A stretch of 64,000 nucleotides of DNA, taken from NCBI GenBank assembly GCA_964566135.1, contig CAZMHM010000001.1, positions 133,829 through 197,828 of the forward strand. The letters run 5' to 3'. The position numbers and the translations under genes are program-made. This document shows positions 1 through 64,000 of this stretch, in pieces (the first letter of the stretch is position 1; every line of letters begins with the position of its first letter). A model generated the notes under the pieces. The model was given only the letters and a program-made list of their open reading frames with translations, had not been told where the DNA came from and did no database searches. This DNA is from an uncultured Candidatus Saccharibacteria bacterium (GTDB lineage: Bacteria > Patescibacteriota > Saccharimonadia > Saccharimonadales > CAIOMD01).

Positions 1-498
1 TGGGCTAGATGCTTTTTGTTCTATTGCTTGAAGCGACGACTTGTACGTTTCGAATTCAGTATGCAGTTTTTTAGTTCTATAGCGTTTTCTGGCAGCATTT
101 ATTACGGCCAGGCTAGCCAGTCCTGCCAGAGCCGAAAACCTCGTTTCAACCGCGGTAGCCATTTCTACGCCAGCAAATACAAGCCCACCAGCACCGAGTG
201 TACCGATCTTCTCTATGATGTTTGCTCGCGTGCCCGGAAGTTCAAACTTTCTATAAATAACGTGGTGCTTGGTAGGTGAGTAGTAAGGGATAAGGCCAAC
301 GCTTGGAGTTTCTGTCTCAGATAAAGATAAGTTCACATTCGGGTCATAACCACTTTTTCCCAAGAATTTTTGCTCTTCATAAACGCTACAAGCAACAGTC
401 TGAGGATATAAGGGTCCGTGAGGCCGCACGATAACGGTACCGTAAGCAACACCAACTTCTCGGGATTTATCTGATAAATGTTCCGCTAACTCACTCAT
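1..498 (-). CDS. hypothetical protein, partial (3' end runs off the window start)
   Basis: Minus-strand frame is open from ATG 498-496 to position 1 (MSELAEHLSDKSREVGVAYGTVIV...). It is absent from the ORF track because no stop lies in the window. TATAAT sits 15 nt upstream. A hydrophobic segment lies near the end. Confidence 0.45.
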   Translation of the reverse strand, partial: MSELAEHLSDKSREVGVAYGTVIVRPHGPLYPQTVACSVYEEQKFLGKSGYDPNVNLSLSETETPSVGLIPYYSPTKHHVIYRKFELPGTRANIIEKIGTLGAGGLVFAGVEMATAVETRFSALAGLASLAVINAARKRYRTKKLHTEFETYKSSLQAIEQKASSP

Positions 499-558
499 GA
501 TTTTGTGTAAGCATTATATCTGTAAATTATAGGTAAACCATGAGCGCAAAGAAGTGCG

Positions 559-1329
559 CTATGCTGCGAGCTCGTCGAGTGTTTTTTGCATCCGTTTTGC
601 TAGACGGTTTGTAATACTTGTTACACTGCCACCCCGAGCAGCTTCAATTGGGTCGCCAAAGCGCAAGGCTGGGCCGCGCATACCAAATAATGCACTATCA
701 TAACTAACCGCTGTCGGGATAATCAGTGGCTCAACGCCAAGCTCGCAAGCAAGTAGCGCAGTTTTAGCAACGCCTTGATAAATCTTTTGTACGCGCTTTG
801 CATCTTCTTTATTTCGCGTTCCTTCCGGAAAGATAATCATGCTTTGACCAAGCGCAAGTTTTTGGGCTGACATATCAATAAACGCGTCAGTTGCTTCATC
901 GAATAGTGGCATTTGCTCGGGGACTATACCTTTGCGTCTAAACACTGGTACTCCGCCAAGCGTTTCAGTAAATGGTTTCGTGATAAACGTTAATTTACCG
1001 CCGTTAAAATATTCAAACTTTGCCGGCACAAAAATACCGCGTTTACGCGCCTCGCGCATAGCCGGTACTGCCTCTATAGCTGCGCCAATCACAAATTGGT
1101 CATCAATCCGCAAATGGTTAGAGGCAAATATCAATGGCTGTTCTGCATCAACATATGCAGCGACTAGTTCTTTAGTTGTATCATCAAGCGTAACATTCGG
1201 ATTATATGCCTTGCGTAACCCATTAGCGGCCAAACCAACCAACAGGCCATTTGGCTCATATTCAACAAAGTGGTCATATACTTGCTTATAATTTTCTAAA
1301 GTGAAGTCTTTGGGATTCAGTTTGCTCAT
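559..1329 (-). CDS. plsC: 1-acyl-sn-glycerol-3-phosphate (lysophospholipid) acyltransferase family
   Basis: 256-aa ORF with acyltransferase motifs NHxxxxD (SNHLRIDD) and FPEGTR. Confidence 0.8.
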   Translation of the reverse strand: MSKLNPKDFTLENYKQVYDHFVEYEPNGLLVGLAANGLRKAYNPNVTLDDTTKELVAAYVDAEQPLIFASNHLRIDDQFVIGAAIEAVPAMREARKRGIFVPAKFEYFNGGKLTFITKPFTETLGGVPVFRRKGIVPEQMPLFDEATDAFIDMSAQKLALGQSMIIFPEGTRNKEDAKRVQKIYQGVAKTALLACELGVEPLIIPTAVSYDSALFGMRGPALRFGDPIEAARGGSVTSITNRLAKRMQKTLDELAA

Positions 1330-1425
1330 TGGCTATATATTGTAACAGAGAAATATATGAATGGTTATATGTTGTAGATATGTCAATGTAATGTTACAGT
1401 AATACTAATTATAGGAGTTACCGTG

Positions 1426-1674
1426 ATGGCAGGTCATTTTATTCACTTTACAACACCAGACAATTGGGCTGCACGAATTTGGGTAACAGATAGCGGCGAA
1501 ATGTCTTATAGCGAAACAATCGTAACCGACCCAGAATACGGCACGCTACGTTTTGGTGATGCCGGTGCAATCGACCCTAAAACTGGCGAAATTGATTTAT
1601 CACGGGGTTCACGTCTAAGCAAAACTATTCTGGAACAGTTACTCGAAATAAACCCTAACTGGCTCGATTCGTAA
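1426..1674 (+). CDS. hypothetical small protein
   Basis: ORF with GGAG 9 nt upstream of ATG 1426 (the track start at 1423 is GTG). No recognisable motif. Confidence 0.5.
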   Translation: MAGHFIHFTTPDNWAARIWVTDSGEMSYSETIVTDPEYGTLRFGDAGAIDPKTGEIDLSRGSRLSKTILEQLLEINPNWLDS

Positions 1675-1736
1675 CAAGTATAGCTTTTTGACCAATAAGG
1701 TATAGTAAACAACAGTAGCGGTAATAAAGGAGTGTC

Positions 1737-1949
1737 ATGAATTCAGTATCTTTTTTAGGATTTTTCGTAATAGCGCTTGCGGTGTTGCTATGGATATTCT
1801 TAGCTCTAATGCCAGCACGTATTGCAAGTAGCAAGGGGTATAGCTTCTGGGGCTTCTTTTTGCTTAGTTTATTCTTTTGGTGGATAACGTTATTTGTCGC
1901 AATCTTGCTAAAAAACAAGAACATACCGCCATCAGCCATCGCAAGGTAA
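1737..1949 (+). CDS. small membrane protein (2 predicted TM helices)
   Basis: 70-aa ORF with two long hydrophobic stretches, followed by a strong terminator. Confidence 0.55.
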   Translation: MNSVSFLGFFVIALAVLLWIFLALMPARIASSKGYSFWGFFLLSLFFWWITLFVAILLKNKNIPPSAIAR

Positions 1950-1964
1950 AATAATAACTACAAA

Positions 1965-1992
1965 AAATAACCGCTCATTTGCGGTTATTTTT
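1965..1992 (+). terminator. rho-independent terminator, possibly bidirectional
   Basis: Perfect 10-bp stem AAATAACCGC / GCGGTTATTT with a 6-nt loop, a T-run after it and an A-run before it. Confidence 0.75.
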
Positions 1993-2010
1993 ATGCGACG
2001 GTTGCGTAAT

Positions 2011-2085
2011 TTACAGTACGCCACGGCGGCGCTGTCTGCGGCGCACGCCCATAACCGAAACGGGTGATAATGGTCGTCCAATCAT
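2011..2085 (-). CDS. candidate 24-aa arginine-rich micro-ORF (MIGRPLSPVSVMGVRRRQRRRGVL)
   Basis: AGGAGG lies 6 nt upstream of ATG 2085-2083, immediately after the stop of the upstream gene. Too short for the ORF track. Confidence 0.3.
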   Translation of the reverse strand: MIGRPLSPVSVMGVRRRQRRRGVL

Positions 2086-2095
2086 AGTTATCCTC

Positions 2096-2533
2096 CTATG
2101 CGTTTACATTTACTTGTGCAAGATCTTCAACAGCAGCCTCTACGACCTCAGGATGAATCCGACCCTCGTCTATCAAGGTTGCCCCTGCGTCAATCAATGC
2201 TTTTTTTAGCCCTTTAGCCCAAAGCTGTTCAATCACGAGTACGCCAGCAGATGTGTTATTTTTCATCGATGCGGCGACTTTTTCTACATCACCCTCCGAT
2301 AATAGCTGTAGTTCTTCATCAAGCTCAAATACTTTTACCGCCTCTTTGAGCTCTTCGTGCTGATCTTCAATTTCTGCAGCAGCGAAATTACCATCTGCAT
2401 CCTTAATGACGAATATTAAATCCACGACACGGATAACACCGCTATCAACAGCCTTATGTAGCTCCGACAATACACTTCCATCAAAATTATTACCCTCGAA
2501 ACTGACTACAATATAATCAATTGGCCCTAACAT
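2096..2533 (-). CDS. DUF6325/DUF1269-like protein
   Basis: Start moved to MLGPIDYIVVSFEGNNFDG behind AGGAGGAGCAA. The N-terminal pattern (GP.dY.vv.F.gn.F.G.....L..lv..G.iR.vDl.fv.KD.dG) matches this family from memory. Confidence 0.6.
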   Translation of the reverse strand: MLGPIDYIVVSFEGNNFDGSVLSELHKAVDSGVIRVVDLIFVIKDADGNFAAAEIEDQHEELKEAVKVFELDEELQLLSEGDVEKVAASMKNNTSAGVLVIEQLWAKGLKKALIDAGATLIDEGRIHPEVVEAAVEDLAQVNVNA

Positions 2534-2773
2534 TTGCTCCTCCTCTGCAGATTGATTTGTTCTTCGAGAAGTACAAAGTATCCCCGTAAAACCTCCATCC
2601 AAGCTTAAAGAAACTTCATGCTTTTCTATCTATTATTATAAACCCCTCATGCAAGTGATGCGATGCTAGGATGTCAATCAACTTCGATTTGCGTTCGGAA
2701 CATAACGGGTGTTTGGTACTTTTTTATATTGTACGATGAGCGCATACTGTTATTAAGAATAAAGGGAGCGAAT

Positions 2774-4375
2774 ATGAAAAAATGGATACCTATAATCATC
2801 CTGGCTTTAGCTCAGTTTGTGATGGTTCTAGACGGAACAGTAATGAATGTTTCAATCTCGACTGTGGCGAGTGACCTAGGCACTACTATTACCGGTATGC
2901 AGACTGCCATAACCATATTCACCCTAACAATGGCGGCTTTCATGCTTACTGGTGGAAAGTTAGGAGATATTTGGGGCAGGCAACGAGCCTTTAGAATTGG
3001 TAGCGTCATCTACGGCATTGGTTCGCTAATTACTGCGCTAGCGCCGACACTTGGCGCTCTATTCTTAGGTTGGTCAGTAATCGAGGGCCTAGGTGCCGTT
3101 TTAGTTATCCCGGCTATTGCTGCGCTTGCCGCAGCAAACTATAAAGGCAAAGACCGCGTTGTAGCATTTTCACTACTGGGGATGGCAATAGGCTTGGCTA
3201 CCGCGCTTGGGCCGGTAATCGGTGGTTATGTCACAACGTATTTGTCGTGGCGATATGTGTTTGTGGCCGAGACAATTATTATGGCAATTGTACTATTACT
3301 TTCAGGTAAAGTTACAGACGCCAAAATTAATAAGAAAATTAAACTCGATATTCCAAGTGTCATATTATCTGCGTCGGGTATGGCGCTGCTTGTACTTGGC
3401 GTATTGCAAAGCAGGTCATGGGGTTGGGTAAGGCCACTTGATGCGCCAGAAATCAATGGAAACGCCATAACGCCACTTGGTATCTCATTAGTGGCATATT
3501 TGATACTTGCAGGTATTATTGTGCTCAAGATTTTCTACGATCGTCAGGTTAAACTTGCGGCTGCAAACAAACAGCCACTGCTAAAGGTATCAATGTTTAA
3601 ATTGCCCGTGCTACGTAGTGGGCTAATGATGCTTACCGCGCAGTTCTTTACGATTGCAGCTTTGTTCTTTATTATTCCAGTCTATCTACAAACTATCCTT
3701 GGATACAACGCGCTAGAAACAGGCCTTAAGCTCGTGCCACTTTCAATTGGGCTCCTCATCTTTACAGTCGTAGGTTCAAAACGCTCGGCAGTATTATCAA
3801 CCCGTCGGATTGTAAGGGCGGGGCAAATCGCAATGGCAATTGGTGCTTTGTTTGTACTTGTTTCTATCAATCCAGATTTGCGAAGTGCTACGTTCTGGCT
3901 TGGCTTATTTATTATCGGAGCTGGATTTGGATTGCTTGCGTCACAGCTTGGTAATGTAACGATGTCTGCTGTAACAGAAGAAGAATCCGCAGAAGTAGGC
4001 GGCTTGCAAGGGGTCTTCCAAAACCTTGGACTATCATTTGGTACGGCACTTATTGGCTCGGTATTTATCCTTACATTAACTTCAGGATTCACGACAGCAA
4101 TAAATAATAGTACCGAGCTATCCTCTCAGGCAAAAACGACCATTACCCAAGAAGTATCAACTGGCGTTGGTATCGTGTCAGAAGATCAAGCAAAGCAATA
4201 TGTTATTGATAATGGCGGTAGCGAGGCAACAGCTACTACCGTGGCCGAAATATACCAAGATTCTCAATTAGATTCTTTGCGGATTAGTGTATTCTTTATC
4301 TTTGCATTCCTGATTGCATCGTTGTTCTTCTCGCGAAATCTACCAATCAAAGTCGCATCGCAAAAATCGAAGTAA
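2774..4375 (+). CDS. MFS transporter, DHA2 (EmrB/QacA-like, about 14 TM)
   Basis: Start at ATG 2774 behind AAGGGAG. N-terminus LAQFVMVLDGTVMNVSI. Many TM segments throughout. Confidence 0.8.
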   Translation: MKKWIPIIILALAQFVMVLDGTVMNVSISTVASDLGTTITGMQTAITIFTLTMAAFMLTGGKLGDIWGRQRAFRIGSVIYGIGSLITALAPTLGALFLGWSVIEGLGAVLVIPAIAALAAANYKGKDRVVAFSLLGMAIGLATALGPVIGGYVTTYLSWRYVFVAETIIMAIVLLLSGKVTDAKINKKIKLDIPSVILSASGMALLVLGVLQSRSWGWVRPLDAPEINGNAITPLGISLVAYLILAGIIVLKIFYDRQVKLAAANKQPLLKVSMFKLPVLRSGLMMLTAQFFTIAALFFIIPVYLQTILGYNALETGLKLVPLSIGLLIFTVVGSKRSAVLSTRRIVRAGQIAMAIGALFVLVSINPDLRSATFWLGLFIIGAGFGLLASQLGNVTMSAVTEEESAEVGGLQGVFQNLGLSFGTALIGSVFILTLTSGFTTAINNSTELSSQAKTTITQEVSTGVGIVSEDQAKQYVIDNGGSEATATTVAEIYQDSQLDSLRISVFFIFAFLIASLFFSRNLPIKVASQKSK

Positions 4376-4409
4376 CAAATCCTTGGTGTTTGCCAACAAA
4401 CGCGTATTA

Positions 4410-6077
4410 CTAGTAGGGTTTCGCAACAACAGTAGCCGAATATTCGCTGTGGATATCATCAGCAGTAGAACTTGTCCCTTTTGTATCGATAGCTCGTAAC
4501 TGAACATCATATGACACACCGTTTTGTAGGCCGCTTACAGTAGAGGACAAGTTAGTTGTGCGTCCCGGATATATCCATGCCGAACCATCAGATTTGTTTG
4601 GACTATCAGAACGAATGTAGCGTGGGCTGTATACATCAACGCGATTATCCGTAGACTTTGTCCAAGAAAGGGTAAACTTACCACTCCCAGACACAACTTT
4701 GACATTTTGCGGTACTAGGATTGCACCGGCAACGGGTACTGCCGTTATTGGTGCTGCATAATCACTGCCAGTCGTTTTGCCAGTTGAATCGCGTGCAGCA
4801 ACAGAAAATTCGTAGGTTTGACCGTTCGTTAGCCCAGAAACAACATAGCTATTGGTGGTTGGGTTTGTAGAACCAGGGTTATTAGAATAGTTTGTCCATG
4901 TACCATTTTGACCCCAGCGAACAGTATAGTTGTTTGCACCCGCCACGGCGTTCCATGTTAGCGACACCGAGCCATTGCTCGCAACAGCTTTTAAGTTAAT
5001 TGGTGTTACCAGCTTTGCAGCAGCGGTAGGCGTTGGGGTTGGTGTTACGACAGGGTCAGGAGTTGTTGTCTTGGTGTAAACACGTACGTAGTCAACTTCG
5101 TAGGTAGAAGGGAAGCCAGCTCGCAAAATACCACTCGCATTACACGGTTGTGCTCCACCGTATGGCTGCAAACACTTGCCAGTATACCGGCTGTAGCCAA
5201 GCGCATCATCAGGATGGCCAACATACGTGCCACCAACAGCCATGTTAAGGGCAATATCAAACGCATTAGCATATTTGGTAAATTGGGATTTATCCGTCTC
5301 AGTATATTGGAAATAGGTAAGGCCGTCTAATTGCCAGCTAATTAAGATACCAGCACTTGTGTCTTCGGTAGTTACAGCCCATGTATGCCATCCAGGTGTG
5401 GCAGTTGGCGTCTCAAAGGCGACTGATTTTTTAGCAACATTGTGCACATTGTTGTAATGAAGCGTGCCGGTAGTTTTACCAGGAACTGTTGCGTGGAAGT
5501 ACTCCATAATGTCAATTTCTGCCATTGATGCTCCGTCTTTGTGTCGCAACCAGAAAGCAGGCCATAAGCCTTGGCCATGTGGTAGCTTAGCGCGCATTTC
5601 GTATTTTGCATACGCAGGGAAATACTTGCCATTTGCCGTAGCTGCAGAGCCAGTGCTACCAACAGAACGTGTCGCTATAAATCCAGACGTAAACGAACGG
5701 TGCTTAGATGCATCACCCATACAATTTATTTCTTCGCGCTTAGAGGTGATTTTGAGCGTTCCGTTAGATACGGCAACGTTATTAGGAGTAGAGCATTCTT
5801 CTTCTTTATTGCCATCACCATAAGTATTGTTGTAGACACCCCAGGTATTAGCATCAAGGCTTGTCCCATTAAATTCATCAGACCAATACAACGTCCAAGA
5901 CGTTGCAGCCGAGCTAGTTCTAAGTAACCAAGCACCGGCTATCCCAAACACTACTACTGCAATAATAATTATCGGCACCTTGTTGCCTAGTAGCTTTTGC
6001 TTTAGTTTTTGGGCGCCGCTAACGGATTGTTTTTTTGTTGATTTTGGCACGTTAGTTTTCCGTTTCTTATTATTCAT
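4410..6077 (-). CDS. secreted glycoside hydrolase family 16 (beta-glucanase/laminarinase-like) with two C-terminal FN3 domains
   Basis: N-terminal signal anchor. GH16 catalytic ExDxxE (AEIDIMEY). WSDEFNG motif. Two repeats of about 90 aa (LTWNAV..YTVRW ; LSWTKS..) typical of FN3. Confidence 0.8.
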   Translation of the reverse strand: MNNKKRKTNVPKSTKKQSVSGAQKLKQKLLGNKVPIIIIAVVVFGIAGAWLLRTSSAATSWTLYWSDEFNGTSLDANTWGVYNNTYGDGNKEEECSTPNNVAVSNGTLKITSKREEINCMGDASKHRSFTSGFIATRSVGSTGSAATANGKYFPAYAKYEMRAKLPHGQGLWPAFWLRHKDGASMAEIDIMEYFHATVPGKTTGTLHYNNVHNVAKKSVAFETPTATPGWHTWAVTTEDTSAGILISWQLDGLTYFQYTETDKSQFTKYANAFDIALNMAVGGTYVGHPDDALGYSRYTGKCLQPYGGAQPCNASGILRAGFPSTYEVDYVRVYTKTTTPDPVVTPTPTPTAAAKLVTPINLKAVASNGSVSLTWNAVAGANNYTVRWGQNGTWTNYSNNPGSTNPTTNSYVVSGLTNGQTYEFSVAARDSTGKTTGSDYAAPITAVPVAGAILVPQNVKVVSGSGKFTLSWTKSTDNRVDVYSPRYIRSDSPNKSDGSAWIYPGRTTNLSSTVSGLQNGVSYDVQLRAIDTKGTSSTADDIHSEYSATVVAKPY

Positions 6078-6200
6078 ATTTTTTGTTGTAATTATTTACA
6101 CTTACTTAACACCAATACATCCGGTTCGTCAAGTAACCATGAGGGTTTTTAATTACTAAAAAAGGTGCAAATCAAAAAGATGTGTTTCTTGCTTCTAGCG

Positions 6201-6554
6201 CTAAATAGTCATTGTGATTTTTGCAGGATGTTGCGCAGGGAACATTCCGCAGTGCATTACTACACGCGAGCCAAGAAGTCCACCCAGCCGTTGTTTGCGT
6301 ACTTCTACGGGGCCATCGCACGTATTTGCCTGTGCTTCTACTGATTTAAACGCATAATATGGCATTTCGCTATTAATCGTACTGCCGCTTATATATACGG
6401 TAATTTTGTTAGTCTGAGCTTCGTCTGCTGCTTTAAAAAACTGCCGAAACTCAGCATCTGATTCAAAAGTAAAATCGCTATATGGTTCGCCTTCTAAGAC
6501 GCCCTTAGCGAATGGGCAGCCGGGACAAAAATTAACGTATTCAGGGTCAGACAT
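6201..6554 (-). CDS. hypothetical Cys-containing protein
   Basis: 117-aa ORF with AAAGGA upstream. Contains CPGCP and further Cys residues. No family recognised. Confidence 0.5.
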   Translation of the reverse strand: MSDPEYVNFCPGCPFAKGVLEGEPYSDFTFESDAEFRQFFKAADEAQTNKITVYISGSTINSEMPYYAFKSVEAQANTCDGPVEVRKQRLGGLLGSRVVMHCGMFPAQHPAKITMTI

Positions 6555-6639
6555 ACCATTATCCTTTCAGAATAATTTCAATAACCCGATTATCTGTTAG
6601 CTATAAGCCTAATGCAAGCTTGAGCGGATCATAAAAATA

Positions 6640-6760
6640 GCTCAAATATGAGGGATTCGACCTTGAAGGCAAAAGAAAAATACTTTTGCCAATGCAACCC
6701 TTCGGGTCTTAGGCGGCCAAAGCCCACTGGGCTTTGTCGTTCGATATCCCTTTCTGAGCC
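6640..6760 (-). ncRNA. candidate structured RNA / 5' leader, class unassigned
   Basis: Terminal pairing GCTCAGAAAGGGAT (6759-6746) with ATCCCTCATATTTGAGC (6656-6640) encloses three local hairpins. These are an 8-bp CAAAGCCC/GGGCTTTG at 6718-6736, GACCC-GAA-GGGTT around 6696-6708, and an 8-bp GGCAAAAG/CTTTTGCC at 6668-6690. A G-T wobble in the terminal stem favours the minus strand. Confidence 0.3.
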
Positions 6761-6762
6761 AC

Positions 6763-6787
6763 GAAAAAACCACCCTCACAGGTGGTC
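6763..6787 (-). terminator. rho-independent terminator after tRNA-Gln
   Basis: Minus strand reads ACCACC-TGTGAG-GGTGGT followed by TTTTTT. Confidence 0.6.
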
Positions 6788-6793
6788 TTATCG

Positions 6794-6868
6794 TGGCTGG
6801 GGATGAGGGATTCGAACCCCCGAATGCATGGACCAAAACCATGTGCCTTACCACTTGGCCAATCCCCA
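6794..6868 (-). tRNA. tRNA-Gln (anticodon TTG), CCA encoded
   Basis: TGGGGATTGGCCAAGTGGTAAGGCACATGGTTTTGGTCCATGCATTCGGGGGTTCGAATCCCTCATCCCCAGCCA. Cloverleaf checked by hand. Anticodon loop TTTTGGT. T-arm GGTTCGAATCC. Confidence 0.9.
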
Positions 6869-6962
6869 ATAGTGCTGCTCATTTACATATTAATGTCTGT
6901 CGACGTTTTGATCCATGAGCATGGACCGCCTAAACTATTTTGTTGTCACAAGCGACAACTGG

Positions 6963-6988
6963 CATGTGCCTTACCGCTTGGCCAACCC
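6963..6988 (-). repeat. duplicated 5'-half fragment of tRNA-Gln (no T-arm or 3' acceptor; not a functional tRNA)
   Basis: catgtgccttaccGcttggccaaCcc is near-identical to 6840-6865 (D-arm plus the 5' anticodon stem). The downstream sequence cannot complete a cloverleaf. Confidence 0.6.
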
Positions 6989-7005
6989 TTGATAAAGGCT
7001 ACAAA

Positions 7006-7034
7006 ATTATACCTTTTTTAACCGTTTTAGCCAA
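7006..7034 (-). promoter_or_regulatory. sigma70-like promoter reading into the tRNA fragment and tRNA-Gln
   Basis: Minus strand TTGGCT-N17-TATAAT (-35 at 7034-7029, -10 at 7011-7006). Confidence 0.5.
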
Positions 7035-7041
7035 GCGCTAA

Positions 7042-7893
7042 TCAGATAACAATCAACGCAACACCAATAAAACACAAAACTGCTGCTAGTAATTTGCGCC
7101 CTATCCGGTTGCGTTCTGGCTTTAGCAGTACCAAAGCAAGCAGCACCGTAATAACAATGCTCGTTTGCCGTAGCGGCGATACCAATGTTAACGTGCCATA
7201 TTTATAAGCAAATAACATCGTCGTGGACCCAATCGCATAAAAAAGCCCAAGTAACAGCAAGCGTGTCAGCGTTTCGCCCTTTAGCATAGGCCGTATCTTT
7301 GTAATTGCGCTTGGCCGTACTAATAGCGATACTAGTGCGCCGCCATAAAAACTGATTGCCGCCCACGTTACGGTATCGGTATGCCTGCCAACATAGGCGG
7401 TGCAGGTAATTGCAATTCCGTACAGCAAACCCGTTAATAACCCATATAACGTACCTTTATCGAGTTTAAGTTTACGAATGTTTTTTATAAGTAGCGTCAC
7501 ACTCGCAAAAATTAATAGCGTGCCTGCTATCTGTAGCGAAGTAATGCTCTCGTTAAATAGCACCAAGCCCAAAATCATAATCCACACAGCTTGGGTTGCA
7601 AACAAAACAGAGAACGCCGATGCCTCAACATATTGTAGTGTTTTGGCATACACCACGGTGCCAAGGCCAAAGAACACAATACAAATTGTAGCCACGAGCC
7701 ATACCGTACCGAGCCCGGCAAAGCTAATACCGTTATATAGCGCAAAGATAGTAATAATAACTGCGGTTATAAGCTGAAACAGGGCAGAATACGCAACCGG
7801 ATCTGCCTTGTTTTTGTGCAACAAAATACGCTGTAGCACTACCGAAACAGATAGCCCAAGCACGCTAATTGCGGTATATAGTTGCCATGTCAT
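7042..7893 (-). CDS. EamA/DMT-family transporter (10 TM)
   Basis: Start moved to ATG 7893 (the track start is TTG). Two repeated 5-TM halves typical of EamA. Confidence 0.7.
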   Translation of the reverse strand: MTWQLYTAISVLGLSVSVVLQRILLHKNKADPVAYSALFQLITAVIITIFALYNGISFAGLGTVWLVATICIVFFGLGTVVYAKTLQYVEASAFSVLFATQAVWIMILGLVLFNESITSLQIAGTLLIFASVTLLIKNIRKLKLDKGTLYGLLTGLLYGIAITCTAYVGRHTDTVTWAAISFYGGALVSLLVRPSAITKIRPMLKGETLTRLLLLGLFYAIGSTTMLFAYKYGTLTLVSPLRQTSIVITVLLALVLLKPERNRIGRKLLAAVLCFIGVALIVI

Positions 7894-7995
7894 GTACGCG
7901 CAATCATATACCAATATGCTTATGTATTACTAGCAAAGTCATTGCTTTTAATGTGTAACGGTGCAACTATAAAATTACTAATTGGGGAGTAGACT

Positions 7996-8625
7996 ATGGC
8001 AGACGTAAAAGAACCAGAGGCAAAAACACCCACACCAAAAGACAAACCAGCAGAAGCCACCGCCAAAAAGAGCTCTAATAATAAAGTATTGTTTGTTGTA
8101 CTTGGGCTGGCAGTATTCTTTATTATCATCGTGCCGGCAATTCTATTTTTTGTTGTGTTTGGCGTACTGAAAGATAAGTTTGGCAATCAAGACAAGGCAA
8201 ACAAAACTATCTCTAGCCTCGTAGAATCAGCGAGCGGTGGCAATGTAAAAGTTGATGCTAACGGCAAAGAAATTACTGTAAAAAGTAAAGACGGAACAGA
8301 GATAAGCTCGGCTCAAAAATTACCTACCGATTGGCCAGCAGCAGTATTTATTTATAGCCCATACACAGTTAGCGGCTCGTACAAAACCACATCTGACGGC
8401 AAAACAAGCTGGACGGTAGCAACAACTACTACAGATTCGTACGACAAAGTTAAATCAGAAATCGCATCAAAATACGCAGGTTGGACCAAATCATCCGAAT
8501 ATGAGGCCAGCGGTACAACCGTAGCAGCATACGATAACGATATGTATTCGGTGGTGCTTACAGTTTCGCAACCGTCTGCAAGTGAATCAAAAACCACGGT
8601 TGCGTATTCGGTAACCCAAAAATAA
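7996..8625 (+). CDS. membrane-anchored hypothetical protein
   Basis: GGGGAG RBS. Lys/Pro-rich N-terminus, one TM helix, Ser/Thr-rich ectodomain. Confidence 0.6.
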   Translation: MADVKEPEAKTPTPKDKPAEATAKKSSNNKVLFVVLGLAVFFIIIVPAILFFVVFGVLKDKFGNQDKANKTISSLVESASGGNVKVDANGKEITVKSKDGTEISSAQKLPTDWPAAVFIYSPYTVSGSYKTTSDGKTSWTVATTTTDSYDKVKSEIASKYAGWTKSSEYEASGTTVAAYDNDMYSVVLTVSQPSASESKTTVAYSVTQK

Positions 8626-8716
8626 AACACCGATAACCAAATAAAACGCTTTGATTACCACGAGCATTATGTAAAAATCAAGTGTATACATGTTCGTCGA
8701 AGAAACAGATGGGGGA

Positions 8717-10342
8717 ATGCCAAAAGTACTAATAGCTCTGTTAGGTGCGTTTATTGCGCTTTCGTGTGTAGTACTTTTTTATACCGTCAACCAGACGCTC
8801 GCAGTTTCAGGGCCTACACCCGTTTGTCCGACAGGGTTCTACACCATCATAAATAATAATACTTCTGCTACTACCACAACCGCTCAAACAGTAACAGGAA
8901 TAGCAAACGTTATGTTTGCTACAAGCACTAATAATGCATCAACTATTTCTCGGGTAGCAATTTTAGAAAACGGTACTCCAATAGGTATAGCAAAGCCTGC
9001 AAATAGCTCCTCCTGGACAATGCCATGGGCAACAGCGCTTTCGGCCAACGGTGCGCAAACCTTACAGTCACAAGTGTTTATGTCTAGTGGCGCATCTTGC
9101 GTAACAGCTCCATCACTGGTTAACATCCAAAATCCCGTTGGGGCTAATTTAGTAATCGTAACGCAACCCCCAAGTTGGACTGGCCCCTTAAGCTTCAGTA
9201 TCCCCATCACCAGCAATATTCGTGTGCAAGAGCTCAATTTTGATGTTACGCCGTATGCCATTTACGAATATAGTACGAGCATCGGAAGCATTACGCCGAA
9301 CGGGCCAAACGCACAATATTTTTCTGGCAACCAAACTGGGTCCGGCACAATAGCGATTCGTGCCATATATGGCGGAAAAACCATAAACGCTAAGATTCCC
9401 GTAACCGTCGCAAGTGCCACAGCACCGTTACCAGCACCTACGACTTCATCAAGCGGCTCAGGGAGCAATTCGTCAGGTACCGGTACATCCGGAAGCTCTA
9501 ATACACAAACAACTTCTGCAAGCACGCAACCAGCACCAACAACAGCTACGGGTACTTCGCAACTACAGCAAACAACTGTCGCGGCCCGAACAGCCGTACT
9601 CGCAAATAATACCTCAGCACAGGATTGTGCCGTTACAGCACTTGGAAAAGATCGGTTTGAGGCCATCAATAGTGGGAATGTACGCCCTAGTACCGAAGAA
9701 CTAAAAAAATTAAACGCATGTTTTGCTAGTAGCAACTTTATTCTGCCTTCAAACTTTGCTCCTGTTGCGCCCAATGCACTGAAATCCCTCGTCAGCAGTA
9801 ATGATCTAAAAATCGAAAAACTCACTAACGATAAAATTACGCTTAACAGTTCAAAAAAAGATGCCCTTAAAATTACCGGTAAGGCCAAACCAAACAGCGC
9901 TGTTATTCTATACGTTTTTTCCGAACCGCTAGTGCTCACTACTACTGCCGATGCAAATGGCAACTGGACGTATTCGCTGCAAGATCCTATCGAATCAGGC
10001 AAGCACGAAGTCTACGCCGTGGTAGACCGAGGCGATGGTACGTATCAAAAATCTGATCCCTTTAACTTTGTCATCGGTACTGCTCAGGCTGCCGCAGAAA
10101 ATCCAAATAAGTTAAGCCTTACACTTGCAGCCGAACCAACGCCTGTACAAACTAATCGCAGCCTTTTGCTATACATAGCTGGCGCCGTGCTCATAGTAAG
10201 CCTGGTTATCATTATCACGCTGGTTATCCTTATTCGCTCTCGCCGAAAACCTCCTACACCACCGGCAAATATGCTGCCACCCGATGCGCCAGCACCACCA
10301 ACAACTCCAACAATGTACATGCCGCAGAACCCGCAACAATAA
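8717..10342 (+). CDS. large surface protein with Ser/Thr-rich linker, C-terminal TM anchor and Pro-rich tail
   Basis: Start at ATG 8717 behind GGGGGA. N-terminal signal anchor. Low-complexity SSSGSGSNSSGTGTSGSS region. C-terminal TM followed by RSRRKPPTPP. Confidence 0.65.
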   Translation: MPKVLIALLGAFIALSCVVLFYTVNQTLAVSGPTPVCPTGFYTIINNNTSATTTTAQTVTGIANVMFATSTNNASTISRVAILENGTPIGIAKPANSSSWTMPWATALSANGAQTLQSQVFMSSGASCVTAPSLVNIQNPVGANLVIVTQPPSWTGPLSFSIPITSNIRVQELNFDVTPYAIYEYSTSIGSITPNGPNAQYFSGNQTGSGTIAIRAIYGGKTINAKIPVTVASATAPLPAPTTSSSGSGSNSSGTGTSGSSNTQTTSASTQPAPTTATGTSQLQQTTVAARTAVLANNTSAQDCAVTALGKDRFEAINSGNVRPSTEELKKLNACFASSNFILPSNFAPVAPNALKSLVSSNDLKIEKLTNDKITLNSSKKDALKITGKAKPNSAVILYVFSEPLVLTTTADANGNWTYSLQDPIESGKHEVYAVVDRGDGTYQKSDPFNFVIGTAQAAAENPNKLSLTLAAEPTPVQTNRSLLLYIAGAVLIVSLVIIITLVILIRSRRKPPTPPANMLPPDAPAPPTTPTMYMPQNPQQ

Positions 10343-10352
10343 GGAGTAAGCC

Positions 10353-11675
10353 GTGAGAAAAGAAAAACTCGAAATTATATATTCAATCGGCATTATTATT
10401 GCGATACCACTGCTTATCGTCGTAAACACGGTATATTTAGTCCGTTCAACGCGCAGCGCGTTTAACACCGAGCTTCGCAAAAAGGCTGATCTTGTTAATT
10501 CTGTTTTGGCGGATTCACTGCAATCAGACATTAATCAAAAGAACTATACACAGCTCACCACTCGCCTTAGTACGATTGAAAAAAATCAGCCCGACATTAC
10601 GCAAGCAACAATCATACAGCAACAAAACGGAACGCCAGTAATCATTGCACGGGCGCCCGACGCATCTAAAGAACTCAACGCTACATCAAGCGTGCAGACA
10701 AAGATTGTTTATGATCGTAAAGTTCCCGTTGCCAAACTTGTAAATGTAACGTCAGACGGCCAAACTCAGCAAGGCTGGAATGTTGCTACTCCTGTTCTTG
10801 ATGCAAACAACACTGTGCTCGCCGTAGTAAGTAGCACCGTACTCACAACCAATGCAGAGCAATCAATTAACACTGCCTTTACTCGATCATTCATCTTAAT
10901 GATAGTAAGCATCATTGTAATTATTGTGCTGCTATTCAGGCACTTCCGTCTCGTTGGTTACATTCAGCTACTCGCCAAGCAACGTGAAATCAATCAGACC
11001 ATGAGCGACTTTTTATCTGTAGCGACCCATGAGCTTAAGGCTCCAACGACGATTATTAAAGGCTATATTGCAAATGTAATGGACGGAACATCAGGGCCGG
11101 TTTCAAATGATATTAAAGAGCAGCTTCAGGTCGCACTTTCGCAAACCGATAGACTCAATAATTTGGTGCAAGATTTGCTTAATGTCAGCCGGGTAGAGCA
11201 AGGAAGAATTGAATACCATATAGAAAACGTCGACAGTACAAAAATAATCGACGTAATTGTGCATAATTATCGACCCATCGCTAGCCAAAAAGGCTTAGAA
11301 CTCATCTTTGAAGCCTCCACTTCGCCACTGTTTGTTCGTGCAGATGCTGGTCGCGTACAAGAAATCTTTACTAACCTTATCGATAACGCCATAAAATACA
11401 CACCATCGGGTAGCGTGACCATTACGCAGAAACTCGACGGCTCTAAGGTTAAAACCAGTATTCGCGATACTGGCCTTGGCATGAGCCCAGAAAATCGCAA
11501 GCGACTGTTCCAGCGCTTTTATCGTGTTAAGACAGAACAAACCAAAGATATTAGTGGCACCGGCCTCGGTTTGTGGATTATCAAACAGTATATAGAGGCA
11601 ATGGGTGGCACTATCGAAGTCAATAGTACCGAAGGCGACGGCTCGGAATTTATCGTTGTGCTACCAATAATGTAG
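10353..11675 (+). CDS. sensor histidine kinase (orphan; no adjacent response regulator)
   Basis: GTG start behind AAGGAG. HisKA H-box SVATHELKAPTT. HATPase N/G boxes DNAIKYTP and GTGLGLWIIKQYIEAMGG. Two TM helices flank an extracellular domain. Confidence 0.85.
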   Translation: MRKEKLEIIYSIGIIIAIPLLIVVNTVYLVRSTRSAFNTELRKKADLVNSVLADSLQSDINQKNYTQLTTRLSTIEKNQPDITQATIIQQQNGTPVIIARAPDASKELNATSSVQTKIVYDRKVPVAKLVNVTSDGQTQQGWNVATPVLDANNTVLAVVSSTVLTTNAEQSINTAFTRSFILMIVSIIVIIVLLFRHFRLVGYIQLLAKQREINQTMSDFLSVATHELKAPTTIIKGYIANVMDGTSGPVSNDIKEQLQVALSQTDRLNNLVQDLLNVSRVEQGRIEYHIENVDSTKIIDVIVHNYRPIASQKGLELIFEASTSPLFVRADAGRVQEIFTNLIDNAIKYTPSGSVTITQKLDGSKVKTSIRDTGLGMSPENRKRLFQRFYRVKTEQTKDISGTGLGLWIIKQYIEAMGGTIEVNSTEGDGSEFIVVLPIM

Positions 11676-11764
11676 TTGCGGGGCGTGTGGCGTGGTTATA
11701 CACTAGCTATTTGCAAACATAAAATTGTACCAGTGTTACACAATATCAAGTTACAATAGTAGCA

Positions 11765-14700
11765 ATGGATTTCGAGGCAAATTATAAACAGCTAAACGCT
11801 GCACAAAAGCAGGCGGTTGATACTATCGATGGCCCTGTGCTTGTTGTGGCGGGCCCTGGCACGGGTAAAACACAGCTACTAGCCCTCCGGGCGGCGAATA
11901 TCTTGCAAAAAACAGATACAGCCCCACAAAACATTCTGTGTTTAACCTATACCGAGGTCGGTGCGCGCAACATGCGCGAACGACTCACAAGACTTATTGG
12001 CCAGGCTGCATACGATATCCGTATTAGCACCTACCACGGTTTTGGTAGCGATATCATCCGCCAATATGGCGAATATTTTAATGAGTTCACAGCCGAGCAG
12101 CCAGTAGATAAACTTGGCCAAGACGCCATATTACAAGAGATTTTTACCAAGCTACCCGCCAGCAACCCATTATGGCGTGCAGATGTGTACCTAAAAGATG
12201 CCCTGGGCTTTATTAGCGAATGTAAACGCGCTTTACTAACTCCAGATGACATTCGCACCATAGCAAACAGTAACCAGGCATTCATAGATACTGCCAGCGA
12301 CATCACCAAAACAACAATCCCACAATTTGCACGCATGAACAAAGAAGTCGGCGGGGCATTTGTTACGCTGCTAGAAAAACTAAAACCACTTATCAGTAGC
12401 GAGACACTTCCCAGCACTATTCAGCCCTTGGCAAATTTGTGTGTACAAGATTTAGTGCTAGCAATTGAGTTTTTTGATGAAACCGGCAAAACTAACGAGC
12501 TCACAATATTTAAGAACAAATGGCTCGCCAAAAACGCCGACAACCAATGGGTACTAGCAGGCCAGCGCGATGTTAAAAAGATGTTGGGCGGGGCAGACAT
12601 TTACGAGATGTACCTGCAAGCGCTCACCGATAAAAAGCTGTTTGACTACGACGACATGATTACCCGTGCAATTAACGGGCTCGAGCAACACGATGAACTC
12701 CGCTACAGCCTACACGAGCAGTACTTATATGTCATGCTGGACGAATTCCAAGACACTAACCGAGCGCAGTTAAAGCTCGTAGAGCTACTTACCAATAACC
12801 CAGTCCAAGTGGGTCGCGCCAATATTTTAGCAGTGGGCGACGACGACCAAGCGATTTATAGCTTTCAGGGTGCCGAGCTCACTAACATGTTGCGTTTTAC
12901 CCAAATGTATAAAGATGTACAGGTCATAACGCTAACCGATAATTACCGTTCGCACAGTGATATTTTGCATACCGCCCACACCATTGCCGGCCAAATAGAA
13001 GAACGCCTCAGCGACACTCTTGGTACGGGCGAAAAGGTGTTAACCGCAAAAAATGCCAACCTGCCAAATGCAGTCGTTAGCCGTCAACAATTTAAGAGTG
13101 ATATTGCCCAGTTCGATTGGATAAGTGGCCAAATCGCCAAACTTATTACGCAGGGCACAAAGCCATCCGAAATAGCAGTACTCGCACCTAAACACCGCTA
13201 TATAGAACCACTAGTGCCATATCTACAAGCACGAGACATCCCCATACGGTATGACAAGCGCGAAAACGTGCTCGAAGACCAACATATCGTAGAGCTTTTA
13301 AACATGGCCCAGTTGGTGCTTGCTATAGCCAATAGCGAACATGCGCTTGCCGATAGTATTTGGCCAAGTGTGCTTAGTAGCAGTTACTGGCAATTGCCAA
13401 CCAGCACTATTTGGCAACTAAGCTGGCAGAGTTACGAAAACAAAGTTAAACGAATAGAAACGGGCCACTGGCAGGCATTAATGATGGCAGATGAAACACT
13501 CAAGCCAATTGGTCTGTTTTTTGCACGCTTATCGCAAATTGTTAATGCCGATACGCTCGAAACCATGTTCGATTACCTAGTAGGCGTGCAGCCCCTAGAG
13601 CTCAACGAGCCAGATCTACCAACGTACACATCACCATATTACGACTATTACTTTGGCCAAAAAGCCCGCACCACATCGCCACAAAGTTTTGCGCAGGTAC
13701 TCAGCAACCTTACGGTGTTACGCCAACATGTGCGAGAATACCGCCGTGATGCCGACAGGCCACTAGTACTACAAGACCTTATAGATTTCGTAGCCGATTA
13801 TCGCAATGCAGACGAAAAGCTGTTAAATACCAGCCCGTACCACAGCGCCGATAACGCTGTGCAACTTATGACCGCGTATGGATCTAAAGGCTTAGAGTTC
13901 GATGTTGTATTTGTGCTTGCCGTGCAAGACGAGGTATGGGGAATGAAGGCCCGCGGCAAAAACAATATTATTACCTTGCCGCCAAACCTAGCAATTATCC
14001 GCAATGCTGGCAGTACTAAAGACGAAAAAAAGCGCTTGTTTTACGTTGCCATTACCCGCGCGAAACACAGCTTGTATTTAACAAGTTACAGCCAAAATTA
14101 CAGCGGTAAAGCTACCGAAGCACTCGAGTTCTTAAACGAATCAGATGGCAAAGCTATGGCGTTACCAAGCCACGCACAAACCGTACAGTCTAACGATAGT
14201 GACGTACCAGCCATAGAGGCTTTGCAACACTTTTGGACCACGCGACACGCCGAGGGTGCCCATACTGCCAGCTTGCGCGATTTAGTGCTGCCACGGCTCG
14301 AAACATTCCAGCTGAGCGCCACACACGTAAACACCTTTACCGATCTTATATACGGCGGGCCCGAGGCATTCTTTATTAATACCGTACTAAAGTTCCCTAA
14401 AGCGCCTACCGCCGATGGCCAATATGGTAATGCCATCCACGAAACGCTAGAGGCTATGCAACATGCCCTACGGCGCAATGGCGAGCTACCCGATGTAGAC
14501 GAAGCAATTGCCTTATTTACCGAAAAGCTTAAAAACAAGCGCCTAAGCGAGGCCGAATTTACACGCCACCAACAGCGTGGCGCGTTAGCACTGGCAGAAT
14601 TCATTCCGCAGTGGTGGCATAACTTTACTCCAACTGCCCATAGCGAGTTTGATTTTAGGCAAGAGGGCAGTTTTGTAGGCGACGCACACCTCAGTGGTAA

Positions 14701-15097
14701 ATTAGACCAATTATTAGCAGACGCCGATACCAAAGAAATACGGGTTGTAGACTTTAAAACCGGTAAAAGCCACGCTCGCTGGACGCGTGAAGTCAAAATG
14801 CATAAATATAAGCAGCAGCTACTGTTTTATAAGCTGCTGGTAGAATCAAGCCATAGTTTTAAGGGTTTTGAGGTTACCGAAGCACAGCTAACCTTTGTAG
14901 AACCAGACGATAACGGCGTCATCCAAGACTTAAAGATTGATTACGCAAAAGAAGATTTACATAGGGCTAAAAAGCTCATAGTTGCCATATGGCATCGCAT
15001 TAAAACACTCGATTTACCAGATGTAAGTGGCTATAGTGCCGACCTAAAAGGTATCGAAGAGTTCGAGGATTGGCTCATAGAAAACGACACAAAGTAA
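11765..15097 (+). CDS. UvrD/PcrA-family helicase fused to a C-terminal PD-(D/E)XK (RecB/AddA-like) nuclease
   Basis: Walker A AGPGTGKT, DEFQDTN, VGDDDQAIYSFQGA, NYRS, GSKGLEFDVVFV, YVAITRAK. C-terminus GKLDQL...VVDFKTGK...QQLLFY. Confidence 0.85.
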   Translation: MDFEANYKQLNAAQKQAVDTIDGPVLVVAGPGTGKTQLLALRAANILQKTDTAPQNILCLTYTEVGARNMRERLTRLIGQAAYDIRISTYHGFGSDIIRQYGEYFNEFTAEQPVDKLGQDAILQEIFTKLPASNPLWRADVYLKDALGFISECKRALLTPDDIRTIANSNQAFIDTASDITKTTIPQFARMNKEVGGAFVTLLEKLKPLISSETLPSTIQPLANLCVQDLVLAIEFFDETGKTNELTIFKNKWLAKNADNQWVLAGQRDVKKMLGGADIYEMYLQALTDKKLFDYDDMITRAINGLEQHDELRYSLHEQYLYVMLDEFQDTNRAQLKLVELLTNNPVQVGRANILAVGDDDQAIYSFQGAELTNMLRFTQMYKDVQVITLTDNYRSHSDILHTAHTIAGQIEERLSDTLGTGEKVLTAKNANLPNAVVSRQQFKSDIAQFDWISGQIAKLITQGTKPSEIAVLAPKHRYIEPLVPYLQARDIPIRYDKRENVLEDQHIVELLNMAQLVLAIANSEHALADSIWPSVLSSSYWQLPTSTIWQLSWQSYENKVKRIETGHWQALMMADETLKPIGLFFARLSQIVNADTLETMFDYLVGVQPLELNEPDLPTYTSPYYDYYFGQKARTTSPQSFAQVLSNLTVLRQHVREYRRDADRPLVLQDLIDFVADYRNADEKLLNTSPYHSADNAVQLMTAYGSKGLEFDVVFVLAVQDEVWGMKARGKNNIITLPPNLAIIRNAGSTKDEKKRLFYVAITRAKHSLYLTSYSQNYSGKATEALEFLNESDGKAMALPSHAQTVQSNDSDVPAIEALQHFWTTRHAEGAHTASLRDLVLPRLETFQLSATHVNTFTDLIYGGPEAFFINTVLKFPKAPTADGQYGNAIHETLEAMQHALRRNGELPDVDEAIALFTEKLKNKRLSEAEFTRHQQRGALALAEFIPQWWHNFTPTAHSEFDFRQEGSFVGDAHLSGKLDQLLADADTKEIRVVDFKTGKSHARWTREVKMHKYKQQLLFYKLLVESSHSFKGFEVTEAQLTFVEPDDNGVIQDLKIDYAKEDLHRAKKLIVAIWHRIKTLDLPDVSGYSADLKGIEEFEDWLIENDTK

Positions 15098-15122
15098 GTA
15101 AAAAATGGCATACTAAGTACTA

Positions 15123-16208
15123 ATGAGGGTGAAGTTTTTACGAAAACAAACATTGTTACGGTGGCTACCAGTGCTTATCGTGATAGTGGGCGTGCTGATG
15201 GCCGGTGGTATTTTACTCATCCCAAAACAATCCCACGAACTAGTAGTTACAAATATCAAGACCTGCCTAAAAGGTACCGATTTTAGCTGCTATGCAAGCT
15301 ATTATGCTGCTAAAACTAAAGCAACCGACCCAGTGACGGCGTTGGGTGATTTAAAAGCTCTCGGCGAAAAGAATGTATACGTAAAAGGGCAATGCCATCA
15401 ATTTGCACACGTTATTGGCCACGAAGGCTACGCAAAATATGGCACGCTAGCAAAAGCCTATACTCACGGTGATAGCTACTGTTGGTCGGGGTATTATCAC
15501 GGTGTTACCGAATCTGCTGTTGGGGCGCTCGGAGCCGACAAAATCAAGGCAGAGGCCAACACTATTTGCGCCGCCCTCGCCAGCGCAGAGCAGTATTCGT
15601 TTGACCACTTTAACTGTGTGCACGGCTTAGGCCACGGCTTTATGACGGTTGATAATTTTAAGCTGTTTGATGCGCTCAAAAGCTGCGATATATTAAACGA
15701 CCAATGGGAAAAGACGTCGTGTTACGGCGGGGTATTTATGGAAAACGTAATGGTGGCTGTCCGTGGTGATGGTAGTAGTGAATATTTACGCGCTAGCGAA
15801 CCAATGTATCCGTGTACCGCTGTTGATACACCATATAAACAGCAATGTTATCTTATGCAAACCTCTTACGCCCTGCAGCAAAACGGCTATAATTTTGCCG
15901 ATGTTGCCAAGCAGTGCCAAACTATCCCCGACACCGATTTTATAGCTACCTGTTACCAAAGTATGGGGCGCGATGCCAGTGGTAGTACTAATAGTGATAT
16001 CGCTAAAACCAAAGATCACTGCCAGGCCGCACAAGATGAAACCGGCATGCAAAACTGCGTACTTGGCGCGGTGCGCGATATTATTTCGTATTTCCATGAC
16101 GATACACAGGCTAAACTATTCTGTACGCAGTACGGTGCAACCCTACGTGACATCTGCTTAACAGAGACTAAAAGCTACTATGCAACCTTTACCCCCAGGG
16201 AATCATAA
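15123..16208 (+). CDS. membrane-anchored Cys/His-rich repeat protein, hypothetical
   Basis: N-terminal TM. Recurring modules CHQFAHVIGHEGY, CVHGLGHGFM, CYGGVFMENV, CYLMQTSY, CYQSMGRD, CVLGAVRD. Confidence 0.6.
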   Translation: MRVKFLRKQTLLRWLPVLIVIVGVLMAGGILLIPKQSHELVVTNIKTCLKGTDFSCYASYYAAKTKATDPVTALGDLKALGEKNVYVKGQCHQFAHVIGHEGYAKYGTLAKAYTHGDSYCWSGYYHGVTESAVGALGADKIKAEANTICAALASAEQYSFDHFNCVHGLGHGFMTVDNFKLFDALKSCDILNDQWEKTSCYGGVFMENVMVAVRGDGSSEYLRASEPMYPCTAVDTPYKQQCYLMQTSYALQQNGYNFADVAKQCQTIPDTDFIATCYQSMGRDASGSTNSDIAKTKDHCQAAQDETGMQNCVLGAVRDIISYFHDDTQAKLFCTQYGATLRDICLTETKSYYATFTPRES

Positions 16209-16210
16209 TT

Positions 16211-16561
16211 ATGTATAAACACTACAAACTCTACCTTATCGCTAGCATCATAGTAGCTATTTGCATGGTGGCCGGCGCTAGCTATTACAAATTTGGCCAT
16301 AGCCAAGCAGATACGCACGATTTAGCCGTGTACGATGCCAAACAGCTTGCCGTATACAACGGTAAAAACAACGCCCCTTGTTATGTTGCAATAGATAAGA
16401 CCGTGTACAGCGTAAAACAGGGCGATTTATGGAAAGAGGGCGAACACACCACATCTAACCAGCAAGCCTATTGCGGGCGTAATTTAACAGATGTAATTGG
16501 CAAATCTCCGCATGGCCGCTCTAAACTTGCCACGCTTACCATCGTGGGTACGTACAAATAA
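16211..16561 (+). CDS. membrane-anchored cytochrome b5-like heme/steroid-binding domain protein (COG4892-like)
   Basis: Starts 2 nt after the previous stop. Pattern L..YNGKN..P.YVA....VY.V......W..GEH....G..LT......PHG. Confidence 0.65.
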   Translation: MYKHYKLYLIASIIVAICMVAGASYYKFGHSQADTHDLAVYDAKQLAVYNGKNNAPCYVAIDKTVYSVKQGDLWKEGEHTTSNQQAYCGRNLTDVIGKSPHGRSKLATLTIVGTYK

Positions 16562-16625
16562 TTGTTTTGTAAAATATTTATTGCTGTATTACAATTTCAT
16601 TAGCACGCAAAAACAAAAACAAAAA

Positions 16626-17189
16626 ATGAAGCGAAAAACAGTAAATAGTAGATATATTCGTGCACACCGTTTAATATTGGTGTCGCTTGGCATGCTCTTT
16701 GTCAGCGGTATCGTAGCCGGTGCGTTTTTGTTTACGAACCAAAAAGGCTCAATGCCTACTGCTTATGCTGCACCCGCTGTCATTCAGCCGCAAAACGCCA
16801 CATCTGTTGCTGCACATGGCCCAGTTGATCCAAATGCATTTAGCATTAAAAATGTTACCCTACAGGGCACATCGTGGTCTTGTATAAGTGGCAAAATGGT
16901 CATGCATATAGAAACCGCAACGGTTAACGCGGCATCTAAGCTTGGTGGCACCTATACGTGGCGCATCGAAAAGCAAAACGCACAAGAATCATACACATCA
17001 AGCGAACGTACCGTTACTATGCGCACCAACGAAACATCTAGCGTTCTTGGCGCAGATGAAGAATCCGGCTACTTTTACTCAGCACTCGACGCCAAGCCAG
17101 GCGAAATTGTACGCGTACATGTTACCAGCCCCAACAGCACCTATTCTGCCGCATTCGGCATTCCCGATAGCGCCACCTGCCCACAGTAA
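16626..17189 (+). CDS. secreted hypothetical protein; paralogue of 20510-21163 (shared C-terminal two-Cys domain)
   Basis: Start moved to MKRKTVN (ATG 16626), followed by a TM/signal segment. The C-terminal roughly 115 aa align with 20510-21163 (GG..TW, GY.Y....AK.G..[VI]RV...SPN..YS....IP.....C). Confidence 0.6.
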   Translation: MKRKTVNSRYIRAHRLILVSLGMLFVSGIVAGAFLFTNQKGSMPTAYAAPAVIQPQNATSVAAHGPVDPNAFSIKNVTLQGTSWSCISGKMVMHIETATVNAASKLGGTYTWRIEKQNAQESYTSSERTVTMRTNETSSVLGADEESGYFYSALDAKPGEIVRVHVTSPNSTYSAAFGIPDSATCPQ

Positions 17190-17232
17190 TCAAGTATTGA
17201 CAATTTAACACTTCAATAGTTTAATACTTTTT

Positions 17233-17613
17233 ATGATTGAAGTTTTAGACTACAGCGCGACCGAAACACAGGTCACACCCGATATCCGTGCACTAAGTAT
17301 ATTTGCAAACCAGCCCCAAGGGCTTTTAACGATTAGCCGTATCGCAGCCGTAATCTACGGCGGTACTAACAAGGCACAGCTCGTAGAGCTTGTTAATGCG
17401 GTATTAGATATAGAAACACCGCAAACGCCAGCTATCGATATCCTTAAACTTGGCGAAGTGCTAGAGCGCGTAGAATCATTTGCACATGCTTCTGGCGGGC
17501 TTGTTTTGGCAAGCTTTCAAGATGATGCGCCTACCGAACTTGTAACCAAGCTCGATCCATACGTGGTTGCCGGCGGTAGCACCTCAACCGAAAACATCGG
17601 TTTTTACTTGTAA
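17233..17613 (+). CDS. hypothetical protein
   Basis: 126-aa ORF of native composition. No motif recognised. Confidence 0.5.
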   Translation: MIEVLDYSATETQVTPDIRALSIFANQPQGLLTISRIAAVIYGGTNKAQLVELVNAVLDIETPQTPAIDILKLGEVLERVESFAHASGGLVLASFQDDAPTELVTKLDPYVVAGGSTSTENIGFYL

Positions 17614-17635
17614 CACTAACACCATAAATGGTTGC

Positions 17636-17666
17636 GGCCCCGCCCGATGATGTATCGGGCGGGGCC
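17636..17666. terminator. 13-bp perfect GC hairpin between convergent genes (islet A 3' end)
   Basis: GGCCCCGCCCGAT-gatgt-ATCGGGCGGGGCC. No clean U-tract on the minus strand. TTGTGGTTG follows on the plus strand. Confidence 0.6.
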
Positions 17667-17687
17667 TTGTGGTTGGGGGGTGGTGGG

Positions 17688-18251
17688 CTAGGCGTTGACG
17701 ACGATGACCGTCGTTCCGACCTCTGCCCACTTGTACAGCGCGGCTGCCTGTGCGAGACTCTTGAGTCCCACGCAGCCGTGGCTGTACCGGTAGCCGGCGG
17801 CGTACTCCGAGCTGTAGTGGATGCCCTGACCGCCGCTGAACGGCATGAAGTAGGGCATCTTGACGTGGTACAGGGTGCTGACCTTGCTCACGTACTTAGC
17901 GAAGATCCGATAGATCCCACGCCTGGTAGGCCAAGGGCCCGTACCATCGCTTGCGCGGTGGATACCCTCGGCACCATGACGTGCCGCCATCTTCATGATG
18001 GGCTTGTGGTTCTGCAGGGCAACCAGCTGCCACGACTTGATGCCGACGCAGATGACCTTGCCGTGCTTGCCGTTGTAGTTCCGGCACACGCTGGGAACCC
18101 AGCTGGGCATGGTCACTGCACTTGCTGTCGCCTTGACGGCGGTCGTAGTGCGCTGCGGGGAAACAGACGCACCGTTAGCGGGGAGGGCAACGAGCATAAG
18201 GCTCGCCACCAGTAGTGGCGCTATCGCCACCCACTTATGCCTCATCATCAT
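17688..18251 (-). CDS. secreted L,D-transpeptidase (YkuD domain), in GC-rich islet A
   Basis: Signal peptide MMMRHKWVAIAPLLVASLMLVALPANG. Catalytic motif SHGCVGL. Strong G/C at third codon positions. RBS GGAAGGA. Confidence 0.8.
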   Translation of the reverse strand: MMMRHKWVAIAPLLVASLMLVALPANGASVSPQRTTTAVKATASAVTMPSWVPSVCRNYNGKHGKVICVGIKSWQLVALQNHKPIMKMAARHGAEGIHRASDGTGPWPTRRGIYRIFAKYVSKVSTLYHVKMPYFMPFSGGQGIHYSSEYAAGYRYSHGCVGLKSLAQAAALYKWAEVGTTVIVVNA

Positions 18252-18284
18252 ATCCTTCCGGGTAGTTGACGTTTAGGCTAAATT

Positions 18285-18313
18285 ATTATACTGCTTAGAC
18301 TCAATTTATCAAA
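18285..18313 (-). promoter_or_regulatory. sigma70-like promoter for the islet A gene
   Basis: Minus strand TTTGAT-N17-TATAAT in AT-rich DNA directly upstream of the GC-rich ORF. Confidence 0.45.
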
Positions 18314-19040
18314 CTTTATAGCCTTTAAAACTATAGAATCCTTTTTCTGATATCTTTTTATAGTAATAGATATACTTTGGATGTGGGACATAAAACATAT
18401 GCTTCGACGGACCTGGCACAACTATTTCTATCGCCGCCCGATGCTTGCATGCCTCAAACATTGCGCTAGGCAACTCGTACGGCATCCCCATAAAGGACTT
18501 TTTTGCGTCATTTGCTAGCTTCCATTTTTTTATTACATCAGTTGCGTGATCAAGCCTAGCAACCATTACTGCCTTGGGCATAATGTCATAGTGTTTGTAC
18601 ACAATAGTATTGTCTAGTTTTTGTATGTATTTTTTGATATGCGCTGCAAGTTCGACAGGGCCTATCGGTTCATTATATTTGTCGTAGTCTTCGTCACCCG
18701 GTTTTGACCATGGTGGCCTAACATCTGGGTCTCCGCCAAGTAAATCAGAATATTGTCGAGCCCAATGCACACCGAATAAGTCTTCGTCTTCTACCGGAAA
18801 CAACAAGCATTGACTATGGAAGATTTTATATGGGGCAGGTTTCATCACATATTGTTTAAATTCTTGTATGTCTTCTAGCGTACTGTCGTAGCTATTCCCC
18901 GAAACTACAAAGCTCGACATAAATACATTCACGGGCTTCAAGCCATCACTGTCTAGGGCATGTAAGGGTGTAAAGTGCAGCCTATTGCCATCTTCTTGAT
19001 ATTCAATCGCAATAGTCGCTGGCGTTTCTTGTATACTCAT
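18309..19040 (-). CDS. hypothetical protein
   Basis: Start moved to MSIQETP (ATG 19040). 243 aa, native composition. Confidence 0.55.
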   Translation of the reverse strand: MSIQETPATIAIEYQEDGNRLHFTPLHALDSDGLKPVNVFMSSFVVSGNSYDSTLEDIQEFKQYVMKPAPYKIFHSQCLLFPVEDEDLFGVHWARQYSDLLGGDPDVRPPWSKPGDEDYDKYNEPIGPVELAAHIKKYIQKLDNTIVYKHYDIMPKAVMVARLDHATDVIKKWKLANDAKKSFMGMPYELPSAMFEACKHRAAIEIVVPGPSKHMFYVPHPKYIYYYKKISEKGFYSFKGYKV

Positions 19041-19121
19041 AACCACATAATACTCCAGCACTAGCCGGAACAAAGTACTTAAACAATTCTTTAATAATCA
19101 ATAAAAGGGTACAGTTTATAC

Positions 19122-19526
19122 ATGCAAACAAAACAATCCATCTTCCGCACTATGTTAGTTGGCACGCTACTATACACCGTAGTTATCGGCTTTTTTAACG
19201 ATTACACAAACATACTACACACTCGCAGTTACTCTATTACGTTTGCGCTCGCTATTGTTTTACAGATTCTTACATATATAACGTTCGAGATTAAAAAATG
19301 GGTTGTTAAAAAATCGAAAAAGTTTGCTGGCCCCAAAGGCAAGTTCGCTCTTATCTTTGGCGTTTGGCTAGTACTGTTTTTAAGTAAGTTTGTATTTTTA
19401 TGGGCAATTGGCGTGGTGTTTAAAGATTCTGTAGAGCTCACAGGCTTTATAAACATCTTGGTTGTAGTGGCAAGCATGACACTTGCGCAACGGCTGTTGC
19501 AATATATTGATACTAAGCTGGCTTAG
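19122..19526 (+). CDS. hypothetical membrane protein (about 4 TM)
   Basis: 134-aa ORF with four hydrophobic segments. Confidence 0.55.
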   Translation: MQTKQSIFRTMLVGTLLYTVVIGFFNDYTNILHTRSYSITFALAIVLQILTYITFEIKKWVVKKSKKFAGPKGKFALIFGVWLVLFLSKFVFLWAIGVVFKDSVELTGFINILVVVASMTLAQRLLQYIDTKLA

Positions 19527-20176
19527 CTAGATTCTTTTGAGTCTGCTTGCAGCTTAAAACGCTTTTTTAACCCCGCATAGGTAAGTTGGCCAGCATGAGC
19601 GTTCGCAAAAACAGGGGTTAGCTTATCGTTTTCTTGGTCATCTAACGTTTGTGGCTCAAAACTCTCGTTTACCGGCGCTACAACATTGCGTACATCCGCA
19701 AGGGTGAACGTGCCCAGTGGCACAGTTAGGTTACGTTCTATGCCACCGCAGTGGCGTTGCATAAAGAATCCAGTTTTAAGGTGCGTACTTGCAGTGCTTG
19801 CGTCATGCCAGTCAAAAATTCCATCCCTTTGGTTGGGTACATAAAACCCAGCAAGCGACCCGTGGCCAATAGTTACCACATCCGTTGCCTCGGGGTCAGC
19901 CAGTACTTCGGCCATTGCATGCTCGTCTGCATCTGTAAACACTCTGGCGTTTCTGCCGTGGCTTTTGGCTAGTTCTTTAAACTGTAGCGCTTCGCGTAAA
20001 AATAGTTGTATTTCGGCAATACTCTGCGGGGTGCCAGGCTCGGTAATATCATCGGTGCAAGCCGAACACATTATAGCGATATATCCCATTTCGGGTGCCA
20101 CGCTAAAGGTACGCTCGGTATACAGTTCTAGCCACTTCTTTTTAGCGGCGTTAAACATTGCTCTGTCACTTGCCAT
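19523..20176 (-). CDS. hypothetical protein
   Basis: 217-aa ORF. No motif recognised. Confidence 0.5.
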   Translation of the reverse strand: MASDRAMFNAAKKKWLELYTERTFSVAPEMGYIAIMCSACTDDITEPGTPQSIAEIQLFLREALQFKELAKSHGRNARVFTDADEHAMAEVLADPEATDVVTIGHGSLAGFYVPNQRDGIFDWHDASTASTHLKTGFFMQRHCGGIERNLTVPLGTFTLADVRNVVAPVNESFEPQTLDDQENDKLTPVFANAHAGQLTYAGLKKRFKLQADSKESS

Positions 20177-20252
20177 ATAGATTATTTAAGATACCTTAGT
20201 AATGCTTGATATGCAAAAGCATAATACAATACCTGCATAAGCGGGGAATATT

Positions 20253-20474
20253 ATGTGTAGAAGTATTAAAACTTTATATAACTACGAGCCGTCGGCCACC
20301 AATGCAGATATAGAGGCAGCGGCATTGCAATTTGTGCGCAAAGTATCTGGGTATCGCAAGCCATCAGCCGTAAACGAGGCAGCTTTTAACCAAGCCGTGG
20401 CCGATATCAGCCACGCCGTAGAGCATTTGCTTGGCAACTTGCACACGCACGCCGCCCCTAAAACCCGCGATTAG
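20253..20474 (+). CDS. DUF2277-family protein
   Basis: MCRSIKTLYNYEPSATNADIEAAALQFVRKVSGYRKPS matches the conserved DUF2277 N-terminus (MCRNI..L.N.EP.AT..EI..AALQ[YF]VRK[IV]SG) from memory. Confidence 0.65.
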   Translation: MCRSIKTLYNYEPSATNADIEAAALQFVRKVSGYRKPSAVNEAAFNQAVADISHAVEHLLGNLHTHAAPKTRD

Positions 20475-20509
20475 TTTTAATATCTGGTGGGACAGTGTAG
20501 AATGCAGAC

Positions 20510-21163
20510 ATGAAGTTTCCTAAGAAGTTCTGGCTAATATTTGGGCCAGTACTTGGTGTGATACTTTTAGCCGCCATTGCAGGCGGTATTTTTGTATCGC
20601 ACAAAAAGAAACCTACAACCGCAGCCATCAATACTACTAGCACTTCGCAACAACAGACAGCGCAATCGCAAGCAAAAAACGAGCCCGTAAAACAAGATGC
20701 ACCAGCAAGTACGCCAACCGCAGAACAACCCAAGACTAGTACTAATCAAACAGGTTCGAGTGCTCCAAAAACGCCACCACCAGTTATTCCGCAACCATCC
20801 ATACCACCGTTTAAAATCACAAGTATTTCTATGAACGGGGCATTTTACTTGTGTTCTGGTGGAACAATCGTGACATACATTAGCTCGGTAACCTTTAATT
20901 CAAGTAATGCTCAGGGCGGTGCTGTTACTTGGGTGCTCGACGGAGAAAACGACATGGGCTCCGTTAGTTCCGATCCGCGCACCGATACCATCCCATACAA
21001 TCAAGTATCTATTACCGTCTCAGATTCAACGCCTGCGAATCCAGGCTATCTATATACCGATATGGAGGCAAAGCAGGGCGACCGTATACGCGTAAGAACC
21101 ATCTCGCCCAATGCTGCTTATTCTAGCTGGCTACAAATCCCAGCCGACTACGTTTGTAATTAA
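20510..21163 (+). CDS. secreted hypothetical protein; paralogue of 16626-17189
   Basis: N-terminal TM/signal segment, then a Thr/Pro/Gln-rich linker, then the shared C-terminal two-Cys domain. Confidence 0.6.
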   Translation: MKFPKKFWLIFGPVLGVILLAAIAGGIFVSHKKKPTTAAINTTSTSQQQTAQSQAKNEPVKQDAPASTPTAEQPKTSTNQTGSSAPKTPPPVIPQPSIPPFKITSISMNGAFYLCSGGTIVTYISSVTFNSSNAQGGAVTWVLDGENDMGSVSSDPRTDTIPYNQVSITVSDSTPANPGYLYTDMEAKQGDRIRVRTISPNAAYSSWLQIPADYVCN

Positions 21164-21203
21164 CAACTATTCTCATCAATTTAATAAGGAGGAAGCTTTG
21201 ACT

Positions 21204-21644
21204 ATGAAACTAGGTTTTGGCAAAACAAAAGAAGTTTTTACAATTATATCGGGCGAGCTAGAGGGCAAAAAATTTGTTGGTCACTATAATTTTGCACTGA
21301 GTAAGTTCAAATCTAAAAAAGAGTACCCCTCAATGCTTGGTATTTCTATTTATGGCTTTAAAACAAACAAAGAGCTTCTGCCAACAGATGAAGCCAGGCC
21401 ATTAATAGACGAATACGAAGACGAAATTATTGCGCTTGTACAATCAGCCATAAAGCCAATTTATGCAGGGCATAGTTTTTGGAACAAAGGCCTAGAAATT
21501 ATCTTTTATATAAAAGAATCAGATTTTGAAAAAGTTGTGCAAATACTAGAGCCAGAGGCAGAAAAGCAAAAGATGCTTGCCATGACTTTTAAGATTGAAC
21601 CCGACCCAACATGGAGCCAGTTCGAGTACCTCATTGGCAAATAA
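21204..21644 (+). CDS. hypothetical protein
   Basis: Start moved to MKLGFGK behind AAGGAGG. 146 aa. Confidence 0.55.
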   Translation: MKLGFGKTKEVFTIISGELEGKKFVGHYNFALSKFKSKKEYPSMLGISIYGFKTNKELLPTDEARPLIDEYEDEIIALVQSAIKPIYAGHSFWNKGLEIIFYIKESDFEKVVQILEPEAEKQKMLAMTFKIEPDPTWSQFEYLIGK

Positions 21645-21688
21645 TATCCGTATTTCACATTTCATTTTTAGGGTGTAGGCTTTAGGTA

Positions 21689-22579
21689 ATGGGTAATGAC
21701 GAACAAACACATGACGCCGCGCAACCTGCATACGCCTATACTAAGCTCGTTTGGTTTGACGATAAAAACCAACGATACGAGGAGTATTTACCAAGTTTTT
21801 CACGGTTAGAGGCATGGTTGCATCACAAATGGTTCAATTACCGCTGTATGCATGGCAAGCCAATTTACTATTGGCATACGCGCTTTAAATTTACGCCAGA
21901 GATATTAAAACATCGTGATCTAGAATTTATACAACACGTACTGCACGATCACGAGGGCAGGGCAGAACTAGCAGAAGAACAGCAATGGTTCGAAAAGCTG
22001 CTGTTTAGGTATGGTAAAGAACTACACTACGTTAATGCAGAGCTTGCTAAAGATTCGCCACAAAGCCAAGCCACAGAGCGTTGGGCAATGGGTGATCAAT
22101 ATGCGTTAGCATATAACCGTAAATGGCTGCAGCCTTTTGTACAAAAGAATGCACAGTTTAAAACGCTTTATCATGGCATAGATTTTAGCGAATACCTTAA
22201 GCTTCTATCGGCGGAACGCGATCTAATCACCAAAAGTTACGATGCATACACCGCACGCGAAAAACGTCGGCTAAAAAAACTTGGTATTGCACCCGCAGTG
22301 CCAGATTCGGGCGAAACACAAGCTAATACCAAAACTACATCCAAAAAATCGTGGGTATATTATTTAGCCGTACTATTTACCAGTCTTAACATCATTTTCG
22401 CTCTTGTTGCGATTGGTAACTTTATAGCCCGCGATACAGGTAGCGCAACGCCAGGGGAAGTAGTAGCCGTTAGCATAATTATAGGCGTGATGTTAATGCT
22501 GCCATCGCTACTTTTAATTGGCATACTTGTACTTGTAGGGCGCATCAAAGCCAAAATTACTAACGGCAAAAGCAAGTAG
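21689..22579 (+). CDS. hypothetical protein with a soluble N-domain and two C-terminal TM helices
   Basis: 296-aa ORF. His/Trp-rich N-domain. Hydrophobic C-terminus ending in RIKAKITNGKSK. Confidence 0.55.
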   Translation: MGNDEQTHDAAQPAYAYTKLVWFDDKNQRYEEYLPSFSRLEAWLHHKWFNYRCMHGKPIYYWHTRFKFTPEILKHRDLEFIQHVLHDHEGRAELAEEQQWFEKLLFRYGKELHYVNAELAKDSPQSQATERWAMGDQYALAYNRKWLQPFVQKNAQFKTLYHGIDFSEYLKLLSAERDLITKSYDAYTAREKRRLKKLGIAPAVPDSGETQANTKTTSKKSWVYYLAVLFTSLNIIFALVAIGNFIARDTGSATPGEVVAVSIIIGVMLMLPSLLLIGILVLVGRIKAKITNGKSK

Positions 22580-22643
22580 TGCCAAATAGTGCATTTTCAT
22601 ATCTGTTTTTAAGGTGTAGAATTTAGGCAAAGGGAGCATTACT

Positions 22644-24137
22644 TTGGATATACAAAATATTGAGGCAACTTTATGGCAAGCAGCAGATAAGCTGCGAAAT
22701 AACATGGACGCAGCTGAATATAAGCATATTGCGCTTGGCTTAATATTTCTTAAGTATGTATCAGATGCGTTTGACGAAAAACATAAAGAGTTAGAGGGTA
22801 CTCCTAACGCCGATCCAGAGGACCGTGATGAGTACACAAGTGAAAATGTTTTTTGGGTTCCAGTTGAAGCTCGCTGGGAAAACTTAAAGGCCAATGCGAA
22901 GCAACCGACTATTGGCGTACTTGTAGATAACGCGATGGACGCGATTGAACGCGACAATTCAAGCTTAAAGGGTGTTTTGCCAAAAGAGTATGCAAAGGAA
23001 CGCCTAGACAAACGCAGATTAGGTGAACTCATAGATACCTTTAGTAATATTCAGTTCCCGGAAGGGCATGCTAGCAAAGATCTTTTGGGTCGTATTTATG
23101 AATACTTCATGGGTATGTTCGCGGATGCGGAAGGCAAGCGAGGTGGTCAATTTTACACTCCACGATCAATCGTGCGTTTACTAGTAGAGATGCTTGCTCC
23201 GCAACCTGGAGCACGCATTTATGACCCCTGTTGCGGCAGTGGGGGTATGTTCGTGCAATCAGAGGAATTTATTACAGAGCACGCGGGCCGCGTTGGCGAT
23301 ATAGCAGTTTATGGGCAAGAATCAAACCAAACTACTTGGCGCTTGGCTAAAATGAATATGGCCATTAGGGGTATTGGTGCACAGATTGAATATGGCGATA
23401 CATTACATAACGACAAGCTGCCCGACTTAAAAGCAGATTTCGTAATTGCAAACCCGCCATTTAATGTGAGTGATTGGGGCGGAGAAAGTTTACGTAATGA
23501 TGTCCGCTGGAAGTTCGGCACACCACCAACCAGTAATGCAAACTTTGCATGGGTGCAGCACTTTATTCACCACCTCGCACCTAACGGTGTTGCCGGTTTT
23601 GTACTCGCCAACGGTAGCATGAGTAGCCAAAGCAGCGGCGAAGGAAATATCCGCAAAGAACTAATCGAAAAAGATATTGTGGACTGTATCGTCACGCTCC
23701 CAAGCCAGCTATTCTTTAACACTGGGATTCCAGCTTGTTTGTGGTTTGTGTCGCGTAATCGCGGTAATCGCAAAGGCAAAGTGCTTTTTGTTGACGCTCG
23801 AAATATGGGTCAAATGATAAACAGGCGTAACCGCGAGCTTACAAATGAGGACACAAAAAAAATCGCTGGTATTTACCAAGAATTCCGTAGCCAAGATGTG
23901 TCGTATAACGACGTCGCTGGGTTCGTAAAAGTTGCTACTTCGGCAGAGATTAAAGAGCGTGAATATATACTAACTCCAGGTCGCTATGTTGGCAGCGAAG
24001 TGTTTGATGATGACAATGAAAAATTCGAACAAAAAATGGCACGCTTAACCAAGGATTTGTCTAGTCAATTAGATATGAGCCTGAAGCTTGAAAAAGAGAT
24101 TAAAGAGAATCTCAAGAAAATAGGGTACGAGTTGTGA
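22644..24137 (+). CDS. hsdM: type I restriction-modification system, DNA methyltransferase subunit M
   Basis: HsdM N-terminal domain ([34 protein letters not shown]). SAM site [10 protein letters not shown]. Catalytic ANPPFN. Confidence 0.9.
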
Positions 24138-25180
24138 GTAAGGTAGTTGTGCTCGGTGATATTGCAACAGTTAAGAACGGCAAATCAAATACACAGGATG
24201 CAAAGAACGAAGGTCTTTATGATTTTTTTGACCGATCACAAGTAATTAAGAAAAGTGATCGGTTCATATTTGATACTGCCGGCACCATAATCCCGGGTGA
24301 AGGGAAGGATTTTAACCCAAGATTTTATAAAGGCAAGTTTGACCTACACCAACGTGCATACGTGATCATCGGTGATAGCAAAATTGTGGACGATGTATTC
24401 CTCTATTATGCTATAACAGCAAATAAAGAGTACCTTGCCCGTACGGCAGTAGGTTCAACTGTAAAATCTCTGAGAAAACCACAAATCGAACAGATGCAGT
24501 TAAATTTGCCCGATTTACCTATCCAAAAAAAAATTGCTGACATTCTATGGAATATTGATAAGAAAATTGAACTAAACACGATAATTAACGAGACGCTGGA
24601 ACAGATCTGCATTGCAATCTTTAATAAAAATTTCATTAAAAGCCCAGACGTCATAGATTGGGATATAATAACTCTCGGCCAAAAGATACACCCTAAAAGA
24701 GGCAAAAGCCTTACTTCAAAGAACATGAAAGTTGGTGAAGTCCCTGTTATTAGCGGTGGGTTGCGTCCCGCGGGTTTGCACAATGAAGCAAACACTGTAG
24801 CACCAGTAATCACCGTAAGCGCCTCAGGTGCGAACGCGGGGTTTGTTGCCCTTTGGGGCGACAAAATATGGTCAGCCGACTCTTCTTATATTGACAGCAA
24901 AGTGACTAATGAAGTTTATTTTTATTATATTTTTCTAAAAATTAACCAGGGTAAAATTTTTGGGATGCAAACTGGTGCCGCTCAACCACATATATATCCA
25001 AGTCATTTGGAACTTCTAGAAATTCCTGACGCTCCGGACAGTCTTATTTCTGAACTAAATAGCACAATATCACCGCTATTAGAAAAAATTACTAATAACA
25101 ATAGAGAAAATAATACCCTAGCATCTACTCGTGACAAACTGCTACCTCGTCTAATCTCTGGAAAGATAAATGTTAACTAA
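24134..25180 (+). CDS. hsdS: type I R-M specificity subunit S (two target-recognition domains)
   Basis: GTG start overlaps the hsdM stop (GTGA). Two TRD halves separated by conserved helical spacers ([14 protein letters not shown]...; ...[14 protein letters not shown]). Confidence 0.85.
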
Positions 25181-26198
25181 ACTACCAAAAATAGTCTTAG
25201 ACACGAATTCGTGCAGAAGCGCACCTGAGAGTCTTGGTTTTCTTGGATACAAAGAACATTTACGTACTATTGGAGAAAGCGCACAAATCATAATTCCCGA
25301 GACTGTTATTGACGAGATTAAAGATGACAAAATTAAATACTTTAACGGGCAAAAAAATCATATCCAACAAAACCCTCTGATTAAAATTGCAAATATCGAC
25401 ATACGAGATGTGGTTAGTTTTGAAGTCGAGGGCCATGTATCCGGCATTCTGGCCGAAGAATCTGTAAATTTTATTATTTATGTGTTGAAAAGACCTAGCG
25501 AAGCTTACTCAAAAATTTATAACTGGTCCGTAAACCATCAGCCACCCTTTGAAGAGAAAGGCGATAAGGGGTTCAAAGACGCACTTATTGCTTGTGCTGT
25601 TGAAGAGCTGCTTGAAGATGAAGCTAATGAGGCAGTTTACTTCATTACAAAAGATAAAAAACTTATTGAAAAATTCAAATCAAATACAAGAGTAGTTCTT
25701 ATTGAAGATTTCGGAGAAGTAAGCAAGTATCTTTACGATCAATTTGTTGATGAGTATCTTATGCAAAGAATAGTTGGAGACTTAGGGCTACCAGCTGCAG
25801 AAATCGTAGGTGGTTGGCTAAATATTGATGACAATTGGGTTCTTAAGCTTATGGAAAGTAAACAACCCTACCTTGTTTTAGTTGATAGAGAAGCTCGTGA
25901 GATTATTGATAGTACGATCGAGGTTTCTGATGAAGAGGTTCAGTCACTCATAAATAGCGTTTCTTTCGCAAACACGCAGGCAACTATCGAAGCACTTGCT
26001 GAAAGCATAAAATACGCACCAATTAATGTTCTAGTGGAACTCACTAATAGCGCACTAAAAAACGACCAAATATATTCAATAGGGACCAATGATGATGTTA
26101 AAGATTTTTTTCATCCAATCTTTAAAAAAACAAAGAGTTATCTAAATAATGATGATGCCGCTAAATTTAAAGAGTACTTTGGAGTTGTAAATGACTGA
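25170..26198 (+). CDS. PIN-like (DUF4935-like) nuclease-domain protein embedded in the type I R-M operon; C-terminal roughly 160 aa unknown
   Basis: Overlaps the hsdS end by 11 nt and the hsdR start by 8 nt. Four PIN acidic positions sit in canonical contexts: [36 protein letters not shown]. Confidence 0.7.
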
Positions 26199-29100
26199 GG
26201 ATAAAATCGAGCAGAACTCATTGGAAATTTTAACTAATCTTGGGTGGCAAGTATTACATGGACCAGATATTGGGCCTGATGGAACAAACGAACGTAGCTA
26301 TAATGATGCCTCGCTGTCACGCAGGCTTGATGCCGCAATAATGCGTATTAACCCCAACGTTCCGCACCTTGCGCAGGCAGAAGCAATAAAGCACATTTTA
26401 CGTACCACAGAGCCAACCTTACAATTAGATAATCGTGAATTCCATAACTTATTAGTAAACGGCATAGACGTAGAATACCGTGATGATAGCGGTAATATTC
26501 GTACCAACAAAGTCTGGTTACTTGACTCCGAGAACCCTGAAAATAACGAATTTGTAGCTGTAAACCAATACACCATGCTACAGGGAGATTACCACCGCCG
26601 GCCAGATATTGTATTGTGCGTAAATGGCCTGCCCTTTGCCGTAATAGAGCTAAAAGACCCAAGCGACGAAAAGGCAAGCCTCAGGGCAGCTTACAATCAA
26701 TTGCAAACTTACAAAGCAGAAATACCAGCATTATTCCGTTTTAACGAACTACTGATAATTAGTGACGGCATAGATGCAGAACTAGGCACTATAAGTGCCA
26801 ATTACGAGCGCTTTACTCCGTGGAAAACTATAGACGGCAGCAAAGAACTTACCGGCGTACCAATGCTAGAAGTTTTACTGCGTGGCGTATGCGATAAAGT
26901 GCGTTTTATTGATTTAGTGCGCAATTTTGTTGTGTTTGAACGTGATGAATCACAGCATAATTACATAAAAAAACTTGCCGCTTACCACCAATACTGGGCA
27001 GTTAATAAAGCAGTGCAATCTACTATTACTGCGACACAACCAGGTAGCGACCACCGCATTGGGGTAGTGTGGCATACACAAGGGTCTGGCAAAAGCTTAA
27101 GTATGGTTTTTTATAGCGGCCGTTTAATGCTGCAGCCAGAGCTTAGAAACCCAACAATTGTAGTGATAACGGACCGCAACGATTTAGACGACCAGCTATT
27201 TGGCACATTTAGTAACTGCGTAGACTTACTACGTGAAACGCCACAACAAGCTGTTAGCCGTGATGACTTGCAAAAACTGCTAACTCGCGAAGCGGGTGGA
27301 ATTATATTTACCACCAACGCCAAATTCTTCCCAGAAGAAGGCAACGACTACCCTATGCTTACCGATCGTAGCAATATTATTGTTATGGCAGACGAAGCCC
27401 ATCGTAGCCAATACAATTTTATAGACGGTTTTGCCAAACACATTAGGCAAGCGCTACCAAATGCCAGCTTTATTGGTTATACCGGCACACCGATAGAACA
27501 TGAAGACAAATCTACCCCGGCAGTATTCGGTAACTACATAGATGTCTATGACATAGAGCAAGCTGTGGTAGATGGCGCAACAGTACCGATTTATTACGAA
27601 AGCCGATTAGTTGAGCTTGATATTGACCAATCAATGCGCAGCAAAATCGATATTGAAATAGAAGAATTATTAGAGGCAGAAGAGTTTGATAAGCAAGAAG
27701 AATACAAAACTCGCAACGCACAGCTAGAAGCAATTGTTGGCAACAGCAAGCGCATAGAGCGCATTGCTCAAGATATTGTAGACCACTTCGAAAACAGAGT
27801 TTCTGCAATAGATGGCAAGGGAATGATTGTTGTTATGAGCCGCCGAATTGCGATTAGCCTATATAACGCAATTATAGATATTCGCCCAGACTGGCATGAT
27901 GCCGATGACGCAAAAGGCTACATTAAAGTCGTAATGACCGGAAGTGCATCCGATCCGCTTGATTGGCAGCAGCATATACGCAACAAAGAGCGCCGCGGGA
28001 AATTAGCCGACCGTATGAAAGATTCAGAATCAGACCTCAAACTAGTCATTGTATGTGATATGTGGCTTACAGGTTTTGACGTACCAAGTTTGCATACTAT
28101 GTACCTAGACAAGCCAATGAAAGGCCATAACTTGATGCAAGCTATTGCGCGTATCAACCGTGTTTACAAAGATAAGCCAGGTGGCTTGGTAGTAGATTAC
28201 CTGGGCGTAGCTGCTGCTTTGCGTGAGGCGTTAGAAACTTATACCACGAGTGGTGGTAAGGGTAAGCCAACCTTAAATCAAGCAGATGCGGTTGCAGTAA
28301 TGAAAGAAAAGTTTGAAATCCTACAAAATTTGTTTAGTGATTTTGAATACGAAAAATACTTTAACTCTGACACTGGCGCACAGATGCAAGTTATATTAGA
28401 TGCACAAGAATATATTCTTGGGCTAGAAGATGGTGAAAAGCGCCTAAAACAACATGTGTTAGAACTTTCTAAGGCTTTTGCATTAAGCGTGCCACACTTG
28501 GATGCAATTGCTATTCGCGATCATGTCGCATTCTTTCAGGCTATAAAAGCGCGCCTGGCAAAAATTAGCGATAAAAAGGGTATGAGTGCCGAAGATTATA
28601 ATTCTGCTATTAGGCAAATCGTTGATAAAGCAATTGCCCCAGCAGGCGTTGTGGACATTTTTGAAGCAGCAGGGTTAGAGCGCCCCAATTTGTCTATTTT
28701 AAGTGAAGAATTTTTAGCAGAAATACGCGGCATGGAGCGCCGAAACCTTGCAATAGAAGCATTACAGCGATTACTTAATGATGAAGTGCGAACGAGATTT
28801 AGCACTAATGCTGTTAAGGCGCGTTCATTTGCGGACATGCTAGTCCAGGCATTGCAGCGTTACAAAAATAACAGTATAGAAGCAGCACAGGTTATAGAAG
28901 AACTTATACAAATAGCTCGCCAAATTCGGGATAGCGAAAAAGAAGCAGAAGAACTTGGCCTAAGTTCTGATGAGATAGCGTTTTATGATGCATTGGCTGC
29001 AAATGGTAGCGCACGCGAGGTTTTGGGCGATGAACAATTACGCAAGCTAGCTGCAGTATTAGTGCAACGGGTACGCGCAAATGTTACCGTAGACTGGACA

Positions 29101-29247
29101 TTGCGCCAAGATGCGCAAGCTCGCTTACGAGTAGAAGTTAAAAGATTATTGCGCGAATACGGTTATCCACCAGACGCTGAAAAAATTGCAACAGAACTTG
29201 TGCTAGAACAGGCCAGCCTTTTTGGTGAAGAGTGGAGCAATCAATAA
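26191..29247 (+). CDS. hsdR: type I restriction endonuclease subunit R
   Basis: 1018 aa. N-terminal HsdR_N nuclease region, helicase motifs TQGSGKS and DEAHRSQ, long C-terminal helical domain. Confidence 0.9.
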
Positions 29248-29269
29248 AACGTATCGAGGATACTTATCT

Positions 29270-29464
29270 ATGGAATATTCATCACAAGAAGAACTAGAAG
29301 CTCACGAAAAAATCTTGCAACAAATTGAACGTGAAGAAGCGCAAAACAAGGCTATGCAGGCGAATTTTTTAGAATCTGTAAACAATATTGGTAAAGAAGA
29401 ATCTAAACCAAAAACGAACAACACCAAACGTGGTCATGACAAAAATGATATAATTAATATGTAG
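29270..29464 (+). CDS. small hypothetical protein (64 aa, charged/helical)
   Basis: GAGGA lies 9 nt upstream of ATG 29270, directly downstream of hsdR. Confidence 0.45.
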   Translation: MEYSSQEELEAHEKILQQIEREEAQNKAMQANFLESVNNIGKEESKPKTNNTKRGHDKNDIINM

Positions 29465-29545
29465 GACAGCGGCCATAAGGCGTCCATTGCGGCTACGAAT
29501 TAACAACTAATTCGGGGCCGTTTTTATTTGGCCCAAGGAGTGAAA

Positions 29546-29776
29546 ATGGACAAAGTAACCATACAAGAGGCAATTGCCAATATGCAATACAACCATGAAC
29601 GCGCAAAACAAAACCCAGCAATACAAAAAGAATTCTTAGCAGAATATATGTACGCCAACCCAAATGATTACAGCCAAATGCTGGACCTATACACATACTA
29701 CGGCTTTAAATACGGCAAAAGCCTTTGGGCTTACCAACAACTGCAATACATAAAAATAGACAAAGCCAAAGAATAG
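29546..29776 (+). CDS. small hypothetical protein (76 aa, Tyr-rich)
   Basis: AAGGAG RBS before ATG 29546. Confidence 0.5.
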   Translation: MDKVTIQEAIANMQYNHERAKQNPAIQKEFLAEYMYANPNDYSQMLDLYTYYGFKYGKSLWAYQQLQYIKIDKAKE

Positions 29777-29797
29777 CATTGTGACATAATTAAGGTA

Positions 29798-30229
29798 ATG
29801 CGAAAAACTAAACCATACATACTAGTTACCTTACAATTTGGGCTCCTTATTGCGCTAGCTTGGTATGGCAGTATTTTTGGTGGTTGGCTACAAAACACGC
29901 AGCTTGCTATAGCCATAGCACTAGGCATATGGGCAATTGCTAGCATGCATTTTAATGTTAGCGTGCTGCCGGATGTTCGTGACAGGCAAGAGCTGATAGT
30001 AACGGGGCCATACACCTATATTCGGCACCCAATGTATACCGCAGTGCTACTAGCTGGCCAAGCTTGGATGCAAAATAACCTTAGTTTTGTATCGGCAATC
30101 ATGTGGCTTGCGCTGTTAGCGGTATTACTTATAAAGCTAGATTACGAAGAAACTCAGCTACTTGCTAAGTTCAAAACCTATAAAAAGTACAAGCAAAAGA
30201 CCAAACGTCTTATACCCTTTATTTACTAA
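29798..30229 (+). CDS. isoprenylcysteine carboxyl methyltransferase (ICMT)/phospholipid methyltransferase-family membrane protein
   Basis: 4 TM helices. Motif TGPYTYIRHPMY. Confidence 0.7.
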   Translation: MRKTKPYILVTLQFGLLIALAWYGSIFGGWLQNTQLAIAIALGIWAIASMHFNVSVLPDVRDRQELIVTGPYTYIRHPMYTAVLLAGQAWMQNNLSFVSAIMWLALLAVLLIKLDYEETQLLAKFKTYKKYKQKTKRLIPFIY

Positions 30230-30267
30230 TATTTAGTTCTATATAAACCAAAATTGGGCAGCAAATA

Positions 30268-30320
30268 GCCTCTGGTCTCACGCAGGGGCCATTTGCCTAA
30301 CACTGCGTGAGCCCAGAGGC
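30268..30320 (-). terminator. 18-bp GC hairpin (1 mismatch) 3' of the islet B gene
   Basis: GCCTCTGGTCTCACGCAG - 17-nt loop - CTGCGTGAGCCCAGAGGC. Confidence 0.5.
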
Positions 30321-30335
30321 TTCACGTTCGGATCT

Positions 30336-30698
30336 TCATCGGGTCGGCAGCATGCGCCACCAGTGGTACGGACCGTTGTAGTCCATGTTGCAGACATCCA
30401 CCTTCATGAACGTGTCGTTCTTGCGGGTGGGGATGGCCGGGACGAACTTGTCGCCGATGCAGTCGGTGTTGCCGTTGCCGGTGTGGTGCTTGCCGGTGTC
30501 GTCGACGAGTGCAGCGTGGATTCCCACCTCGCCACAGGCGCAGTCGACACAGCGCAGGTACGTGTGCTCGAGCACCTTGCCGTAGCAACGCCACAGCTTG
30601 ACGCCGGTCTTGCCACAGTTCCCGCAGACGTAGCTGCTGGGGACGGTGTTCTGGGTGTAGTCGACCGGCTCAGCCGGGTTAACTACCTTGGCCACCAT
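30336..30698 (-). CDS. GC-rich islet B: Cys-rich (zinc-ribbon-like) hypothetical protein, 120 aa
   Basis: GGAG lies 8 nt upstream of the ATG. Codon position 3 is almost always G/C. CGNCG...C..C.C motifs. The other three overlapping ORFs lack an RBS. Confidence 0.65.
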   Translation of the reverse strand: MVAKVVNPAEPVDYTQNTVPSSYVCGNCGKTGVKLWRCYGKVLEHTYLRCVDCACGEVGIHAALVDDTGKHHTGNGNTDCIGDKFVPAIPTRKNDTFMKVDVCNMDYNGPYHWWRMLPTR

Positions 30699-30741
30699 GT
30701 TGGTTTCTCCATCCCTTGAGATCAGATACGAACGATTGCCA

Positions 30742-30770
30742 ATTTAACCACAAAATAATTACACAGTCAA
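30742..30770 (-). promoter_or_regulatory. sigma70-like promoter for the islet B gene
   Basis: Minus strand TTGACT-N17-TTAAAT. Confidence 0.45.
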
Positions 30771-30820
30771 TACATATACAGGGTATTTTCAATTTAAAGA
30801 TAATATTGTATAATATACGA

Positions 30821-32455
30821 ATGAGTTTTGACGCACGGGTCAGCGATACCAGCGGTACCGCTGAATTTGTAGACACGCTAGAAGTTTTTAGCGGCGAAGA
30901 ACAAGTAGAGCAGTTTTTAGAATCAAACGCTGCTTTGTTTGCCGCGGTTAACACTACATGGCGCGAGGCGTTTGCGACCCACATTGCCTATACCGATTCT
31001 ACGACAGAGGCAGGCGAGGCAATGGTTCAAACCGCAAACCGTAGCCAACGCCGTGCTGCAAGTAAAAATGTGCAGTCACTAACCGACCTCATGCAGTACA
31101 GCACCCGTGATGTAGCGGCAAAAATTGCCCAGTATTATGTGCCACTTACTGGCGAAGAAGCACCCCAACCTGGCCAAGTTCCAGATACAGCATCCATTAC
31201 AGAATTTGCAACCCAAGCCCTAACAGCACGCGGCACGACAAATAGTAGAATTGAGTTCCATCTTTCAGACGTGTTTGATACAGACTCGCGCGAGAAAGCA
31301 GAGGCAAGCTTTGATGCCATGCTTAACGCAACTGCGCCAGGCTATGTAGTTGCCGAGGTATATAGCCAACTTGCACTGCGACGTATTGCAGAATTAGTTG
31401 CCGACCCAGAAGTAAACAACGCCTTTGTTAACCGTTTGGCAAGCATTATCGATAACAGCGATATCAGCCCCGAATACCCAGGCCTGCTAGAGCTACTTGC
31501 AACCGATTTGCAAAAGAACAACGGCGAAAGTATTGTTGGTAAATCACTTAACGGCCTACGCTTAGACGAACAAGCCGTAACACGTGAATTTGTAGAACGC
31601 ATTATTACCGATACCGAATCACGCGGGGCAGTGGCGCAATCAAAAGAGGTTGTAGCTGCCTATGGTGTACTAAAGTCCGTAGCAAAGGTTCTGGGCGTAA
31701 CCGCCATGACTCAAGAAGAATTTATCGATGCCTACGCCCAAGCGATTGCCGACTGGCCAAAAGAGCTCTTGACCGCACGCGAGCAACTACTAAACTACAA
31801 CCGCACAGCCGTAACAACCGGCATAAAAGATGGCTTACGCCCGTACGTTCGTTCGCGCCGCATTTTAACCGATTACAATATTCGTAACGCAGCAAATAAG
31901 GGCGGACGCCACGTAATTGCCAGCAAAAAATCGAGCCGGCTTGTTAAGCACGATGTACCGCAGGCAAAGCCAGGTATAGAAACCGCGGAGTCCGACAAGC
32001 CACCGGTGAAGATAGAAAACTTTGCAGTGCTAAAAGGCATTGGTACTAAAAGTAACGCTTTTAGGCTAGAGACTGTTGATTCGATAGACGACATGCTAAC
32101 ATTACCGGTTATTACAGATTATCTAAAGCGCTACCAGCACGAATCAACCCTGGCAGATGCCATTAAAGCCTCACTACAAAAGCTGTGCGTAGAACCATAC
32201 GATAATTTAGGCTCAAAACTCATTGTATCGTTTAACTTTACGCTCGATAGCGATGGTATTGGCATTAAAAAAAGACGCCAAATGCGGCGCTTTAGGCCCG
32301 AAACAATTCCAGAAGTACACGGTGAAATTGCACGCCAAACTCGTATTGCATACAGCATCGTCACTATTGGTGGCAAGCCAACGTTGGCGCTGTATCAAAT
32401 AGAAAACAAGCAAGCACTTGCTGGATCTAACAATAGCAATCCGTTTAAGCGCTAA
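30821..32455 (+). CDS. hypothetical protein (544 aa), possibly leaderless mRNA
   Basis: Start moved to MSFDARV (ATG 30821). TATAAT at 30809-30814 ends 6 nt before the ATG. Confidence 0.55.
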   Translation: MSFDARVSDTSGTAEFVDTLEVFSGEEQVEQFLESNAALFAAVNTTWREAFATHIAYTDSTTEAGEAMVQTANRSQRRAASKNVQSLTDLMQYSTRDVAAKIAQYYVPLTGEEAPQPGQVPDTASITEFATQALTARGTTNSRIEFHLSDVFDTDSREKAEASFDAMLNATAPGYVVAEVYSQLALRRIAELVADPEVNNAFVNRLASIIDNSDISPEYPGLLELLATDLQKNNGESIVGKSLNGLRLDEQAVTREFVERIITDTESRGAVAQSKEVVAAYGVLKSVAKVLGVTAMTQEEFIDAYAQAIADWPKELLTAREQLLNYNRTAVTTGIKDGLRPYVRSRRILTDYNIRNAANKGGRHVIASKKSSRLVKHDVPQAKPGIETAESDKPPVKIENFAVLKGIGTKSNAFRLETVDSIDDMLTLPVITDYLKRYQHESTLADAIKASLQKLCVEPYDNLGSKLIVSFNFTLDSDGIGIKKRRQMRRFRPETIPEVHGEIARQTRIAYSIVTIGGKPTLALYQIENKQALAGSNNSNPFKR

Positions 32456-32457
32456 CG

Positions 32458-32919
32458 CTATTTAGCGAGTTTTTGCTTTAGCCAGTATAAGTACCCAAAG
32501 TAGGCAACTACTGGTATAAAGCTAACGCCCATTCGTACGGCTTCACTTATCATCCAGCTGTCATTATCGCTATAAACATTGGTCGCAAACGGCACAAACA
32601 TTGTTGCTTGTTGCACGATTACATTAAGCAAAATAGCTACAAAGGCAATTAAGATAGTCCAAAATGTTTTATCTAGTTTGCTGTAGTTTTTTGGTACCAA
32701 AAAATAGCTAGCCAGCACGCATAGCAGCGGCGCAACTAATGTTGCTAACAGATAAAAACTAGCACCACCAAAACCACCGTCATTATAGCGGAGCTGTGCA
32801 ATTGTGCCGTACGCGCTAAAACCAAGCGTGATAGCAAAAAACACTATAGTGGCAATTACAAAATGAAGTTTAACGTGCGATTGAATATCTTTGGTAACCT
32901 TAGTGGGCTTCTTTTTCAT
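32458..32919 (-). CDS. hypothetical membrane protein (4-5 TM)
   Basis: 153-aa hydrophobic ORF. Confidence 0.55.
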   Translation of the reverse strand: MKKKPTKVTKDIQSHVKLHFVIATIVFFAITLGFSAYGTIAQLRYNDGGFGGASFYLLATLVAPLLCVLASYFLVPKNYSKLDKTFWTILIAFVAILLNVIVQQATMFVPFATNVYSDNDSWMISEAVRMGVSFIPVVAYFGYLYWLKQKLAK

Positions 32920-32963
32920 ATATCAACATAATACACCCAATATCGTATCGTGCTAGTGGTAAC

Positions 32964-33008
32964 AAAATAAAAAAAGGCGGGGGAGCGGGCTGCATCCGCA
33001 GCCCGCCC
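32964..33008 (-). terminator. GC hairpin plus T-run terminator of the islet C gene
   Basis: Minus strand GGGCGGGCTGC-GGAT-GCAGCCCGCTCCC, then CCGCC TTTTTTTATTTT. Confidence 0.65.
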
Positions 33009-33028
33009 ACACTCGATATCGGCTGCTT

Positions 33029-33283
33029 TTACGGCTGAGCCGGCACAGCAGCGAGTGCCTTGAACTGCAGAAGCGAGTAGTCGATCCAACCAGGGTCGAA
33101 CCCGTACTCACTCTTGATGCAGTTCCTGAACGCCATTGCGACGTTCTTCTGGTAGTTCTCCTCGCCGGCCCTTGCTCGGGCGAACGAGTTGTCGTTGATG
33201 CGCATGCGCCCGATCGTCAGACGACGAGAACGCATGGACACTTCGTACACGGTACTGGCACCTCTCGGCAACCAAACCACCAC
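33029..33283 (-). CDS. GC-rich islet C: hypothetical protein (up to 84 aa; start uncertain)
   Basis: GC3-rich frame ending 20 nt before the terminator hairpin. An alternative internal start exists at MRSRRLTIG. Confidence 0.5.
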   Translation of the reverse strand: MVVWLPRGASTVYEVSMRSRRLTIGRMRINDNSFARARAGEENYQKNVAMAFRNCIKSEYGFDPGWIDYSLLQFKALAAVPAQP

Positions 33284-33418
33284 CTTACTGTAAAGTGCCC
33301 AACAATCTGCTGAGACAACAATACAGTATAATATTTAGTACTTTTTTGCAATTATAACTTGCCGAAACTAATTAACTATGTTAAATAAGTTGTAGTCCTC
33401 TAGTGTCAGGAGAATGTC

Positions 33419-33745
33419 ATGGCCCAGCGTAGCACTGGAAGCTACCACGCAGGGTTCTTGCGTGGTAAGGGCACGATGCTGTTCGACGACGAAGTGCTGC
33501 TCGAACTGCAGCACCCACGCCAGATGCACGTACGCCGTGCAGCAACCACCAGCAACGGGATCAGCGGGTGCATGCTGACCTGCGAGCTCGGCTCGGCGAC
33601 GGCGATTCCGTTCTTTGTACCGGACGCCGACGAGGTGCGCTACAAGGCGCTCAATCTTGCGCACTACATCGAAGGCCTGCAAGACGGCATCATGCGGCGT
33701 GCAACCGAGCTGAAGAGCAAGCGCATTCGTCAACTCGGCGCCTAA
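33419..33745 (+). CDS. GC-rich islet D: hypothetical protein, 108 aa
   Basis: CAGGAG lies 8 nt upstream of the ATG. GC3-rich. A terminator follows. The opposite-strand ORF 33368-33748 has neither an RBS nor a terminator. Confidence 0.6.
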   Translation: MAQRSTGSYHAGFLRGKGTMLFDDEVLLELQHPRQMHVRRAATTSNGISGCMLTCELGSATAIPFFVPDADEVRYKALNLAHYIEGLQDGIMRRATELKSKRIRQLGA

Positions 33746-33764
33746 CATTCCAACACTGAGGACT

Positions 33765-33802
33765 CCCGGGCGGCTATCGCTGCCCGGGTTTCTTCATTTT
33801 TT
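33765..33802 (+). terminator. rho-independent terminator of the islet D gene
   Basis: CCCGGGCGGC-tatc-GCTGCCCGGG (one G-U pair) followed by TTTCTTCATTTTTT. Confidence 0.7.
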
Positions 33803-33906
33803 GCATACGCTACCTAAATACTAATTACTAATAATACTTGGGTAGAGCCCCGTCTGGGCGGACCGCTGGATGCGATCTGCCCGAGACGGGAAGCCCTGGG
33901 GTGGTA

Positions 33907-34332
33907 CTACGCGGCGACGTTGCCGGCGATGCAGCTCCGGATGGTTCCGGGCACTGCGTCTTCGGTGAAGTCGACGTGCTCGATGAACGTGTGCTGTGCC
34001 TCGCGGTACGGCTTCTTCCAGCGCCGGATGACGTGGCGCCCCACCTTCGACTTCTTGAAGTAGTCGGGGTTGTTGGGATTGCGAACCACGACGATGGCGA
34101 TGAACGTCCAGTCGGTGACGACCAGGAAGCGCTCGCCTTCGACGCTGTCCTGCGCCGGATCGAGGCTCTTGATGCCGTCGGTCTCGACGTAGATCGTGTC
34201 GCACGTGTTATCGCCGGGGCTGGGCCAGCACTCGACGACGTAGAAGGGCGCTGCCGACTTGTGCAGGGTTACGTCCTCGTTGCTGACGTTGATGCGCTTG
34301 GCCATGTAACGCTCGAGCTTGTGTCGTTTCAT
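33907..34332 (-). CDS. GC-rich islet E: hypothetical protein, 141 aa
   Basis: GGGGGG lies upstream of the ATG. GC3-rich. An imperfect GC hairpin follows the stop, within 33852-33893. Confidence 0.6.
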   Translation of the reverse strand: MKRHKLERYMAKRINVSNEDVTLHKSAAPFYVVECWPSPGDNTCDTIYVETDGIKSLDPAQDSVEGERFLVVTDWTFIAIVVVRNPNNPDYFKKSKVGRHVIRRWKKPYREAQHTFIEHVDFTEDAVPGTIRSCIAGNVAA

Positions 34333-34376
34333 TGTCCCCCCAGGGGTAGTGCCTGCAGGGTAGCAGACGAAATTTC

Positions 34377-34405
34377 ACTATACAACGTCGTAAAGACAAG
34401 TACAA
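34377..34405 (-). promoter_or_regulatory. sigma70-like promoter for the islet E gene
   Basis: Minus strand TTGTAC-N17-TATAGT. Confidence 0.45.
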
Positions 34406-34480
34406 GCATGAGCACCATAGACATTCCAATATTATAATAATTATGGTAAAATATATTTTTTATAAACCGCACCACCAATA

Positions 34481-35815
34481 ATGAACAGACTACGTACTAA
34501 ACTTGGAGTTACCAGCGCAACCATCGCATTAGGTGGTAGCTTGGCATTATCTGGTTGCAGCAGCGAAGCCGTATCTGACCTAGCGCATTCTATTGCTGCC
34601 CAGATGCCAGAAGCAAGCCCAACGCCAGAAGAACCACAAAACTTTTGCCCACCTACGTCAGAAGATAACGACCAAATTGCCAAGCTAATGGCAGAACAAT
34701 GCGCGCAAGCAATCCATCGTGGTCATGTTGCGCTTGTTGGCTATGGCATCAGCATGCCAGTGCTTACGAGGCTCGCAAATGATACCGAACGCCTGATGGA
34801 AGATGTTACCGAAGGCGAATCGCACATTGATGTCGTGCCAGTGCAGGCAACAATAAACCAAACTATTAGTTTTGACGAGGTAACTGGCAAATGCGTAGAT
34901 GTTGATGAAGTAACAGATGCACCTGGCTATGTGGCGAACGTAGTTGACGAAACCCTAAACGAATACGATTTCGTGATTGGTGCAACTACTAAGCCCGCCT
35001 GCAAAGGCGACGGCGATATCACAGATATTAGTGGTACATATACCGGCCAGGCAGGTGGCAGATTTATAACCATTTTAGGAGCCGACACTACCTTTCCGCT
35101 CCATAACAAAACCATAACTGACCCTGACGGGACAATTCACACACAAGTACACCAGCATGATGCTGGCGTGGCTGTACACGAACTATTGCACGGATATGGC
35201 CTAGGCCATGTCAACGAAGCAAGTGGCGATTCGCTGGATGATGTTGCATCGAAACAAGACTACACGCCGCCGTATAACGTCAATCTGCAAAAACTTTTAA
35301 AGCAAAATAATTTAGTTGAGTATGGCGATTCGTTAAACATTATGGGTGGTAGCAACCCAGATATGTCAGACCCAGATAGTCTAGAAACAACACCACTTAA
35401 CACAACACAACTAGCATGGCTTGGCGAATCTGACGTTATTCTTGGTAATAAGCAAAGTAAGTTTGTCGCTCTAAGCGAAACGCCAACGGCAGTGCAGAGT
35501 CAGACTGCATATACCCTAGAACTCGCTAAACCAGTTACAGCGCCCAACTTTAAGCAGGGTAAGGGCACATATTTAACAAGCGGCGGGGCTAATGCGGTAT
35601 ATAGCAAAATAATCATAGAAGACCCAGCCAAAAATAATGATAGTCCGGGTTCGATATTGACCGTATATCTAGCATCAGACGATTCACACGATTTAGTAAA
35701 CTTAGGCACAATTTTTGGTGGCGAAAAAGCTGTATGGAACATAGCCTACGGCACACAAAAGATAACTATACGCATTACTGATACCGGTGCGACACTAGCA
35801 GCGACTACTGTTTAG
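34481..35815 (+). CDS. lipoprotein zinc metalloprotease (metzincin-type HExxHxxGxxH)
   Basis: Lipobox LALSGC. Zinc motif HELLHGYGLGH. Confidence 0.75.
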   Translation: MNRLRTKLGVTSATIALGGSLALSGCSSEAVSDLAHSIAAQMPEASPTPEEPQNFCPPTSEDNDQIAKLMAEQCAQAIHRGHVALVGYGISMPVLTRLANDTERLMEDVTEGESHIDVVPVQATINQTISFDEVTGKCVDVDEVTDAPGYVANVVDETLNEYDFVIGATTKPACKGDGDITDISGTYTGQAGGRFITILGADTTFPLHNKTITDPDGTIHTQVHQHDAGVAVHELLHGYGLGHVNEASGDSLDDVASKQDYTPPYNVNLQKLLKQNNLVEYGDSLNIMGGSNPDMSDPDSLETTPLNTTQLAWLGESDVILGNKQSKFVALSETPTAVQSQTAYTLELAKPVTAPNFKQGKGTYLTSGGANAVYSKIIIEDPAKNNDSPGSILTVYLASDDSHDLVNLGTIFGGEKAVWNIAYGTQKITIRITDTGATLAATTV

Positions 35816-36470
35816 ATTTTTTGCCCAAAAATGTGTTGGCAATATATGCCGTTACTACACCAAATAAACCAACACCAACAGTGAGTGTTATTACGCCTAC
35901 AATACGACCCCAACTGGTCACCGGATATTTATCTCCATAACCTACAGTGGTAATCGATACATATACCCACCACAAAGCATCACCAGCGGTTTTAATATTA
36001 GCGTTAGCGGCATTTTGTTCGGCAATAATTACGCCAATAGAACCAAATTCTAATACCACAAGTATTAAAAAGAATACACCGTACAGTGCAGCATCGGGAA
36101 TTTTAGCCAGTAGCGCACGCAAAACTCGCCTATAGCCTTGTTTGCGCATTACTCTAAAAAATCGAATGATTCGAAATACCCTAAAGATGTTAAAGATAGA
36201 TAGCGGTACCGATGCCAGTAGATCGCTCCAACCATACTTTTTAAAAAAGTACTGGGCTTTGTTTTCGGCACGTATAAAACTCCGTGTAAAGTCTATAAAA
36301 AATATGCCGGCAATCATTATGTCGACAATAGTAATAACATTTTTAACCTGACCATTGCCCAGCCACAACAGCAAACATAAATTAATGTAGGCAAGTAACG
36401 ATACGCCCAGCATGAATAACTCATACGAGGTATTTTCGCTAAAGCCCGCGTCGTGCATTTCGGAATTCAT
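35805..36470 (-). CDS. potassium channel (voltage-gated-like ion transport protein)
   Basis: Selectivity filter TTVGYGD. S4-like RVFRIIRFFRVMR. 6 TM. Confidence 0.85.
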   Translation of the reverse strand: MNSEMHDAGFSENTSYELFMLGVSLLAYINLCLLLWLGNGQVKNVITIVDIMIAGIFFIDFTRSFIRAENKAQYFFKKYGWSDLLASVPLSIFNIFRVFRIIRFFRVMRKQGYRRVLRALLAKIPDAALYGVFFLILVVLEFGSIGVIIAEQNAANANIKTAGDALWWVYVSITTVGYGDKYPVTSWGRIVGVITLTVGVGLFGVVTAYIANTFLGKKSKQ

Positions 36471-36535
36471 AATTACCCTGATTTTACCACAGAGACCCGT
36501 CTCAAGAACAAAACAGATAAGAGTATACTAAAAAG

Positions 36536-37003
36536 ATGCAAAAAATCACGACATTTTTATGGTTCGATAAAGACGCAAGCAAAATTGCAGAATATTACAC
36601 ACGTATCTTTAAAGATTCAAGGATAAAAGATACAAATGTAATGAGCGATACACCATCCGGAACGGTAGAAATTGTTACTATCGAGCTATTTGGGCGTGAT
36701 TTTACACTTATGAGTGCGGGGCCAATGTTCAAATTTACCGAGGCAGTATCGTTTGTCGTAGATTGCGAAGACCAAGCAGAGGTTGATTACTATTGGGATG
36801 CGCTGACAGCAGATGGCGGCGAGCCCGGTAATTGCGGATGGCTAAAAGACAAGTATGGGCTTAGCTGGCAAATTGTTCCGCGCCAATTAGGCGAACTGTT
36901 AGCAAACCCAGACCGTGAAGCAGCAGGGCGTGCACAACAAGCAATGCTTGCAATGCACAAGATTATTGTTGCCGACTTACAAAAAGCGGCCGACAACAAA
37001 TAA
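36536..37003 (+). CDS. VOC/glyoxalase-superfamily protein (PhnB-like, 3-demethylubiquinone-9 3-methyltransferase domain)
   Basis: KITTFLWFD....A..YY..IF, then CGWLKDKYGLSWQIVP, typical of this family. Confidence 0.7.
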   Translation: MQKITTFLWFDKDASKIAEYYTRIFKDSRIKDTNVMSDTPSGTVEIVTIELFGRDFTLMSAGPMFKFTEAVSFVVDCEDQAEVDYYWDALTADGGEPGNCGWLKDKYGLSWQIVPRQLGELLANPDREAAGRAQQAMLAMHKIIVADLQKAADNK

Positions 37004-37423
37004 TTAATCTAAAACGACGTCTTCTTCTTGATCTTTTGGTGTTAAAATTTTGTCTACGAGTTTATCGATGTCGTCATCGGTTAAGTTTGCTTTAACCGCG
37101 TAACCTTCGATTCCGTAATCGCGTAAACCGGCTGGTGCGTCTTCTTCGTTTAAGTTAGAAATAATAAATACGCGAATTTCTTTGCCCCAATCGCTTGAGC
37201 GCATGCGGGCTAAGATTTGGTCACCAGCAATCTTTGGTACCATAAGGTCCATAAGCACTAGATCTGGCTTGAGCCGTTCGATTGTTTCGAGTGCTTGCTC
37301 ACCATCATAGGCACTGTGCACTTCGTAGCCAATCATTTCAAGACGTGTTTTGTAAATATCGTTTAGGGCGTAATTGTCTTCGACAACGACAATTACCTGA
37401 GGAGCTATATTGAAATCTTCCAT
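37004..37423 (-). CDS. stand-alone response-regulator receiver (CheY-like) protein, possibly leaderless
   Basis: VVVVEDN...DLVLMDLMVP...K receiver signature with no output domain. TATAGT at 37435-37430 ends 6 nt before ATG 37423. Confidence 0.8.
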   Translation of the reverse strand: MEDFNIAPQVIVVVEDNYALNDIYKTRLEMIGYEVHSAYDGEQALETIERLKPDLVLMDLMVPKIAGDQILARMRSSDWGKEIRVFIISNLNEEDAPAGLRDYGIEGYAVKANLTDDDIDKLVDKILTPKDQEEDVVLD

Positions 37424-37462
37424 ACTTTTACTATAGCGCACTTATGGTTCATAATTATACAT

Positions 37463-37771
37463 ATGGCAGATTTTTACAAAAAGACTCCTCACGTTGGCAT
37501 TGTACAAGCATGCTTACGGTTTATTGATGACCCAAATCGGCCTTGGTGGCAACGGTTATTTTTGGTTTTTACGCCACTGTTTATCGTGTGGATTATATCG
37601 CCGCTGGATATTGTTCCAGAGGTGTTTTTAGGGCCGTTAGGCCTTGCTGATGACACTATACTAATTGTTACCTTATTTTTGATAGTACGGTTTGCCTACA
37701 GCTTTTACAGCAATAAAAAATACGTACGCCCAACCAAAGATAAAAATGGCAACGATATTATCGATTTGTAG
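37463..37771 (+). CDS. DUF1232 (YkvA-like) membrane protein
   Basis: Motif SPLDIVPEVFLGPLGLADD. Confidence 0.65.
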   Translation: MADFYKKTPHVGIVQACLRFIDDPNRPWWQRLFLVFTPLFIVWIISPLDIVPEVFLGPLGLADDTILIVTLFLIVRFAYSFYSNKKYVRPTKDKNGNDIIDL

Positions 37772-37829
37772 CACCCGGCAGGGTAGAGGCATTGCTATTT
37801 AGCACTATTTATTGTATTATTTGCTTCTT

Positions 37830-38384
37830 ATGAGTTCGAGTCCAGAATCCCAATCCGACATACTACCACTACCAGAACGGCGCGGTGGCACGGTGCTCGA
37901 AATATTACGTCACGCTTCGCAAAAACATCTAGACGTACAATTTGCCACAGGCGAGGGCTACGATTTGGCCAAAGGCGCAGTAGTGCCTGAGGTTGAGCGT
38001 CAGGCTCGCAAACAAGCAATGCGAGAACATGATGCGCAAAGGCTTGTTGGCGCAGGCCTTGTACTAGAAGTTACGGACGAAGACGGCCAAACGTCAGCCG
38101 CTGGTGTTCTAACCGAGGTTGATACGCTTATGGGTGTACTTGTGCTGACAGATGAATCAGGCGAAGAACACCCCGTACAATACGCAGAAGTGGTGACATA
38201 TCCAGACCCAGTGCTCATTCCAAAATATATCGCCCCAGAACACCGCTCTCATGACGACGAAGGTAACCAAATAGACGTAGAATGGATTCCTGATGGTGGC
38301 GCTATTGACCCAACTTTTGTAACCAAAGTTAGTATTCGAGTTTTACATTGCCCAGAGACTAACACCTGGCTTTTTAGGCCCTAA
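37830..38384 (+). CDS. hypothetical acidic protein
   Basis: Start moved to ATG 37830 (the track start is TTG). 184 aa. Confidence 0.5.
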   Translation: MSSSPESQSDILPLPERRGGTVLEILRHASQKHLDVQFATGEGYDLAKGAVVPEVERQARKQAMREHDAQRLVGAGLVLEVTDEDGQTSAAGVLTEVDTLMGVLVLTDESGEEHPVQYAEVVTYPDPVLIPKYIAPEHRSHDDEGNQIDVEWIPDGGAIDPTFVTKVSIRVLHCPETNTWLFRP

Positions 38385-38389
38385 GGTAC

Positions 38390-38611
38390 ATGCTCGTACA
38401 CGTGACCACAAAATTAAAGCAGCCCGTTAGCGAGCTGCTTTTTGCTGATGGCCAAATAATTGCCCGTGTAACCAGCGCGCCCGAAAACAACAAAGCTAAT
38501 ACCGAAATTATCACGTTACTTGCCAAGCATTATGGCGTGCACAAAACCAGCATCGTGCTTATACGCGGCGCTAAATCAAAGCAAAAAACGTTCGAACTTA
38601 CAACCAAATAA
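38390..38611 (+). CDS. DUF167 (YggU/UPF0235) family protein
   Basis: APENNKANTEIITLLAKHYGVHKTSIVLIRGAKSKQKTFEL matches the A.P..G.AN..l...La......k..v.i..G..sr.K family pattern. Confidence 0.65.
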   Translation: MLVHVTTKLKQPVSELLFADGQIIARVTSAPENNKANTEIITLLAKHYGVHKTSIVLIRGAKSKQKTFELTTK

Positions 38612-38635
38612 CACCTTAGAGACACATCAGTAGTA

Positions 38636-38664
38636 TTGCAAATTACTATAATTTATGGTATAGT
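38636..38664 (+). promoter_or_regulatory. sigma70-like promoter for the islet F gene
   Basis: TTGCAA-N17-TATAGT in AT-rich DNA about 30 nt before the GC-rich ORF. Confidence 0.5.
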
Positions 38665-38693
38665 ATTTATCGTCCAAACTCCTACCTAGGGAA

Positions 38694-39050
38694 GTGATTG
38701 ATTTGCATCGATTGAAGGACATCCGTGAGGCCCATGGTCTCACTGTCGCAGATCTGGCGGAACTGTCGGGCATCGCGCCCAGCACCATCTTCCGGATCGA
38801 AAGCGACGACAACTGGTACAAGGTGAACGAGGTCACAGCAGAGGCACTGGCGAGCGCGCTTTACAAGAGCGTGCTGGACATCTTCAACAGCCGTGAACTC
38901 AGCCACCTTGGGCGACCGCCACACACAGGGAGGCCATGTCATGAAGCCGAGAGATTCAGCAACCGGACGACCTGTCCGTCATGCCACCTCGAAGTTCTCA
39001 AGGCAGCCACCTGCAACGAGTGCGACGCGCCGCTCACCATGTCGGCCTAG
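38694..39050 (+). CDS. GC-rich islet F: XRE-family HTH regulator with C-terminal Cys4 zinc-ribbon-like tail
   Basis: HTH LTVADLAELSGIAPSTIFRIE. C-terminus CPSCH...CNEC. GC3-rich. GTG or TTG start. Confidence 0.7.
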   Translation: MIDLHRLKDIREAHGLTVADLAELSGIAPSTIFRIESDDNWYKVNEVTAEALASALYKSVLDIFNSRELSHLGRPPHTGRPCHEAERFSNRTTCPSCHLEVLKAATCNECDAPLTMSA

Positions 39051-39060
39051 CCGATACCCG

Positions 39061-39101
39061 CCCTCCGGGGCCAGACGATTCGTCGTCTCGGCCCCGGAGG
39101 G
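39061..39101 (+). terminator. 18-bp GC hairpin with UUCG loop (islet F 3' end)
   Basis: CCCTCCGGGGCCAGACGA-ttcg-TCGTCT(c)GGCCCCGGAGGG. Only a weak T-rich tail follows. Confidence 0.6.
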
Positions 39102-39164
39102 TTCTCCACATTACGACTTATGTTATACTGCTAATGCAGAAAAATTCTGCAGAGAAGAACTCTT

Positions 39165-39195
39165 AAAAGCCGCTCTTAAAATCAGAGCGGCTTTT
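39165..39195. terminator. bidirectional rho-independent terminator
   Basis: AAAAGCCGCTCT-taaaatc-AGAGCGGCTTTT. Confidence 0.65.
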
Positions 39196-39255
39196 ACTTT
39201 TTAAAATGCCTATGCTTGCATACCTAGCACCGTTTGCATACAGTATCCCGTAACT

Positions 39256-39411
39256 ATGAAATACGCGGTAATCCTTGCAGTGCTACTAAGTGCTTTTTAT
39301 ATAGGTGCTTCACAACTCGTGCTAGCCCAGCTCGACCAGCTAAAAGGGCAGTATCAAAACGCTGACGCCATCGCGCAAGCTATCGCAGCAGGCGATAGTA
39401 AGCATCGCTAA
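39256..39411 (+). CDS. candidate 51-aa secreted/membrane peptide
   Basis: MKYAVILAVLLSAFYIGASQLVLAQ signal-like N-terminus. Below the ORF-track size cut-off. No clear RBS. Confidence 0.3.
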   Translation: MKYAVILAVLLSAFYIGASQLVLAQLDQLKGQYQNADAIAQAIAAGDSKHR

Positions 39412-39455
39412 ACTAGTATATTTGTTGTATCATCTAGCTATATAAAGGGGGCGGT

Positions 39456-39842
39456 ATGATTCGACTTTTAGCAATGCTGGTTCTTAATTTACTTGCTAAC
39501 GCAGTGGGGCTATTTATAGCATCACTTCTACTTAGCGGATTTAGTATCGATGGTTTGTCATTTGTAATTGCGGTTTGTATTTTTACCGCAGCAGAGGTTA
39601 TCGCTGACCCACTCATTACAAAAATTGCTATTACCAACGTACCAGCACTTCGGGGTGGGGTAGCACTTGTAACAACTTTTGTAGGACTGCTTATAACAAC
39701 ACTTATATCGGATGGTATTACAGTTACCGGACTATCCACCTGGATACTCGCATCATTAATTGTTTGGCTATTTGCGCTCATCGCAACGCTCGTACTTCCA
39801 CTCATCATCTTTAAAAAGACGCTACAAAAGGCAAAAAGCTAA
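39456..39842 (+). CDS. phage holin family 4 / YvlD (DUF360)-like 4-TM membrane protein
   Basis: GGGGGCGG lies upstream. 4 TM. N-terminus LLANAVGLFIASLLLSGFSIDG is typical of the family. Confidence 0.6.
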   Translation: MIRLLAMLVLNLLANAVGLFIASLLLSGFSIDGLSFVIAVCIFTAAEVIADPLITKIAITNVPALRGGVALVTTFVGLLITTLISDGITVTGLSTWILASLIVWLFALIATLVLPLIIFKKTLQKAKS

Positions 39843-40367
39843 ATGACAGAGCTAGAGCTGGAACTTACCTACTTAGCAAAACAAATTCCTGCAGAGATTG
39901 CTGGCGTAACACCAAAATTATTACAGGATTATTATATTCCTGCCCAAGCAGACCACGCGCATCTTAGGCTACGCAACAAGGCAGGGAACTACGAAATTAC
40001 AAAAAAGGAGCCTGTTTCTGGAAGTGATTCATCAGCCCAAAACGAGCACACAATAAAACTGACAAAAGAGGAGTTTGAGGCACTTGCCGTGAGTAGCGAC
40101 CGTATCGTTCAGAAGAATCGTTATAACGTTGTTATACAAGGCTACCCTGCAGAAGTGGATGTATTTCTTGGCAAGCTTGAAGGATTGGTCCTTATCGACT
40201 TTGAATTCTTGAATTACAAAACACAGGCAGCCTTTACAATGCCAGATATCTGCCTCTGCGATATCACACAAGATAAATGGGCTGCAGGTGGTGTATTGTC
40301 CGGAAAATCATATGCAGATATCGAACCTATACTTGATAGCTACGGGTATACTAAGCTAATTCTTTAA
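39843..40367 (+). CDS. CYTH-domain (triphosphate tunnel metalloenzyme) protein
   Basis: The start abuts the previous stop. ELELELTYL (ExExK-like first strand), RLRNKAGNYEITKK and VDVFLGKLEGLVLIDFEF. Confidence 0.65.
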   Translation: MTELELELTYLAKQIPAEIAGVTPKLLQDYYIPAQADHAHLRLRNKAGNYEITKKEPVSGSDSSAQNEHTIKLTKEEFEALAVSSDRIVQKNRYNVVIQGYPAEVDVFLGKLEGLVLIDFEFLNYKTQAAFTMPDICLCDITQDKWAAGGVLSGKSYADIEPILDSYGYTKLIL

Positions 40368-40896
40368 ACAATTCTCGTACTGCTGGGTAGTTTTTTGATG
40401 CTGTGTAAGAGGCTTCATATTCTGCTTCGGGCAGCTCCGACCGAGTAACTTGCAAACCATCCGGGATAAACATCCTATCCCACCCAAAGCCGCGTGTGCC
40501 ACGCGGGCCAGATGCGATAGTACCTTTTTGGAAGCCCTCAATAACTCGCAGTTCTGCACCGTCATAGTACGTCCACACGCAAATTGCGGTGGCGCTTCTG
40601 TCTTCAAAACCATCTAACATCCGTGCAGTATTTTCTAATCCAGCATCGTCAACAAACCACTTAATGAGCGCGCCAGGCAAACCATTAAGCGCACTAAATG
40701 CTAAGCCAACATCTTCTACTAATACTGGTTTTTTCAATATTGCATAAGCTTGACGGGCTTTATGCTCGGAGACTTTGCGGACATCAACGGATTGGATTTC
40801 GTCGAGCTCAAGTTTTTCGATTGCAACATCGAAGCCTATCCACTTTGCGAGTGCATCGGCTTTGCCTTGATTGCCCGTAATAAATGTCACGCTCAT
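40351..40896 (-). CDS. rdgB: non-canonical purine NTP pyrophosphatase (RdgB/HAM1 family)
   Basis: FITGNQGKA, GLPGALIKWF and RGTRGFGWDRMFIP motifs. Confidence 0.85.
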   Translation of the reverse strand: MSVTFITGNQGKADALAKWIGFDVAIEKLELDEIQSVDVRKVSEHKARQAYAILKKPVLVEDVGLAFSALNGLPGALIKWFVDDAGLENTARMLDGFEDRSATAICVWTYYDGAELRVIEGFQKGTIASGPRGTRGFGWDRMFIPDGLQVTRSELPEAEYEASYTASKNYPAVRELFKELA

Positions 40897-40914
40897 AGCG
40901 ACATTATTACATAT

Positions 40915-41367
40915 TTATTCTGAAACGCGTCGATACGGTTCGGTGCGGGCCATTAAGCATAGCCCCGTCATGTCTTCGCCCAGCGAAACTTGTGAACCGG
41001 TTGCAAGAAAACCAAGGTCTTCAATTGCGTGCCAGTATGGCAATATATTGGGCTTAACCTGGGTTGCTTCGGTAAAATTCGCTTGCCGTTGTCCGGCATT
41101 TTCGTATAGATCTATGCCAACGTCCGAAAGCGCGTCGCGTGGTTCGCTACTTGCACGGGCCACCCATATACCACCACGCTGAATCTCGAGCCCCGGATTA
41201 CGTTTTGTTTGGGCAGCAAAGTTCGATTCGATTGTTTGTTGTATCGCAGCACGCGACACATTAAGTACTTCGTGAAATCGTTCGGGCGTGACTGCACACT
41301 CGCCAGTTAGTTGCATAAACGCGCCATCAACTAGCAATGTTGATTTGTATTGAATTTTTACATCCAT
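40915..41367 (-). CDS. hypothetical protein
   Basis: 150-aa ORF. No motif recognised. Confidence 0.5.
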   Translation of the reverse strand: MDVKIQYKSTLLVDGAFMQLTGECAVTPERFHEVLNVSRAAIQQTIESNFAAQTKRNPGLEIQRGGIWVARASSEPRDALSDVGIDLYENAGQRQANFTEATQVKPNILPYWHAIEDLGFLATGSQVSLGEDMTGLCLMARTEPYRRVSE

Positions 41368-41416
41368 GATTAAAACTATTATATAACTTTTTTATAAATA
41401 ATTCAAATATCACTGC

Positions 41417-42157
41417 CTATTTAAACAGAGAAGGGAGCGTGAATTTCTCGCGCATGTGTGCCGCACGTGGTGCGATGTAAAGCGCCAATATAAGCGCAAA
41501 TAATACCGCGAATCCACACATGATTGACGGAATCCCAGCACGGGTTTCTGGCTTTACAGTATTCGCAATGCCCGTAGGAACTAAAAACACCAAGTAACCA
41601 ACAAGTAAGCCGCCAACTTGCTGTTTTATATTTTTTACAGTTTTACTATGCGTAAATAAGCGGTAGCCAATAAGCATTGCAGCAAGTAGCCAGCCGTAAT
41701 AATACAATCCATATACCCGGGCAGGAGCCATGCCAATCTGAAAAATCACATAGTTACCGGTACACTCGTGGCCGACAAACGCAGTGGGCGAAAGCAAGAA
41801 ATATGCCATAGCTACTGCCATTGTACTGTACGCTACAACAACTAATTTGCGTGATTGCTTGCCCGAAATAACATACAACATATGCAAGCCAAGCGGTGGC
41901 AAGGCAGTGATAGCGACGTAGCCTATGCGCGACCACGTAGACGCACTAGCACCCATACCGCCGCATACAAAATATTCACTAAGCTGGAACAGCGCCAATG
42001 CACCAAGTGCAGCAACAATAAGCCGAGTTGTATTGGTCATGTGATATCGGACAATAACGTACAAAGCTAGTGTTACTTCAATCAAAAAAGACGCAACCAT
42101 AACCGGTGGCGAGAAGCAGTACAATGTGAGTGACTTTTTGGCATTAGTTGTACGCAT
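41417..42157 (-). CDS. hypothetical 7-TM membrane protein
   Basis: 246-aa ORF with about seven hydrophobic segments. Confidence 0.55.
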   Translation of the reverse strand: MRTTNAKKSLTLYCFSPPVMVASFLIEVTLALYVIVRYHMTNTTRLIVAALGALALFQLSEYFVCGGMGASASTWSRIGYVAITALPPLGLHMLYVISGKQSRKLVVVAYSTMAVAMAYFLLSPTAFVGHECTGNYVIFQIGMAPARVYGLYYYGWLLAAMLIGYRLFTHSKTVKNIKQQVGGLLVGYLVFLVPTGIANTVKPETRAGIPSIMCGFAVLFALILALYIAPRAAHMREKFTLPSLFK

Positions 42158-42201
42158 GATTACTGTAAGTTAAACAGCAAACGTTACCTAGCACAAGCAG
42201 T

Positions 42202-42229
42202 AAAAAAGACCCCCGGAAATCCGGGGGTC
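42202..42229 (-). terminator. rho-independent terminator of the aquaporin gene
   Basis: Minus strand GACCCCCGG-attt-CCGGGGGTC followed by TTTTTT. Confidence 0.8.
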
Positions 42230-42251
42230 ATAAATGAGCTATATATAGTAC

Positions 42252-43019
42252 TTATTTTTTAGCTGATTTTTTGGCTGGAGCTTTTTTAGCAGGAGCCTTC
42301 TTGGCTGGAGCTTTTTTAGCTTTTGCAGCAGGTGCTGATTTAACTTCTGCCTTTGGAGCAGATGCTACAACCTTAGCTGGCGATGCAGCTACCTTTGATT
42401 TCTTGCCAAAAATTGGATAGAGCACATAGGCCACAAGCACAGAACCGACGATAAAGCCGACTACAGGGCCGAGGAAGTAGTTAAGGTCAAAGCTGCGTAC
42501 ACCAAGTGCAACAGCTGGGTTAACAATACCGTTTGAAGCCAAGCCAGCAACAGTGATACCGAGGAATAGTGATACACCTACGGTAGCGGCAGCCTGCCAA
42601 CCTTCGAGCTTTTCGTGTACAACTGCAACTACAGCACCAAGGGCAAATACAAATGCACCAACTGCTTCAGCAGTAAAGATGCGCCAGTCAAAAGGCGTTG
42701 TCGCATTTTTTAGAGTGCGATCAGTAAAGTACTGATACAACTGCCATGCACCAAGTGCGGCAACAGCTTGTGCTACTAAGTAGCCAACTGTTTTGATGAA
42801 GCTGAGTTGACGAATACTAAATAAACCAAGCGTAAATGCTGGGTTAAAGTTTGCACCCGATAGGTGAGCAAACGCACTCGTAAAAGCAGCTACAGACAAA
42901 CCTGCAGCAATCGCCGTGAAAAACGGCAAGCCATAACGGCTTACATTAAGAACTACCAAGACAAGCACAAATGTACCTAGAGCCTCAGCCAGCAGCGCAG
43001 CAATGTGTCGCTGTTTCAT
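42252..43019 (-). CDS. MIP/aquaporin-family channel with Lys/Ala/Pro-rich C-terminal tail
   Basis: Two NPA boxes (GANFNPAFT, VNPAVAL). Tail AKKAPAKKAPAKKAPAKKSAKK. Confidence 0.85.
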   Translation of the reverse strand: MKQRHIAALLAEALGTFVLVLVVLNVSRYGLPFFTAIAAGLSVAAFTSAFAHLSGANFNPAFTLGLFSIRQLSFIKTVGYLVAQAVAALGAWQLYQYFTDRTLKNATTPFDWRIFTAEAVGAFVFALGAVVAVVHEKLEGWQAAATVGVSLFLGITVAGLASNGIVNPAVALGVRSFDLNYFLGPVVGFIVGSVLVAYVLYPIFGKKSKVAASPAKVVASAPKAEVKSAPAAKAKKAPAKKAPAKKAPAKKSAKK

Positions 43020-43155
43020 GTTAGGAACCCTCCTTAATTAATCTTATGGCTTAACGATAAGTGTAATGAAATAAAAAATCAAGGGGTTATCTCTGATAAC
43101 AGATGTAAAACCATCAGCCATAAGCATAAGCAAAATAGTGGTATATACTTGTAAT

Positions 43156-43401
43156 ATGCATACCGTAACTATTTATTCGACACCAACATGCGGGTTCTGC
43201 CACATGGCAAAACAATACCTTACAAAAATAAATGTTCCGTACGAAGAAATTGATGTGACAAGCAATGGCGAAGGTTTTAAGTGGATTCTGGACCATACCG
43301 GCCAAGCCGGAGTGCCGGTAATACGCATTGACGAAGAAACAATTATTGGCTTTGATAGGCCAAAAATTGACGCAGCCCTGACTGCGGCAAAGCTTATCTA
43401 A
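43156..43401 (+). CDS. glutaredoxin-like protein (NrdH/YruB type)
   Basis: VTIYSTPTCGFCHMAKQYL CxxC motif and GVPVI motif. Start at ATG 43156 or 43138. Confidence 0.8.
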   Translation: MHTVTIYSTPTCGFCHMAKQYLTKINVPYEEIDVTSNGEGFKWILDHTGQAGVPVIRIDEETIIGFDRPKIDAALTAAKLI

Positions 43402-43471
43402 AACAGCATATATAGTGTTTTTTGTTGATTTGACTACGCTATATGTGTGATAATGAGGATGGAGTACGCGC

Positions 43472-44245
43472 ATGTCACTACACAATGTTCCACCATCCGA
43501 AACCGAGGAATCACCAGACGCAAAAGTCATTCCGATTCAACGTGGTAATCGTGGCAACACACAAGTAAACATTACACTTGACGCTCGTACCTTCTTAGAA
43601 AAAATCGAACCAAAATTGCCGTCAGAAGCAAAGACATCATCAACCGATAGGGAACTACCAAACGGTTCTGATGTCTTTATGTTTTTTTTGGAACAAATTG
43701 GCGCAGTACCAACCGAAGATGACATTGCAAAGCAGCAAAATGTTGTGGCGCAACTGCGCTTTGTACAGCACGAAGCCACTGTTATACCAACGCTTAAGCA
43801 ATCGTTAGTCAGTACAAAGACTCGTATAGAAAAACTCGAACACGCCCTTATTGCGCTTGACCTACATACCGTTGACGTAAGTGATTCTGATATTGATGCC
43901 GCGCAACACGCGCTTGATGTGCTGCGCGCAGAACGAGAGGCTGAAGAAAAACGGCTAGAAGACCTGCAAAAGAAATATGATGACATTTTTTACCCCGGCG
44001 GGACAACGCGGTTCGATTCGTTTGCGGGCACTGAGCTGTTCGAACAAACGGACGGGATAGTCGAAGATGACGCGCTGTTACGATTTGCAGAACAAGCGCG
44101 GGTAATTGGCCGAGAAAAAAGCGCTCGTGCGGCAAACGCCGGACGCAATTTTGAACGATTCGCTCGATTTATGATTTTCGACCAACAAGTACGGCCACTG
44201 CAAAAAACAGAAATGACAAATAATGAGGTAGACGAATCAGAGTAA
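43472..44245 (+). CDS. hypothetical coiled-coil protein
   Basis: 257-aa ORF. Charged helical centre (EREAEEKRLEDLQKKY). Confidence 0.5.
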   Translation: MSLHNVPPSETEESPDAKVIPIQRGNRGNTQVNITLDARTFLEKIEPKLPSEAKTSSTDRELPNGSDVFMFFLEQIGAVPTEDDIAKQQNVVAQLRFVQHEATVIPTLKQSLVSTKTRIEKLEHALIALDLHTVDVSDSDIDAAQHALDVLRAEREAEEKRLEDLQKKYDDIFYPGGTTRFDSFAGTELFEQTDGIVEDDALLRFAEQARVIGREKSARAANAGRNFERFARFMIFDQQVRPLQKTEMTNNEVDESE

Positions 44246-44269
44246 ATTACTTATGATTATTAAATAATT

Positions 44270-44839
44270 ATGGCATTTGAAGACTTTAAGACAAAAGACA
44301 GTGTGGTGATAGTATATACCGGCGAAGGTAAGGGCAAAACAAGTGCCAGCCTTGGTTTGATGATTCGTGCGCTCGGCGCGAATTGGCGCGTAGCGTACAT
44401 ACAATTTATTAAACACTGGAAAGTAAACGAACATAAATTTATAGAGAAAATACAGCCAACATTCGGCGATAAACTATTGTTTTATAAAGGCGGAGCTGGG
44501 TTTTATCATGCTGGCGAATTGAGCGCAAAGGGTATTAGCGATACACAGCACCACGACATGGCGCTTGCTACCTACGAAATCGCGCTTGATGCAGCCACCA
44601 ATGGCATGTTTGACCTTGTCATATGTGACGAAATAAATAATGCTGTGCACGATGGTTTACTCGACGAATCTAAACTCGCCAAACTTATTGCCAATCGCAG
44701 CCCTAAAACAAGCCTATGCCTTACCGGTCGCAATTTTCCTAAAGATCTTTTGCCGGCAGTTGATATTGCAACCAATATGACCAAAATCAAACACCACTTT
44801 GATGACAAATATCTTGCCAACACCGGCATTGACTACTAG
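44270..44839 (+). CDS. cob(I)yrinic acid a,c-diamide adenosyltransferase (CobA/CobO/BtuR family P-loop protein)
   Basis: YTGEGKGKTSASLGLMIRALGANWRVAYIQFIK and ICDEINNA motifs. Confidence 0.7.
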   Translation: MAFEDFKTKDSVVIVYTGEGKGKTSASLGLMIRALGANWRVAYIQFIKHWKVNEHKFIEKIQPTFGDKLLFYKGGAGFYHAGELSAKGISDTQHHDMALATYEIALDAATNGMFDLVICDEINNAVHDGLLDESKLAKLIANRSPKTSLCLTGRNFPKDLLPAVDIATNMTKIKHHFDDKYLANTGIDY

Positions 44840-44863
44840 TAAACCTATGCTATAGTCGCATAT

Positions 44864-45250
44864 ATGGATACCTACCCAGGTAGAACCCCCGAGCAAACAA
44901 GTGAAGCGTGGTTGCTTATGTTGAAAGAAACGCAGGCGCGTTTTACCTACTACAAAGCTATTGGCGGTTACTTAACGAAGGAAAATGCGAGCCTTGACGA
45001 AAAGATGCTCGAACAAATGACGGCAGTCGTCGAGGCAACAAGCCAGCAGCTTGATGGTTCGTTTGCTATCGTTTCATATATACAAAACGATACGCCCCTT
45101 ACCGGGCTTGTGTGTGGGTTTGGATTTGATACAGAAGATGGTTTGGTGTTTTTAGCCCGACAGTCACAACATCATGCCCCCGAACCGGTACTTGTTGAAT
45201 CAGTTATAAGTTTGCAAACGCCACGGCCAACGCATCCAGCGTTTGGCTAG
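44864..45250 (+). CDS. hypothetical protein
   Basis: 128-aa ORF. Confidence 0.45.
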   Translation: MDTYPGRTPEQTSEAWLLMLKETQARFTYYKAIGGYLTKENASLDEKMLEQMTAVVEATSQQLDGSFAIVSYIQNDTPLTGLVCGFGFDTEDGLVFLARQSQHHAPEPVLVESVISLQTPRPTHPAFG

Positions 45251-46413
45251 GACTCCTCGAATAAATCTGGCAATTCACCTTGTGAGCGGCGGTTTTTGAC
45301 AGCTTGCAAGAATTCTTCTAAATCTTTTTCGGGTACGAGTGATGGATCGTGACGGAGCATCATATCCAGTAGTTTAATCACTCCATCACCGACACCACGC
45401 ATGACTGCTTCACGGCGCTGCCCAAGCTTTGCAACTTCTTCTATATCAAACATCATATCTGGCTCGCTCATTTCGCGCCGGATATCACGCACTCGTCGCT
45501 GTATGAACATGTCAACCTCTGCCGCATTCCACTTACGCCATGATCGACCTTGTTTAACTTCATCTTTTGTTGGAATCTGGCGATGTTTAGCAATCTTAAA
45601 TGTATCTATCAACACTGCCTCGGCGGCATACGCATCTGCCGTTGGCGTATTTGTATTACGTAAATCACCATTGCTTTCGAGCTGTCTGCCCCTAGTAAGC
45701 AACGCCTCATGCAAATGCCACATATTAACAACATCTGTATAGGTTACGTTGCCTTTGAGCATTTCTGTTTTTACTTCATCGGGCATTTGAGCATATCTAA
45801 GCGCGCTACGAACGGTTGTTTCACTTACTGCTAATCTTTGTGCAACGCTGACGATTGTTGGTGGAATTCCTTCGGGATCTTGCTGTTTGCGCCACTCATA
45901 ATATTTGTGGATTGCATCTGCTTTGTCTTCGACCGGAGGGGTATGCTGGACGTTTTCTCGAAGTTGTCGCACAAGCGCCTGTTCGAACGAAAGATTTTCG
46001 GCTTGAAACACTTCAATCGTGAGGTCATCGAGCTTAAACCCAGCAATATCCGCCGCAATACCAAATGCCATAGTGCGTCGATGTCCAAAGTCGCATACTC
46101 TTGCGACACCATTGTGCCAAATAAGATCACTGGCATCATAGGCTGTGCCATGAAACAGATTAAAATCTAGCAAATAGCGTTCCGCGGCCTCTGCTGAGTC
46201 AAATGCAATATAACTTGGGCGCTGAAGCAACACGATTGTCGCGTTATCTTCATCGTCAAACTCGAGCATGGATTGCGCAAGCTCAACGAGTGCCGTGGGG
46301 TCGTAGTGCGACCGTGTTTGCTTTAGAAGGGATAGTGAAGCGTAGGGTACTTCGGCAAGTTCGCCAGCACCATATTCAACACGCACCAGTGATTTCTCGG
46401 TCTTTGTTTCCAT
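45247..46413 (-). CDS. ParB/sulfiredoxin-like N-terminal domain protein with HTH (orphan; no parA nearby)
   Basis: Start moved to METKTEK behind GAGAGAGGG. FGHRRT (GxRR box). HTH VSVAQRLAVSETTVRSALRY. Confidence 0.55.
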   Translation of the reverse strand: METKTEKSLVRVEYGAGELAEVPYASLSLLKQTRSHYDPTALVELAQSMLEFDDEDNATIVLLQRPSYIAFDSAEAAERYLLDFNLFHGTAYDASDLIWHNGVARVCDFGHRRTMAFGIAADIAGFKLDDLTIEVFQAENLSFEQALVRQLRENVQHTPPVEDKADAIHKYYEWRKQQDPEGIPPTIVSVAQRLAVSETTVRSALRYAQMPDEVKTEMLKGNVTYTDVVNMWHLHEALLTRGRQLESNGDLRNTNTPTADAYAAEAVLIDTFKIAKHRQIPTKDEVKQGRSWRKWNAAEVDMFIQRRVRDIRREMSEPDMMFDIEEVAKLGQRREAVMRGVGDGVIKLLDMMLRHDPSLVPEKDLEEFLQAVKNRRSQGELPDLFEES

Positions 46414-46477
46414 AGCCCTCTCTCTCTTGGTTTTGAGTATAAAACTGTTTACCAAGAAATTCTATAAAACTATTTTT

Positions 46478-47083
46478 TTACAACGTACTGTGATGTGATT
46501 CGTGTGAGTCTGTCGCCACTTTATAGCCGAGTGCAAGCGAGCCAATACTTATGAGTAAACCGGCAGCTCCATCGCTATAGCCAGCTGTAACTTCGTTAAA
46601 AGCTATTCCCGCAACAGTAATACTCGATAACACTGTGTCAGTGGCATTATGCCAAATGCCGTGGCGGCGGCCATTAGTATCGCCAGATGTTTGTACGCTT
46701 TTATGTAAAAAGAAAGCATTAACCCCAACCGCGCCAAGCTCCATAGCAAGGGCAGTATACGCAACGTCAGCTTCTGGGTTGGCAAGCGATTCGACAGCAT
46801 GATACCCCGTAAGAACACCACCAGCGGCAATAGCAACACCCGCCATGGCCTGGAATACTTTTGTTCGGCTCGTTACATGATGCTCGGCATGCTCCACCTG
46901 GCTTGTGTGCGTGGAACGATGTAATAGGTGAGCAATCGAATCTAGTACATTGTGCACGCCATCAGCAACTTGGGCACTGCTACCGGTAAAAATTGCCGCT
47001 ATAGTATTGGCTGCACCAATGCCAAGATTCGCCAATGCTGCCTGACGTGATACAGTTGCAAATTCAGACTCATGATTCTTCAC
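46478..47083 (-). CDS. cation-efflux (CDF) transmembrane-domain-like protein, lacks the usual cytoplasmic C-domain
   Basis: GTG start behind AAGGTG. SSAQVADGVHNVLDSIAH resembles the CDF TM2 metal site. His-rich loops. Confidence 0.5.
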   Translation of the reverse strand: MKNHESEFATVSRQAALANLGIGAANTIAAIFTGSSAQVADGVHNVLDSIAHLLHRSTHTSQVEHAEHHVTSRTKVFQAMAGVAIAAGGVLTGYHAVESLANPEADVAYTALAMELGAVGVNAFFLHKSVQTSGDTNGRRHGIWHNATDTVLSSITVAGIAFNEVTAGYSDGAAGLLISIGSLALGYKVATDSHESHHSTL

Positions 47084-47103
47084 ATTAACACCTTAGCAAT
47101 CTG

Positions 47104-47129
47104 TTATTCTCAGCATTCGCTCAGAATAA
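47104..47129. promoter_or_regulatory. inverted repeat (candidate operator or leader hairpin) upstream of the CDF-like gene
   Basis: TTATTCTCAGC-attc-GCTCAGAATAA (10 of 11 positions symmetric), 20-45 nt upstream of the start at 47083. Confidence 0.4.
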
Positions 47130-47185
47130 ACTAAGTTATCCACAATTACTAGTCTTAACAGGGGTGAGCACTTTTTTTGGCACTC

Positions 47186-47214
47186 TTGACCTTAGAGTGC
47201 TAATTAAGTACTAT
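47186..47214 (+). promoter_or_regulatory. sigma70-like promoter with no CDS downstream
   Basis: TTGACC-N17-TACTAT. Confidence 0.4.
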
Positions 47215-47220
47215 AGTAGT

Positions 47221-47448
47221 GTAGTAATTGATTTGGGAAATTACTATCTGAGGCGGGGTTTTAGACAAGCCACGACGACCGGAACAAGCCTTATATAGCG
47301 CATGTTTACCACTAGTCTAGGTACTTACAAAAGCCCGTGTTTATAGAGCAGCGATTCGCTTACCCTGAGCAGGATTTTATGTTGGCTACCTCCTTTGCCA
47401 ATATATGCCCACCTTGCACAGAATCAAGCGGTTGGCTGCTCTTTTTTT
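47221..47448 (+). ncRNA. candidate small RNA (about 230 nt), class unassigned
   Basis: Lies downstream of the promoter above. 8-bp hairpin TAGTAATT/AATTACTA (47222-47246). Long-range pairs GCGGGGTTTTAGAC with GTCTAG..AAAAGCCCGT. 3' domain AGAGCAGCGATTC (47345-57) pairs with GAATC..GCTGCTCT (47421-42), followed by six T. Confidence 0.3.
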
Positions 47449-47457
47449 GTATGAAAA

Positions 47458-49833
47458 TTATATGACTTTATTACGCTGCAATAGCCAGAAGCTTATGTAG
47501 CCTGGCAAAATTGGTATCCAGAATGTCATAAGTCGATAAATGATAATCGTCGATAACGTAAGCCCCGGTTCGAAGCCAAAGGCGATAAGCCCGGCGTATA
47601 ATCCAGCTTCGACACCGCCTAAACCACCAGGTGTTGGTACGGCCGCACCAATAAGCGTTCCGATAGTATAGGCAATAAAGGCCTGCATGATAGTTATTGG
47701 CATGCCAATTGCGTGCGCGCTGGCGTACAAGGCAGCAACATAGAAAACGGTGACTAGCGAGGCACCAATAATCGCGAGCACAAGTCGAAACGGTTCATGA
47801 CGATATTCTAAAATATTATGCCAAGTATCAAGCGCAAGCTTGGCGATTTTGTTGCGCATAGTTTTCCATTTTATAAGTACGACGATGATAATTGACACAA
47901 CGCCGACAACAATGGGGATAATCCACAGTGGTATTGTTTTACCTGCAAGCAGCTGTGTCGGTGAGGTTTTAGTGATTGTCATAGCAGTAAACAACAGCAC
48001 TACATAGCTTAAGAATGCCGCGGCAGAGTTTACCGCTGTGACAGAGGCTGATTCGGACGGTTTATGGCCAGCCTTTAGTAGATAATCGACATTTAAGCTT
48101 AGGCCGCCAACGCCACTTGGTATAAGACGATTTGCAAACGATGCCGCAACTTGTACCGCAAGCGTTTTAAAGTAATTAAGCGGTACTCGTGCTAATACGA
48201 CATACGTAATAGAAGCGGCAAAGTAGGTCAGGGCAGAGGCGACAAGTGCGACGATAATCCATTTTGGATCAGCAGTTGTCAGGGCTTTAAGGCCATTTTT
48301 GAGCTCGTTAATCCGGGGGATAATCGCTATCGCAAGCAGTACAAGAATAATCATATATGCCAACGTTTTTACATTAATGCGCTTTATCTGTGCGATGGTT
48401 GCGGGCGCTTTTTGGTGGGTTGCATTTTTAATTGCATCGCGTAGTGCCTTGATACCACCCGGCTGTGCCTTAACAAGTTTGGTGGTAGCCGATGATAGTA
48501 CCGAATACTGTACGTACGGCAAGAAGGTTGCTAATTGCGAGCGAGATAAAACAGATAATGCAGATGTAACTGCACGCTCGGGACCAACCAGGGTAGACAT
48601 AGAAGCAAGCATTTCTACGCAATCCCGCATGACGCCTTGCTTGCCCGGTGAAAGCTCTGCAAAACCAAAATCAATCAACCACAGCTCACCCTTTTTATCA
48701 CGCAAAATGTTAGCAGTGCGTAAATCACGATGTGCAATTCTGCTTTGGTGCAGTTTTTCTACCAGTTTCCAAACAGCTACGAGTTGCTTATCGGTAATCG
48801 TTTTAGGGTCAATCTTATCAAGCGATTTGCCGTCTAGGCCCTCTTGGATAAGCGCCCAACTTGCACCAGCAATATGACAAACGCCAATGATTCCTGGTGT
48901 TTTAAGGCCAGAATCTTTTGCGAGCAAGGCCATAAATGCTTCGTGCTCGAGTTGCCGTTTTGCATTAAAGAACGGCAGCTCATCTTCGAGACGACGGTAC
49001 AAAATTCGGCGCGAGAACTTAAATAATAGGTCGGCGATAGTATTATCAGAATCAACAATTTTAATAAATACTGGCTTGCCGTCAACATAACCAAAGTACG
49101 TAGTAGAACCACGAGCATCTACTTTTGCGCCAGAAATATTTGTCGCCATAAAGCCAGATTTTTTTAGTGCTGTTGCAATTTCGCTTGGCAAGAAGCGCCG
49201 CGTTGGCGTACCCAAAAAGAAGTTAACGAGCGAGCCAGCAATCAACCCAACGCCTAGGCCACCAATAATATCAAGTGGCGCATGCATGCCAACAACGATA
49301 CGTGATACACCGACAAGTGCTACAAAAACATACAGCCACCGCCGGCCAGTCGGGCCGAGTCGTTGCCCAATAACAAGTGCCGCTGCAGTTGCAACAGCCA
49401 TATGTCCAGAGGGGTAGCCAAAGGCTTTATCTTGAACATCAAGCACATGTACATTCTGTAAAATCTCATATGGACGTAACCGTATCTGAAAACCTTTAAC
49501 GAGCTTTGCGCCCCACCAGGCGACCATAGTGGCAATCCAAAGCTCTGCAGCAAATGCGTAGCGGCGCCGAAACAGTAAAACGATAGAAGTAATCCACATA
49601 ACACCAATAGAGCCAAACAGCGTAAGAATTAAAAAGATGAGTCCAATCCAGGTTGGCACATTGTTCAGAAACTTAAAGATAGATTCTTCGGTACCGCTAA
49701 TTGAACCGCTGCGGGCATAAAACCAACCCCAAAGCAGCAAAAGCGAGCCTAAAAGTGTATAGATTACGTATCGCGGACGCCCCTTTAGAAGTAGTGAAAA
49801 TTGATTATTAATATCTGTAGTAATCTTCATCAA
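47458..49833 (-). CDS. three-domain membrane protein: PAP2 phosphatase + protein-kinase-like (lipid/LPS-kinase type) + LPG-synthase-TM/UPF0104 flippase-like domain
   Basis: PAP2: RLRPYE, PSGH, SRIVVGMHAPLD. Kinase: IAHRDLRTANIL..LIDFGFAE. The C-terminal roughly 300 aa are polytopic. Confidence 0.75.
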   Translation of the reverse strand: MMKITTDINNQFSLLLKGRPRYVIYTLLGSLLLLWGWFYARSGSISGTEESIFKFLNNVPTWIGLIFLILTLFGSIGVMWITSIVLLFRRRYAFAAELWIATMVAWWGAKLVKGFQIRLRPYEILQNVHVLDVQDKAFGYPSGHMAVATAAALVIGQRLGPTGRRWLYVFVALVGVSRIVVGMHAPLDIIGGLGVGLIAGSLVNFFLGTPTRRFLPSEIATALKKSGFMATNISGAKVDARGSTTYFGYVDGKPVFIKIVDSDNTIADLLFKFSRRILYRRLEDELPFFNAKRQLEHEAFMALLAKDSGLKTPGIIGVCHIAGASWALIQEGLDGKSLDKIDPKTITDKQLVAVWKLVEKLHQSRIAHRDLRTANILRDKKGELWLIDFGFAELSPGKQGVMRDCVEMLASMSTLVGPERAVTSALSVLSRSQLATFLPYVQYSVLSSATTKLVKAQPGGIKALRDAIKNATHQKAPATIAQIKRINVKTLAYMIILVLLAIAIIPRINELKNGLKALTTADPKWIIVALVASALTYFAASITYVVLARVPLNYFKTLAVQVAASFANRLIPSGVGGLSLNVDYLLKAGHKPSESASVTAVNSAAAFLSYVVLLFTAMTITKTSPTQLLAGKTIPLWIIPIVVGVVSIIIVVLIKWKTMRNKIAKLALDTWHNILEYRHEPFRLVLAIIGASLVTVFYVAALYASAHAIGMPITIMQAFIAYTIGTLIGAAVPTPGGLGGVEAGLYAGLIAFGFEPGLTLSTIIIYRLMTFWIPILPGYISFWLLQRNKVI

Positions 49834-49946
49834 ATCATCCCTTATTTGTTGGTATTGTGGCTGAATTGGCTAAAAAAGTACAGATTATTTTAAGATACCA
49901 AGCGTGAGCTTTTTTCTTTAGAGGTTAGAAAGGCTATAGTGGTTGC

Positions 49947-51230
49947 ATGACCGAGCAATACCAACATCTACCCGAAGCCCCAAGGCTCGCACCCCGCATG
50001 CGCGATGCAATTAAGCATGCCGGAACCGATATTGATACGCTCGACGAAGCCGCGCTTTTACACTACGGCGAGATTGGTGACAGAGTTGTTGAAGCTGACG
50101 ATGATGTGCAGACAGCAGCGTATATTGTTAGTGCGCGGTATCAATTTTTTGATGCGCTACAGTGGACTAATGTTGGCCACGATTTATTTGATGCGTTTAA
50201 CGCGATGCAACGAGCTAATAATGAACTTGCACGGCCAAGCCAAGTGCTCAGTAGCTTGCAAGGTTTCTATGATGTTGGCATTGATGCCACAAAGCCAATT
50301 GCACGCGACTGGCGATGCGCAATTGTAGGCAAGCAGCGCATAGCAACGCGCTACGAGCAATTACAAAAAGATACCGGCAGGCCAAAGCTTATTATCGAAC
50401 AGGCGGGTCGCGTCTTGTTGTTTTCGAATACCGCATACGAACTAAATGTTTTGCTCCATCGGAGCCAAGCGGTTGACGTCGCACGCCTATATGGCGAGCA
50501 CCCCCAAGCCGCCGAGATGCGTGATAGTGAGCTTCGATTACGCTATGATGTGGCAGCTAATTATGGACTGAAAGCATCGAAAGTTGTGACGCAAGTTGGG
50601 CAATTTTTAACCGCGCCCTTACCGCGAATATTCAACCAGCTTGAATCCTTAAAAGAAGTTGGGGTTGATGTCGCAAAAGTCATTAACCGAGCCCCGATTG
50701 TGATGCTTATTTCACCAGAAGACATGCAGTCTACAAAACAAACGCTTGATAGTTTTGGGGTTGATAGCATCAGGGTATTAGAGCAAGAACCAATCCTATT
50801 TATCCGACGCGACCGCATTGCAAAAAAAGTGGCGTATATAACTCGCGTTTTAGAGATGTATGGTTGGCAGGGTTCTATCCAGGAATTGCTTAGCAGAAAT
50901 CCAAAGTTATTCACTACAAGTCATTCACACATTGGTGCCAGTGCAAGTTTATTCGCACAGGCAGTTGATGCCGAAACGTTCGCTACAACACCCCGATCAA
51001 CAATGGGTAGTATGCTGCAGTTACAGCCAGAGTCTCATTTGCTTGCCAGCCTCGACACACAAGAGCAAGGAACGTATACGTCGCGTGCCAGCAAAATAGA
51101 AAAATCGCCAATCGCCCAAAAACGAGGCTTAGTAGACCAATACATGGCCGAAAAAACTATCACTACAGAAACAGTTGGTGCCGCTGGCTTACGCGCGTAT
51201 ATCCGGCATCGCAAAAGATTGCAAAAATAA
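49947..51230 (+). CDS. hypothetical protein with mTERF-like repeats
   Basis: Consecutive motifs of about 32 aa: LKEVGVDVAKVINRAPIVMLISPEDM, LDSFGVDSIRVLEQEPILFIRRDRI, LEMYGWQGSIQELLSRNPKLFTTSHSH (L..hG......h....P.hh). Confidence 0.45.
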   Translation: MTEQYQHLPEAPRLAPRMRDAIKHAGTDIDTLDEAALLHYGEIGDRVVEADDDVQTAAYIVSARYQFFDALQWTNVGHDLFDAFNAMQRANNELARPSQVLSSLQGFYDVGIDATKPIARDWRCAIVGKQRIATRYEQLQKDTGRPKLIIEQAGRVLLFSNTAYELNVLLHRSQAVDVARLYGEHPQAAEMRDSELRLRYDVAANYGLKASKVVTQVGQFLTAPLPRIFNQLESLKEVGVDVAKVINRAPIVMLISPEDMQSTKQTLDSFGVDSIRVLEQEPILFIRRDRIAKKVAYITRVLEMYGWQGSIQELLSRNPKLFTTSHSHIGASASLFAQAVDAETFATTPRSTMGSMLQLQPESHLLASLDTQEQGTYTSRASKIEKSPIAQKRGLVDQYMAEKTITTETVGAAGLRAYIRHRKRLQK

Positions 51231-51854
51231 TTATTTATATAGGTGCACTAGGCCTTTTTCGGCAAAGTAATCTTGTGTATAAAAATCAGATAACGGCCAA
51301 TAGCGTAGGTTGGCTTTTGCGGGCTTTTCTGCCTCTACGTCGCCACCCTTTAAATACAACATCCCGTTCGCAATCGTGTTGTTGCTCGTGCCACTAACGA
51401 GCTTGCTTGTCCAACCCCACGCTTCGTCAAGCCGCGTAACAGCACGTGAAACAATAAAGTCAAACGTGCCATGTACGTTTTCGGCACGTTCATGCAAGGT
51501 CATTACATTCGTTAGGCCAATTTCAGCAACAATAGCATCGATAACTTTTAATTTTTTACCAACAGAATCAACCAGCAGAAAGCTTGATTCGGGAAACAAA
51601 ATTGCTAGTGGTACCCCAGGGAACCCGCCGCCAGTACCAATATCGATAATGGTAGTGCCAGGCTTAAAATCAATGACTTTTGCAATTGCCAAACTATGTA
51701 GCACATGGTGCTCGTAAAAGTTATCAATATCTTTACGGGATATGACATTAATTTTTTGGTTCCAATCTGCATATAACGGACCGAGCGCAGCAAATTGCTG
51801 TTTTTGGGTTTCGGTTATTGCAGGAAAATACGTCGTAATTAGCTCTATCATCAT
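51231..51854 (-). CDS. rsmG: 16S rRNA (guanine527-N7)-methyltransferase
   Basis: Start moved to MMIELITTYF. WNQKINVISRKD and IIDIGTGGGFPGVPLAILFP motifs. Confidence 0.85.
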   Translation of the reverse strand: MMIELITTYFPAITETQKQQFAALGPLYADWNQKINVISRKDIDNFYEHHVLHSLAIAKVIDFKPGTTIIDIGTGGGFPGVPLAILFPESSFLLVDSVGKKLKVIDAIVAEIGLTNVMTLHERAENVHGTFDFIVSRAVTRLDEAWGWTSKLVSGTSNNTIANGMLYLKGGDVEAEKPAKANLRYWPLSDFYTQDYFAEKGLVHLYK

Positions 51855-51873
51855 CAAGTAGTGTAGCGCTACA

Positions 51874-52458
51874 ATGGTAGTAATGAAACCAAAAATTATT
51901 TTGGGATTGGCAGGGTTAGTAATTATTGGTGGCGTCGTTGCGGCGGGCACGGTGCTGTTGCCAAAAGTAAAAGTTCCAATTACCGTGGTGCAGGGCGTTA
52001 AGACGGAACCTGGTTTTTACCCTGTAGCCTATGTTTCTGACGGCGATACGTTTGCTGTTACGATGGATGGCCGCGAAGAAAAAGTGCGCCTAATTGGGGT
52101 TGATACACCTGAAACAGTTAAGCCCAACAGCCCTACAGAATGTTACGGTAAAGCGGCGAGCGATTTTACGAAACATACCCTAAACGGGCAGACTGTCCGG
52201 CTCGAGGCTGACCCAATTAACCAAAACCGCGACCGCTACAATCGATTATTACGATACGCCTACTTACCAGACGGCAGTTTATTTAACGCTACACTTATTA
52301 GCCAAGGCTACGCGTTTGCGTATTTGAGTTTTCCGTTTACGAAATCAGAGGAATTTAGATTGCTACAAGTTGAGGCACGCAAAAACAGCGTTGGACTATG
52401 GGCAGGGCAGTGTACTATCCAAGATCAAAACGGGCGCTACAAAACTAATACGCTTTAG
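51874..52458 (+). CDS. nuc: secreted thermonuclease (staphylococcal nuclease homologue)
   Basis: Signal anchor. VSDGDTF, VRLIGVDTPE and DRYNRLLRYAY motifs. Confidence 0.85.
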   Translation: MVVMKPKIILGLAGLVIIGGVVAAGTVLLPKVKVPITVVQGVKTEPGFYPVAYVSDGDTFAVTMDGREEKVRLIGVDTPETVKPNSPTECYGKAASDFTKHTLNGQTVRLEADPINQNRDRYNRLLRYAYLPDGSLFNATLISQGYAFAYLSFPFTKSEEFRLLQVEARKNSVGLWAGQCTIQDQNGRYKTNTL

Positions 52459-53185
52459 CACGTGAAGGCATCGTAAATGTGCCACGCTTAACGTGGTATG
52501 TACGAGTTTTTACAATTTTACGGTGGTACTGCGCAACCTTTTTAGGATGAATAAAGCGTATACCGTGAATATAGACCTTTAAATATCTATCGTACATAAT
52601 GGTGCCGCCAACATGATGCACGAGTAACGAAATATCAACATCATCATGCACCAAGCGTTCGTTCTGGCAGGTAAGTTGCTCTATTTTGAGCCACATATCT
52701 CGAGTAATTGCCATATTAGAGCCCCACAAAAGCTGAAACCCAAACAACCGGCGCCCAAGCGCAAAATAATATTTACTAAAGAACTCACCCGGATACACAT
52801 CTTCATACGCAAACTCGTACACACCGCCCGGACCAGTAATTGCATCAACGGTAGGATTTTTTGTGAAATCTGATTTCACACGCTCAACCCAAGTTTTCGA
52901 CATTACAGTATCGGCATCGATGCGGGCAATAAGCGTGCTTTTTGCGGCACTAAAACCTCTGTGATGCGCAGCAATAATACCTTGCGCAGGCTCGCGAATT
53001 ACGGTGACAAAGCTAAATGATGCCGCAATTGCGGCAGTCGCATCTGTAGAGTTATTGTCGACTACAATTACCTCGTCAGGTTTGACCGTTTGCAGGCTGA
53101 TAGCATGCAAACAGGCACCAAGGACGTCTTCTTCGTTATAGGCAGGGATAACTATGCTAAGCGTTAGCTTTTTATCTGCTATCAT
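52445..53185 (-). CDS. glycosyltransferase family 2
   Basis: LSIVIPAYNEE...VIVVDNNSTD...RIDAD (DxD). Confidence 0.8.
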   Translation of the reverse strand: MIADKKLTLSIVIPAYNEEDVLGACLHAISLQTVKPDEVIVVDNNSTDATAAIAASFSFVTVIREPAQGIIAAHHRGFSAAKSTLIARIDADTVMSKTWVERVKSDFTKNPTVDAITGPGGVYEFAYEDVYPGEFFSKYYFALGRRLFGFQLLWGSNMAITRDMWLKIEQLTCQNERLVHDDVDISLLVHHVGGTIMYDRYLKVYIHGIRFIHPKKVAQYHRKIVKTRTYHVKRGTFTMPSRAKAY

Positions 53186-53211
53186 AAATATAGTTACATT
53201 ATACGGTACCT

Positions 53212-54360
53212 ATGACTTCTAAACAGCCAAAGAAACCTACCAAGAAACCAGCTGTCAAAAAACCAGCAAAAAAAGTTCCGGCTCAAACCGGATTATTTCG
53301 TCGTTGTATAAGCTGGTGGAAGGTACGTAAGATTTGGCAAAAAATTGGCCTGCTTACAATCGCATTCCTTATGCTATTTACCGCTCAGGCATATGCGCTG
53401 GCTTATTGGTATCAGCAAAAACACAAAAGCGAACCACTACATTTAGGTGTTACGTATATTGCTGATTATGCACGCTATTTAAACGAAGACCCGCAAGAGG
53501 CATTCTTGGCATTACGCGATGATTTAGGCTTTCGGCGATTTAGGCTTGTAAGCTACTGGGACAATATCGAAAAATCACCCGGTAATTACGACTTTAGCGA
53601 ACTAGACTGGCAGATGAATAAAGTGAATGAAGTGAACGGGCAAGTAAGTTTGGCGATTGGTTTGCGCCAGCCACGTTGGCCAGAATGTCACTTGCCAGTA
53701 TGGGCACAAAACCAACCCAAAGACGTCTGGTATCCGCAACTCAAAAAGTTTATGACAGCTACGATTGAACGCTACAAAGACAACCCAAGCCTTGTGAGCT
53801 ATCAGCTAGAAAATGAGTACTACCTAAGCGTCTTTGCGCAGTGTCCTGATTCCACAAAAGAGCGTCTGCAAGACGAATTTAACTTAGTAAAGTCGCTCGA
53901 TGCAAAAACGCCTGTGATTATAAGTCTTTCGAATAATTATCTTGGCATTCCTATTGGGCAACCTCGCCCTGATCAGTTTGGTGTATCGGTTTACAAACGT
54001 GTATGGGATAAGACCATTACCAAGCGCTATTTTGAATATCCATTTCCAAGCTGGTACTACAGCTGGCGCGCCGCGCTAACAGAGATTTGGACAGGTAAAA
54101 GTAGTATGTTGCACGAGCTTCAGGCTGAACCGTGGCCCCCAACTGGCATTAAAGAAGCAAGTATTGCCGAGCAAGATAAATCAATGAATGCAGAACGCCT
54201 TGCTGAGCGCATACAGTACGGTAAAGATACCGGTTTTAGGGATATCGATTTATGGGGTGGTGAATGGTGGTACTATCGCAAAACCCAATTCAACGACAAT
54301 AGTCTATGGAACGTCGTTAAAGCAGAGCTCGCCGCCGAAAATGCTAGCAATAATAACTAA
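53212..54360 (+). CDS. membrane-anchored clan GH-A (TIM-barrel) glycoside hydrolase-like protein
   Basis: Lys-rich N-terminus plus TM. W..IE..PG.YDFS.LD pattern and LENEY acid/base-like motif. Confidence 0.5.
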   Translation: MTSKQPKKPTKKPAVKKPAKKVPAQTGLFRRCISWWKVRKIWQKIGLLTIAFLMLFTAQAYALAYWYQQKHKSEPLHLGVTYIADYARYLNEDPQEAFLALRDDLGFRRFRLVSYWDNIEKSPGNYDFSELDWQMNKVNEVNGQVSLAIGLRQPRWPECHLPVWAQNQPKDVWYPQLKKFMTATIERYKDNPSLVSYQLENEYYLSVFAQCPDSTKERLQDEFNLVKSLDAKTPVIISLSNNYLGIPIGQPRPDQFGVSVYKRVWDKTITKRYFEYPFPSWYYSWRAALTEIWTGKSSMLHELQAEPWPPTGIKEASIAEQDKSMNAERLAERIQYGKDTGFRDIDLWGGEWWYYRKTQFNDNSLWNVVKAELAAENASNNN

Positions 54361-55310
54361 GCAGCAAGTACGTCCTGCAAACCATGTAACATCATAGCCG
54401 CATGTGCAACTGGGTTGTCGCCAGTAGCGTGTAGATGCGTGCCTTCGCCAGAATAGACAATCACGTCATCATCAATTTCAAGCAGTTTGCTACCAACAAC
54501 TTTGCCAATTTTAAGTGCTGCATCGGGGTATTGCGCACGAATTCGATTAAGGTATGCCGCAAGCGTATTGCCAGCCATGCCACTTGCAATCGCTTTGTTA
54601 GTTTTATTGAGACTCGCAAGCCCAAAACGAGCATAATCGATAGCAAGGCCAGGGATAGATTGAACCTCGCTTAAGATAGGTAACTGCGCATCTTTGATAG
54701 CGCCACGCTGTGCGCCCCAACCGCCAGAACTCAAAAAGTCCTTTTGGAGTTCTTTTGCTGTGCGTCCATTTTTAGCTGGAGCTTCGTCGATATTTACGCC
54801 CAATACATTGATACTGGAATTTGGCATTGCAGCAAGCGCTGCTACGGCTAGGCCACCAAGCGAATAACCACTCAAGACGGCATTTTCAACCTTTAAGGCC
54901 TCGAGCATGCGCATTTGTCGCTCGGCAAGAGGCAGAAGACTCATGCGTAAGCGCGCAGCTTCGTTTTCTGAAAAATCATAGTATTGGCCTTTGTCGCTGT
55001 TATTTGGCAACAAAATCATGCGTGAATGTGGGGCAATGGTTTCTTGTGCAAAACGAGCACGGATGAGCATCGAATCTTTGGCTGCCTGCTGATGAGGTAG
55101 CGCCAACACAACCGTTGTATCATCGCGTTCACCAGCTGGATCTAGTACCACCGAAGTTGTCGTGTGGCCATTTCGACTTATCGTGACATAATCAGCAGTT
55201 TCTGTACGAAACTCATCTAATGACTTTACGGCCCATCGTTCGTGTACCTCTAGAAAGGTATCATCTAATAGATGGGTAACTTGGTCTGGTACTTTTGGTA
55301 ATTCACGCAT
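54357..55310 (-). CDS. alpha/beta-hydrolase-fold protein
   Basis: Nucleophile elbow GYSLGG. 317 aa. Confidence 0.6.
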   Translation of the reverse strand: MRELPKVPDQVTHLLDDTFLEVHERWAVKSLDEFRTETADYVTISRNGHTTTSVVLDPAGERDDTTVVLALPHQQAAKDSMLIRARFAQETIAPHSRMILLPNNSDKGQYYDFSENEAARLRMSLLPLAERQMRMLEALKVENAVLSGYSLGGLAVAALAAMPNSSINVLGVNIDEAPAKNGRTAKELQKDFLSSGGWGAQRGAIKDAQLPILSEVQSIPGLAIDYARFGLASLNKTNKAIASGMAGNTLAAYLNRIRAQYPDAALKIGKVVGSKLLEIDDDVIVYSGEGTHLHATGDNPVAHAAMMLHGLQDVLAA

Positions 55311-55380
55311 ATTTGAAAATTATTATAACACTATTATACCATATTTGTCAATAATATACCTCTGTTGTACAATAGAGTTT

Positions 55381-55851
55381 ATGGCAATTAAAAAATCGCC
55401 GCAACCTGCGCAGATAGTAAATAAGCAGGCCCGGCGAGATTACGAGCTACAAAAGACCTATCAGGCCGGCATTATGCTTATTGGGCCAGAGGTAAAAAGC
55501 CTGCGCACTGGCCACGGCCATTTGCGTGGTGCGTTTGTGAACATTAAAGATGGCGAATTGTGGTTATACAACGCTACCATCAATGCTACGAACGCCAACC
55601 GCTCGGCATTGTCAGAATCAGACCAAACACGGGCACGGAAACTACTCGTTAGTAAAAAAGAACTTGGCGAACTCGCCGCTGCGAAAGAGCAGGGACTCAC
55701 TATCATCCCGCTGAAGTTACATACCAGCAAGCACTACATAAAAGTAGACATTGCTACTGCGAAAGGGCTCAAAAAATACGATAAACGCGAAAAGATAAAA
55801 AAACGTGATACTGGCCGAGATGTTGCGCGAGCACTTAAGAATATCTCTTAA
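55381..55851 (+). CDS. smpB: SsrA-binding protein
   Basis: Start moved to MAIKK. NKQARRDYE, GPEVKSLR and the C-terminal basic tail. Confidence 0.9.
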   Translation: MAIKKSPQPAQIVNKQARRDYELQKTYQAGIMLIGPEVKSLRTGHGHLRGAFVNIKDGELWLYNATINATNANRSALSESDQTRARKLLVSKKELGELAAAKEQGLTIIPLKLHTSKHYIKVDIATAKGLKKYDKREKIKKRDTGRDVARALKNIS

Positions 55852-55879
55852 GCAATTGCGTAACATCTTGAATTTCCCG

Positions 55880-55917
55880 CGAGGGCCCCGCACACCGTAA
55901 TGGTGGCGGGGCCCTCG
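55880..55917. terminator. 16-bp GC hairpin between smpB and the islet G gene
   Basis: CGAGGGCCCCGC(a)CACC-gtaat-GGTGGCGGGGCCCTCG. No U-tract. Confidence 0.55.
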
Positions 55918-55924
55918 ATCGTCG

Positions 55925-56284
55925 TCAGGTCAGGGCGGGCTGGTGCAGGCGGCGGTAGCTGATGTCGACACCAGTCGTCTCGACGCACTTGCCGATCCTC
56001 TTCTGGATGAGCGTGAGCGTCACGTGCACGTCATCGGTGTAGATGACGCAGCACGCCGTACTGCGGATGTTGGCGCGGGACTGCGACATGGGCGGCTTGG
56101 TGTCCGGGAAGAACACCTCGGAGCCCGCCGGGCAGTCGACGACCTTGGCTTCGCTGTGCTTGACGAACTGGAACGACGCATCGTGGATCAGCTTGGTTTT
56201 GCCACCACGAGCCATCGCGCTCTCGAAGAGAGCCGTGACCTGGTCCTGCCAGGCCTGTGCCGAGTCTGATGAAAGTTGCACCAC
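55925..56284 (-). CDS. GC-rich islet G: hypothetical protein, 119 aa
   Basis: GC3-rich frame with a GTG start. The opposite-strand ORFs 55943-56269 and 56043-56660 are judged artefacts. Confidence 0.55.
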   Translation of the reverse strand: MVQLSSDSAQAWQDQVTALFESAMARGGKTKLIHDASFQFVKHSEAKVVDCPAGSEVFFPDTKPPMSQSRANIRSTACCVIYTDDVHVTLTLIQKRIGKCVETTGVDISYRRLHQPALT

Positions 56285-56324
56285 ACCGTTCCTAACACTA
56301 GATTCCGACGATTTGGGTATACCT

Positions 56325-56353
56325 ACTATATACTATTTATGCTTACATTGCAA
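56325..56353 (-). promoter_or_regulatory. sigma70-like promoter for the islet G gene
   Basis: Minus strand TTGCAA-N17-TATAGT. Confidence 0.5.
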
Positions 56354-56363
56354 TATACTCACG

Positions 56364-56392
56364 TTGCAAAAATTATCATTTTATAGTCTAAT
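56364..56392 (+). promoter_or_regulatory. sigma70-like promoter for the islet H operon
   Basis: TTGCAA-N17-TCTAAT, followed by the leader hairpin CTTTCG(t)GGCC-atc-GGCCCGAAAG. Confidence 0.4.
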
Positions 56393-56451
56393 ACTAACTA
56401 GTCTTTCGTGGCCATCGGCCCGAAAGTTGCACCCCGACCCGAGGAGCACAA

Positions 56452-56622
56452 ATGCTGAGAAGAATCCTGTGCGCGCTTGGCGTACACGAGAAGCCTCCCG
56501 GCTACAGGCCGGACAGCAGTGGCAAGGTACACGAAGTGTGCCCTCGCTGCGGACACGGCCGCGTCTACGACGCAGCCGAACACGGCATGCTCAAGATGTC
56601 CCCCAACCACAAGGAGCAGTGA
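56452..56622 (+). CDS. GC-rich islet H gene 1: 56-aa zinc-ribbon protein (prophage-type C..G.H...C.RCG pattern)
   Basis: GAGGAG lies 5 nt upstream of the ATG. MLRRILCALGVHEKP...CPRCGHG. Its TGA stop directly abuts the ATG of the next gene (TGAATG). Below the ORF-track size cut-off. Confidence 0.6.
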   Translation: MLRRILCALGVHEKPPGYRPDSSGKVHEVCPRCGHGRVYDAAEHGMLKMSPNHKEQ

Positions 56623-57039
56623 ATGGGCCTGACCGATCAAGAAAAAGATCTACTCGATGACCTGGCGCAAGCCATGATCATCGAAGCCATGCTCGTACGT
56701 GGCGACATCGACAAGACCAACGCCGGCTACTGGTTGGACTTCATCCACCAGTTCAAGCACGGCAAGCGGTACGACTCGCCTCGTTACACCGAGCACCCCG
56801 AGCTCAAGTGGTACTACTTCATGACCGAGCAGGGCGTCACGCCCACCATCGCCATGAAGATGGCCTATCACATGGGCGGCAAGTTCGCCTGTGTCGAGGA
56901 TGGCATCACCTGGCTCAGCTCCGTCCGTGACGGTGACACTGATCCGCGAGTTCGTGAGATCAGCTGGAACCAGTACGCCGGCGGTCTGAACGAACTTCGC
57001 CAGATGCCCGGCGTCTCGACCGTGCTCAGTCCCTCGTAG
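56623..57039 (+). CDS. GC-rich islet H gene 2: hypothetical protein, 138 aa
   Basis: Closely coupled to the upstream micro-gene (stop and start adjacent). GC3-rich. A terminator follows. Confidence 0.6.
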   Translation: MGLTDQEKDLLDDLAQAMIIEAMLVRGDIDKTNAGYWLDFIHQFKHGKRYDSPRYTEHPELKWYYFMTEQGVTPTIAMKMAYHMGGKFACVEDGITWLSSVRDGDTDPRVREISWNQYAGGLNELRQMPGVSTVLSPS

Positions 57040-57049
57040 TACGGTTACC

Positions 57050-57105
57050 CCGAAGGGACGGGCGTTCACGACGAACGCCCGTCCCTCGGACGCACATTTT
57101 TGTTT
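57050..57105 (+). terminator. rho-independent terminator of islet H
   Basis: CCGA(a)GGGACGGGCGTTC-acgac-GAACGCCCGTCCCTCGG, then ..TTTTTGTTTG. Confidence 0.7.
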
Positions 57106-57167
57106 GTTATATTGCTAAATTATTTTTAGCCATACAACAAGCGAAGATTATCTTGTACAATACAGGT

Positions 57168-57404
57168 ATGACATCAGAGGTGCCAGATAAGTTCCCAGAT
57201 TTTAGCGGTGATACAAGTGGTACCGATAAAAAACTCTTGCTTGGAGTTGGTGCCCTTGGTGCACTTGGGCTAGCTGGGTTAATTTATAAGTTGGTGTCGG
57301 ATAAATCTCGAACATCAGCCGAAAGCGCCACAGAAAAACCGCCAGAACCAGAGACCGGTGAACCTCACAACCAAGAAAATGGGGGAACCAATGAAGATTT
57401 ATAG
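57168..57404 (+). CDS. small membrane protein
   Basis: Start at ATG 57168. One TM (LLLGVGALGALGLAGLIY). Acidic/Pro-rich tail. Confidence 0.5.
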   Translation: MTSEVPDKFPDFSGDTSGTDKKLLLGVGALGALGLAGLIYKLVSDKSRTSAESATEKPPEPETGEPHNQENGGTNEDL

Positions 57405-58191
57405 CTGGAATGTAAACGGTATTCGGGCAGTCCTTAATAAAGGAACTTTTCAGCAATTTATCACAGAGCACCAGCCAGATATCTTAGGCCTGCAAGAAAC
57501 CAAAGCAAACCAAGATCAGGTAGATATTGATTTATCTGACTACATTGAATACTGGAACAGTGCAGAGAAAAAAGGCTACAGCGGTACTGCAATATTCTCT
57601 AAAACCAAACCACTAAGCATACAGTTTGGTATTCCGGCTGAAATTAGTGAACAGCACGGGCCGTTTGCCGATTCATACGGCGACCCGTTATTAGAAGGCC
57701 GCATTACAACCGCCGAATACGATGATTTTTACTATGTTACCGTTTATACACCTAACAGTAAGGGCGATTTAAGTCGTTTGCAGTTACGGCACAAAATTTG
57801 GGACCCAGGCTTTTTGGCATATCTAAAGCATCTCGAACAAACCAAGCCAGTCATTTTTAGTGGTGATTTAAATGTCGCCTACGCCGAGCAAGATCTTGCC
57901 AACCCAAAAGCAAACGTCGGCAAACACGGATTCACCGACGAAGAGCGTGAAGGTTTCCAAAAATTTTTAGATGCTGGTTTTGTTGATACATTTCGCATGT
58001 TCACACCAACAGGCGATGGCCACTACACCTGGTGGACACATTGGGCTAACGCTAGAGCGCGCAATGTAGGTTGGAGGATTGATTACTTTTTGGTTTCACA
58101 ATCAATAAAAGACAGGGTCAAAAACGCTCAAATCCACGCCGACGTGATGGGTAGTGACCATTGCCCCGTAAGCATAGAACTGGAGGATTAA
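57391..58191 (+). CDS. xth: exodeoxyribonuclease III
   Basis: Start MKIYSWNVNGIRA behind GGGGGA. LQETK, SGDLNVA and GSDHCPV motifs. Confidence 0.9.
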   Translation: MKIYSWNVNGIRAVLNKGTFQQFITEHQPDILGLQETKANQDQVDIDLSDYIEYWNSAEKKGYSGTAIFSKTKPLSIQFGIPAEISEQHGPFADSYGDPLLEGRITTAEYDDFYYVTVYTPNSKGDLSRLQLRHKIWDPGFLAYLKHLEQTKPVIFSGDLNVAYAEQDLANPKANVGKHGFTDEEREGFQKFLDAGFVDTFRMFTPTGDGHYTWWTHWANARARNVGWRIDYFLVSQSIKDRVKNAQIHADVMGSDHCPVSIELED

Positions 58192-58874
58192 TGCCGTTTA
58201 GTCAGAACCTTAGTGATAAGATTCGCGACAAATTAGCCCATAAAGTTGTTGTGCCCTTGGTGGGGCCGTCATCGGTTGGTAAAACCACCATTATGCGCGC
58301 TGTTGTCGCTGCCGACCCCGAGTTTTACCGATCAAGTGGATTCACCACCAGAGATTTACGCGACGGCGAAGAGCCTGATACATACAGATTTTTACCCAAT
58401 ACACCTGAGCAACGTAATGCAATTGTTAAACAGTTTGAAAACGGTGAGCTCATACAATTTGCCATCCACCCAACAACGGGATATTTGTACGGCACGAGCC
58501 TAGAAGATTACAGCGGCAAGTATAATTTATTAGATGTTTTAAGTTCTGAAGTAGCAAACTTTAGGTCGCTTGGTTTTGCAAGCTGCCAAACTATCATGAT
58601 TGTTGCCACACCAGACGATTGGCAAACACGTTTTGCCTCGCGTGAATTTAGCGATGATGAAAATCACAAACGAATTTTAGAAGGTATTGCCAGTTTAACG
58701 TGGGGGCTCGACCAAGGTAATGGTGTGCGCTGGGTAGAAAACAAGGACGACGATATCCGAGATACGGTAAGCCATGTTATTGCCATAGCAAAAAACCAAC
58801 TGCACGAAAACGACGAACGGGCACGAGACATTGCCAATCAACTTTTGAAATATCTCATAGGATTATCACGCTAA
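58191..58874 (+). CDS. guanylate-kinase-like P-loop protein
   Basis: The ATG overlaps the xth stop (TAATG). GPSSVGKTT, then GFTTRDLRDGE..YRF, then YLYGTS. Confidence 0.6.
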   Translation: MPFSQNLSDKIRDKLAHKVVVPLVGPSSVGKTTIMRAVVAADPEFYRSSGFTTRDLRDGEEPDTYRFLPNTPEQRNAIVKQFENGELIQFAIHPTTGYLYGTSLEDYSGKYNLLDVLSSEVANFRSLGFASCQTIMIVATPDDWQTRFASREFSDDENHKRILEGIASLTWGLDQGNGVRWVENKDDDIRDTVSHVIAIAKNQLHENDERARDIANQLLKYLIGLSR

Positions 58875-58875
58875 G

Positions 58876-59351
58876 ATGAACGACATACGACGAACGTTAT
58901 TGTTCCTGGTACAGGATGACCAGATTCTGCTTGCCATGAAAAAACGTGGTTTTGGAGCAGGGCATTGGAATGGCGTTGGAGGCAGCTTGAAGCAGGCGAG
59001 ACCATCACACAAGCTACAATACGCGAATCACAAGAAGAAATAGGGGTCACGCCCCTGATATTCCAACAGGTTGCGGAACTCGATTTTTACGGCGGTAGTA
59101 CCGATGAGGGACAGCATATTTTTGCGTATGTTTTTTTGTGCACCAAGTGGGAGGGTGAGCCTATCGAAAGCGAGGAAATGGCACCCAAATGGTTTAACAA
59201 ATCTGAAATTCCTTATGAGGCTATGTGGCAAGGTGATAGTTTTTGGATTCCAAAAATTTTAGATGGAAAAACGATACGCGCTGTTTTGAGTTTTGATGCT
59301 CACGACAACCTTATTGACATGAAATTCGATGAAACAACATTTGAAACCTAA
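58876..59351 (+). pseudogene. NUDIX (MutT-like) hydrolase interrupted by a 1-nt frameshift inside the Nudix box
   Basis: Frame A (58876-59043) encodes MNDIRRTLLFLVQDDQILLAMKKRGFGAGHWNGVGG. Frame B (ORF 58965-59351) continues ..LEAGETITQATIRESQEEIGV. Restoring one base near 58984 gives GGKLEAGE...REsqEEiGV. Confidence 0.7.
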
Positions 59352-59847
59352 AACATTTGCTGTTATTTACGGCATTGCAGAGGGTAATTTTCACGCTAGA
59401 AAGTTTATCTCTACATGTGCTTCTCATGGACTGACTCTTTCTGACACAGAGGATGCAGATATCATCTTTGCTCATTCGGGCGGTTGTTTTGTTGTACCTG
59501 TAGAAACAAATGCAAAGATACTGCTTATTGGTGTTTCGCCATGGAACGGTATAAACACATTTGCATGCTTAATTAAAAAACTACAGTCTGAGCCACCAAC
59601 ACTAATCGAATTGTTTTGGCATGTAGTTTATCTGCTGGCAAAACCCCGCCATAACTACCGAATGTTGAAAAGGAAAGATTTACCCAATTCAAAGAAGTCA
59701 CAGGTAATATGGAACAAAGACGATGTCTATTTTCCGCAATCAAAAGCTATGTTGCTCGAAGCAAAGTGCTACCGGGTGCACACATTTGATGGCGGCCATG
59801 ATGATATCTGGCATAATCCTGCAAAGTATATAGAATTAGTGGTATGA
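59329..59847 (+). CDS. hypothetical protein, possible small alpha/beta hydrolase
   Basis: AHSGG elbow-like motif and a distal GGHDD motif. 172 aa. Confidence 0.45.
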   Translation: MKQHLKPKTFAVIYGIAEGNFHARKFISTCASHGLTLSDTEDADIIFAHSGGCFVVPVETNAKILLIGVSPWNGINTFACLIKKLQSEPPTLIELFWHVVYLLAKPRHNYRMLKRKDLPNSKKSQVIWNKDDVYFPQSKAMLLEAKCYRVHTFDGGHDDIWHNPAKYIELVV

Positions 59848-60572
59848 GTCAGAAGTTTGCGGTGTTTGATATCGATGGAACATTGTTTAGGTGGCAGCTG
59901 TTTCATGAACTGGTTTTTGAGTTAAAAGATCAGCGACTTTTTGATGCTGAAACGAGCATTGCACTCGATAAGGCGTTTATCGATTGGCGCGGATTAAAAT
60001 CATCGTGGAGCGATTACGAATCACAAGTTGTCAGCGCAATTGTTAACCATATTACCCAAATCGAACCTGCTGAGCTTGAACGCGCAGCGCGCAGGGTCGT
60101 AGCTAAACCTGGCCACAAAGTGTATGCGTATACCGCCCAGCTTGCTAAGGACCTCAAGGGCAAGGGATATTTCTTGCTTGCGCTTAGTGGCTCGCAACAA
60201 GAAATAGCCGAAATATTTGCCAAAAAACATGGTTTTGACGCCTGTATTGGGATGGTCCACGAACGTGATGCAAGTGGCAAGTTTACGGGTAATTACGAAA
60301 GATTTGTTGTCGACAGAAAGGCTAACATCGCCAAAGAGTTTATAGAGGAAAATAATCTTACATATACTGATAGTTATGCTGTTGGCGATAGCGCAGGCGA
60401 TATAGACATGCTTCAACTTGTCGAAAATCCAATTGCATTTAACCCAAGTCAAGAATTATTCGATGCAGCTACCACTCATGGGTGGCCAATTGTCATTGAA
60501 CGCAAAAATATAGCCTACCGGCTCGAGAAAGGTAGCGATGGATACACATTGGCCGAAACAAGACATTTCTAA
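59844..60572 (+). CDS. HAD-superfamily hydrolase (subfamily IB, SerB-like)
   Basis: Motif I FAVFDIDGTL and motif IV GDSAGDIDM. Confidence 0.75.
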   Translation: MSQKFAVFDIDGTLFRWQLFHELVFELKDQRLFDAETSIALDKAFIDWRGLKSSWSDYESQVVSAIVNHITQIEPAELERAARRVVAKPGHKVYAYTAQLAKDLKGKGYFLLALSGSQQEIAEIFAKKHGFDACIGMVHERDASGKFTGNYERFVVDRKANIAKEFIEENNLTYTDSYAVGDSAGDIDMLQLVENPIAFNPSQELFDAATTHGWPIVIERKNIAYRLEKGSDGYTLAETRHF

Positions 60573-61335
60573 ACCACTATATAGCGATTTGTTATGGAGC
60601 AGACCCGAGCAAAAAAGCCTTGCGGGCAAACTACTTGTTATTGGTGGTAACGCGCATGCGATTGCCGCACCAAGCGAAGCTTTTGGAATTGCGCTGAAAC
60701 AGGGAATCGGCGAAGCCAAAGTTGCAATGCCCGATAAAACCCGTAAGCTTCTTGGCCCAAAATTACCCGTTGATATCGAACTTGTAGCCAGCACGCCAAG
60801 TGGTAGTTTTAGCACAAAGGCCGAACAGCCCATTAAAAGTTACATGGCTTGGGCAGACGCAACATTATTTGCTGGTGATATCGGCCGCAATAGTGAAACA
60901 GCAATTTTACTCGAAACACTCGCTAGTAAAATGCCAGGTTTGCAAATTTATACTCGGGATGCTGCTGACTACTTTAATGCCTCGGTTAAAACAATTGTGG
61001 ATAGACCTAATACCTTACTTGTTATTAGCTTGGCGCAATTACAAAAATACTGCCACAGCCTTGCATGGCCAATGGCGGTAACTTTTGATATGGGCGTATC
61101 GCAGTTATGCGCGCTCCTCCACGAGCTAACTTCGGTGCATAAAGCCTCAATTGTCGTGCAATATTCGACATCGATAATTGTAGCGGTTGACGGTGACGTG
61201 GTTATCACAAAACTAGCTACCGAACCAAAAAGTTGGCGCCTTAAAACGGCCGCTGCCGCGAGTGTCTGGTGGCTTCAAAACCAAACAGAACCGCTGAAAG
61301 CAATAAGTACCGCAATCACACAACTCGATTGGTGA
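60538..61335 (+). CDS. YjeF-C/carbohydrate-kinase-fold-like protein (possible NAD(P)HX dehydratase relative)
   Basis: GKLLVIGGNAHAIAAPSEAF..ALKQGIG resembles the G.vlviGGs....GA family N-terminus. Weak. Confidence 0.4.
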   Translation: MDTHWPKQDISKPLYSDLLWSRPEQKSLAGKLLVIGGNAHAIAAPSEAFGIALKQGIGEAKVAMPDKTRKLLGPKLPVDIELVASTPSGSFSTKAEQPIKSYMAWADATLFAGDIGRNSETAILLETLASKMPGLQIYTRDAADYFNASVKTIVDRPNTLLVISLAQLQKYCHSLAWPMAVTFDMGVSQLCALLHELTSVHKASIVVQYSTSIIVAVDGDVVITKLATEPKSWRLKTAAAASVWWLQNQTEPLKAISTAITQLDW

Positions 61336-61366
61336 TTCGAAACTCCTCTGTTAGGATAGGCGGGAA

Positions 61367-62299
61367 ATGATTCAATATTATTACCGCGTAGCAAAAGACC
61401 CAAAAGCCCAGACTATTGATAAGTTTCGGACTGATAGCTGGGTATACTGCGAGGACCCAGACGAGCAAGATTTGCAATTTCTCGAGAGCAAACTTGGGCT
61501 CGACGAAGGCCTTGTAGCCGATGCGCTCGACGCAGACGAGGTACCTCGATTCGAAATAGAAGACGGTATTACGTACTTGTTCACTCGCTTTGCGTATAAA
61601 ACAAGTGGCGGCAAAATTGTCACAGCACCAATTATGATTGCAATTAGCCCAAAGTTTTTCTTAACCTTAACAAGTGTCCCTTGTCCAAAGTTAAAGAATT
61701 TTGCAATGGGCGGCGATGATAATATTACGGCTCAACGCTCCAAGCTACTCCTAGAGGTACTCGAGCTATTGCTCGAGACATACGCGACCCAATTAAATGG
61801 AATTAACCGACAAATTCGTGCCGCACGTACCAGCCTAAACGTAAAGCGTATTAGTAACCGCGACTTCGTGCAGTTCGTCGAAATCGAAGATGTGCTCAAC
61901 GAATTTTTGGGCGACTTGGTGCCGGCAAATAACGTATTGCAGAACTTAACTGGAAGGCGTAAAAACCTTACCTTTAAAGAAGATGACCACGATATGATAG
62001 AGGACTTACAGCTTTCGGCGACCCAGCTTATTGATACCTTGCGCGGGAGTTTAAAAACTGCCGTTAATATTCGCGAGGCGTACACAAATATTTCGACCAA
62101 CAACCTTAACCGACAGGTTAAAATCCTAACCACCATTACCGTAGTACTTACGATACCTACCATCATTGGTAGTTATTTTGGTATGAACGTAAATATACCA
62201 CTTCACGATGACCCACACGCCTTTTTGCTCATTCTCGGTGGCTCGGCAGGGCTTGCGGGCATAATTCTGATAATATTTCGACGCAACGGCTGGCTATAA
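61367..62299 (+). CDS. corA: CorA-family magnesium/cobalt transporter
   Basis: Two C-terminal TM helices with YFGMNV (GMN motif). Confidence 0.85.
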   Translation: MIQYYYRVAKDPKAQTIDKFRTDSWVYCEDPDEQDLQFLESKLGLDEGLVADALDADEVPRFEIEDGITYLFTRFAYKTSGGKIVTAPIMIAISPKFFLTLTSVPCPKLKNFAMGGDDNITAQRSKLLLEVLELLLETYATQLNGINRQIRAARTSLNVKRISNRDFVQFVEIEDVLNEFLGDLVPANNVLQNLTGRRKNLTFKEDDHDMIEDLQLSATQLIDTLRGSLKTAVNIREAYTNISTNNLNRQVKILTTITVVLTIPTIIGSYFGMNVNIPLHDDPHAFLLILGGSAGLAGIILIIFRRNGWL

Positions 62300-62349
62300 C
62301 AACTGCCGACCAATAGTAATCAGCCCTACACGCTGGCTTTTTCCATAAC

Positions 62350-62436
62350 TGGTACCGCAGGCCGGACTTGAACCGGCACGAGGAAATCCTCACAAGATTT
62401 TGAGTCTAGCGCGTCTACCAATTCCGCCACTGCGGC
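62350..62436 (-). tRNA. tRNA-Leu (anticodon CAA), long variable arm, CCA encoded
   Basis: GCCGCAGTGGCGGAATTGGTAGACGCGCTAGACTCAAAATCTTGTGAGGATTTCCTCGTGCCGGTTCAAGTCCGGCCTGCGGTACCA. One U-U mismatch in the anticodon stem. Confidence 0.85.
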
Positions 62437-62561
62437 ACAAGTTGTGAAAAAAGTTTGTCAGCATACACATGGCTTTTGTGAGCCATTACATAAAGCAGGG
62501 GTAATTGTACTATAATTATACGTATAACTAAAAGCCCCATAACAAAGATACCCTAAATATA

Positions 62562-63800
62562 ATGTCCCAGCCCGCCAACGAGTTGCCACTACCACAAGAC
62601 GATTCCACGCCAACAGTTGGCAGTAATGCCGACCAGGCGGTTTCGCTTATTCGCCAAAAAGTGGCGCATGTATATGGCGATGAGCCCGCGGCGGCAGAGG
62701 AAGAAAAAGAAATCAAAGCCATTGGCGCTACCTCTAAGCACCAACGATTTATTCAGAATTTAATGGATTCGGGCAAGAACCTCGTGCAAGTTCAAACTGA
62801 ATGGCACCAGTATTATCAGGGGTTGCCCGACAGCGAGAAGCATGAGGTTTGGCAAGAGTTTTATGCTAATCATGCCCGTAGCGCCACTAAGCTCCATGGC
62901 GCCAATGCGAAGCCGAAGGCTGGACCACCCACACATACGCCGCATGTACCACTAACACACACTGTGGGCCATGTAGATGCCTTTGCAAGCCCTAAGAATC
63001 ACACAAGTAGCAATGCCAGTGGCGACGACATCAAAGCACAGTTACTTAACCGCGTTTCGGGTAAGGGAAAGCTCCAAAAAAAGCATCACATACAATCACT
63101 ACTTTTTGGCCTTGGCATGGGTATGGTCGTTATTGTGATATTTATGTTTGGGTTCTTTAACGAACGATTCATCGCGCCATTCGTAACACCAAGTCGCAAT
63201 GTAAGCGACACACCAATTATTGTGGACCCAGTCGCGAGTAATAGCGTAGGGCCAGAAAATAAAGTCATTATTCCGAAGATTAATGTTGAGGTACCCGTTG
63301 TATACGACGTACCAGGCATCAGCGAAAAGGATTTACAGAGCGCACTCGAACGCGGCGTTGTACACTATCCACAATCGCCCGTGCCGGGCCAAAATGGCAA
63401 TGTGGTAGTGGTAGGACACTCTTCAAATAACATTTTTAATAATGGAAAATATAAGTTTGCCTTTGTGCTCCTGAGCAAACTGCAAGAGGGTGATACCTTT
63501 ATGCTCAATTACAACGGGCAACGATACGTTTATAAAATTTATAGTAAGAAAATCGTAAAACCAAACGATGTCTCGGTCCTTGGACCAACAGACAAGCTAG
63601 CTACAGCTACGCTTATTACCTGTGACCCGCCTGGCACTGCGCTTAATCGTTTGATAATCGTAGGTGAACAAATTAGCCCAGCGACCAATAATAATATTGC
63701 AGCAGCACCGACAAGCACGAATGTGGCCGGCACTCCAGCAATACTGCCAGGTAATGCAGAATCACTGTTTCATCGGTTATTTGGTTGGTTATCTGATTAG
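62562..63800 (+). CDS. sortase-family transpeptidase with long N-terminal extension and TM anchor
   Basis: Catalytic VVVGHSS and TLITCDP motifs. TM LLFGLGMGMVVIVIFMFGFF. Confidence 0.8.
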   Translation: MSQPANELPLPQDDSTPTVGSNADQAVSLIRQKVAHVYGDEPAAAEEEKEIKAIGATSKHQRFIQNLMDSGKNLVQVQTEWHQYYQGLPDSEKHEVWQEFYANHARSATKLHGANAKPKAGPPTHTPHVPLTHTVGHVDAFASPKNHTSSNASGDDIKAQLLNRVSGKGKLQKKHHIQSLLFGLGMGMVVIVIFMFGFFNERFIAPFVTPSRNVSDTPIIVDPVASNSVGPENKVIIPKINVEVPVVYDVPGISEKDLQSALERGVVHYPQSPVPGQNGNVVVVGHSSNNIFNNGKYKFAFVLLSKLQEGDTFMLNYNGQRYVYKIYSKKIVKPNDVSVLGPTDKLATATLITCDPPGTALNRLIIVGEQISPATNNNIAAAPTSTNVAGTPAILPGNAESLFHRLFGWLSD

Positions 63801-64000
63801 TTAACGAGTAGTTTGCCGTTTTGTAGGCCAGTGTGGCCATCTGCCTGTGGCACAAGAGTATATAGATATTCGTAGTCTCTATCAAAATACGGCGTAAATT
63901 CTTGGCGGCTCGCAGTTAATGTTTGCAAATTTGTACCATCAAAATCAAAAACCTGAACTTTACCATCCGTAACAACGCTTAGCCGATGGCCATCCATCCA
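63797..64000 (-). CDS. hypothetical protein, partial (5' end beyond the window)
   Basis: The frame is open to the window end. The C-terminus ..VTDGKVQVFDFDGTNLQTL.. looks like a beta-propeller strand pattern. Confidence 0.5.
   Translation of the reverse strand, partial: WMDGHRLSVVTDGKVQVFDFDGTNLQTLTASRQEFTPYFDRDYEYLYTLVPQADGHTGLQNGKLLVN

Follow-up and report, generated by a model that had tools for sequence, protein, structure and literature searches.

A GC-rich islet in a Saccharibacteria genome: a probable self-contained unit for a predicted secreted L,D-transpeptidase of probable ancient Actinomycetota descent

The window, which is the whole 64,000-nt stretch of DNA analysed here, contains a GC-rich islet (islet A) that is probably a self-contained unit for a secreted L,D-transpeptidase (Ldt) of a Saccharibacteria-only family. 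This family appears to be of ancient Actinomycetota descent and to have been inherited mainly vertically since then, with the organism's own wall as the most likely target. The genome had been assigned to a Saccharibacterium in an earlier, sequence-only reading, and this assignment agrees with the AddA-like helicase of the window, which shares 72% identity with its counterpart in a Saccharimonadales MAG, where the gene order is kept as well.

The gene and its predicted product

The coding sequence lies on the minus strand (17688-18251; stop codon TAG at 17690-17688) and opens with three ATGs in a row; from the first of these, 187 amino acids are encoded. Translation probably starts at the third (18245), giving 185 amino acids, since this codon has the best spacing to the Shine-Dalgarno sequence (GGAAGGA, 18253-18259) and since the gene call of a 99%-identical protein, P0001, has 185 residues. 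No entry on record is identical to the 187-aa ORF, whereas the 185-aa form of a relative does have one. The coding sequence is under purifying selection in comparison with the strain-level relative L019 (dN 0.005, dS 0.023, dN/dS ~0.2). It is adjoined by an upstream ORF (18309-19073) and by a convergent gene (17233-17613). An antisense ORF on the plus strand (17628-18215, 195 aa) was dismissed as a by-product of the high GC content, since it lacks a family match and the Pfam match falls on the minus strand.

The ORF had been proposed to encode an exported YkuD protein, and the features of both parts of this proposal are present. By inspection, the N-terminus consists of MRHK, a stretch of 19 hydrophobic residues (WVAIAPLLVASLMLVALP), and A-N-G followed by A; the predicted Sec signal peptide thus comprises residues 1-25 of the 185-aa form (18171-18245, minus strand) and ends in LPANG before AS. 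The protein is expected to be exported via Sec and cut by signal peptidase I at about residue 25. No lipobox, further transmembrane segment, LPXTG motif, or peptidoglycan-binding or anchoring domain was found in the protein sequence. In the AlphaFold2 model (overall pLDDT 88.8), block means of pLDDT are 53-73 over residues 1-40 and 92-98 over residues 41-185.

The YkuD catalytic domain (PF03734) occupies residues 65-184 of the 187-aa ORF (17700-18059, minus strand), with E=2e-15 and a score of 58.1 bits (cut-off 23.4), and it covers positions 2-146 of the 146 in the profile. In the numbering of the 185-aa form, which is used hereafter, a cysteine pair precedes and enters the domain (C54, 18086-18084; C66, 18050-18048; minus strand), and both cysteines are at least 90% conserved, Actinomycetota relatives included. 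The active-site motif SHGCVGL (S155-H156-G157-C158-V-G160-L) is read at 17763-17783 on the minus strand, and its partner His143 (17819-17817, minus strand) lies 15 residues ahead of Cys158, within the 14-17 expected for the (S/T)HGC motif of YkuD enzymes. Across 57 aligned sequences, the H, S, H, G, and C of the catalytic motif are invariant. Characterised Ldts have Asn or Arg two residues after the cysteine (consensus SHGC-h-N/R), and the window protein departs from this consensus: Gly occupies the position (Gly160 here) in 39 of 41 family members, whereas among 229 non-family relatives 204 have Asn there. A family-specific loop, ASDGTGPW, also sits within the domain.

With Foldseek, the top PDB match of the model is 5bmq, a YkuD protein from Stackebrandtia (E=1.5e-10, rmsd 2.1 A), followed by Mycobacterium Ldts, and of the 70 matches at E<=1e-3, the best 50 are Ldts without exception. 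A sequence search of the PDB likewise leads to 5bmq (E=2.7e-8). The gene is predicted to encode a small L,D-transpeptidase with a single domain of YkuD fold, in which Gly at the Cys+2 position could reflect altered substrate use, or even a role other than transpeptidation.

Organisation of the islet as a unit

A sigma-70-like promoter is predicted on the minus strand at 18285-18313, with the -35 hexamer TTTGAT at 18313-18308, a spacer of 17 nt, and the -10 hexamer TATAAT at 18290-18285. As had been noticed from the sequence, it overlaps the end of the neighbouring gene: the TGA stop (18311-18309) of the upstream ORF falls within the -35 hexamer. When read alternatively as TTGATA (18312-18307), a 16-nt spacer, and TATAAT, the site matches at 11 of 12 positions. 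It is the best of 18 promoter-like sites in 12 kb, a count that is no higher than in shuffled sequences. The -10 box, (A/T)AGTATAAT at ~45 nt ahead of the ATG, is conserved in the window copy and in three relatives (L019, L007, and L011), and weaker forms (AGTATACT and AATATAAT) occur in L001 and L008. The 5' leader (18252-18284, minus strand) contains GTCAAC (18270-18265) ahead of the Shine-Dalgarno sequence; this arrangement, (T/C)GTCAA(A/C) and then a GGAGG-like element, recurs in L007, L011, L008, and L016.

On the other side of the gene, the perfect 13-bp hairpin of the sequence-only reading is found at 17636-17666 (strand unassigned). It is GC-rich, with arms at 17636-17648 and 17654-17666 and a 5-nt loop, and it begins 21 nt past the stop of the YkuD gene and 22 nt past that of the convergent gene. 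In a 76-nt context it folds at -35.6 kcal/mol (z=-5.6), and none of 200 shuffles is equally stable. The U-tract is weak on both strands. The hairpin is likely a terminator, and it may possibly serve both directions. With two or three exceptions, the family loci examined each have a GGCCC(C)GC... hairpin 3' of the stop codon, and the inner stem of this hairpin shows compensatory changes.

The GC-rich transcription unit was delimited at 17632-18295 on the minus strand, where the 5' limit is the onset of 98.6% identity to L019 and the 3' limit is the drop in GC (~17632); the L019 contig stops at 17640 in window coordinates, inside the hairpin. Overall, the -10 box, the leader motif, the Shine-Dalgarno sequence, and the downstream hairpin recur over the family loci, and it appears that the unit is inherited as a unit.

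Base composition and codon usage

The gene had been described as about 67% G+C and non-native in composition. The second part holds, and the figure was too high: the GC content of the ORF is about 61.5% (61.5-61.8%), and 68% is reached in single 50-nt windows only. The whole window has 45.0% GC, the two neighbouring genes have 47.5% and 41.2%, the promoter region has 18-36%, and the steps at the borders of the islet are abrupt. GC3 of the ORF is 0.80 against a mean of 0.426 (sd 0.09) in native ORFs (z=+4.2). Amino-acid composition was rejected as the cause, as it accounts only for a rise from 45% to 49.6%, the GC content predicted for the same protein under native codon usage, against the observed 61.8%. 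Therefore, most of the excess is due to codon choice. AAG is used in 12 of 12 cases, CAG in 5 of 5, and TAC in 9 of 10, and TTA, TTG, and GTA are absent; the comparison of codons that had been suggested thus gives a non-native pattern like that of high-GC Actinomycetota.

The same anomaly is seen over the family. The gene has 48-62% GC throughout, whereas its flanks range from 34 to 58%, and in 17 of 21 distinct loci it lies 5.8-28 GC points above its own flanks, which in these loci have 34-49% GC. In the closest relatives (66-99% identity) the gene has 58-62% GC with flanks of 34-49%. It is compositionally native only where the flanks reach 52-58% GC, in L014 and L017, which are named Saccharibacteria, and in L021 and L029. 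Translational selection as the cause of the high GC3 is not supported by L008, where the gene (GC3 0.57) exceeds each of the 18 ORFs around it (mean 0.46, maximum 0.56), most of which encode ribosomal proteins. The preference for GC-rich codons, which resembles that of Actinomycetota, marks the family as a whole and persists in it; it is not a sign of recent acquisition here.

Distribution and age of the family

The family consists of about 40 clusters of 150-200-aa proteins, beyond which the score drops, and E<1e-30 is reached by only 17 representatives among 1.84 billion. Among 185,579 GTDB species genomes scanned, all eight named loci are Saccharibacteria MAGs; the family taxonomy rests on these eight loci, the remainder being metagenome contigs. 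A metagenome scan added 14 loci and no further contig of the window's species; family members can escape the two short peptide patterns on which the collection scans relied. Searches of 5.8 billion clusters and of 1.84 billion representatives gave no homologue above ~45% identity outside the family. As judged from these sequences, the family is one found so far only in Saccharibacteria, and its marks are Gly at Cys+2, the ASDGTGPW loop, and mostly the loss of the PG_binding_1 domain. Two members differ in the last respect or in their N-terminus: P0020 retains PG_binding_1, and P0013 is lipoprotein-like (...LATAC...).

In L019, the unit is 98.6% identical at the nucleotide level and adjoins the same flanking gene (94.3%). 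In L011, a Saccharimonadales MAG locus from a family-level relative (67% amino-acid identity), the order helicase...YkuD...membrane protein is kept in loose synteny. Elsewhere, L020 and L022 are syntenic with each other, and L003, L008, and L038 all lie near rpsI, with L008 and L038 near rsmB as well. The contexts differ among the close members L001, L007, and the window copy. Family members sit in Saccharibacteria contigs of up to 448 kb from many studies. Synonymous divergence (dS) is 0.8-2.0 within the clade of the window gene and is saturated beyond it. Since the close homologues are confined to Saccharibacteria, flank or synteny is kept, dS is high, and the GC excess recurs in most loci, the window gene appears to be a long-resident, family-wide GC anomaly and not a recent import.

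Between the window copy and L019, synonymous divergence is 0.023 in the unit and 0.147 in the flank (p=0.006, from 3 vs 7 substitutions). The unit is less diverged than its flank, and therefore inheritance has not been purely vertical.

Relationship to Actinomycetota enzymes

Actinomycetota are the host phylum of cultured Saccharibacteria, and the named relatives outside the family are all Actinomycetota: Kribbella (one of them Kribbella deserti), Luteococcus, Streptomyces, Actinacidiphila, and Nanopelagicales. One Actinomycetota-type relative lies in a contig of 73% GC, where its composition is native. By sequence, the nearest non-family relatives are Actinomycetota Ldts with PG_binding_1 and YkuD domains (31-42% identity, about 110-130 bits), and these are nearest by structure too, with 5bmq from Stackebrandtia nassauensis as a solved example. 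They share with the window protein the cysteine pair ahead of the domain and the motifs ARxG...TRxG...MPY..F.GGQ.(I/V)HYS...SHGC. The window protein differs in lacking PG_binding_1 and in having Gly at Cys+2 and the inserted ASDGTGPW loop, whereas the Actinomycetota enzymes have Asn and no such loop; the family occurs in genomes of 34-58% GC, and the Actinomycetota Ldts in genomes of about 70% GC. LdtMt1 and LdtMt2, which form 3-3 cross-links and are carbapenem-sensitive, resemble the window protein in their YkuD fold (rmsd 1.7-3 A, TM about 0.55 on the query, 19-24% identity) and in the His/Cys catalytic core; the activity of the window protein is predicted by analogy with the family. Unlike it, mycobacterial Ldts are much larger, multi-domain (Ig-like), and membrane-anchored, with Asn at Cys+2.

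In a neighbour-joining tree rooted with an outgroup, the family (161 of 200 bootstraps) is nested among Actinomycetota-type proteins, which are themselves monophyletic in 5 of 200; with 116 sites and an outgroup whose taxonomy is unknown, the nesting is weakly resolved. An ancient inter-phylum transfer, by which the family descends from Actinomycetota PG_binding_1+YkuD enzymes, is most likely on these sequence comparisons. The foreign, host-like origin proposed from the sequence may therefore stand as deep ancestry, as suggested by the named relatives and the nesting, but not as a recent event: the close homologues are all from Saccharibacteria, and the nearest ones belong to the same lineage and have a similar gene GC of 58-62%.

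Alternative origins of the islet

A capture from the current Gram-positive (Actinomycetota) host, so recent that the islet has not yet ameliorated, would agree with the codon usage like that of high-GC Actinomycetota, the Actinomycetota identity of the deeper relatives, and the sharp GC borders. It is nevertheless very improbable, as nothing above ~45% identity was seen outside Saccharibacteria in the collections searched, and Actinomycetota proteins reach 31-42% where the closest homologues are all Saccharibacteria; the flanking gene or loose synteny is kept in the 99% (L019) and 67% (L011) relatives, dS is 0.8-2.0 within the clade, and the Actinomycetota enzymes lack both the Gly at Cys+2 and the ASDGTGPW loop. 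The abrupt composition steps could also suggest a chimeric assembly, or a contaminating high-GC fragment joined into a low-GC contig. This is hardly credible, because an independent ENA assembly (L019) joins the unit to the same flanking gene (the 3' junction is seen in the window contig only) and because family members are embedded in long Saccharibacteria contigs from many studies.

Phage morons lie within prophages as autonomous units of promoter, gene, and terminator, with a deviant GC content. Islet A is alike in its own promoter, single ORF, strong hairpin, and deviant composition, but it is not in a prophage and has no PHROG matches or copies in viral collections. The YkuD protein had no tblastn match in 50,697 phage records or 72,556 plasmids, a pattern scan of IMG/VR found no relative on viral contigs, and the ten genes around the islet had no match in PHROGs; a strict prophage or moron origin is rejected on these results. 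Compared with a classical horizontally acquired genomic island, the islet is similar in its deviant composition and its variable region between conserved genes; it differs in being a single gene without integrase, tRNA, or direct repeats, in the same place in relatives, and old by dS. No target-site duplication or bordering repeat pair was found at the islet, nor any integrase or tRNA at its borders, the nearest tRNAs being 6.8 and 62.4 kb away. A moron-like cassette, mobile or recombining within Saccharibacteria by a route such as natural transformation, is a possibility of lesser weight, and one compatible with the preferred reading of ancient descent and mainly vertical inheritance. The GC excess would then come from a pool of higher-GC donors in the phylum or from GC-biased gene conversion at a locus prone to recombination, and not from ancient Actinomycetota ancestry alone. 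Such a cassette agrees with the autonomy of the unit, which is conserved between the -10 box and the hairpin, the sequences outside being different, with its closer identity to L019 than that of the flank (p=7e-4; synonymous p=0.006), with the differing contexts of L001, L007, and the window copy, with the native composition in the 52-58% GC contigs (L014, L017, L021, and L029), and with an integrase near the gene in L022. The islet itself, however, has neither target-site duplications nor mobility genes, no copy is known from the viral contigs, phages, and plasmids searched, synteny is kept within three groups of loci, and the dS contrast is based on 3 vs 7 substitutions. For its part, the preferred reading leaves the persistence of the high GC unaccounted for: under vertical descent with saturated synonymous sites, neutral amelioration should have removed the GC3 excess, which persists for example in L020 and L022, where the gene has a GC3 of 0.50-0.52 against ~0.30.

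Proposed mechanism and target wall

A scheme for the unit can be potentially described as follows. The islet would be monocistronic, the gene being preceded by its own promoter and a short conserved leader and followed by the GC-rich hairpin. After Sec export and cleavage by signal peptidase I, an unanchored soluble enzyme would be released in or beyond the wall of the monoderm epibiont. By analogy with the family, His143 would activate Cys158 for attack on a tetrapeptide stem, at the bond that links residue 3 to D-Ala4. The resulting thioester would then react with the side-chain amine of a second stem (giving a 3-3 cross-link), with a free D-amino acid, or with water. Following the ancient transfer, the gene would have resided in variable regions of Saccharibacteria genomes and passed down mainly by vertical descent, apart from some exchange of alleles between strains. 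The enzyme would most probably act on the organism's own peptidoglycan.

The unanchored enzyme may instead diffuse to the host and remodel host peptidoglycan at the attachment site by cross-linking, D-amino-acid exchange, or L,D-carboxypeptidase trimming, on a scaffold captured from the host phylum. The predicted signal peptide without lipobox, transmembrane segment, LPXTG motif, or peptidoglycan-binding domain, the loss of PG_binding_1 in most family members, the ancestry in Actinomycetota wall enzymes, the patchy, accessory distribution in variable regions, and the active-site and loop changes, which suggest a changed substrate, are all in favour of such an effector. It is considered rather unlikely, however, since monoderm bacteria commonly have soluble secreted Ldts that work on their own wall, and the lipoprotein-like P0013 and the retained PG_binding_1 of P0020 are as expected for enzymes of the producer's surface. 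A literature search on Saccharibacteria with YkuD, transpeptidase, or horizontal gene transfer also found nothing specific, and no paper linking Saccharibacteria to Ldts. More doubtful still is the fuller proposal that Saccharibacteria captured an Actinomycetota Ldt, reduced it to an exported, unattached catalytic domain whose active site was re-tooled (Asn to Gly at Cys+2 and a new ASDGTGPW lid loop), and use it as an effector on the host wall at the attachment site, its GC content being kept by repeated exchange of the cassette between strains.

Implications

Sharp GC islets call for caution in genome scans, as the one described here appears to be an old, stably placed gene and not a recent import. 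A gene held at 48-62% GC in genomes of 34-58% GC despite saturated synonymous divergence could be used to test for selection or biased gene conversion in reduced genomes. There is little information on wall synthesis in Saccharibacteria and other CPR epibionts, or on the ways in which they act on the walls of their Actinomycetota hosts. This lineage-restricted, predicted secreted Ldt family, which combines probable Actinomycetota ancestry with an altered active-site motif, provides a definite candidate, and one that can be cloned, for wall remodelling where epibiont and host meet.

The YkuD gene and its product

The ORF 17688-18251 (minus strand) is present in the sequence and encodes the only YkuD protein of the 64-kb window (Pfam PF03734, E=2e-15, 58.1 bits against a cut-off of 23.4). 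It begins with three tandem ATGs, the third of which (18245) follows GGAAGGA (18253-18259) at a distance of 7 nt and is also the start used for P0001, a homologous protein of 185 aa with 99% identity to the window protein; residues are numbered here from this third ATG. In its features (MRHK, a 19-residue hydrophobic core, and A-N-G|A), the N-terminus resembles a signal peptide of the SPase-I type, and no lipobox, second TM segment, or wall-anchoring domain was found in the protein. The AF2 model, from an alignment of 57 sequences, has a mean pLDDT of 88.8, with block means of 53-73 for residues 1-40 and 92-98 for residues 41-185. The first Foldseek match in the PDB is a YkuD protein from Stackebrandtia nassauensis (PDB code: 5bmq; E=1.5e-10, rmsd 2.1 A, 28% identity); the next ones are Mycobacterium LdtMt1/Mt2/Mab2 and the Xylanimonas enzyme. 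5bmq is likewise the top entry in a PDB sequence search. The annotation of the gene made in the sequence-only reading is upheld. The gene is intact and, with a dN/dS of ~0.2 between the window and L019, an independent 1,045-bp ENA contig, under purifying selection; its product shows the YkuD fold, with the His/Cys catalytic core complete.

An antisense ORF of 195 aa (17628-18215, plus strand) overlaps the gene and is chosen in its place by greedy longest-ORF calling. It was rejected as a gene since it is without family support and is of the spurious type that GC-rich DNA produces.

The conserved transcription unit

The gene lies between a strong promoter-like site on its 5' side and, on its 3' side, a stable hairpin. 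The former, read as TTTGAT-N17-TATAAT or as TTGATA-N16-TATAAT (11/12 matches), is the best within 12 kb and overlaps the TGA of the neighbouring ORF 18309-19073; the latter has arms at 17636-17648 and 17654-17666, with 13 perfect pairs, a 5-nt loop, and a folding z-score of -5.6. Both elements, including the overlap with the neighbour's stop, are as they had been described from the sequence alone. The whole unit is conserved in the family: a -10 box (A/T)AGTATAAT, weaker in loci L001 and L008, a leader carrying (T/C)GTCAA(A/C) and then the SD, and a GGCCC(C)GC... hairpin, located 10-30 nt past the stop and with compensatory changes in its inner stem.

An imperfect direct repeat of ~33 nt, ACTTGTAAC...CCATA(C/A)(G/A)TGGTTGC, occurs at 17538-17570 and 17606-17635, 68 nt apart. 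Gene 17233-17613 contains one copy within its 3' end, and its stop falls in the other copy, which is in a different frame and directly adjoins the hairpin. The repeat may have been left by a small duplication, or it may mark an old junction at the islet's 3' border.

Distribution of the family

In 5.8 billion protein clusters, a word-indexed search returned only 16 relatives, and a profile search found ~40 clusters, at >165 bits, of single-domain proteins that are short (150-200 aa). When 1.84 billion representatives were scanned exhaustively with HMMER, 4,486 YkuD relatives were found, of which only 17 reached E<1e-30. Two family motifs, used to scan a single genome for each GTDB species, gave eight loci, all of them in Saccharibacteria, Saccharimonadales or Saccharimonadia MAGs. 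L011, which is among these eight, has three genes in the same order and orientation as the window, at larger spacing: those of an AddA-like helicase-nuclease (72% amino acid identity), YkuD (67%), and a small membrane protein (63%). Therefore, the window is from a Saccharibacterium in which YkuD occupies a loosely syntenic position.

Base composition

The ORF has 61.5% GC (GC1 0.55, GC2 0.49, GC3 0.80) in a window of 45.0% GC, where native ORFs have a GC3 of 0.426 +/- 0.09 (z=+4.2 for the YkuD gene). The excess over the surroundings noted earlier therefore stands, but the figure of 67% does not. The excess is mainly a matter of codon choice, since the same protein recoded with window codon usage would have 49.6% GC; AAG is used 12/12 times, CAG 5/5, TAC 9/10, and AAC 5/5, and TTA, TTG, and GTA are absent. 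Across 21 distinct family loci, gene GC is 48-62% and flanking GC 34-58%, e.g. 61.5% and 45% in the window, 60% and 45% in L007, 59% and 44.5% in L011, 57% and 39% in L018, 54% and 38.5% in L015, 54% and 37% in L038, and 50% and 38% in both L020 and L016. Only in contigs of 52-58% GC (L014, L017, L021, and L029) is the gene compositionally native. The GC excess is therefore a trait of the family.

This persistent excess is one puzzling feature of the family. Slow amelioration could still account for it in the close clade, with dS about 1, but cannot easily do so for syntenic pairs with saturated dS such as L020/L022, in which GC3 is ~0.2 above that of the genomes. Candidate causes are exchange within the phylum from higher-GC Saccharibacteria, selection on the mRNA, and, if the locus recombines, GC-biased gene conversion there. 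A lower divergence of the cassette than of its flank between the window and L019 gives a hint of exchange (nucleotides 1.4% versus 5.7%, p=7e-4; dS 0.023 versus 0.147, 3 versus 7 changes, p=0.006). In L008, GC3 of the YkuD gene is above that of all 18 neighbouring ORFs, mostly ribosomal-protein genes, so that highly expressed neighbours are without its bias.

In L012/L001, from the MAG whose homologue has 70% identity, the YkuD gene is part of a larger GC-rich block: at ~4500-7800, three upstream genes (219, 497, and 316 aa), none with a Pfam match, also have 53-62% GC versus ~44%.

Further GC-rich islets lie in the window at 30336-30698 (minus strand), 33029-34437, 38694-39050 (plus strand), and 55925-57069 (GC3 0.62-0.88 versus a native 0.41). 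Their small ORFs have no Pfam match except for an XRE-type HTH at 38694-39050, and none of the islets matches GenBank phages. Most are bordered by hairpins, GC-rich at 32985-33006, 55884-55913, and 57054-57086, and one by a conventional terminator (39164-39196). The protein of 30336-30698 has one homologue in 5.8 billion clusters (39% identity), on L039, a phage-like contig of 54% GC with a GH25 lysin and RlaP.

Residence and origin of the gene

In L019, the unit is present from the -10 box through to the hairpin and differs from window 18295 to 17640 by 9 mismatches over 656 nt; the other end of the contig matches the window membrane-protein gene 19122-19526 at 94%. Therefore, a strain- or species-level relative has YkuD beside the same flanking gene. 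Between the two, the window carries an extra 796 bp (18296-19091) with ORF 18309-19073 (minus strand, 254 aa, native GC), which has no Pfam or PHROG match and whose stop falls within the -35 box of the YkuD promoter; L019 has 157 bp of unrelated sequence instead. Both versions happen to show TTTGA(T/C) at the -35 position. For the clade of the window, L001, L007, and L011, synonymous divergence, taken at identical residues, lies at 0.8-2.0; outside that clade it is saturated. Further groups of family loci are syntenic with one another: L020 and L022, with YkuD between uvrC...FAD-oxidase and LemA-M48-ligA, and L003, L008, L009, L010, and L038, with YkuD near rpsI and in L008 and L038 also near rsmB. 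The gene is not a recent arrival in this genome.

The syntenic slot in the two low-GC genomes L020 and L022 (~9000-14000) is a variable region: in place of the genes found in L020, L022 (6436-7452) carries an rve integrase together with several small, unrelated genes. In the window, paralogous membrane-anchored proteins (16497-17189 and 20510-21163, both plus strand; 30% identity over 151 aa, E=7e-22), sharing a C-terminal ...SPN..YS....IP....C, bracket in direct orientation a variable 3.3-kb stretch with the YkuD gene. A DUF2277 protein (20253-20474, plus strand; E=2e-32) with mildly raised GC (50.5%, GC3 0.54) is encoded 2 kb from the islet.

The host-like origin proposed in the sequence-only reading does not hold in the sense of a recent import; the host-like signal lies far back in the ancestry of a family specific to Saccharibacteria. 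In the profile search, scores drop below the family, and past this gap every named match is from Actinomycetota (Kribbella and Kribbellaceae, Luteococcus, Streptomyces, Actinacidiphila, and Nanopelagicales). The Actinomycetota relatives usually have PG_binding_1 in front of YkuD, whereas most family members have lost it; P0020, a family member from a 37% GC genome, near rpsI, still has it. A Cys pair just before the catalytic domain is common to both groups. One relative of the Actinomycetota type is encoded on a contig of 73% GC and is compositionally native there. In a neighbour-joining tree with a divergent YkuD group as outgroup, the family forms one clade (161/200 bootstraps) that branches inside the Actinomycetota-type proteins, the latter being monophyletic in only 5/200 replicates. 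An ancient transfer from Actinomycetota to Saccharibacteria therefore seems a fairly probable source of the family, rated no higher because the tree is a distance tree built from 116 sites.

Family hallmarks and proposed function

The residue at Cys+2 is Gly in 39/41 family members versus Asn in 204/229 proteins outside the family. Between the first long strand and the core, the family has a conserved ASDGTGPW(x)TR loop, a region that may, in our view, correspond to the active-site lid of known Ldts. From knowledge of the enzyme family, the protein would be exported by Sec and cleaved, Cys158 would form a thioester with a tetrapeptide donor, and this would be resolved by an acceptor amine (giving a 3-3 cross-link), a D-amino acid, or water. 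The epibiont's own wall is slightly favoured as the substrate; the wall of the host is an unlikely one. The YkuD protein is a lineage-specific variant of a well-known enzyme family.

Follow-up and report, generated by a model that had tools for sequence, protein, structure and literature searches.

Three short GC-rich open reading frames, here termed C, D and E, lie back to back in the 64 kb stretch of bacterial DNA analysed here (the window). The question they raise is whether they were imported together as one block or represent independent modules, each with a history of its own. A first-pass annotation had argued from composition for independent modules. We compared the three genes with their homologues in related genomes, with the rest of the window and with known mobile and accessory systems.

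Composition and coding capacity of the three islets

The annotation placed three ORFs of alternating orientation at 33029-33283, 33419-33745 and 33907-34332, on the minus, plus and minus strands, and all three are present; the observation of three GC-rich alternating units is confirmed (Table 1). The ORFs contain 58.4% (C), 61.5% (D) and 62.0% (E) GC, as against 29-38% in the AT-rich spacers between them, in a window of 45.0% GC overall (200-bp windows: mean 0.450, sd 0.056). The described GC/AT/GC alternation is therefore real. Among the AT-rich segments, the C-D spacer (33284-33418) has 32.6% GC with a core of 28.7%, the stretch at 33803-33844 has 31% GC, and the spacer upstream of E (34333-34480) has 38.5% GC. 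On the strands read by the annotation, GC3 is 0.75 for C, 0.76 for D and 0.89 for E; on the opposite strand it is 0.61 for D and 0.55 for E, and host genes range from 0.28 to 0.48. The proteins share no similarity with one another by blastp or blastn, which bears out the description of the ORFs as unrelated. Scans against Pfam, PHROG, PADLOC (defence models at E<=0.1) and NCBIfam gave no match to any of the three, nor did PDB searches (by profile for C, by sequence for D and E), in agreement with the earlier remark that no motif could be recognised.

Table 1. Features of the C-D-E cluster, in window positions
Feature	Positions	Strand	Description
Terminator of C, putative intrinsic	32964..33010	-	GGGCGGGCUGC-GGAU-GCAGCCCGC(UCCC), then C-rich stretch and U-run
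Gene C	33029..33271	-	80-aa basic cytoplasmic protein; ORF extendable to GTG 33283
Putative promoter of C	33323..33351	-	TTGCAA (33351-33346), 15-nt spacer, TATACT (33330-33325); pattern-based
Putative promoter/leader of D	33359..33413	+	-35 TTGCCG (33359-33364), candidate -10 TAAATA (33382-33387), SD GGAGA (33409-33413)
Gene D	33419..33745	+	108-aa orphan protein; GC3 0.76
Terminator of D, putative intrinsic	33757..33802	+	CCCGGGCGGC-UAUC-GCUGCCCGGG plus outer stem, then T-rich tail; terminator scan
AT-rich junction	33803..33843	no strand	31% GC; between convergent terminators of D and E
3' hairpin of E	33844..33897	-	long imperfect stem without U-run
Gene E	33907..34332	-	141-aa orphan protein; GC3 0.89
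Putative leader/promoter of E	34333..34405	-	TTGTAC (34405-34400), 17-nt spacer, TATAGT (34382-34377), ~45-nt leader, SD GGGGGA
Putative promoter of host-type 444-aa lipoprotein gene	34418..34447	+	TAGACA-18-TATGGT, divergent from E; promoter scan

Gene C is a member of an orphan protein family (80-82 aa) and has 12 homologues, eight of them proteins at 50-85% identity and the other four further loci. The coordinates and strand proposed for the C ORF hold, but the family alignment sets the start at TTG 33271 (MPRG...), not at GTG 33283; a Shine-Dalgarno sequence (AAGGTGG) lies upstream of the TTG. The 17 invariant residues of this alignment and a confident AF2 model (pLDDT 87, topology beta-beta-alpha-alpha-beta) show that C is a real, coding gene. 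A GIY-YIG nuclease fold was considered for C and rejected: Foldseek matched I-TevI and phage GIY-YIG structures only at E>=0.05 with TM 0.35-0.45, nine family members gave no Pfam GIY-YIG match even at E<=10, and the family alignment does not retain the 'TIG' found in the copy of the window.

The sole homologue of D is an 86%-identical protein (P0008) on L005. Between the two, 31 of the 46 differences fall at third codon positions (dN 0.065, dS 0.57), and the resulting dN/dS of 0.11, together with a stop codon that interrupts the L005 ORF on the strand opposite D, shows that D is a real, coding gene. For E, dS against L005 is 0.07, and dN/dS is 0.27, with the shadow frame at about 1.2. A single true homologue of E turned up, P0017 (139 aa, 52% identity, E 6e-33), and its existence likewise shows that E is a real, coding gene. 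The other candidates were discarded, P0018 and P0019 because their scores summed low-complexity or repeat matches, and Gudongella L004, from the GTDB species genomes, because its match is weak and partial (39% identity over 44 aa). The AF2 model of E is poor (pLDDT 47), and a possible helix-turn-helix-like segment at its N terminus is a lead only. A metagenome scan with the neighbouring 444-aa gene found nothing.

Public gene calls put D and E on the shadow strand, as ORFs of 126 aa and 199 aa. GC3, dN/dS and the stop codon in L005 all speak against these shadow ORFs as true genes. Since public gene callers choose the wrong strand for such genes, this class of small proteins is missing from, or corrupted in, the database records of the lineage.

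A pattern search finds -35/-10 pairs close to consensus ahead of both C and E, and a weaker pair ahead of D whose -10 assignment (TAAATA) is weak; a generic promoter scan scored nothing for C, D or E. These putative promoter sites are kept with their genes in relatives. For C, L013 has TTGACA-15-TATATT at the same place. For E, the 52%-identical homologue in L014 is preceded by an equivalent TTGCAA-17-TATAGT, leader and GGGGGA, and promoter architecture thus travels with the gene; L014 is also similar at the start of the 3' region of E. For D, the leader of L005 shows two differences over 61 bp, against 14% divergence in the ORF that follows. In variants L002 and L003, the putative promoter of the 444-aa gene is deleted along with that of E.

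The claim that each gene has a GC hairpin of its own also holds, that of E being imperfect as described. The folds are those expected of terminators, at -28 to -37 kcal/mol and z -2.7 to -6.2, with E lacking the U-run: -28 kcal/mol and z -2.7 for C (32981-33010, minus strand), -31.2 kcal/mol and z -6.2 for D (33765-33788 with an outer stem at 33757-33796, plus strand), and -37 kcal/mol and z -5.3 for E (33844-33897, minus strand). The position of the C hairpin is conserved at six C-family loci, with compensatory double changes in five of its 11 pairs, and the D terminator differs from that of L005 at one position, in the loop. The evidence for promoters and terminators in the spacers, where the annotation had placed them, is thus in silico throughout (motifs, folding z-scores and covariation in the C hairpin), and from it we infer that these motifs act as promoters and terminators.

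Separate histories in related genomes

Comparison with relatives, which draws on a few short contigs from metagenomes (0.7-17 kb), shows separate histories for the three genes, with breakpoints at the edges of the modules. L005, a relative with 94% identity, carries D, E and the 444-aa gene and lacks C. Its homology to the window begins at 33358, exactly in the gap that separates the -35 boxes of C and D, which stand back to back. Within the shared region, the D ORF is 14.1% diverged and the remaining aligned segment 3.6% (Fisher p = 3e-11). L013, conversely, carries an 85%-identical copy of C flanked by other, unrelated GC-rich modules, and shares with the window only the segment from 32964 to ~33330, that is, from terminator to promoter. 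In L012 and L013 the left gene and the C homologue are kept and the GC-rich gene in the middle is replaced by a non-homologue. At none of 12 loci does a D or E homologue adjoin a C homologue. The absence of C from L005, the excess divergence of D and the C copy of L013 in its different setting thus support the original proposal of independent modules, and such separate histories imply that C, D and E are not one imported block. L005 is the one relative with D and E, and there the two are contiguous; the case for their independence from each other is thus confined to the roughly eightfold difference in dS.

The cluster lies 3.8 kb downstream of hsdR, which belongs to a type I restriction-modification (R-M) operon (hsdM, two hsdS, hsdR; 22644-29247). 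In L006, a distant relative, C lies on the same side of a homologous type I R-M system and in the same orientation, a conserved placement that resembles long residence and not mobility. An apparent case of high mobility for C, the identical protein P0016 on 13 contigs, was dismissed because the contigs all represent a single locus, in versions that either carry or lack an IS insertion. The neighbours of the cluster are of chromosomal type (type I R-M, an ICMT-like methyltransferase, an ion channel, a response regulator, AddA, SmpB and CorA). Two of the ten neighbours compared with PHROGs had matches, all non-structural (an esterase/lipase family and two families of unknown function), and no integrase, transposase or phage structural family was found among the neighbours scanned.

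A window-wide class of high-GC3 modules

C, D and E are members of a larger class. GC3 in the window is bimodal, with about 65 genes in the host range and nine, of about 75 in all, at 0.64-0.89. These high-GC3 modules occupy at least six separate sites within the 64 kb of chromosome, some of them far from the R-M system, as beside smpB. All nine genes end in hairpins that are the strongest of the window: when 60-nt folds are ranked by stability, eight of the top 14 are hairpins 3' of members of the class. Codon usage in the modules is strongly biased (TTC 97%, ATC 92%, AAC 95%, TAC 95%, AAG 95%, CAG 84%). The islets share no sequence at the DNA or protein level and are therefore not copies of one mobile element; Pfam, PHROGs, PADLOC and NCBIfam recognised just two of the remaining GC-rich ORFs, islet F (XRE HTH) and islet A (YkuD).

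The high GC3 also persists through deep divergence. Synonymous sites are saturated between E and its homologue and between C and its distant homologues; conserved residues have a codon identity of 0.45-0.68, against 0.45-0.63 expected at saturation, so C and E are not recent arrivals. Across these saturated families GC3 stays at 0.59-0.89.

An Actinomycetota or actinophage source, which the annotation had proposed to look for, finds no support. Searching 50,697 phage records by tblastn with C, D and E returned nothing at E<=1, and IMG/VR yielded no homologue of any of them. Protein collections of 5.8 billion clusters and 1.84 billion representatives returned only close relatives from the same lineage, in low-GC contexts. 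No donor was detectable in these searches. The homologues within the lineage lie in contexts of 39-45% GC; the lineage is known from sewage- and digester-type metagenomes (SRR13208889 and ERZ28614234 are among the samples with this organism), and its envelope gene set is of Gram-positive type (sortase, YkuD).

Explanations and comparison with known systems

We consider it probable that C, D and E are separate monocistronic modules of a lineage-restricted class, exchanged as whole units in a manner resembling phage 'morons', transcription units that stand on their own and have been inserted between the genes of a phage (Cumby, Davidson and Maxwell 2012, 'The moron comes of age', PMC3594210). 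The cluster would then consist of three monocistronic units, arranged head to head and then tail to tail, within a variable stretch that lies downstream of the type I R-M operon. Each would comprise a promoter of sigma-70 type set in AT-rich spacer DNA, a Shine-Dalgarno sequence, a small GC3-rich ORF and a GC hairpin after the stop, and each would encode a small, cytoplasmic protein unrelated to the others and confined to one bacterial lineage. Such modules would form a genome-wide class and would be gained, lost, replaced and allelically exchanged whole, with breakpoints at promoter and terminator edges, and it is this whole-unit behaviour that likens them to morons scattered in a chromosome. 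Exchange may proceed by homologous recombination through neighbouring sequence, and no dedicated means of movement, for example a recombinase or terminal repeats, was found. An accessory role for the three proteins, such as defence, anti-defence or regulation, seems plausible.

Recent acquisition from a GC-rich donor (an actinobacterium, phage or plasmid), with ORF and hairpin captured together, AT-rich host promoters recruited later and composition not yet ameliorated, would account for codon usage resembling that of high-GC Gram-positives, for the U-tract missing from several hairpins, for the sharp contrast with the flanks and for variable presence among relatives. It is nevertheless unlikely, since the phage, IMG/VR and protein-collection searches yielded homologues only within the lineage, in contexts of 39-45% GC, the position of C by a homologous R-M system is kept in a distant relative, and one recent event does not predict GC3 values of 0.59-0.89 despite synonymous saturation. 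The survival of GC3 through saturated divergence would instead suit native, very highly expressed genes, in which GC3 is kept by translational selection, or by GC-biased gene conversion at recombination-prone loci, and composition carries no information on foreign origin. This reading is also in line with the near-consensus putative promoters (TTGCAA/TTGTAC-17-TATAGT), good Shine-Dalgarno sequences, the strongest terminators of the window, the almost exclusive use of C-ending codons in two-fold NNY families, the synteny of C with the R-M system and the recombination signature at D. Yet G-ending codons (AAG 95%, CAG 84%) and four-fold families are shifted as well, GC3 reaches 0.89, which is beyond the usual range of translational selection, the genes are orphans of patchy presence, and a tract-wide bias does not predict AT-rich spacers. 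Nor does the window offer any gene known to be highly expressed as a calibrator. We regard a native origin of this kind as quite improbable.

That the three genes form one functional system (toxin-antitoxin-like or anti-phage) attached to the type I R-M operon, their modularity being incidental, is very improbable. Their tight packing, their location 3.8 kb downstream of hsdR, the joint retention of D and E in L005 and the C homologue found close to type I R-M genes in L006 would fit such a system. Against it stand the absence of any PADLOC match, the 12 C-homologue loci with no D or E homologue adjoining, the occurrence of D and E without C in L005, and the opposite orientations and separate terminators, which speak against co-expression.

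Returning to separate, moron-like modules, a bolder version of this reading, which we consider less likely than not, is that they represent an undescribed class of autonomous promoter-ORF-hairpin cassettes of ~350-650 bp, accounting for roughly one gene in eight, whose GC3 is actively maintained and which are shuffled precisely at transcription-unit boundaries. Their GC3 could be upheld by a recombination-linked GC bias, or by ongoing traffic with a GC-rich reservoir of such modules that lies outside the chromosome and has so far escaped notice; L013, which has three modules in 1.8 kb at 53% GC, may be a fragment of one. If the class is genome-wide, single-gene units that hold GC3 at 0.6-0.9 in genomes of 40-45% GC past synonymous saturation would run clearly counter to the rule that composition of foreign appearance decays over time, and gene addition in the 'moron' style would extend from phages to a bacterial chromosome.

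Several known systems share features with these modules. Like the variable content of defence islands, gene content downstream of the type I R-M operon differs between relatives, the C-D-E cluster adjoins that operon, and a C homologue lies near the homologous system in L006; unlike in defence islands, C, D and E have no PADLOC match and other members of the class are distant from R-M genes. Horizontally acquired islets, for which the amelioration model is said to come from Lawrence and Ochman, similarly combine atypical GC and codon usage, orphan proteins and strain-variable presence. The modules here, however, are GC-rich and not AT-rich relative to the host, are the size of single genes, and have strictly bimodal GC3 with neither a detected donor nor an amelioration gradient. 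Integron cassettes are likewise small single-ORF modules that end in an imperfect inverted repeat, and their array content differs among relatives, as with the module swapped here between conserved neighbours. In contrast to cassettes, each module here has a promoter-like site of its own, orientations alternate, and the hairpins are terminator-like, being followed by U-runs in C and D and covarying in the C family. No integron integrase or tyrosine recombinase was found among the ORFs scanned, and the 3' hairpins of the nine modules have no common attC core (R' GTTRRRY).

The closest parallel is with phage morons, reportedly first described in HK97 and HK022. The modules differ from these in lying outside any recognisable prophage, as judged from the neighbours scanned, in being scattered, and in having homologues that are GC3-rich despite synonymous saturation. 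Like a moron, however, each is a single small accessory ORF with its own promoter (putative here) and its own factor-independent terminator, placed between unrelated genes, unlike its neighbours in composition and mosaic in its distribution among relatives.

Coding status of C, D and E

The first-pass annotation had described 32964-34405 as three small genes within alternating GC-rich and AT-rich segments, and ORF and GC computation confirms this arrangement (see table), against a window GC of 45.0% (200-bp windows: mean 0.450, sd 0.056). All three ORFs are in place, except that family alignment moves the start of C from 33283 to a TTG codon at 33271 (MPRG...), which is preceded by AAGGTGG. 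GC3 on the strands originally proposed is 0.75 (C), 0.76 (D) and 0.89 (E), compared with 0.55-0.61 for the opposite-strand ORFs over D and E. No relatedness among the three was found at the DNA or protein level.

Features of the window and of the compared contigs (L-numbers); window positions unless a contig is named
Feature	Position	Strand	Description	GC	Putative promoter	SD	3' hairpin (kcal/mol; z)
A	17688-18251	-	secreted YkuD L,D-transpeptidase; GC3 0.80				-35
A, database entry	17628-18215	+	shadow ORF				
Type I R-M operon	22644-29247						
hsdS-sized genes	24134-25180, 25170-26198		consecutive, between hsdM and hsdR				
B	30336-30698	-	Cys-rich				
C	33029-33271	-	orphan	58%	TTGCAA (33351-33346), 15 nt, TATACT	AAGGTGG	-28; -2.7
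C-D spacer			135 bp	33%, core 29%			
D	33419-33745	+	orphan	61.5%	-35-like TTGCCG (33359-33364), weak -10	GGAGA	-31.2; -6.2
D, shadow ORF	33368-33748	-	126 aa				
AT stretch	33803-33844			31%			
E	33907-34332	-	orphan	62%	TTGTAC, 17 nt, TATAGT (34405-34377), leader ~45 nt	GGGGGA	-37; -5.3
E, shadow ORF	33838-34437	+	199, 181 or 179 aa				
Spacer upstream of E				38.5%			
F	38694-39050	+	XRE HTH		TTGCAA-17-TATAGT		-40 to -42
smpB	55345-55851						
G/H'/I islet	55925-57110		three genes				
G	55925-56284	-	orphan		TTGCAA-17-TATAGT		
H'	56452-56622	+	small zinc ribbon, 56 aa				
I	56623-57039	+	orphan				
msrA (PMSR)	L010 218-709, L012 1321-1812, L018 1307-1600		neighbour of C homologue				
IS element	L007 2853-3758, L008 300-1205; also L009		rve-family transposase				
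Acidic protein genes	L012 398-796, L013 609-1082		small, very acidic products				
C homologue	L015 1663-1905		in-frame stop				

The frames proposed for C, D and E are real genes. Public assemblies of the same organism instead call a 126-aa ORF (-) across D and a 199-aa ORF (+) across E, and the true proteins are therefore absent from protein databases and from an exact-match look-up; on identical contigs these opposite-strand (shadow) ORFs take the forms listed in the table. Even a word-index search missed the 96%-identical copy of E in L005, a contig from a 94%-identical relative. In the comparison with L005, third codon positions hold 31 of the 46 differences in D (dN 0.065, dS 0.57) and the shadow ORF over D gains a stop, while dN/dS is 0.27 for E against ~1.2 for its shadow frame. 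Gene calling in another metagenome (L014) placed a homologue of E (139 aa, 52% identical, E 6e-33) on the same strand as here. C belongs to a family of eight proteins and four further loci (42-88% identity, 17 invariant residues), and its AlphaFold model is confident (pLDDT 87; topology beta-beta-alpha-alpha-beta). A GIY-YIG fold for C was rejected: the resemblance is weak (TM ~0.4, E at least 0.05) and fails motif and profile tests. The C homologue in L015 (STV*EV) looks like a pseudogene, although a sequencing error is possible. No signal peptides were seen by eye in C, D or E; the helix-turn-helix-like N-terminus of E is a lead only.

Separate histories of the modules

The region of C, D and E, downstream of a type I R-M operon, is variable, and the proposal that the three are independent modules is supported for C versus D/E by L005 and L013, and for D versus E by a contrast in divergence. 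L005 aligns to 33358-35005 and thus carries D, E and the neighbouring host-type 444-aa lipoprotein gene, which is divergent from E, and lacks C. To the left of 33358 it has unrelated host-type genes (bPH_2 membrane protein) absent from the whole 64-kb window, and the breakpoint is located precisely in the 7 bp separating the -35 boxes of C and D, which stand back to back. Divergence is 14.1% in the D ORF versus 3.6% in the remaining aligned segment (Fisher p = 3e-11), with only 2 of 61 positions differing in the D promoter and one in its hairpin; synonymous divergence (dS) is 0.57 in D, 0.07 in E and 0.04 in the host gene. Such a pattern marks allelic replacement confined to the D gene.

In L013 the C module is 85% identical, and homology is limited to 32964 (the end of the U-run) to ~33330 (the promoter). 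Both flanks are unrelated and consist of other GC-rich genes with their own hairpins and AT-rich spacers between them. L012 and L013 share a left gene (60% aa identity) and a C homologue (64%), between which lie non-homologous acidic GC3-rich genes of 132 aa (L012) and 157 aa (L013): one module has been replaced there and its neighbours retained. No family match was found for these acidic proteins; that acidic proteins near R-M loci are DNA mimics is speculative. All comparative contigs are short, and on them no D or E homologue adjoins C among the C-family loci examined, while D and E are adjacent in L005, the sole relative carrying them. Judged by the relatives at hand, C, D and E are separate modules.

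C is nevertheless not simply 'mobile'. In L006, a distant relative, a homologous type I R-M system (HsdR ~58% identical) stands ~2 kb away from C, and both the side and the orientation of C match those in the window; the intervening genes differ, and the L006 system also has an SLFN/AlbA_2-HATPase gene. In several other lineages a C homologue adjoins msrA on either side: msrA lies upstream in divergent orientation in one lineage, and in others downstream in convergent orientation; the window has no msrA. A distant relative has strains in which an IS element is inserted 85 bp upstream of its C homologue; L006, L010 and L011 are without it.

A GC3-rich gene class and its origin

GC3 of the ~75 ORFs in the window is bimodal, with ~65 at 0.28-0.48, nine (A to I) at 0.64-0.89 and a nearly empty gap. 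The nine have extreme codon preferences, namely TTC (97%), ATC (92%), AAC (95%), TAC (95%) and AAG (95%), and the host genes prefer T- and A-ending codons. When 60-nt folds across the 64 kb are ranked by stability, eight of the top 14 are 3' hairpins of GC3-rich genes and three more lie inside those genes; host genes are without such 3' hairpins. Among the other members, A encodes a signal peptide and a YkuD domain (Pfam E 2e-15, SHGCVG motif), and F an XRE-type HTH with a Cys-rich, zinc-ribbon-like C-terminal tail, followed by the most stable hairpin in the window. The G/H'/I islet lies directly downstream of smpB, with G divergent from the translationally coupled H'-I pair (TGAATG overlap); the arrangement recurs in two other assemblies (L020, L021), and no tmRNA gene was detected near it.

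An actinophage or actinobacterial source, as earlier suggested, is unsupported, and the searches brought up no donor. C, D and E gave zero matches at E<=1 against 50,697 phage genomes, no match in IMG/VR, no family match in Pfam, PHROGs, PADLOC or NCBIfam and nothing in the PDB; collections of 5.8 billion protein clusters and 1.84 billion representatives returned lineage relatives only, likewise GC-elevated islets in surroundings of 39-45% GC. E and its homologue have reached synonymous saturation, as have C and its distant homologues: codons at conserved residues agree at 0.45-0.68, where saturation predicts 0.45-0.63. GC3 nevertheless stays high (E 0.84-0.89, C 0.59-0.75), which one recent import from a GC-rich donor does not explain. 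The options are recurrent exchange with an unseen reservoir consisting of these modules, codon-usage selection in strongly expressed genes, for which the window offers no benchmark highly expressed gene, and recombination-linked GC bias.

Signals and comparison with known systems

The spacers had been read as holding promoters and terminators. Motifs, fold energies and covariation in the C stem favour these roles in silico, but a generic promoter scan left the promoter-like sites of C, D and E unscored. TTGCAA-17-TATAGT also precedes the E homologue in L014. The predicted GC hairpin after each gene holds up, being stable and well past dinucleotide shuffles, to which the z-scores in the table refer. 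The position of the C hairpin is kept in six family loci, with double compensatory changes at 5 of 11 pairs. In two ENA assemblies of the organism, independent of each other, a deletion of ~81 bp (34378-34458; L002 around 920-930, L003 around 890-900) between the short similar sequences TTTCAcTATAcAAC and TTTTTTATAAACC removes the -10/-35 boxes of E and the putative promoter of the 444-aa gene; the window and Logan contig L001 have the full spacer.

Taken singly, C, D and E are unremarkable orphan accessory genes. The class as a whole stands out by its behaviour: strict GC3 bimodality, hairpin-tagged single-gene units, breakpoints at module edges and a GC3-rich composition that persists through saturated divergence. 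Integron cassettes were rejected as a model, since C, D and E have their own putative promoters and alternating orientations and lack an attC core, and no intI turned up among the neighbours scanned. Each of the three is most likely a self-contained accessory-gene unit of the 'moron' type, defined by a promoter, one gene, a terminator, deviating composition and mosaic distribution (PMC3594210). They share with phage morons the single gene followed by a putative terminator, the odd composition and the mosaic distribution, and their candidate promoters may complete the plan, but they are chromosomal and not part of a prophage, with no phage, integrase or transposase genes among the neighbours scanned.

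What the first reader, a model, noticed from the sequence alone, without database searches (positions are those of the whole stretch)
55880..57105. Islets G and H: divergent high-GC units sharing a 110-bp AT-rich promoter hub, including a prophage-style zinc-ribbon micro-gene closely coupled to a 138-aa orphan
Gene G (55925-56284, minus strand) and the two-gene unit H (56452-56622 and 56623-57039, plus strand) diverge from an AT-rich spacer, 56290-56400. That spacer holds TTGCAA-N17-TATAGT on the minus strand and TTGCAA-N17-TCTAAT on the plus strand.

The 56-aa H1 product (MLRRILCALGVHEKP...CPRCGHG) was missed by the ORF track. It has a perfect GAGGAG RBS, and its TGA stop directly abuts the ATG of H2 (TGAATG).

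The C..G.H...C.RCG pattern is, from memory, typical of small (pro)phage proteins of the DUF1660 type.

Both units end in long GC hairpins (55880-55917 and 57050-57089). The block sits immediately after smpB, where ssrA-linked islands often integrate in other bacteria, but I could find no tmRNA gene here.
Basis: partly seen in the sequence, partly recalled or inferred. Interest (0 to 1): 0.55.

Follow-up and report, generated by a model that had tools for sequence, protein, structure and literature searches.

The report
GC-rich orphan gene module beside smpB
Three small genes of unknown function, written in a foreign GC-rich codon dialect but driven by a native AT-rich two-way promoter, sit right after smpB in a tiny clade of Saccharibacteria; they are real and conserved, but they are not a prophage or a tmRNA-linked island, and why they stay GC-rich is unexplained.

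Summary
Window 55880-57089 is a 59% GC block in a 45% GC Candidatus Saccharimonadales (CPR) genome. It holds gene G (minus strand) and the operon H1-H2 (plus strand, stop/start TGAATG). They diverge from a 25-30% GC hub carrying TTGCAA-N17-TATAGT and TTGCAA-N17-TCTAAT, and each unit ends in a strong GC hairpin.

The genes are real. GC3 is 0.77-0.86, and a 97%-identical natural variant differs by 19 synonymous against 8 nonsynonymous codons. The module is also found diverged (27-40% identity) at the same place in the closest relatives.

G and H2 are strict orphans. H1 is a basic Cys/His zinc-ribbon micro-protein with only weak, sub-threshold similarity to lactococcal-phage micro-proteins. Pfam DUF1660 is never hit. 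There is no prophage and no tmRNA.

The smpB-xth interval is, however, a hot-spot. Relatives carry an actinophage-type band-7 lipoprotein cassette there and remnants of the smpB 3' end.

The most interesting point is unexplained. Synonymous sites are saturated between lineages, yet GC3 stays near 0.8 against 0.40 +/- 0.05 for native genes.

Biochemical function remains unknown. My best guess is a fast-evolving conflict or host-interaction module of foreign, actinobacterial-type origin.

The parts
55381..55851 (+). smpB, the native flanking gene and positional anchor of the module (GC3 0.48)
   Evidence: PF01668 E 1.6e-44. The same neighbour is present in all lineages carrying the module.
55880..55917 (.). 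GC-rich hairpin between the convergent genes smpB and G. It is the probable terminator of G (and of smpB), but has no U-tract on either strand.
   Evidence: -36.7 kcal/mol, z = -5.3. Conserved in L006 and L007 with compensatory changes, e.g. CGAGGG/CCCTCG versus CGTGGG/CCCACG.
55925..56284 (-). Gene G: a 119-aa orphan protein, predicted as one N-terminal helix followed by a beta-sheet
   Evidence: GC1/2/3 = 0.58/0.45/0.86. 6 synonymous vs 3 nonsynonymous codon differences against variant L004. Homologues at 31-33% identity in L006 and L007 (E 5e-14 and 7e-15). Only 3 clusters among 5.8 billion proteins. AF2 pLDDT 59.
56325..56353 (-). Promoter of G: TTGCAA (56348-56353) -N17- TATAGT (56325-56330)
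   Evidence: ACTATATA and TTGCAA are conserved in L006 and L007.
56364..56392 (+). Promoter of H1-H2: TTGCAA (56364-56369) -N17- TCTAAT (56387-56392)
   Evidence: Sequence. 'TATRGTCTAAT' is invariant in four lineages. In L006 and L007 a single palindromic TTGCAA serves both directions; the window has a 16-bp insertion that duplicates it.
56403..56426 (+). Small hairpin in the 5'UTR of the H transcript (weak evidence)
   Evidence: Fold z = -1.9. The two substitutions in variant L004 (56409, 56414) fall in the bulge and the loop.
56441..56446 (+). Shine-Dalgarno GAGGAG of H1, 5 nt before the ATG
   Evidence: Sequence.
56452..56622 (+). Gene H1: a 56-aa basic (pI 9.0) Cys/His zinc-ribbon micro-protein, the conserved core of the module
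   Evidence: GC3 0.77. C7, C30, C33 and R37 are invariant, with a His 3-5 residues after C7, in four lineages. Exhaustive phmmer found no full-length relative. Weak zinc-ribbon matches.
56623..57039 (+). Gene H2: a 138-aa acidic (pI 5.1) orphan, mostly helical, translationally coupled to H1 (TGAATG)
   Evidence: GC3 0.81. 12 synonymous vs 5 nonsynonymous codon differences against L004. One homologue, in L006 (28% identity, E 4e-7). Only itself among 5.8 billion proteins. pI.
57050..57089 (+). GC-rich hairpin terminator of H1-H2, followed by a T-run (CACATTTTTG)
   Evidence: -35.2 kcal/mol, z = -5.8. The stem GGGACGGGC/GCCCGTCCC is identical in L006 and L007. Terminator-like call. Variant L004 diverges completely from the window right after this hairpin.

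Best explanation
The block is a real accessory gene module restricted to a small clade of a Candidatus Saccharimonadales (Saccharibacteria/CPR) bacterium. It lies in a variable hot-spot between smpB and xth.

Shown:
- Three protein-coding genes under purifying selection.
- G on one side and the H1-H2 operon on the other are set up for divergent transcription from a compact AT-rich back-to-back sigma-70-type promoter. The promoter is built around the palindromic -35 hexamer TTGCAA: one shared copy in relatives, two copies 16 bp apart here.
- Each unit is closed by a conserved GC hairpin.
- The module was already present before three lineages split. It evolves fast (27-40% identity where SmpB keeps 77-80%).
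- Its conserved core is the promoter plus H1, a basic Cys/His zinc-ribbon micro-protein. The gene behind H1 is always acidic but can be swapped.

Inferred:
- The actinobacterial-style codon usage (GC3 about 0.8), and the actinophage-type band-7 lipoprotein cassette at the same hot-spot in relatives, point to capture from the high-GC host or actinophage gene pool. Saccharibacteria-type promoters were then added.
- H1 probably binds zinc and nucleic acid, or its acidic partner, as a two-protein pair.
- Rapid divergence and partner swapping suggest a conflict or host-interaction role (toxin/antitoxin-like or phage-derived regulator) and argue against housekeeping.
- Where the -35 box is shared, RNA polymerase can probably load in only one direction at a time, so G and H1-H2 would compete for expression.
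For: - Host identity.
- Not an assembly artefact: identical or 97%-identical copies in independent ENA and Logan assemblies.
- Coding: GC3 0.77-0.86 in the proposed frames. 19 synonymous vs 8 nonsynonymous codon differences, with 19 of 29 substituted bases at codon position 3; the antisense ORFs give 7 vs 25.
- Conservation: G, H1 and H2 homologues sit directly after smpB in L006, L007 and L010. The G tree matches the species tree.
- Promoter and hairpin conservation.
- Orphan status.
- Discrete composition class: native ORFs have GC3 0.404 +/- 0.046 (maximum 0.55), islet genes 0.73-0.90. The hub is 25-30% GC, like native spacers.
- Hot-spot: the lipoprotein cassette in relatives has dS 0.23-0.40 against a saturated background and matches only actinophages (93 records; phrog_200). 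smpB 3'-end remnants occur in L007 and L010. L004 has a different right flank.
- Basic H1 with an acidic partner in all four lineages.
Against: - No homologue of G or H2 was found in any actinobacterium, phage or plasmid, so the foreign origin rests on composition and on the neighbouring cassette, not on a donor.
- If the module has been resident since before the lineages split, its GC3 should have decayed toward 0.4. It has not, and the model does not explain this.
- Tree congruence for three taxa is weak evidence (1 chance in 3).
- Homology of the L006 and L010 H1 proteins rests on position, size, charge and the Cys/His motif more than on score.
- There are no expression data.
- The structure models are low-confidence (pLDDT 59 and 52) and match nothing, so the functional proposal is inference only.
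Confidence: 0.6

Rival explanations
1. One reading: a remnant prophage or integrative islet of the ssrA/smpB-linked kind, with H1 a DUF1660-type prophage micro-protein.
For: - The H1 profile aligns with Lactococcus phage P162 gp79 (hhalign probability 90%, 39% identity over 41 columns).
- gp79 has a sub-threshold DUF1660 hit (18.4 bits against a cutoff of 21.4).
- Window H1 hits gp79's family phrog_17479 at E 0.038, and L007 H1 hits phrog_15735 at E 2.2e-4.
- L007 and L010 carry remnant smpB 3' ends, a footprint of insertion at smpB.
- The neighbouring cassette in relatives is actinophage-like.
Against: - Pfam DUF1660 never hits H1 or its homologues.
- The gp79 pair was picked from a non-significant tblastn hit (E 0.3), so the hhalign E-value is not corrected for the database search.
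- G and H2 have no match in 50,697 phages, IMG/VR or plasmids, and H1 has none in IMG/VR.
- There is no integrase or phage gene in the flanks and no tmRNA.
- The module is inherited along the species tree.
Confidence: 0.12
2. A recent, not yet ameliorated horizontal transfer straight from the actinobacterial host of this epibiont.
For: - GC3 of 0.77-0.86 with actinobacterial-style codons.
- GC hairpins without U-tracts, as I recall is common in Actinobacteria (own knowledge).
- An actinophage-type cassette at the same hot-spot in relatives.
Against: - No homologue anywhere outside the clade.
- The module is present in three or four lineages, with synonymous sites saturated between them (dS 1.0-1.6, 4-fold-site identity 0.2-0.5).
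- The internal hub is AT-rich and matches the host's promoter type.
Confidence: 0.08
3. A toxin-antitoxin-like or other conflict module. H1 would be a small DNA/RNA-binding zinc-ribbon antitoxin or regulator, the variable acidic gene behind it the effector, and G a divergently controlled partner.
For: - Small translationally coupled genes (TGAATG).
- A basic/acidic pair in all four lineages, with the partner swapped for H2, a 72-aa ORF, or a 32-aa hydrophobic peptide.
- Very fast protein evolution (dN about 0.9 against 0.16-0.18 for SmpB).
- A back-to-back promoter typical of autoregulated switches.
Against: - No PADLOC, Pfam or NCBIfam toxin, antitoxin or defence domain.
- No fold match.
- Nothing distinguishes this from any other small-protein pair.
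- It overlaps with, and does not exclude, the best explanation.
Confidence: 0.15
4. H1 (with or without H2) is functionally tied to SmpB and ribosome rescue, which would explain why it always sits beside smpB.
For: - H1-type ORFs lie directly downstream of smpB in four lineages.
- The H1 profile gives weak zinc-ribbon matches that include ribosomal proteins and a TFIIS-type ribbon.
Against: - It has its own promoter and terminator.
- It is absent from L008, L009 and about 75 other smpB loci.
- The same interval holds unrelated cassettes.
- Its fast evolution is unlike a core translation factor.
- The adjacency is explained by a hot-spot plus vertical descent.
Confidence: 0.04
5. Artefact: an assembly chimera with actinobacterial DNA, or spurious ORFs in GC-rich non-coding DNA.
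For: - Gene callers on other public contigs chose the antisense ORFs (108 aa and 139 aa) instead of G and H2.
- Long ORFs are common in GC-rich DNA.
Against: - The same junctions appear in at least five independent assemblies.
- Codon-position GC and the substitution pattern single out the proposed frames.
- Homologues are conserved in relatives.
Confidence: 0.01

Closest known systems
Genomic islets and 'moron'-like accessory cassettes at chromosomal hot-spots (own promoter plus own terminator, atypical composition)
   Same: Self-contained transcription units with their own promoter and hairpin terminator. Composition is sharply different from the host. The site shows presence/absence and content variation among relatives, and a neighbouring cassette is clearly phage-derived and recently exchanged.
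   Different: The islet is GC-rich in an AT-richer genome, which I recall is the reverse of the usual case. There is no phage or integrase context. The module is inherited vertically over a divergence that saturates silent sites, yet it has not ameliorated.
Pfam DUF1660 (PF07874) and small phage zinc-ribbon micro-proteins (phrog_17479, phrog_15735; Lactococcus phage P162 gp79)
   Same: The C-x-(L/M)-G-x-H ... (E/D)-V-C-x-(R/K)-C(G) signature and a size of about 40-60 residues per unit. hhalign probability 90% to gp79 unit 1. Weak PHROG hits.
   Different: Below every curated threshold: no Pfam hit at all. gp79-type proteins occur only in 8 Lactococcus phage records. H1 sits in a CPR chromosome with no phage genes. 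The function of DUF1660 is unknown anyway.
C(P)XCG zinc-finger micro-proteins of haloarchaea (HVO_0758 family) and generic zinc ribbons (TFIIS/RPB9 C-terminal ribbon)
   Same: A one-domain micro-protein of about 50-60 aa with a CPxCG knuckle (CPRCG, CPSCG). Weak hits to NF041912/PF23137 for L007 H1 and to PDB 1qyp (E 0.002) and 8q5b.
   Different: The first ligand pair is Cys-x3-5-His, not a second CPxCG. Scores are far below the cutoffs (17.6 bits against 70). The lineage and context are unrelated.
Type II toxin-antitoxin operons
   Same: Two small genes with abutting stop and start codons, a basic and an acidic partner, modular partner exchange, fast evolution and a compact regulated promoter.
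   Different: No recognisable toxin or antitoxin domain, and a third, divergently transcribed gene (G) belongs to the unit in three lineages.
Bidirectional bacterial promoters arising from sequence symmetry (I recall these described for symmetric -10 elements)
   Same: Divergent transcription units driven from one short symmetric AT-rich element.
   Different: Here the symmetric shared element is the -35 hexamer TTGCAA, with a -10 box at N17 on each side. The same layout recurs at two other islets of the window, 33323-33351 and 38613-38664. Function has not been shown experimentally.

Membership tests
Pfam DUF1660 (PF07874, prophage protein) | Match to the family HMM at or above the gathering score (21.4 bits) | tested here: not met
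   No DUF1660 hit for H1 at E <= 1, nor for any of the four H1-family members at E <= 10.
Pfam DUF1660 (PF07874, prophage protein) | Cys/His signature CxxGxH ... CxRCG | tested here: met
   H1 has C7-ALGV-H12 ... C30-PR-C33-G, and the ligands are conserved in homologues. The same signature occurs twice in phage P162 gp79, whose second unit gives the sub-threshold DUF1660 hit.
Pfam DUF1660 (PF07874, prophage protein) | Encoded in a phage or prophage | tested here: not met
   No phage genes in the flanks. No match for G, H1 or H2 in INPHARED phages or IMG/VR.
Genomic island integrated at ssrA/tRNA | A tmRNA or tRNA gene at the island boundary | tested here: not met
   ARAGORN and Rfam find only tRNA-Gln (6794-6868) and tRNA-Leu (62350-62436) in the window, and nothing next to smpB in L006, L007, L009 or L010.
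Genomic island integrated at ssrA/tRNA | An integrase, and a direct repeat of the target's 3' end (att) | tested here: inconclusive
   No integrase among the flanking ORFs and no repeat in the window. However, L007 (6534-6605) and L010 (871-933) carry a remnant second copy of the smpB 3' end, so insertion at smpB happened in relatives.
Zinc ribbon / C(P)XCG zinc-finger micro-protein | Four conserved metal ligands in two knuckles within a protein of about 50-60 aa | tested here: met
   C7, C30 and C33 are invariant, with a His 3-5 residues after C7, in four lineages. Weak profile matches to solved zinc ribbons (1qyp E 0.002). Zinc binding itself is not testable here.
Zinc ribbon / C(P)XCG zinc-finger micro-protein | Match to a curated family model (HVO_0758: NF041912, PF23137) | tested here: not met
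   Only L007 H1 matches, at 17.6 bits against a cutoff of 70 and at E 0.012 in Pfam.
Type II toxin-antitoxin system | Two small adjacent co-oriented genes with overlapping or abutting stop and start codons | tested here: met
   TGAATG at 56620-56625. In L006 the spacer is 9 nt and contains AGGAG.
Type II toxin-antitoxin system | A recognisable toxin and/or antitoxin domain | tested here: not met
   No Pfam, NCBIfam or PADLOC hit for any member. No fold match.
Type II toxin-antitoxin system | Toxicity neutralised by the partner; autoregulation at the promoter | not testable with these tools
   Needs expression experiments.
Sigma-70-type promoter | -35 and -10 hexamers at 17-nt spacing, conserved in relatives | tested here: met
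   (TTGCAA-N17-TATAGT); sequence for TTGCAA-N17-TCTAAT. TTGCAA, ACTATATA and TATRGTCTAAT are conserved across lineages. Transcription start sites are not testable here.
Intrinsic (rho-independent) terminator | A stable GC hairpin followed by a U-tract | tested here: inconclusive
   Both hairpins are very stable and conserved. The H hairpin is followed by CACATTTTTG. The G/smpB hairpin has no U-tract on either strand.
Integron gene cassette | An attC recombination site shared among cassettes, and an IntI integrase | tested here: not met
   The hairpins of the window's islets share no sequence, the cassettes carry their own promoters, and no integrase lies nearby.

The most novel reading that the evidence does not exclude
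The high GC3 of this and the other islets may not be a fading scar of transfer but an actively maintained state. Silent sites have turned over completely between lineages, yet they stay about 80% G/C inside units that begin at a native promoter and end at the terminator hairpin. That would mean a force specific to these cassettes. Candidates are selection for host-like (actinobacterial) codon or RNA composition, because the products or transcripts act in or on the high-GC host, or continual gene conversion from an unsampled GC-rich mobile pool shared by Saccharibacteria. On this reading the palindromic TTGCAA hubs would act as a capture-and-expression platform for host or phage genes in an epibiotic CPR bacterium.
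Probability: 0.1. Interest if true: 0.8.

Novelty: new variant of a known kind. Interest (0 to 1): 0.42.

Why it matters
Saccharibacteria are obligate epibionts of Actinobacteria. The literature I could search notes a lack of evidence for gene transfer between such partners (PMC8406219).

This window shows a 45% GC Saccharimonadales genome dotted with about 60% GC single-gene units. Each has a native-type promoter and a GC hairpin. At the same hot-spot, relatives carry a cassette whose only relatives are actinophage band-7 lipoproteins. That is a concrete, testable trace of gene flow from the host or phage pool into a CPR bacterium.

The G/H1/H2 module adds two things:
- Three new protein families confined to one small clade.
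- A puzzle for composition-based dating of transfers: a foreign codon dialect that persists although silent sites are saturated.

If that persistence is selected, it says something new about how epibionts use acquired genes. If it is not, the module is an ordinary set of orphan accessory genes.

Tried and rejected
- Pfam, PHROGs, NCBIfam and PADLOC on G, H1, H2 and their homologues: nothing significant.
- tblastn against 50,697 phages and 72,556 plasmids: nothing for G or H2; H1 only at E 0.3.
- 5.8-billion-protein search with H2, with G, and with a G-family profile: only self hits and the two relatives' versions.
- Exhaustive phmmer of H1 against 1.84 billion representatives: only long repeat proteins sharing a CxxC motif.
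- IMG/VR scans for G, H2 and H1: none. The H1 alignment was too variable to scan with.
- AlphaFold2 of G (4-sequence alignment, pLDDT 59) and H2 (single sequence, pLDDT 52): low confidence. Foldseek against the PDB gave best E-values of 0.27 and 4.6, so nothing usable.
- Profile searches against PDB sequences: nothing for G or H2.
- Metagenome scan with the hub's DNA signature (ACTATA-N17-TTGCAA-N12-28-TATRGTCTAAT): two chance hits in AT-rich, eukaryote-like DNA.
- tmRNA near smpB: none by ARAGORN or Rfam, including permissive scans of the conserved leader in relatives.
- Paralogy among the window's islet proteins: none.
- Integron-cassette idea: rejected, because the hairpins share no sequence and the units carry their own promoters.
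- RNA-mediated (retrogene) capture, suggested because GC-richness seems to start near the transcription start: not supported. The 5'UTRs in relatives are only about 42-47% GC by my own count of the sequences, and one bidirectional hub would need two insertions.
- Assembly chimera: rejected.
Full report
**1. What is there**

The window has 45% GC overall. Five sharply bounded segments of 57-60% GC stand out: 17594-18279, 30248-30727, 32943-34373, 38681-39144 and 55838-57117. The last one is the finding.

- G is at 55925-56284 on the minus strand (119 aa, GTG start).
- H1 is at 56452-56622 (56 aa). GAGGAG lies 5 nt upstream of its ATG.
- H2 is at 56623-57039 (138 aa). Its ATG abuts the TGA of H1.
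- An AT-rich hub lies between G and H1, at 25-30% GC. It carries TTGCAA(56348-56353)-N17-TATAGT(56325-56330) on the minus strand and TTGCAA(56364-56369)-N17-TCTAAT(56387-56392) on the plus strand.
- GC hairpins lie at 55880-55917 (-36.7 kcal/mol, z = -5.3) and 57050-57089 (-35.2 kcal/mol, z = -5.8).

smpB lies immediately upstream (PF01668, E 1.6e-44). An exonuclease III-type gene (xth) lies downstream. There is no tmRNA in the window.

**2. Are the ORFs genes?**

GC-rich DNA throws up long ORFs in several frames. Gene callers on other public contigs in fact chose the antisense ORFs of 108 and 139 aa.

- Codon-position GC is 0.58/0.45/0.86 for G, 0.63/0.46/0.77 for H1 and 0.58/0.39/0.81 for H2. 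That is the signature of a high-GC coding sequence. The antisense ORFs merely mirror it.
- A natural variant (L004, Logan SRR7122375, about 97% identical) differs by 6:3, 1:0 and 12:5 synonymous:nonsynonymous codons in G, H1 and H2. The total is 19:8, with 19 of 29 changed bases at codon position 3. The antisense ORFs give 7:25.

The block with the same smpB junction is present in at least five independent ENA and Logan assemblies. It is therefore not a chimera.

**3. Whose genome, and is the module elsewhere?**

A scan of one genome per species with SmpB identifies the host as Candidatus Saccharimonadales (Saccharibacteria, CPR). The closest relatives carry the same architecture directly after smpB:
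- L006: SmpB 80% identical.
- L007: SmpB 77% identical.

The shared architecture runs hairpin, G-like gene (minus strand), AT-rich hub, H1-like micro-ORF, a second ORF, hairpin.

Protein identities to the window are low:

| Protein | Identity to window | E-value |
|---|---|---|
| G | 31-33% | 7e-15 and 5e-14 |
| H1 (L007) | 40% | 7e-5 |
| H2 (L006 only) | 27-28% | 4e-7 |

Content varies among lineages:
- L007 has an unrelated 72-aa ORF in place of H2.
- L010 (SmpB 61% identical) lacks G. It keeps the 'TATAGTCTAAT' -10 region and an H1-type ORF, followed by a 32-aa hydrophobic ORF and a 41-aa basic ORF.
- None of the other roughly 75 smpB loci has anything similar.

The conserved core is thus the H promoter plus H1. 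Across four lineages H1 keeps C7, C30, C33, R37 and a His 3-5 residues after C7. It is always basic (pI 9.0-10.1), and it is always followed by an acidic product (pI 4.1-5.1). The assignment of the L006 and L010 micro-ORFs to the H1 family rests on position, size, charge and motif more than on alignment score.

**4. Non-coding anatomy**

In L006 and L007 the hub reads ACTATA-N17-TTGCAA-N17-TCTAAT. A single palindromic -35 hexamer has a -10 box at the canonical spacing on each strand. The window differs by a 16-bp insertion that duplicates TTGCAA.

'TATRGTCTAAT' is invariant in all four lineages. L006 and L007 have TGG before TCTAAT, which is extended -10-like.

The same TTGCAA-centred layout recurs at two other islets of the window, 33323-33351 and 38613-38664. 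The latter matches the full symmetric pattern, for which zero occurrences are expected by chance.

Both hairpins are conserved with compensatory changes, for example CGAGGG/CCCTCG against CGTGGG/CCCACG. The stem GGGACGGGC/GCCCGTCCC is identical in three lineages.

The G/smpB hairpin has no U-tract. The H hairpin is followed by a T-run.

A small 5'UTR hairpin (56403-56426) is only weakly supported (z = -1.9). The two L004 substitutions there fall in the bulge and the loop.

**5. What are the proteins?**

G and H2 are strict orphans:
- No Pfam, PHROGs, NCBIfam or PADLOC family.
- No hit in 50,697 phage genomes, 72,556 plasmids or IMG/VR.
- Among 5.8 billion clustered proteins, only themselves. 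With a G-family profile, only the L006- and L007-type versions appear, and both lie beside smpB.
- AlphaFold2 models are low-confidence. G has pLDDT 59 (one helix plus about seven strands). H2 has pLDDT 52 (mostly helical). Foldseek and PDB-sequence profiles return nothing.

For H1, an exhaustive phmmer over 1.84 billion representatives found no full-length relative.

The DUF1660 recollection was tested directly. Pfam never reports DUF1660 for H1 or its homologues, even at E <= 10, so membership is not met. The remembered motif is nevertheless real:
- The best (non-significant, E 0.3) phage hit is Lactococcus phage P162 gp79. It is a tandem duplication of C-x-(L/M)-G-x-H-K ... (E/D)-V-x0-1-C-x-(K/R)-C.
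- Its second unit gives a sub-threshold DUF1660 hit, 18.4 bits against a cutoff of 21.4.
- The H1 profile aligns with its first unit at hhalign probability 90%, with 39% identity over 41 columns. That E-value is for one comparison, chosen after a database search, so it is a lead and not proof.
- Independently, L007 H1 hits phrog_15735 at E 2.2e-4. Window H1 hits gp79's own family phrog_17479 at E 0.038.
- The H1 profile weakly matches solved zinc ribbons (1qyp, E 0.002).

H1 is therefore best described as a Cys/His zinc-ribbon micro-protein. It loosely resembles phage micro-proteins whose function is equally unknown.

**6. Origin and evolution**

Native ORFs of the window (n = 67) have GC3 of 0.404 +/- 0.046, with a maximum of 0.55. 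Islet genes in their correct frames have GC3 of 0.73-0.90. GC1 and GC2 are near native values, so the difference is one of codon dialect.

Identities for three native genes and G:

| Gene | L006 vs L007 | Window vs L006/L007 |
|---|---|---|
| GH-like gene | 92% | 65% |
| Hydrolase-like gene | 70% | 24% |
| SmpB | 86% | 77-80% |
| G | 60% | 33% |

The G pattern fits vertical descent of a fast-evolving gene. With three taxa, though, congruence alone has a one-in-three chance.

Synonymous sites between L006 and L007 are saturated both in native genes (dS 1.8 to more than 3; 4-fold-site identity 0.32-0.41) and in G (dS 1.5; 0.39). Yet the GC at 4-fold sites is 0.68-0.90 in G, against about 0.4 in native genes.

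The module includes a Saccharibacteria-type AT-rich hub that has diverged in step with it (69-72% identity). It has therefore resided in Saccharibacteria throughout that time. By a rough two-state estimate (my inference, not a tool result), GC3 should by now have relaxed most of the way to 0.4. It has not, and this is the one feature I cannot explain.

**7. The neighbourhood is a hot-spot**

- In L006, L007 and L010 a second GC-rich cassette follows the module. It encodes a membrane protein plus a 309-318-aa lipoprotein.
- Its dS between lineages is only 0.23-0.40, and protein identity is 91-96%, although SmpB is 68-86% identical. This indicates recent exchange.
- Its only phage relatives are 93 actinophage records (Mycobacterium 90, Rhodococcus 2, Corynebacterium 1). 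They are annotated as band-7-like membrane protein or lipoprotein, and the cassette matches phrog_200.
- L009 has a related phrog_200 gene directly after smpB.
- L007 and L010 also carry a remnant second copy of the smpB 3' end. Their functional smpB genes share a surrogate end. This is a footprint of DNA insertion into the 3' end of smpB itself.
- Variant L004 has a different right flank from base 57090 on, resembling the promoter of the relatives' second cassette.

No tmRNA gene is nearby in any lineage. No integrase is seen in the flanks examined.

**8. Interpretation**

Best-supported reading (confidence about 0.6): a clade-restricted, fast-evolving accessory module of foreign, actinobacterial-type origin. 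It is fitted with a native back-to-back promoter and kept at the smpB-xth hot-spot.

How it most likely works:
- Divergent, possibly competing, transcription of G and H1-H2 from the TTGCAA hub.
- H1 as a zinc-binding basic micro-protein that works with its acidic, exchangeable partner.
- A role in conflict or host interaction is inferred from rapid divergence and partner swapping. None of this is shown.

Rivals:
- Prophage or DUF1660 islet: 0.12.
- Recent direct host transfer: 0.08.
- Toxin-antitoxin-like module: 0.15. This is a functional sub-hypothesis, not exclusive of the best reading.
- SmpB-linked function: 0.04.
- Artefact: 0.01.

**9. Verdict**

As gene content this is a set of ordinary orphan accessory genes.

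As genome biology it is moderately interesting, for three reasons:
- It is one of several host-dialect cassettes in a CPR epibiont.
- It uses an unusual shared -35 bidirectional promoter.
- Its GC3 has not decayed.

Interest 0.42; new variant of a known kind.

Noticed in passing
window 17594-18279, 30248-30727, 32943-34373, 38681-39144: Four more 57-60% GC islets with the same build: an AT-rich sigma-70-like promoter, a GC-rich CDS with GC3 0.73-0.90, and a GC hairpin. They encode a secreted YkuD L,D-transpeptidase (17688-18251, minus strand), a 120-aa protein with 8 Cys (30336-30698, minus), three orphans (33029-33283 minus, 33419-33745 plus, 33907-34332 minus) and an XRE-type HTH fused to a Cys-rich tail (38694-39050, plus). 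Apart from YkuD and the HTH, there are no Pfam, PHROG or phage hits.
   Followed up: partly
window 33323-33351 and 38613-38664: The palindromic -35 hexamer TTGCAA with a -10-like box at N17 recurs at other islets. At 38613-38664 the full symmetric pattern ANNNTA-N17-TTGCAA-N17-TANNNT is matched, with zero occurrences expected by chance. At islet 3 one TTGCAA lies between two divergent units.
   Followed up: partly
L006 7740-8234, L007 7735-8229, L010 1470-1856, L009 6440-6845 (absent from the window): A conserved AT-rich non-coding element of about 350-500 nt sits downstream of smpB and upstream of the band-7/lipoprotein cassette. It has a consensus TTGACA-N17-TATAAT promoter. Several blocks are invariant across lineages, e.g. 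GGTGC.TAGTTAG, ATTACAAG.TAGACGC and GATCTGGGAAGCACAGTACC. There is no Rfam match, even in permissive scans. RNAalifold predicts 54 pairs, 12 with compensatory changes. It may be an undescribed structured RNA or long regulatory leader.
   Followed up: partly
L006 8513-9469, L007 8508-9458, L010 2164-3090; L009 6846-7811: A GC-rich lipoprotein (band-7-like, phrog_200) cassette at the same hot-spot. It is 91-96% identical between lineages whose SmpB is only 68-86% identical (dS 0.23-0.40 against a saturated background). Its only phage relatives are 93 actinophage records. This is evidence of recent lateral exchange and of an actinophage-type source.
   Followed up: yes
L007 6436-6605 and L010 763-933: The functional smpB genes of L007 and L010 end in a shared surrogate C-terminus (KRQVLKKR...). 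About 100 nt further on lies a remnant copy of the ancestral smpB 3' end (KREKIKKRDT...-type; E 1e-7 to 3e-9). This looks like the scar of an insertion that targeted the 3' end of smpB.
   Followed up: partly
L004 (Logan SRR7122375) 1244-1298, compared with window 57090 onward: A 97%-identical strain variant of the module has a completely different right flank, starting right after the H terminator. The flank carries TTGACA-N17-TATAAT like the leader promoter of L006 and L007. The second cassette therefore appears to be present or absent among close strains.
   Followed up: partly
L003 1380-1706, L005 1081-1407 and 1788-2207: Automatic gene calls on public contigs picked the antisense ORFs (108 aa opposite G, 139 aa opposite H2). 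The substitution pattern (7 synonymous vs 25 nonsynonymous codon differences) and the GC periodicity show that these are the wrong strand.
   Followed up: yes
window 55345-55381 and 57140-57170: Native genes here look leaderless. The -10 box of smpB (TACAAT, 55368-55373) ends 7 nt before its ATG at 55381, and the small ORF at 57168 has TACAAT just upstream. The islet genes instead have 5'UTRs of 30-50 nt with strong Shine-Dalgarno sites. A perfect 12/12 TTGACA-N18-TATAAT lies at 55351-55322 on the minus strand.
   Followed up: no
Lactococcus phage P162, KJ489013.1 50848-51144 (L091 368-664): gp79 is an internal tandem duplication of a zinc-ribbon unit of about 40 residues. It is found in only 8 Lactococcus phage records. 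Only its second unit touches DUF1660, and only below threshold.
   Followed up: partly
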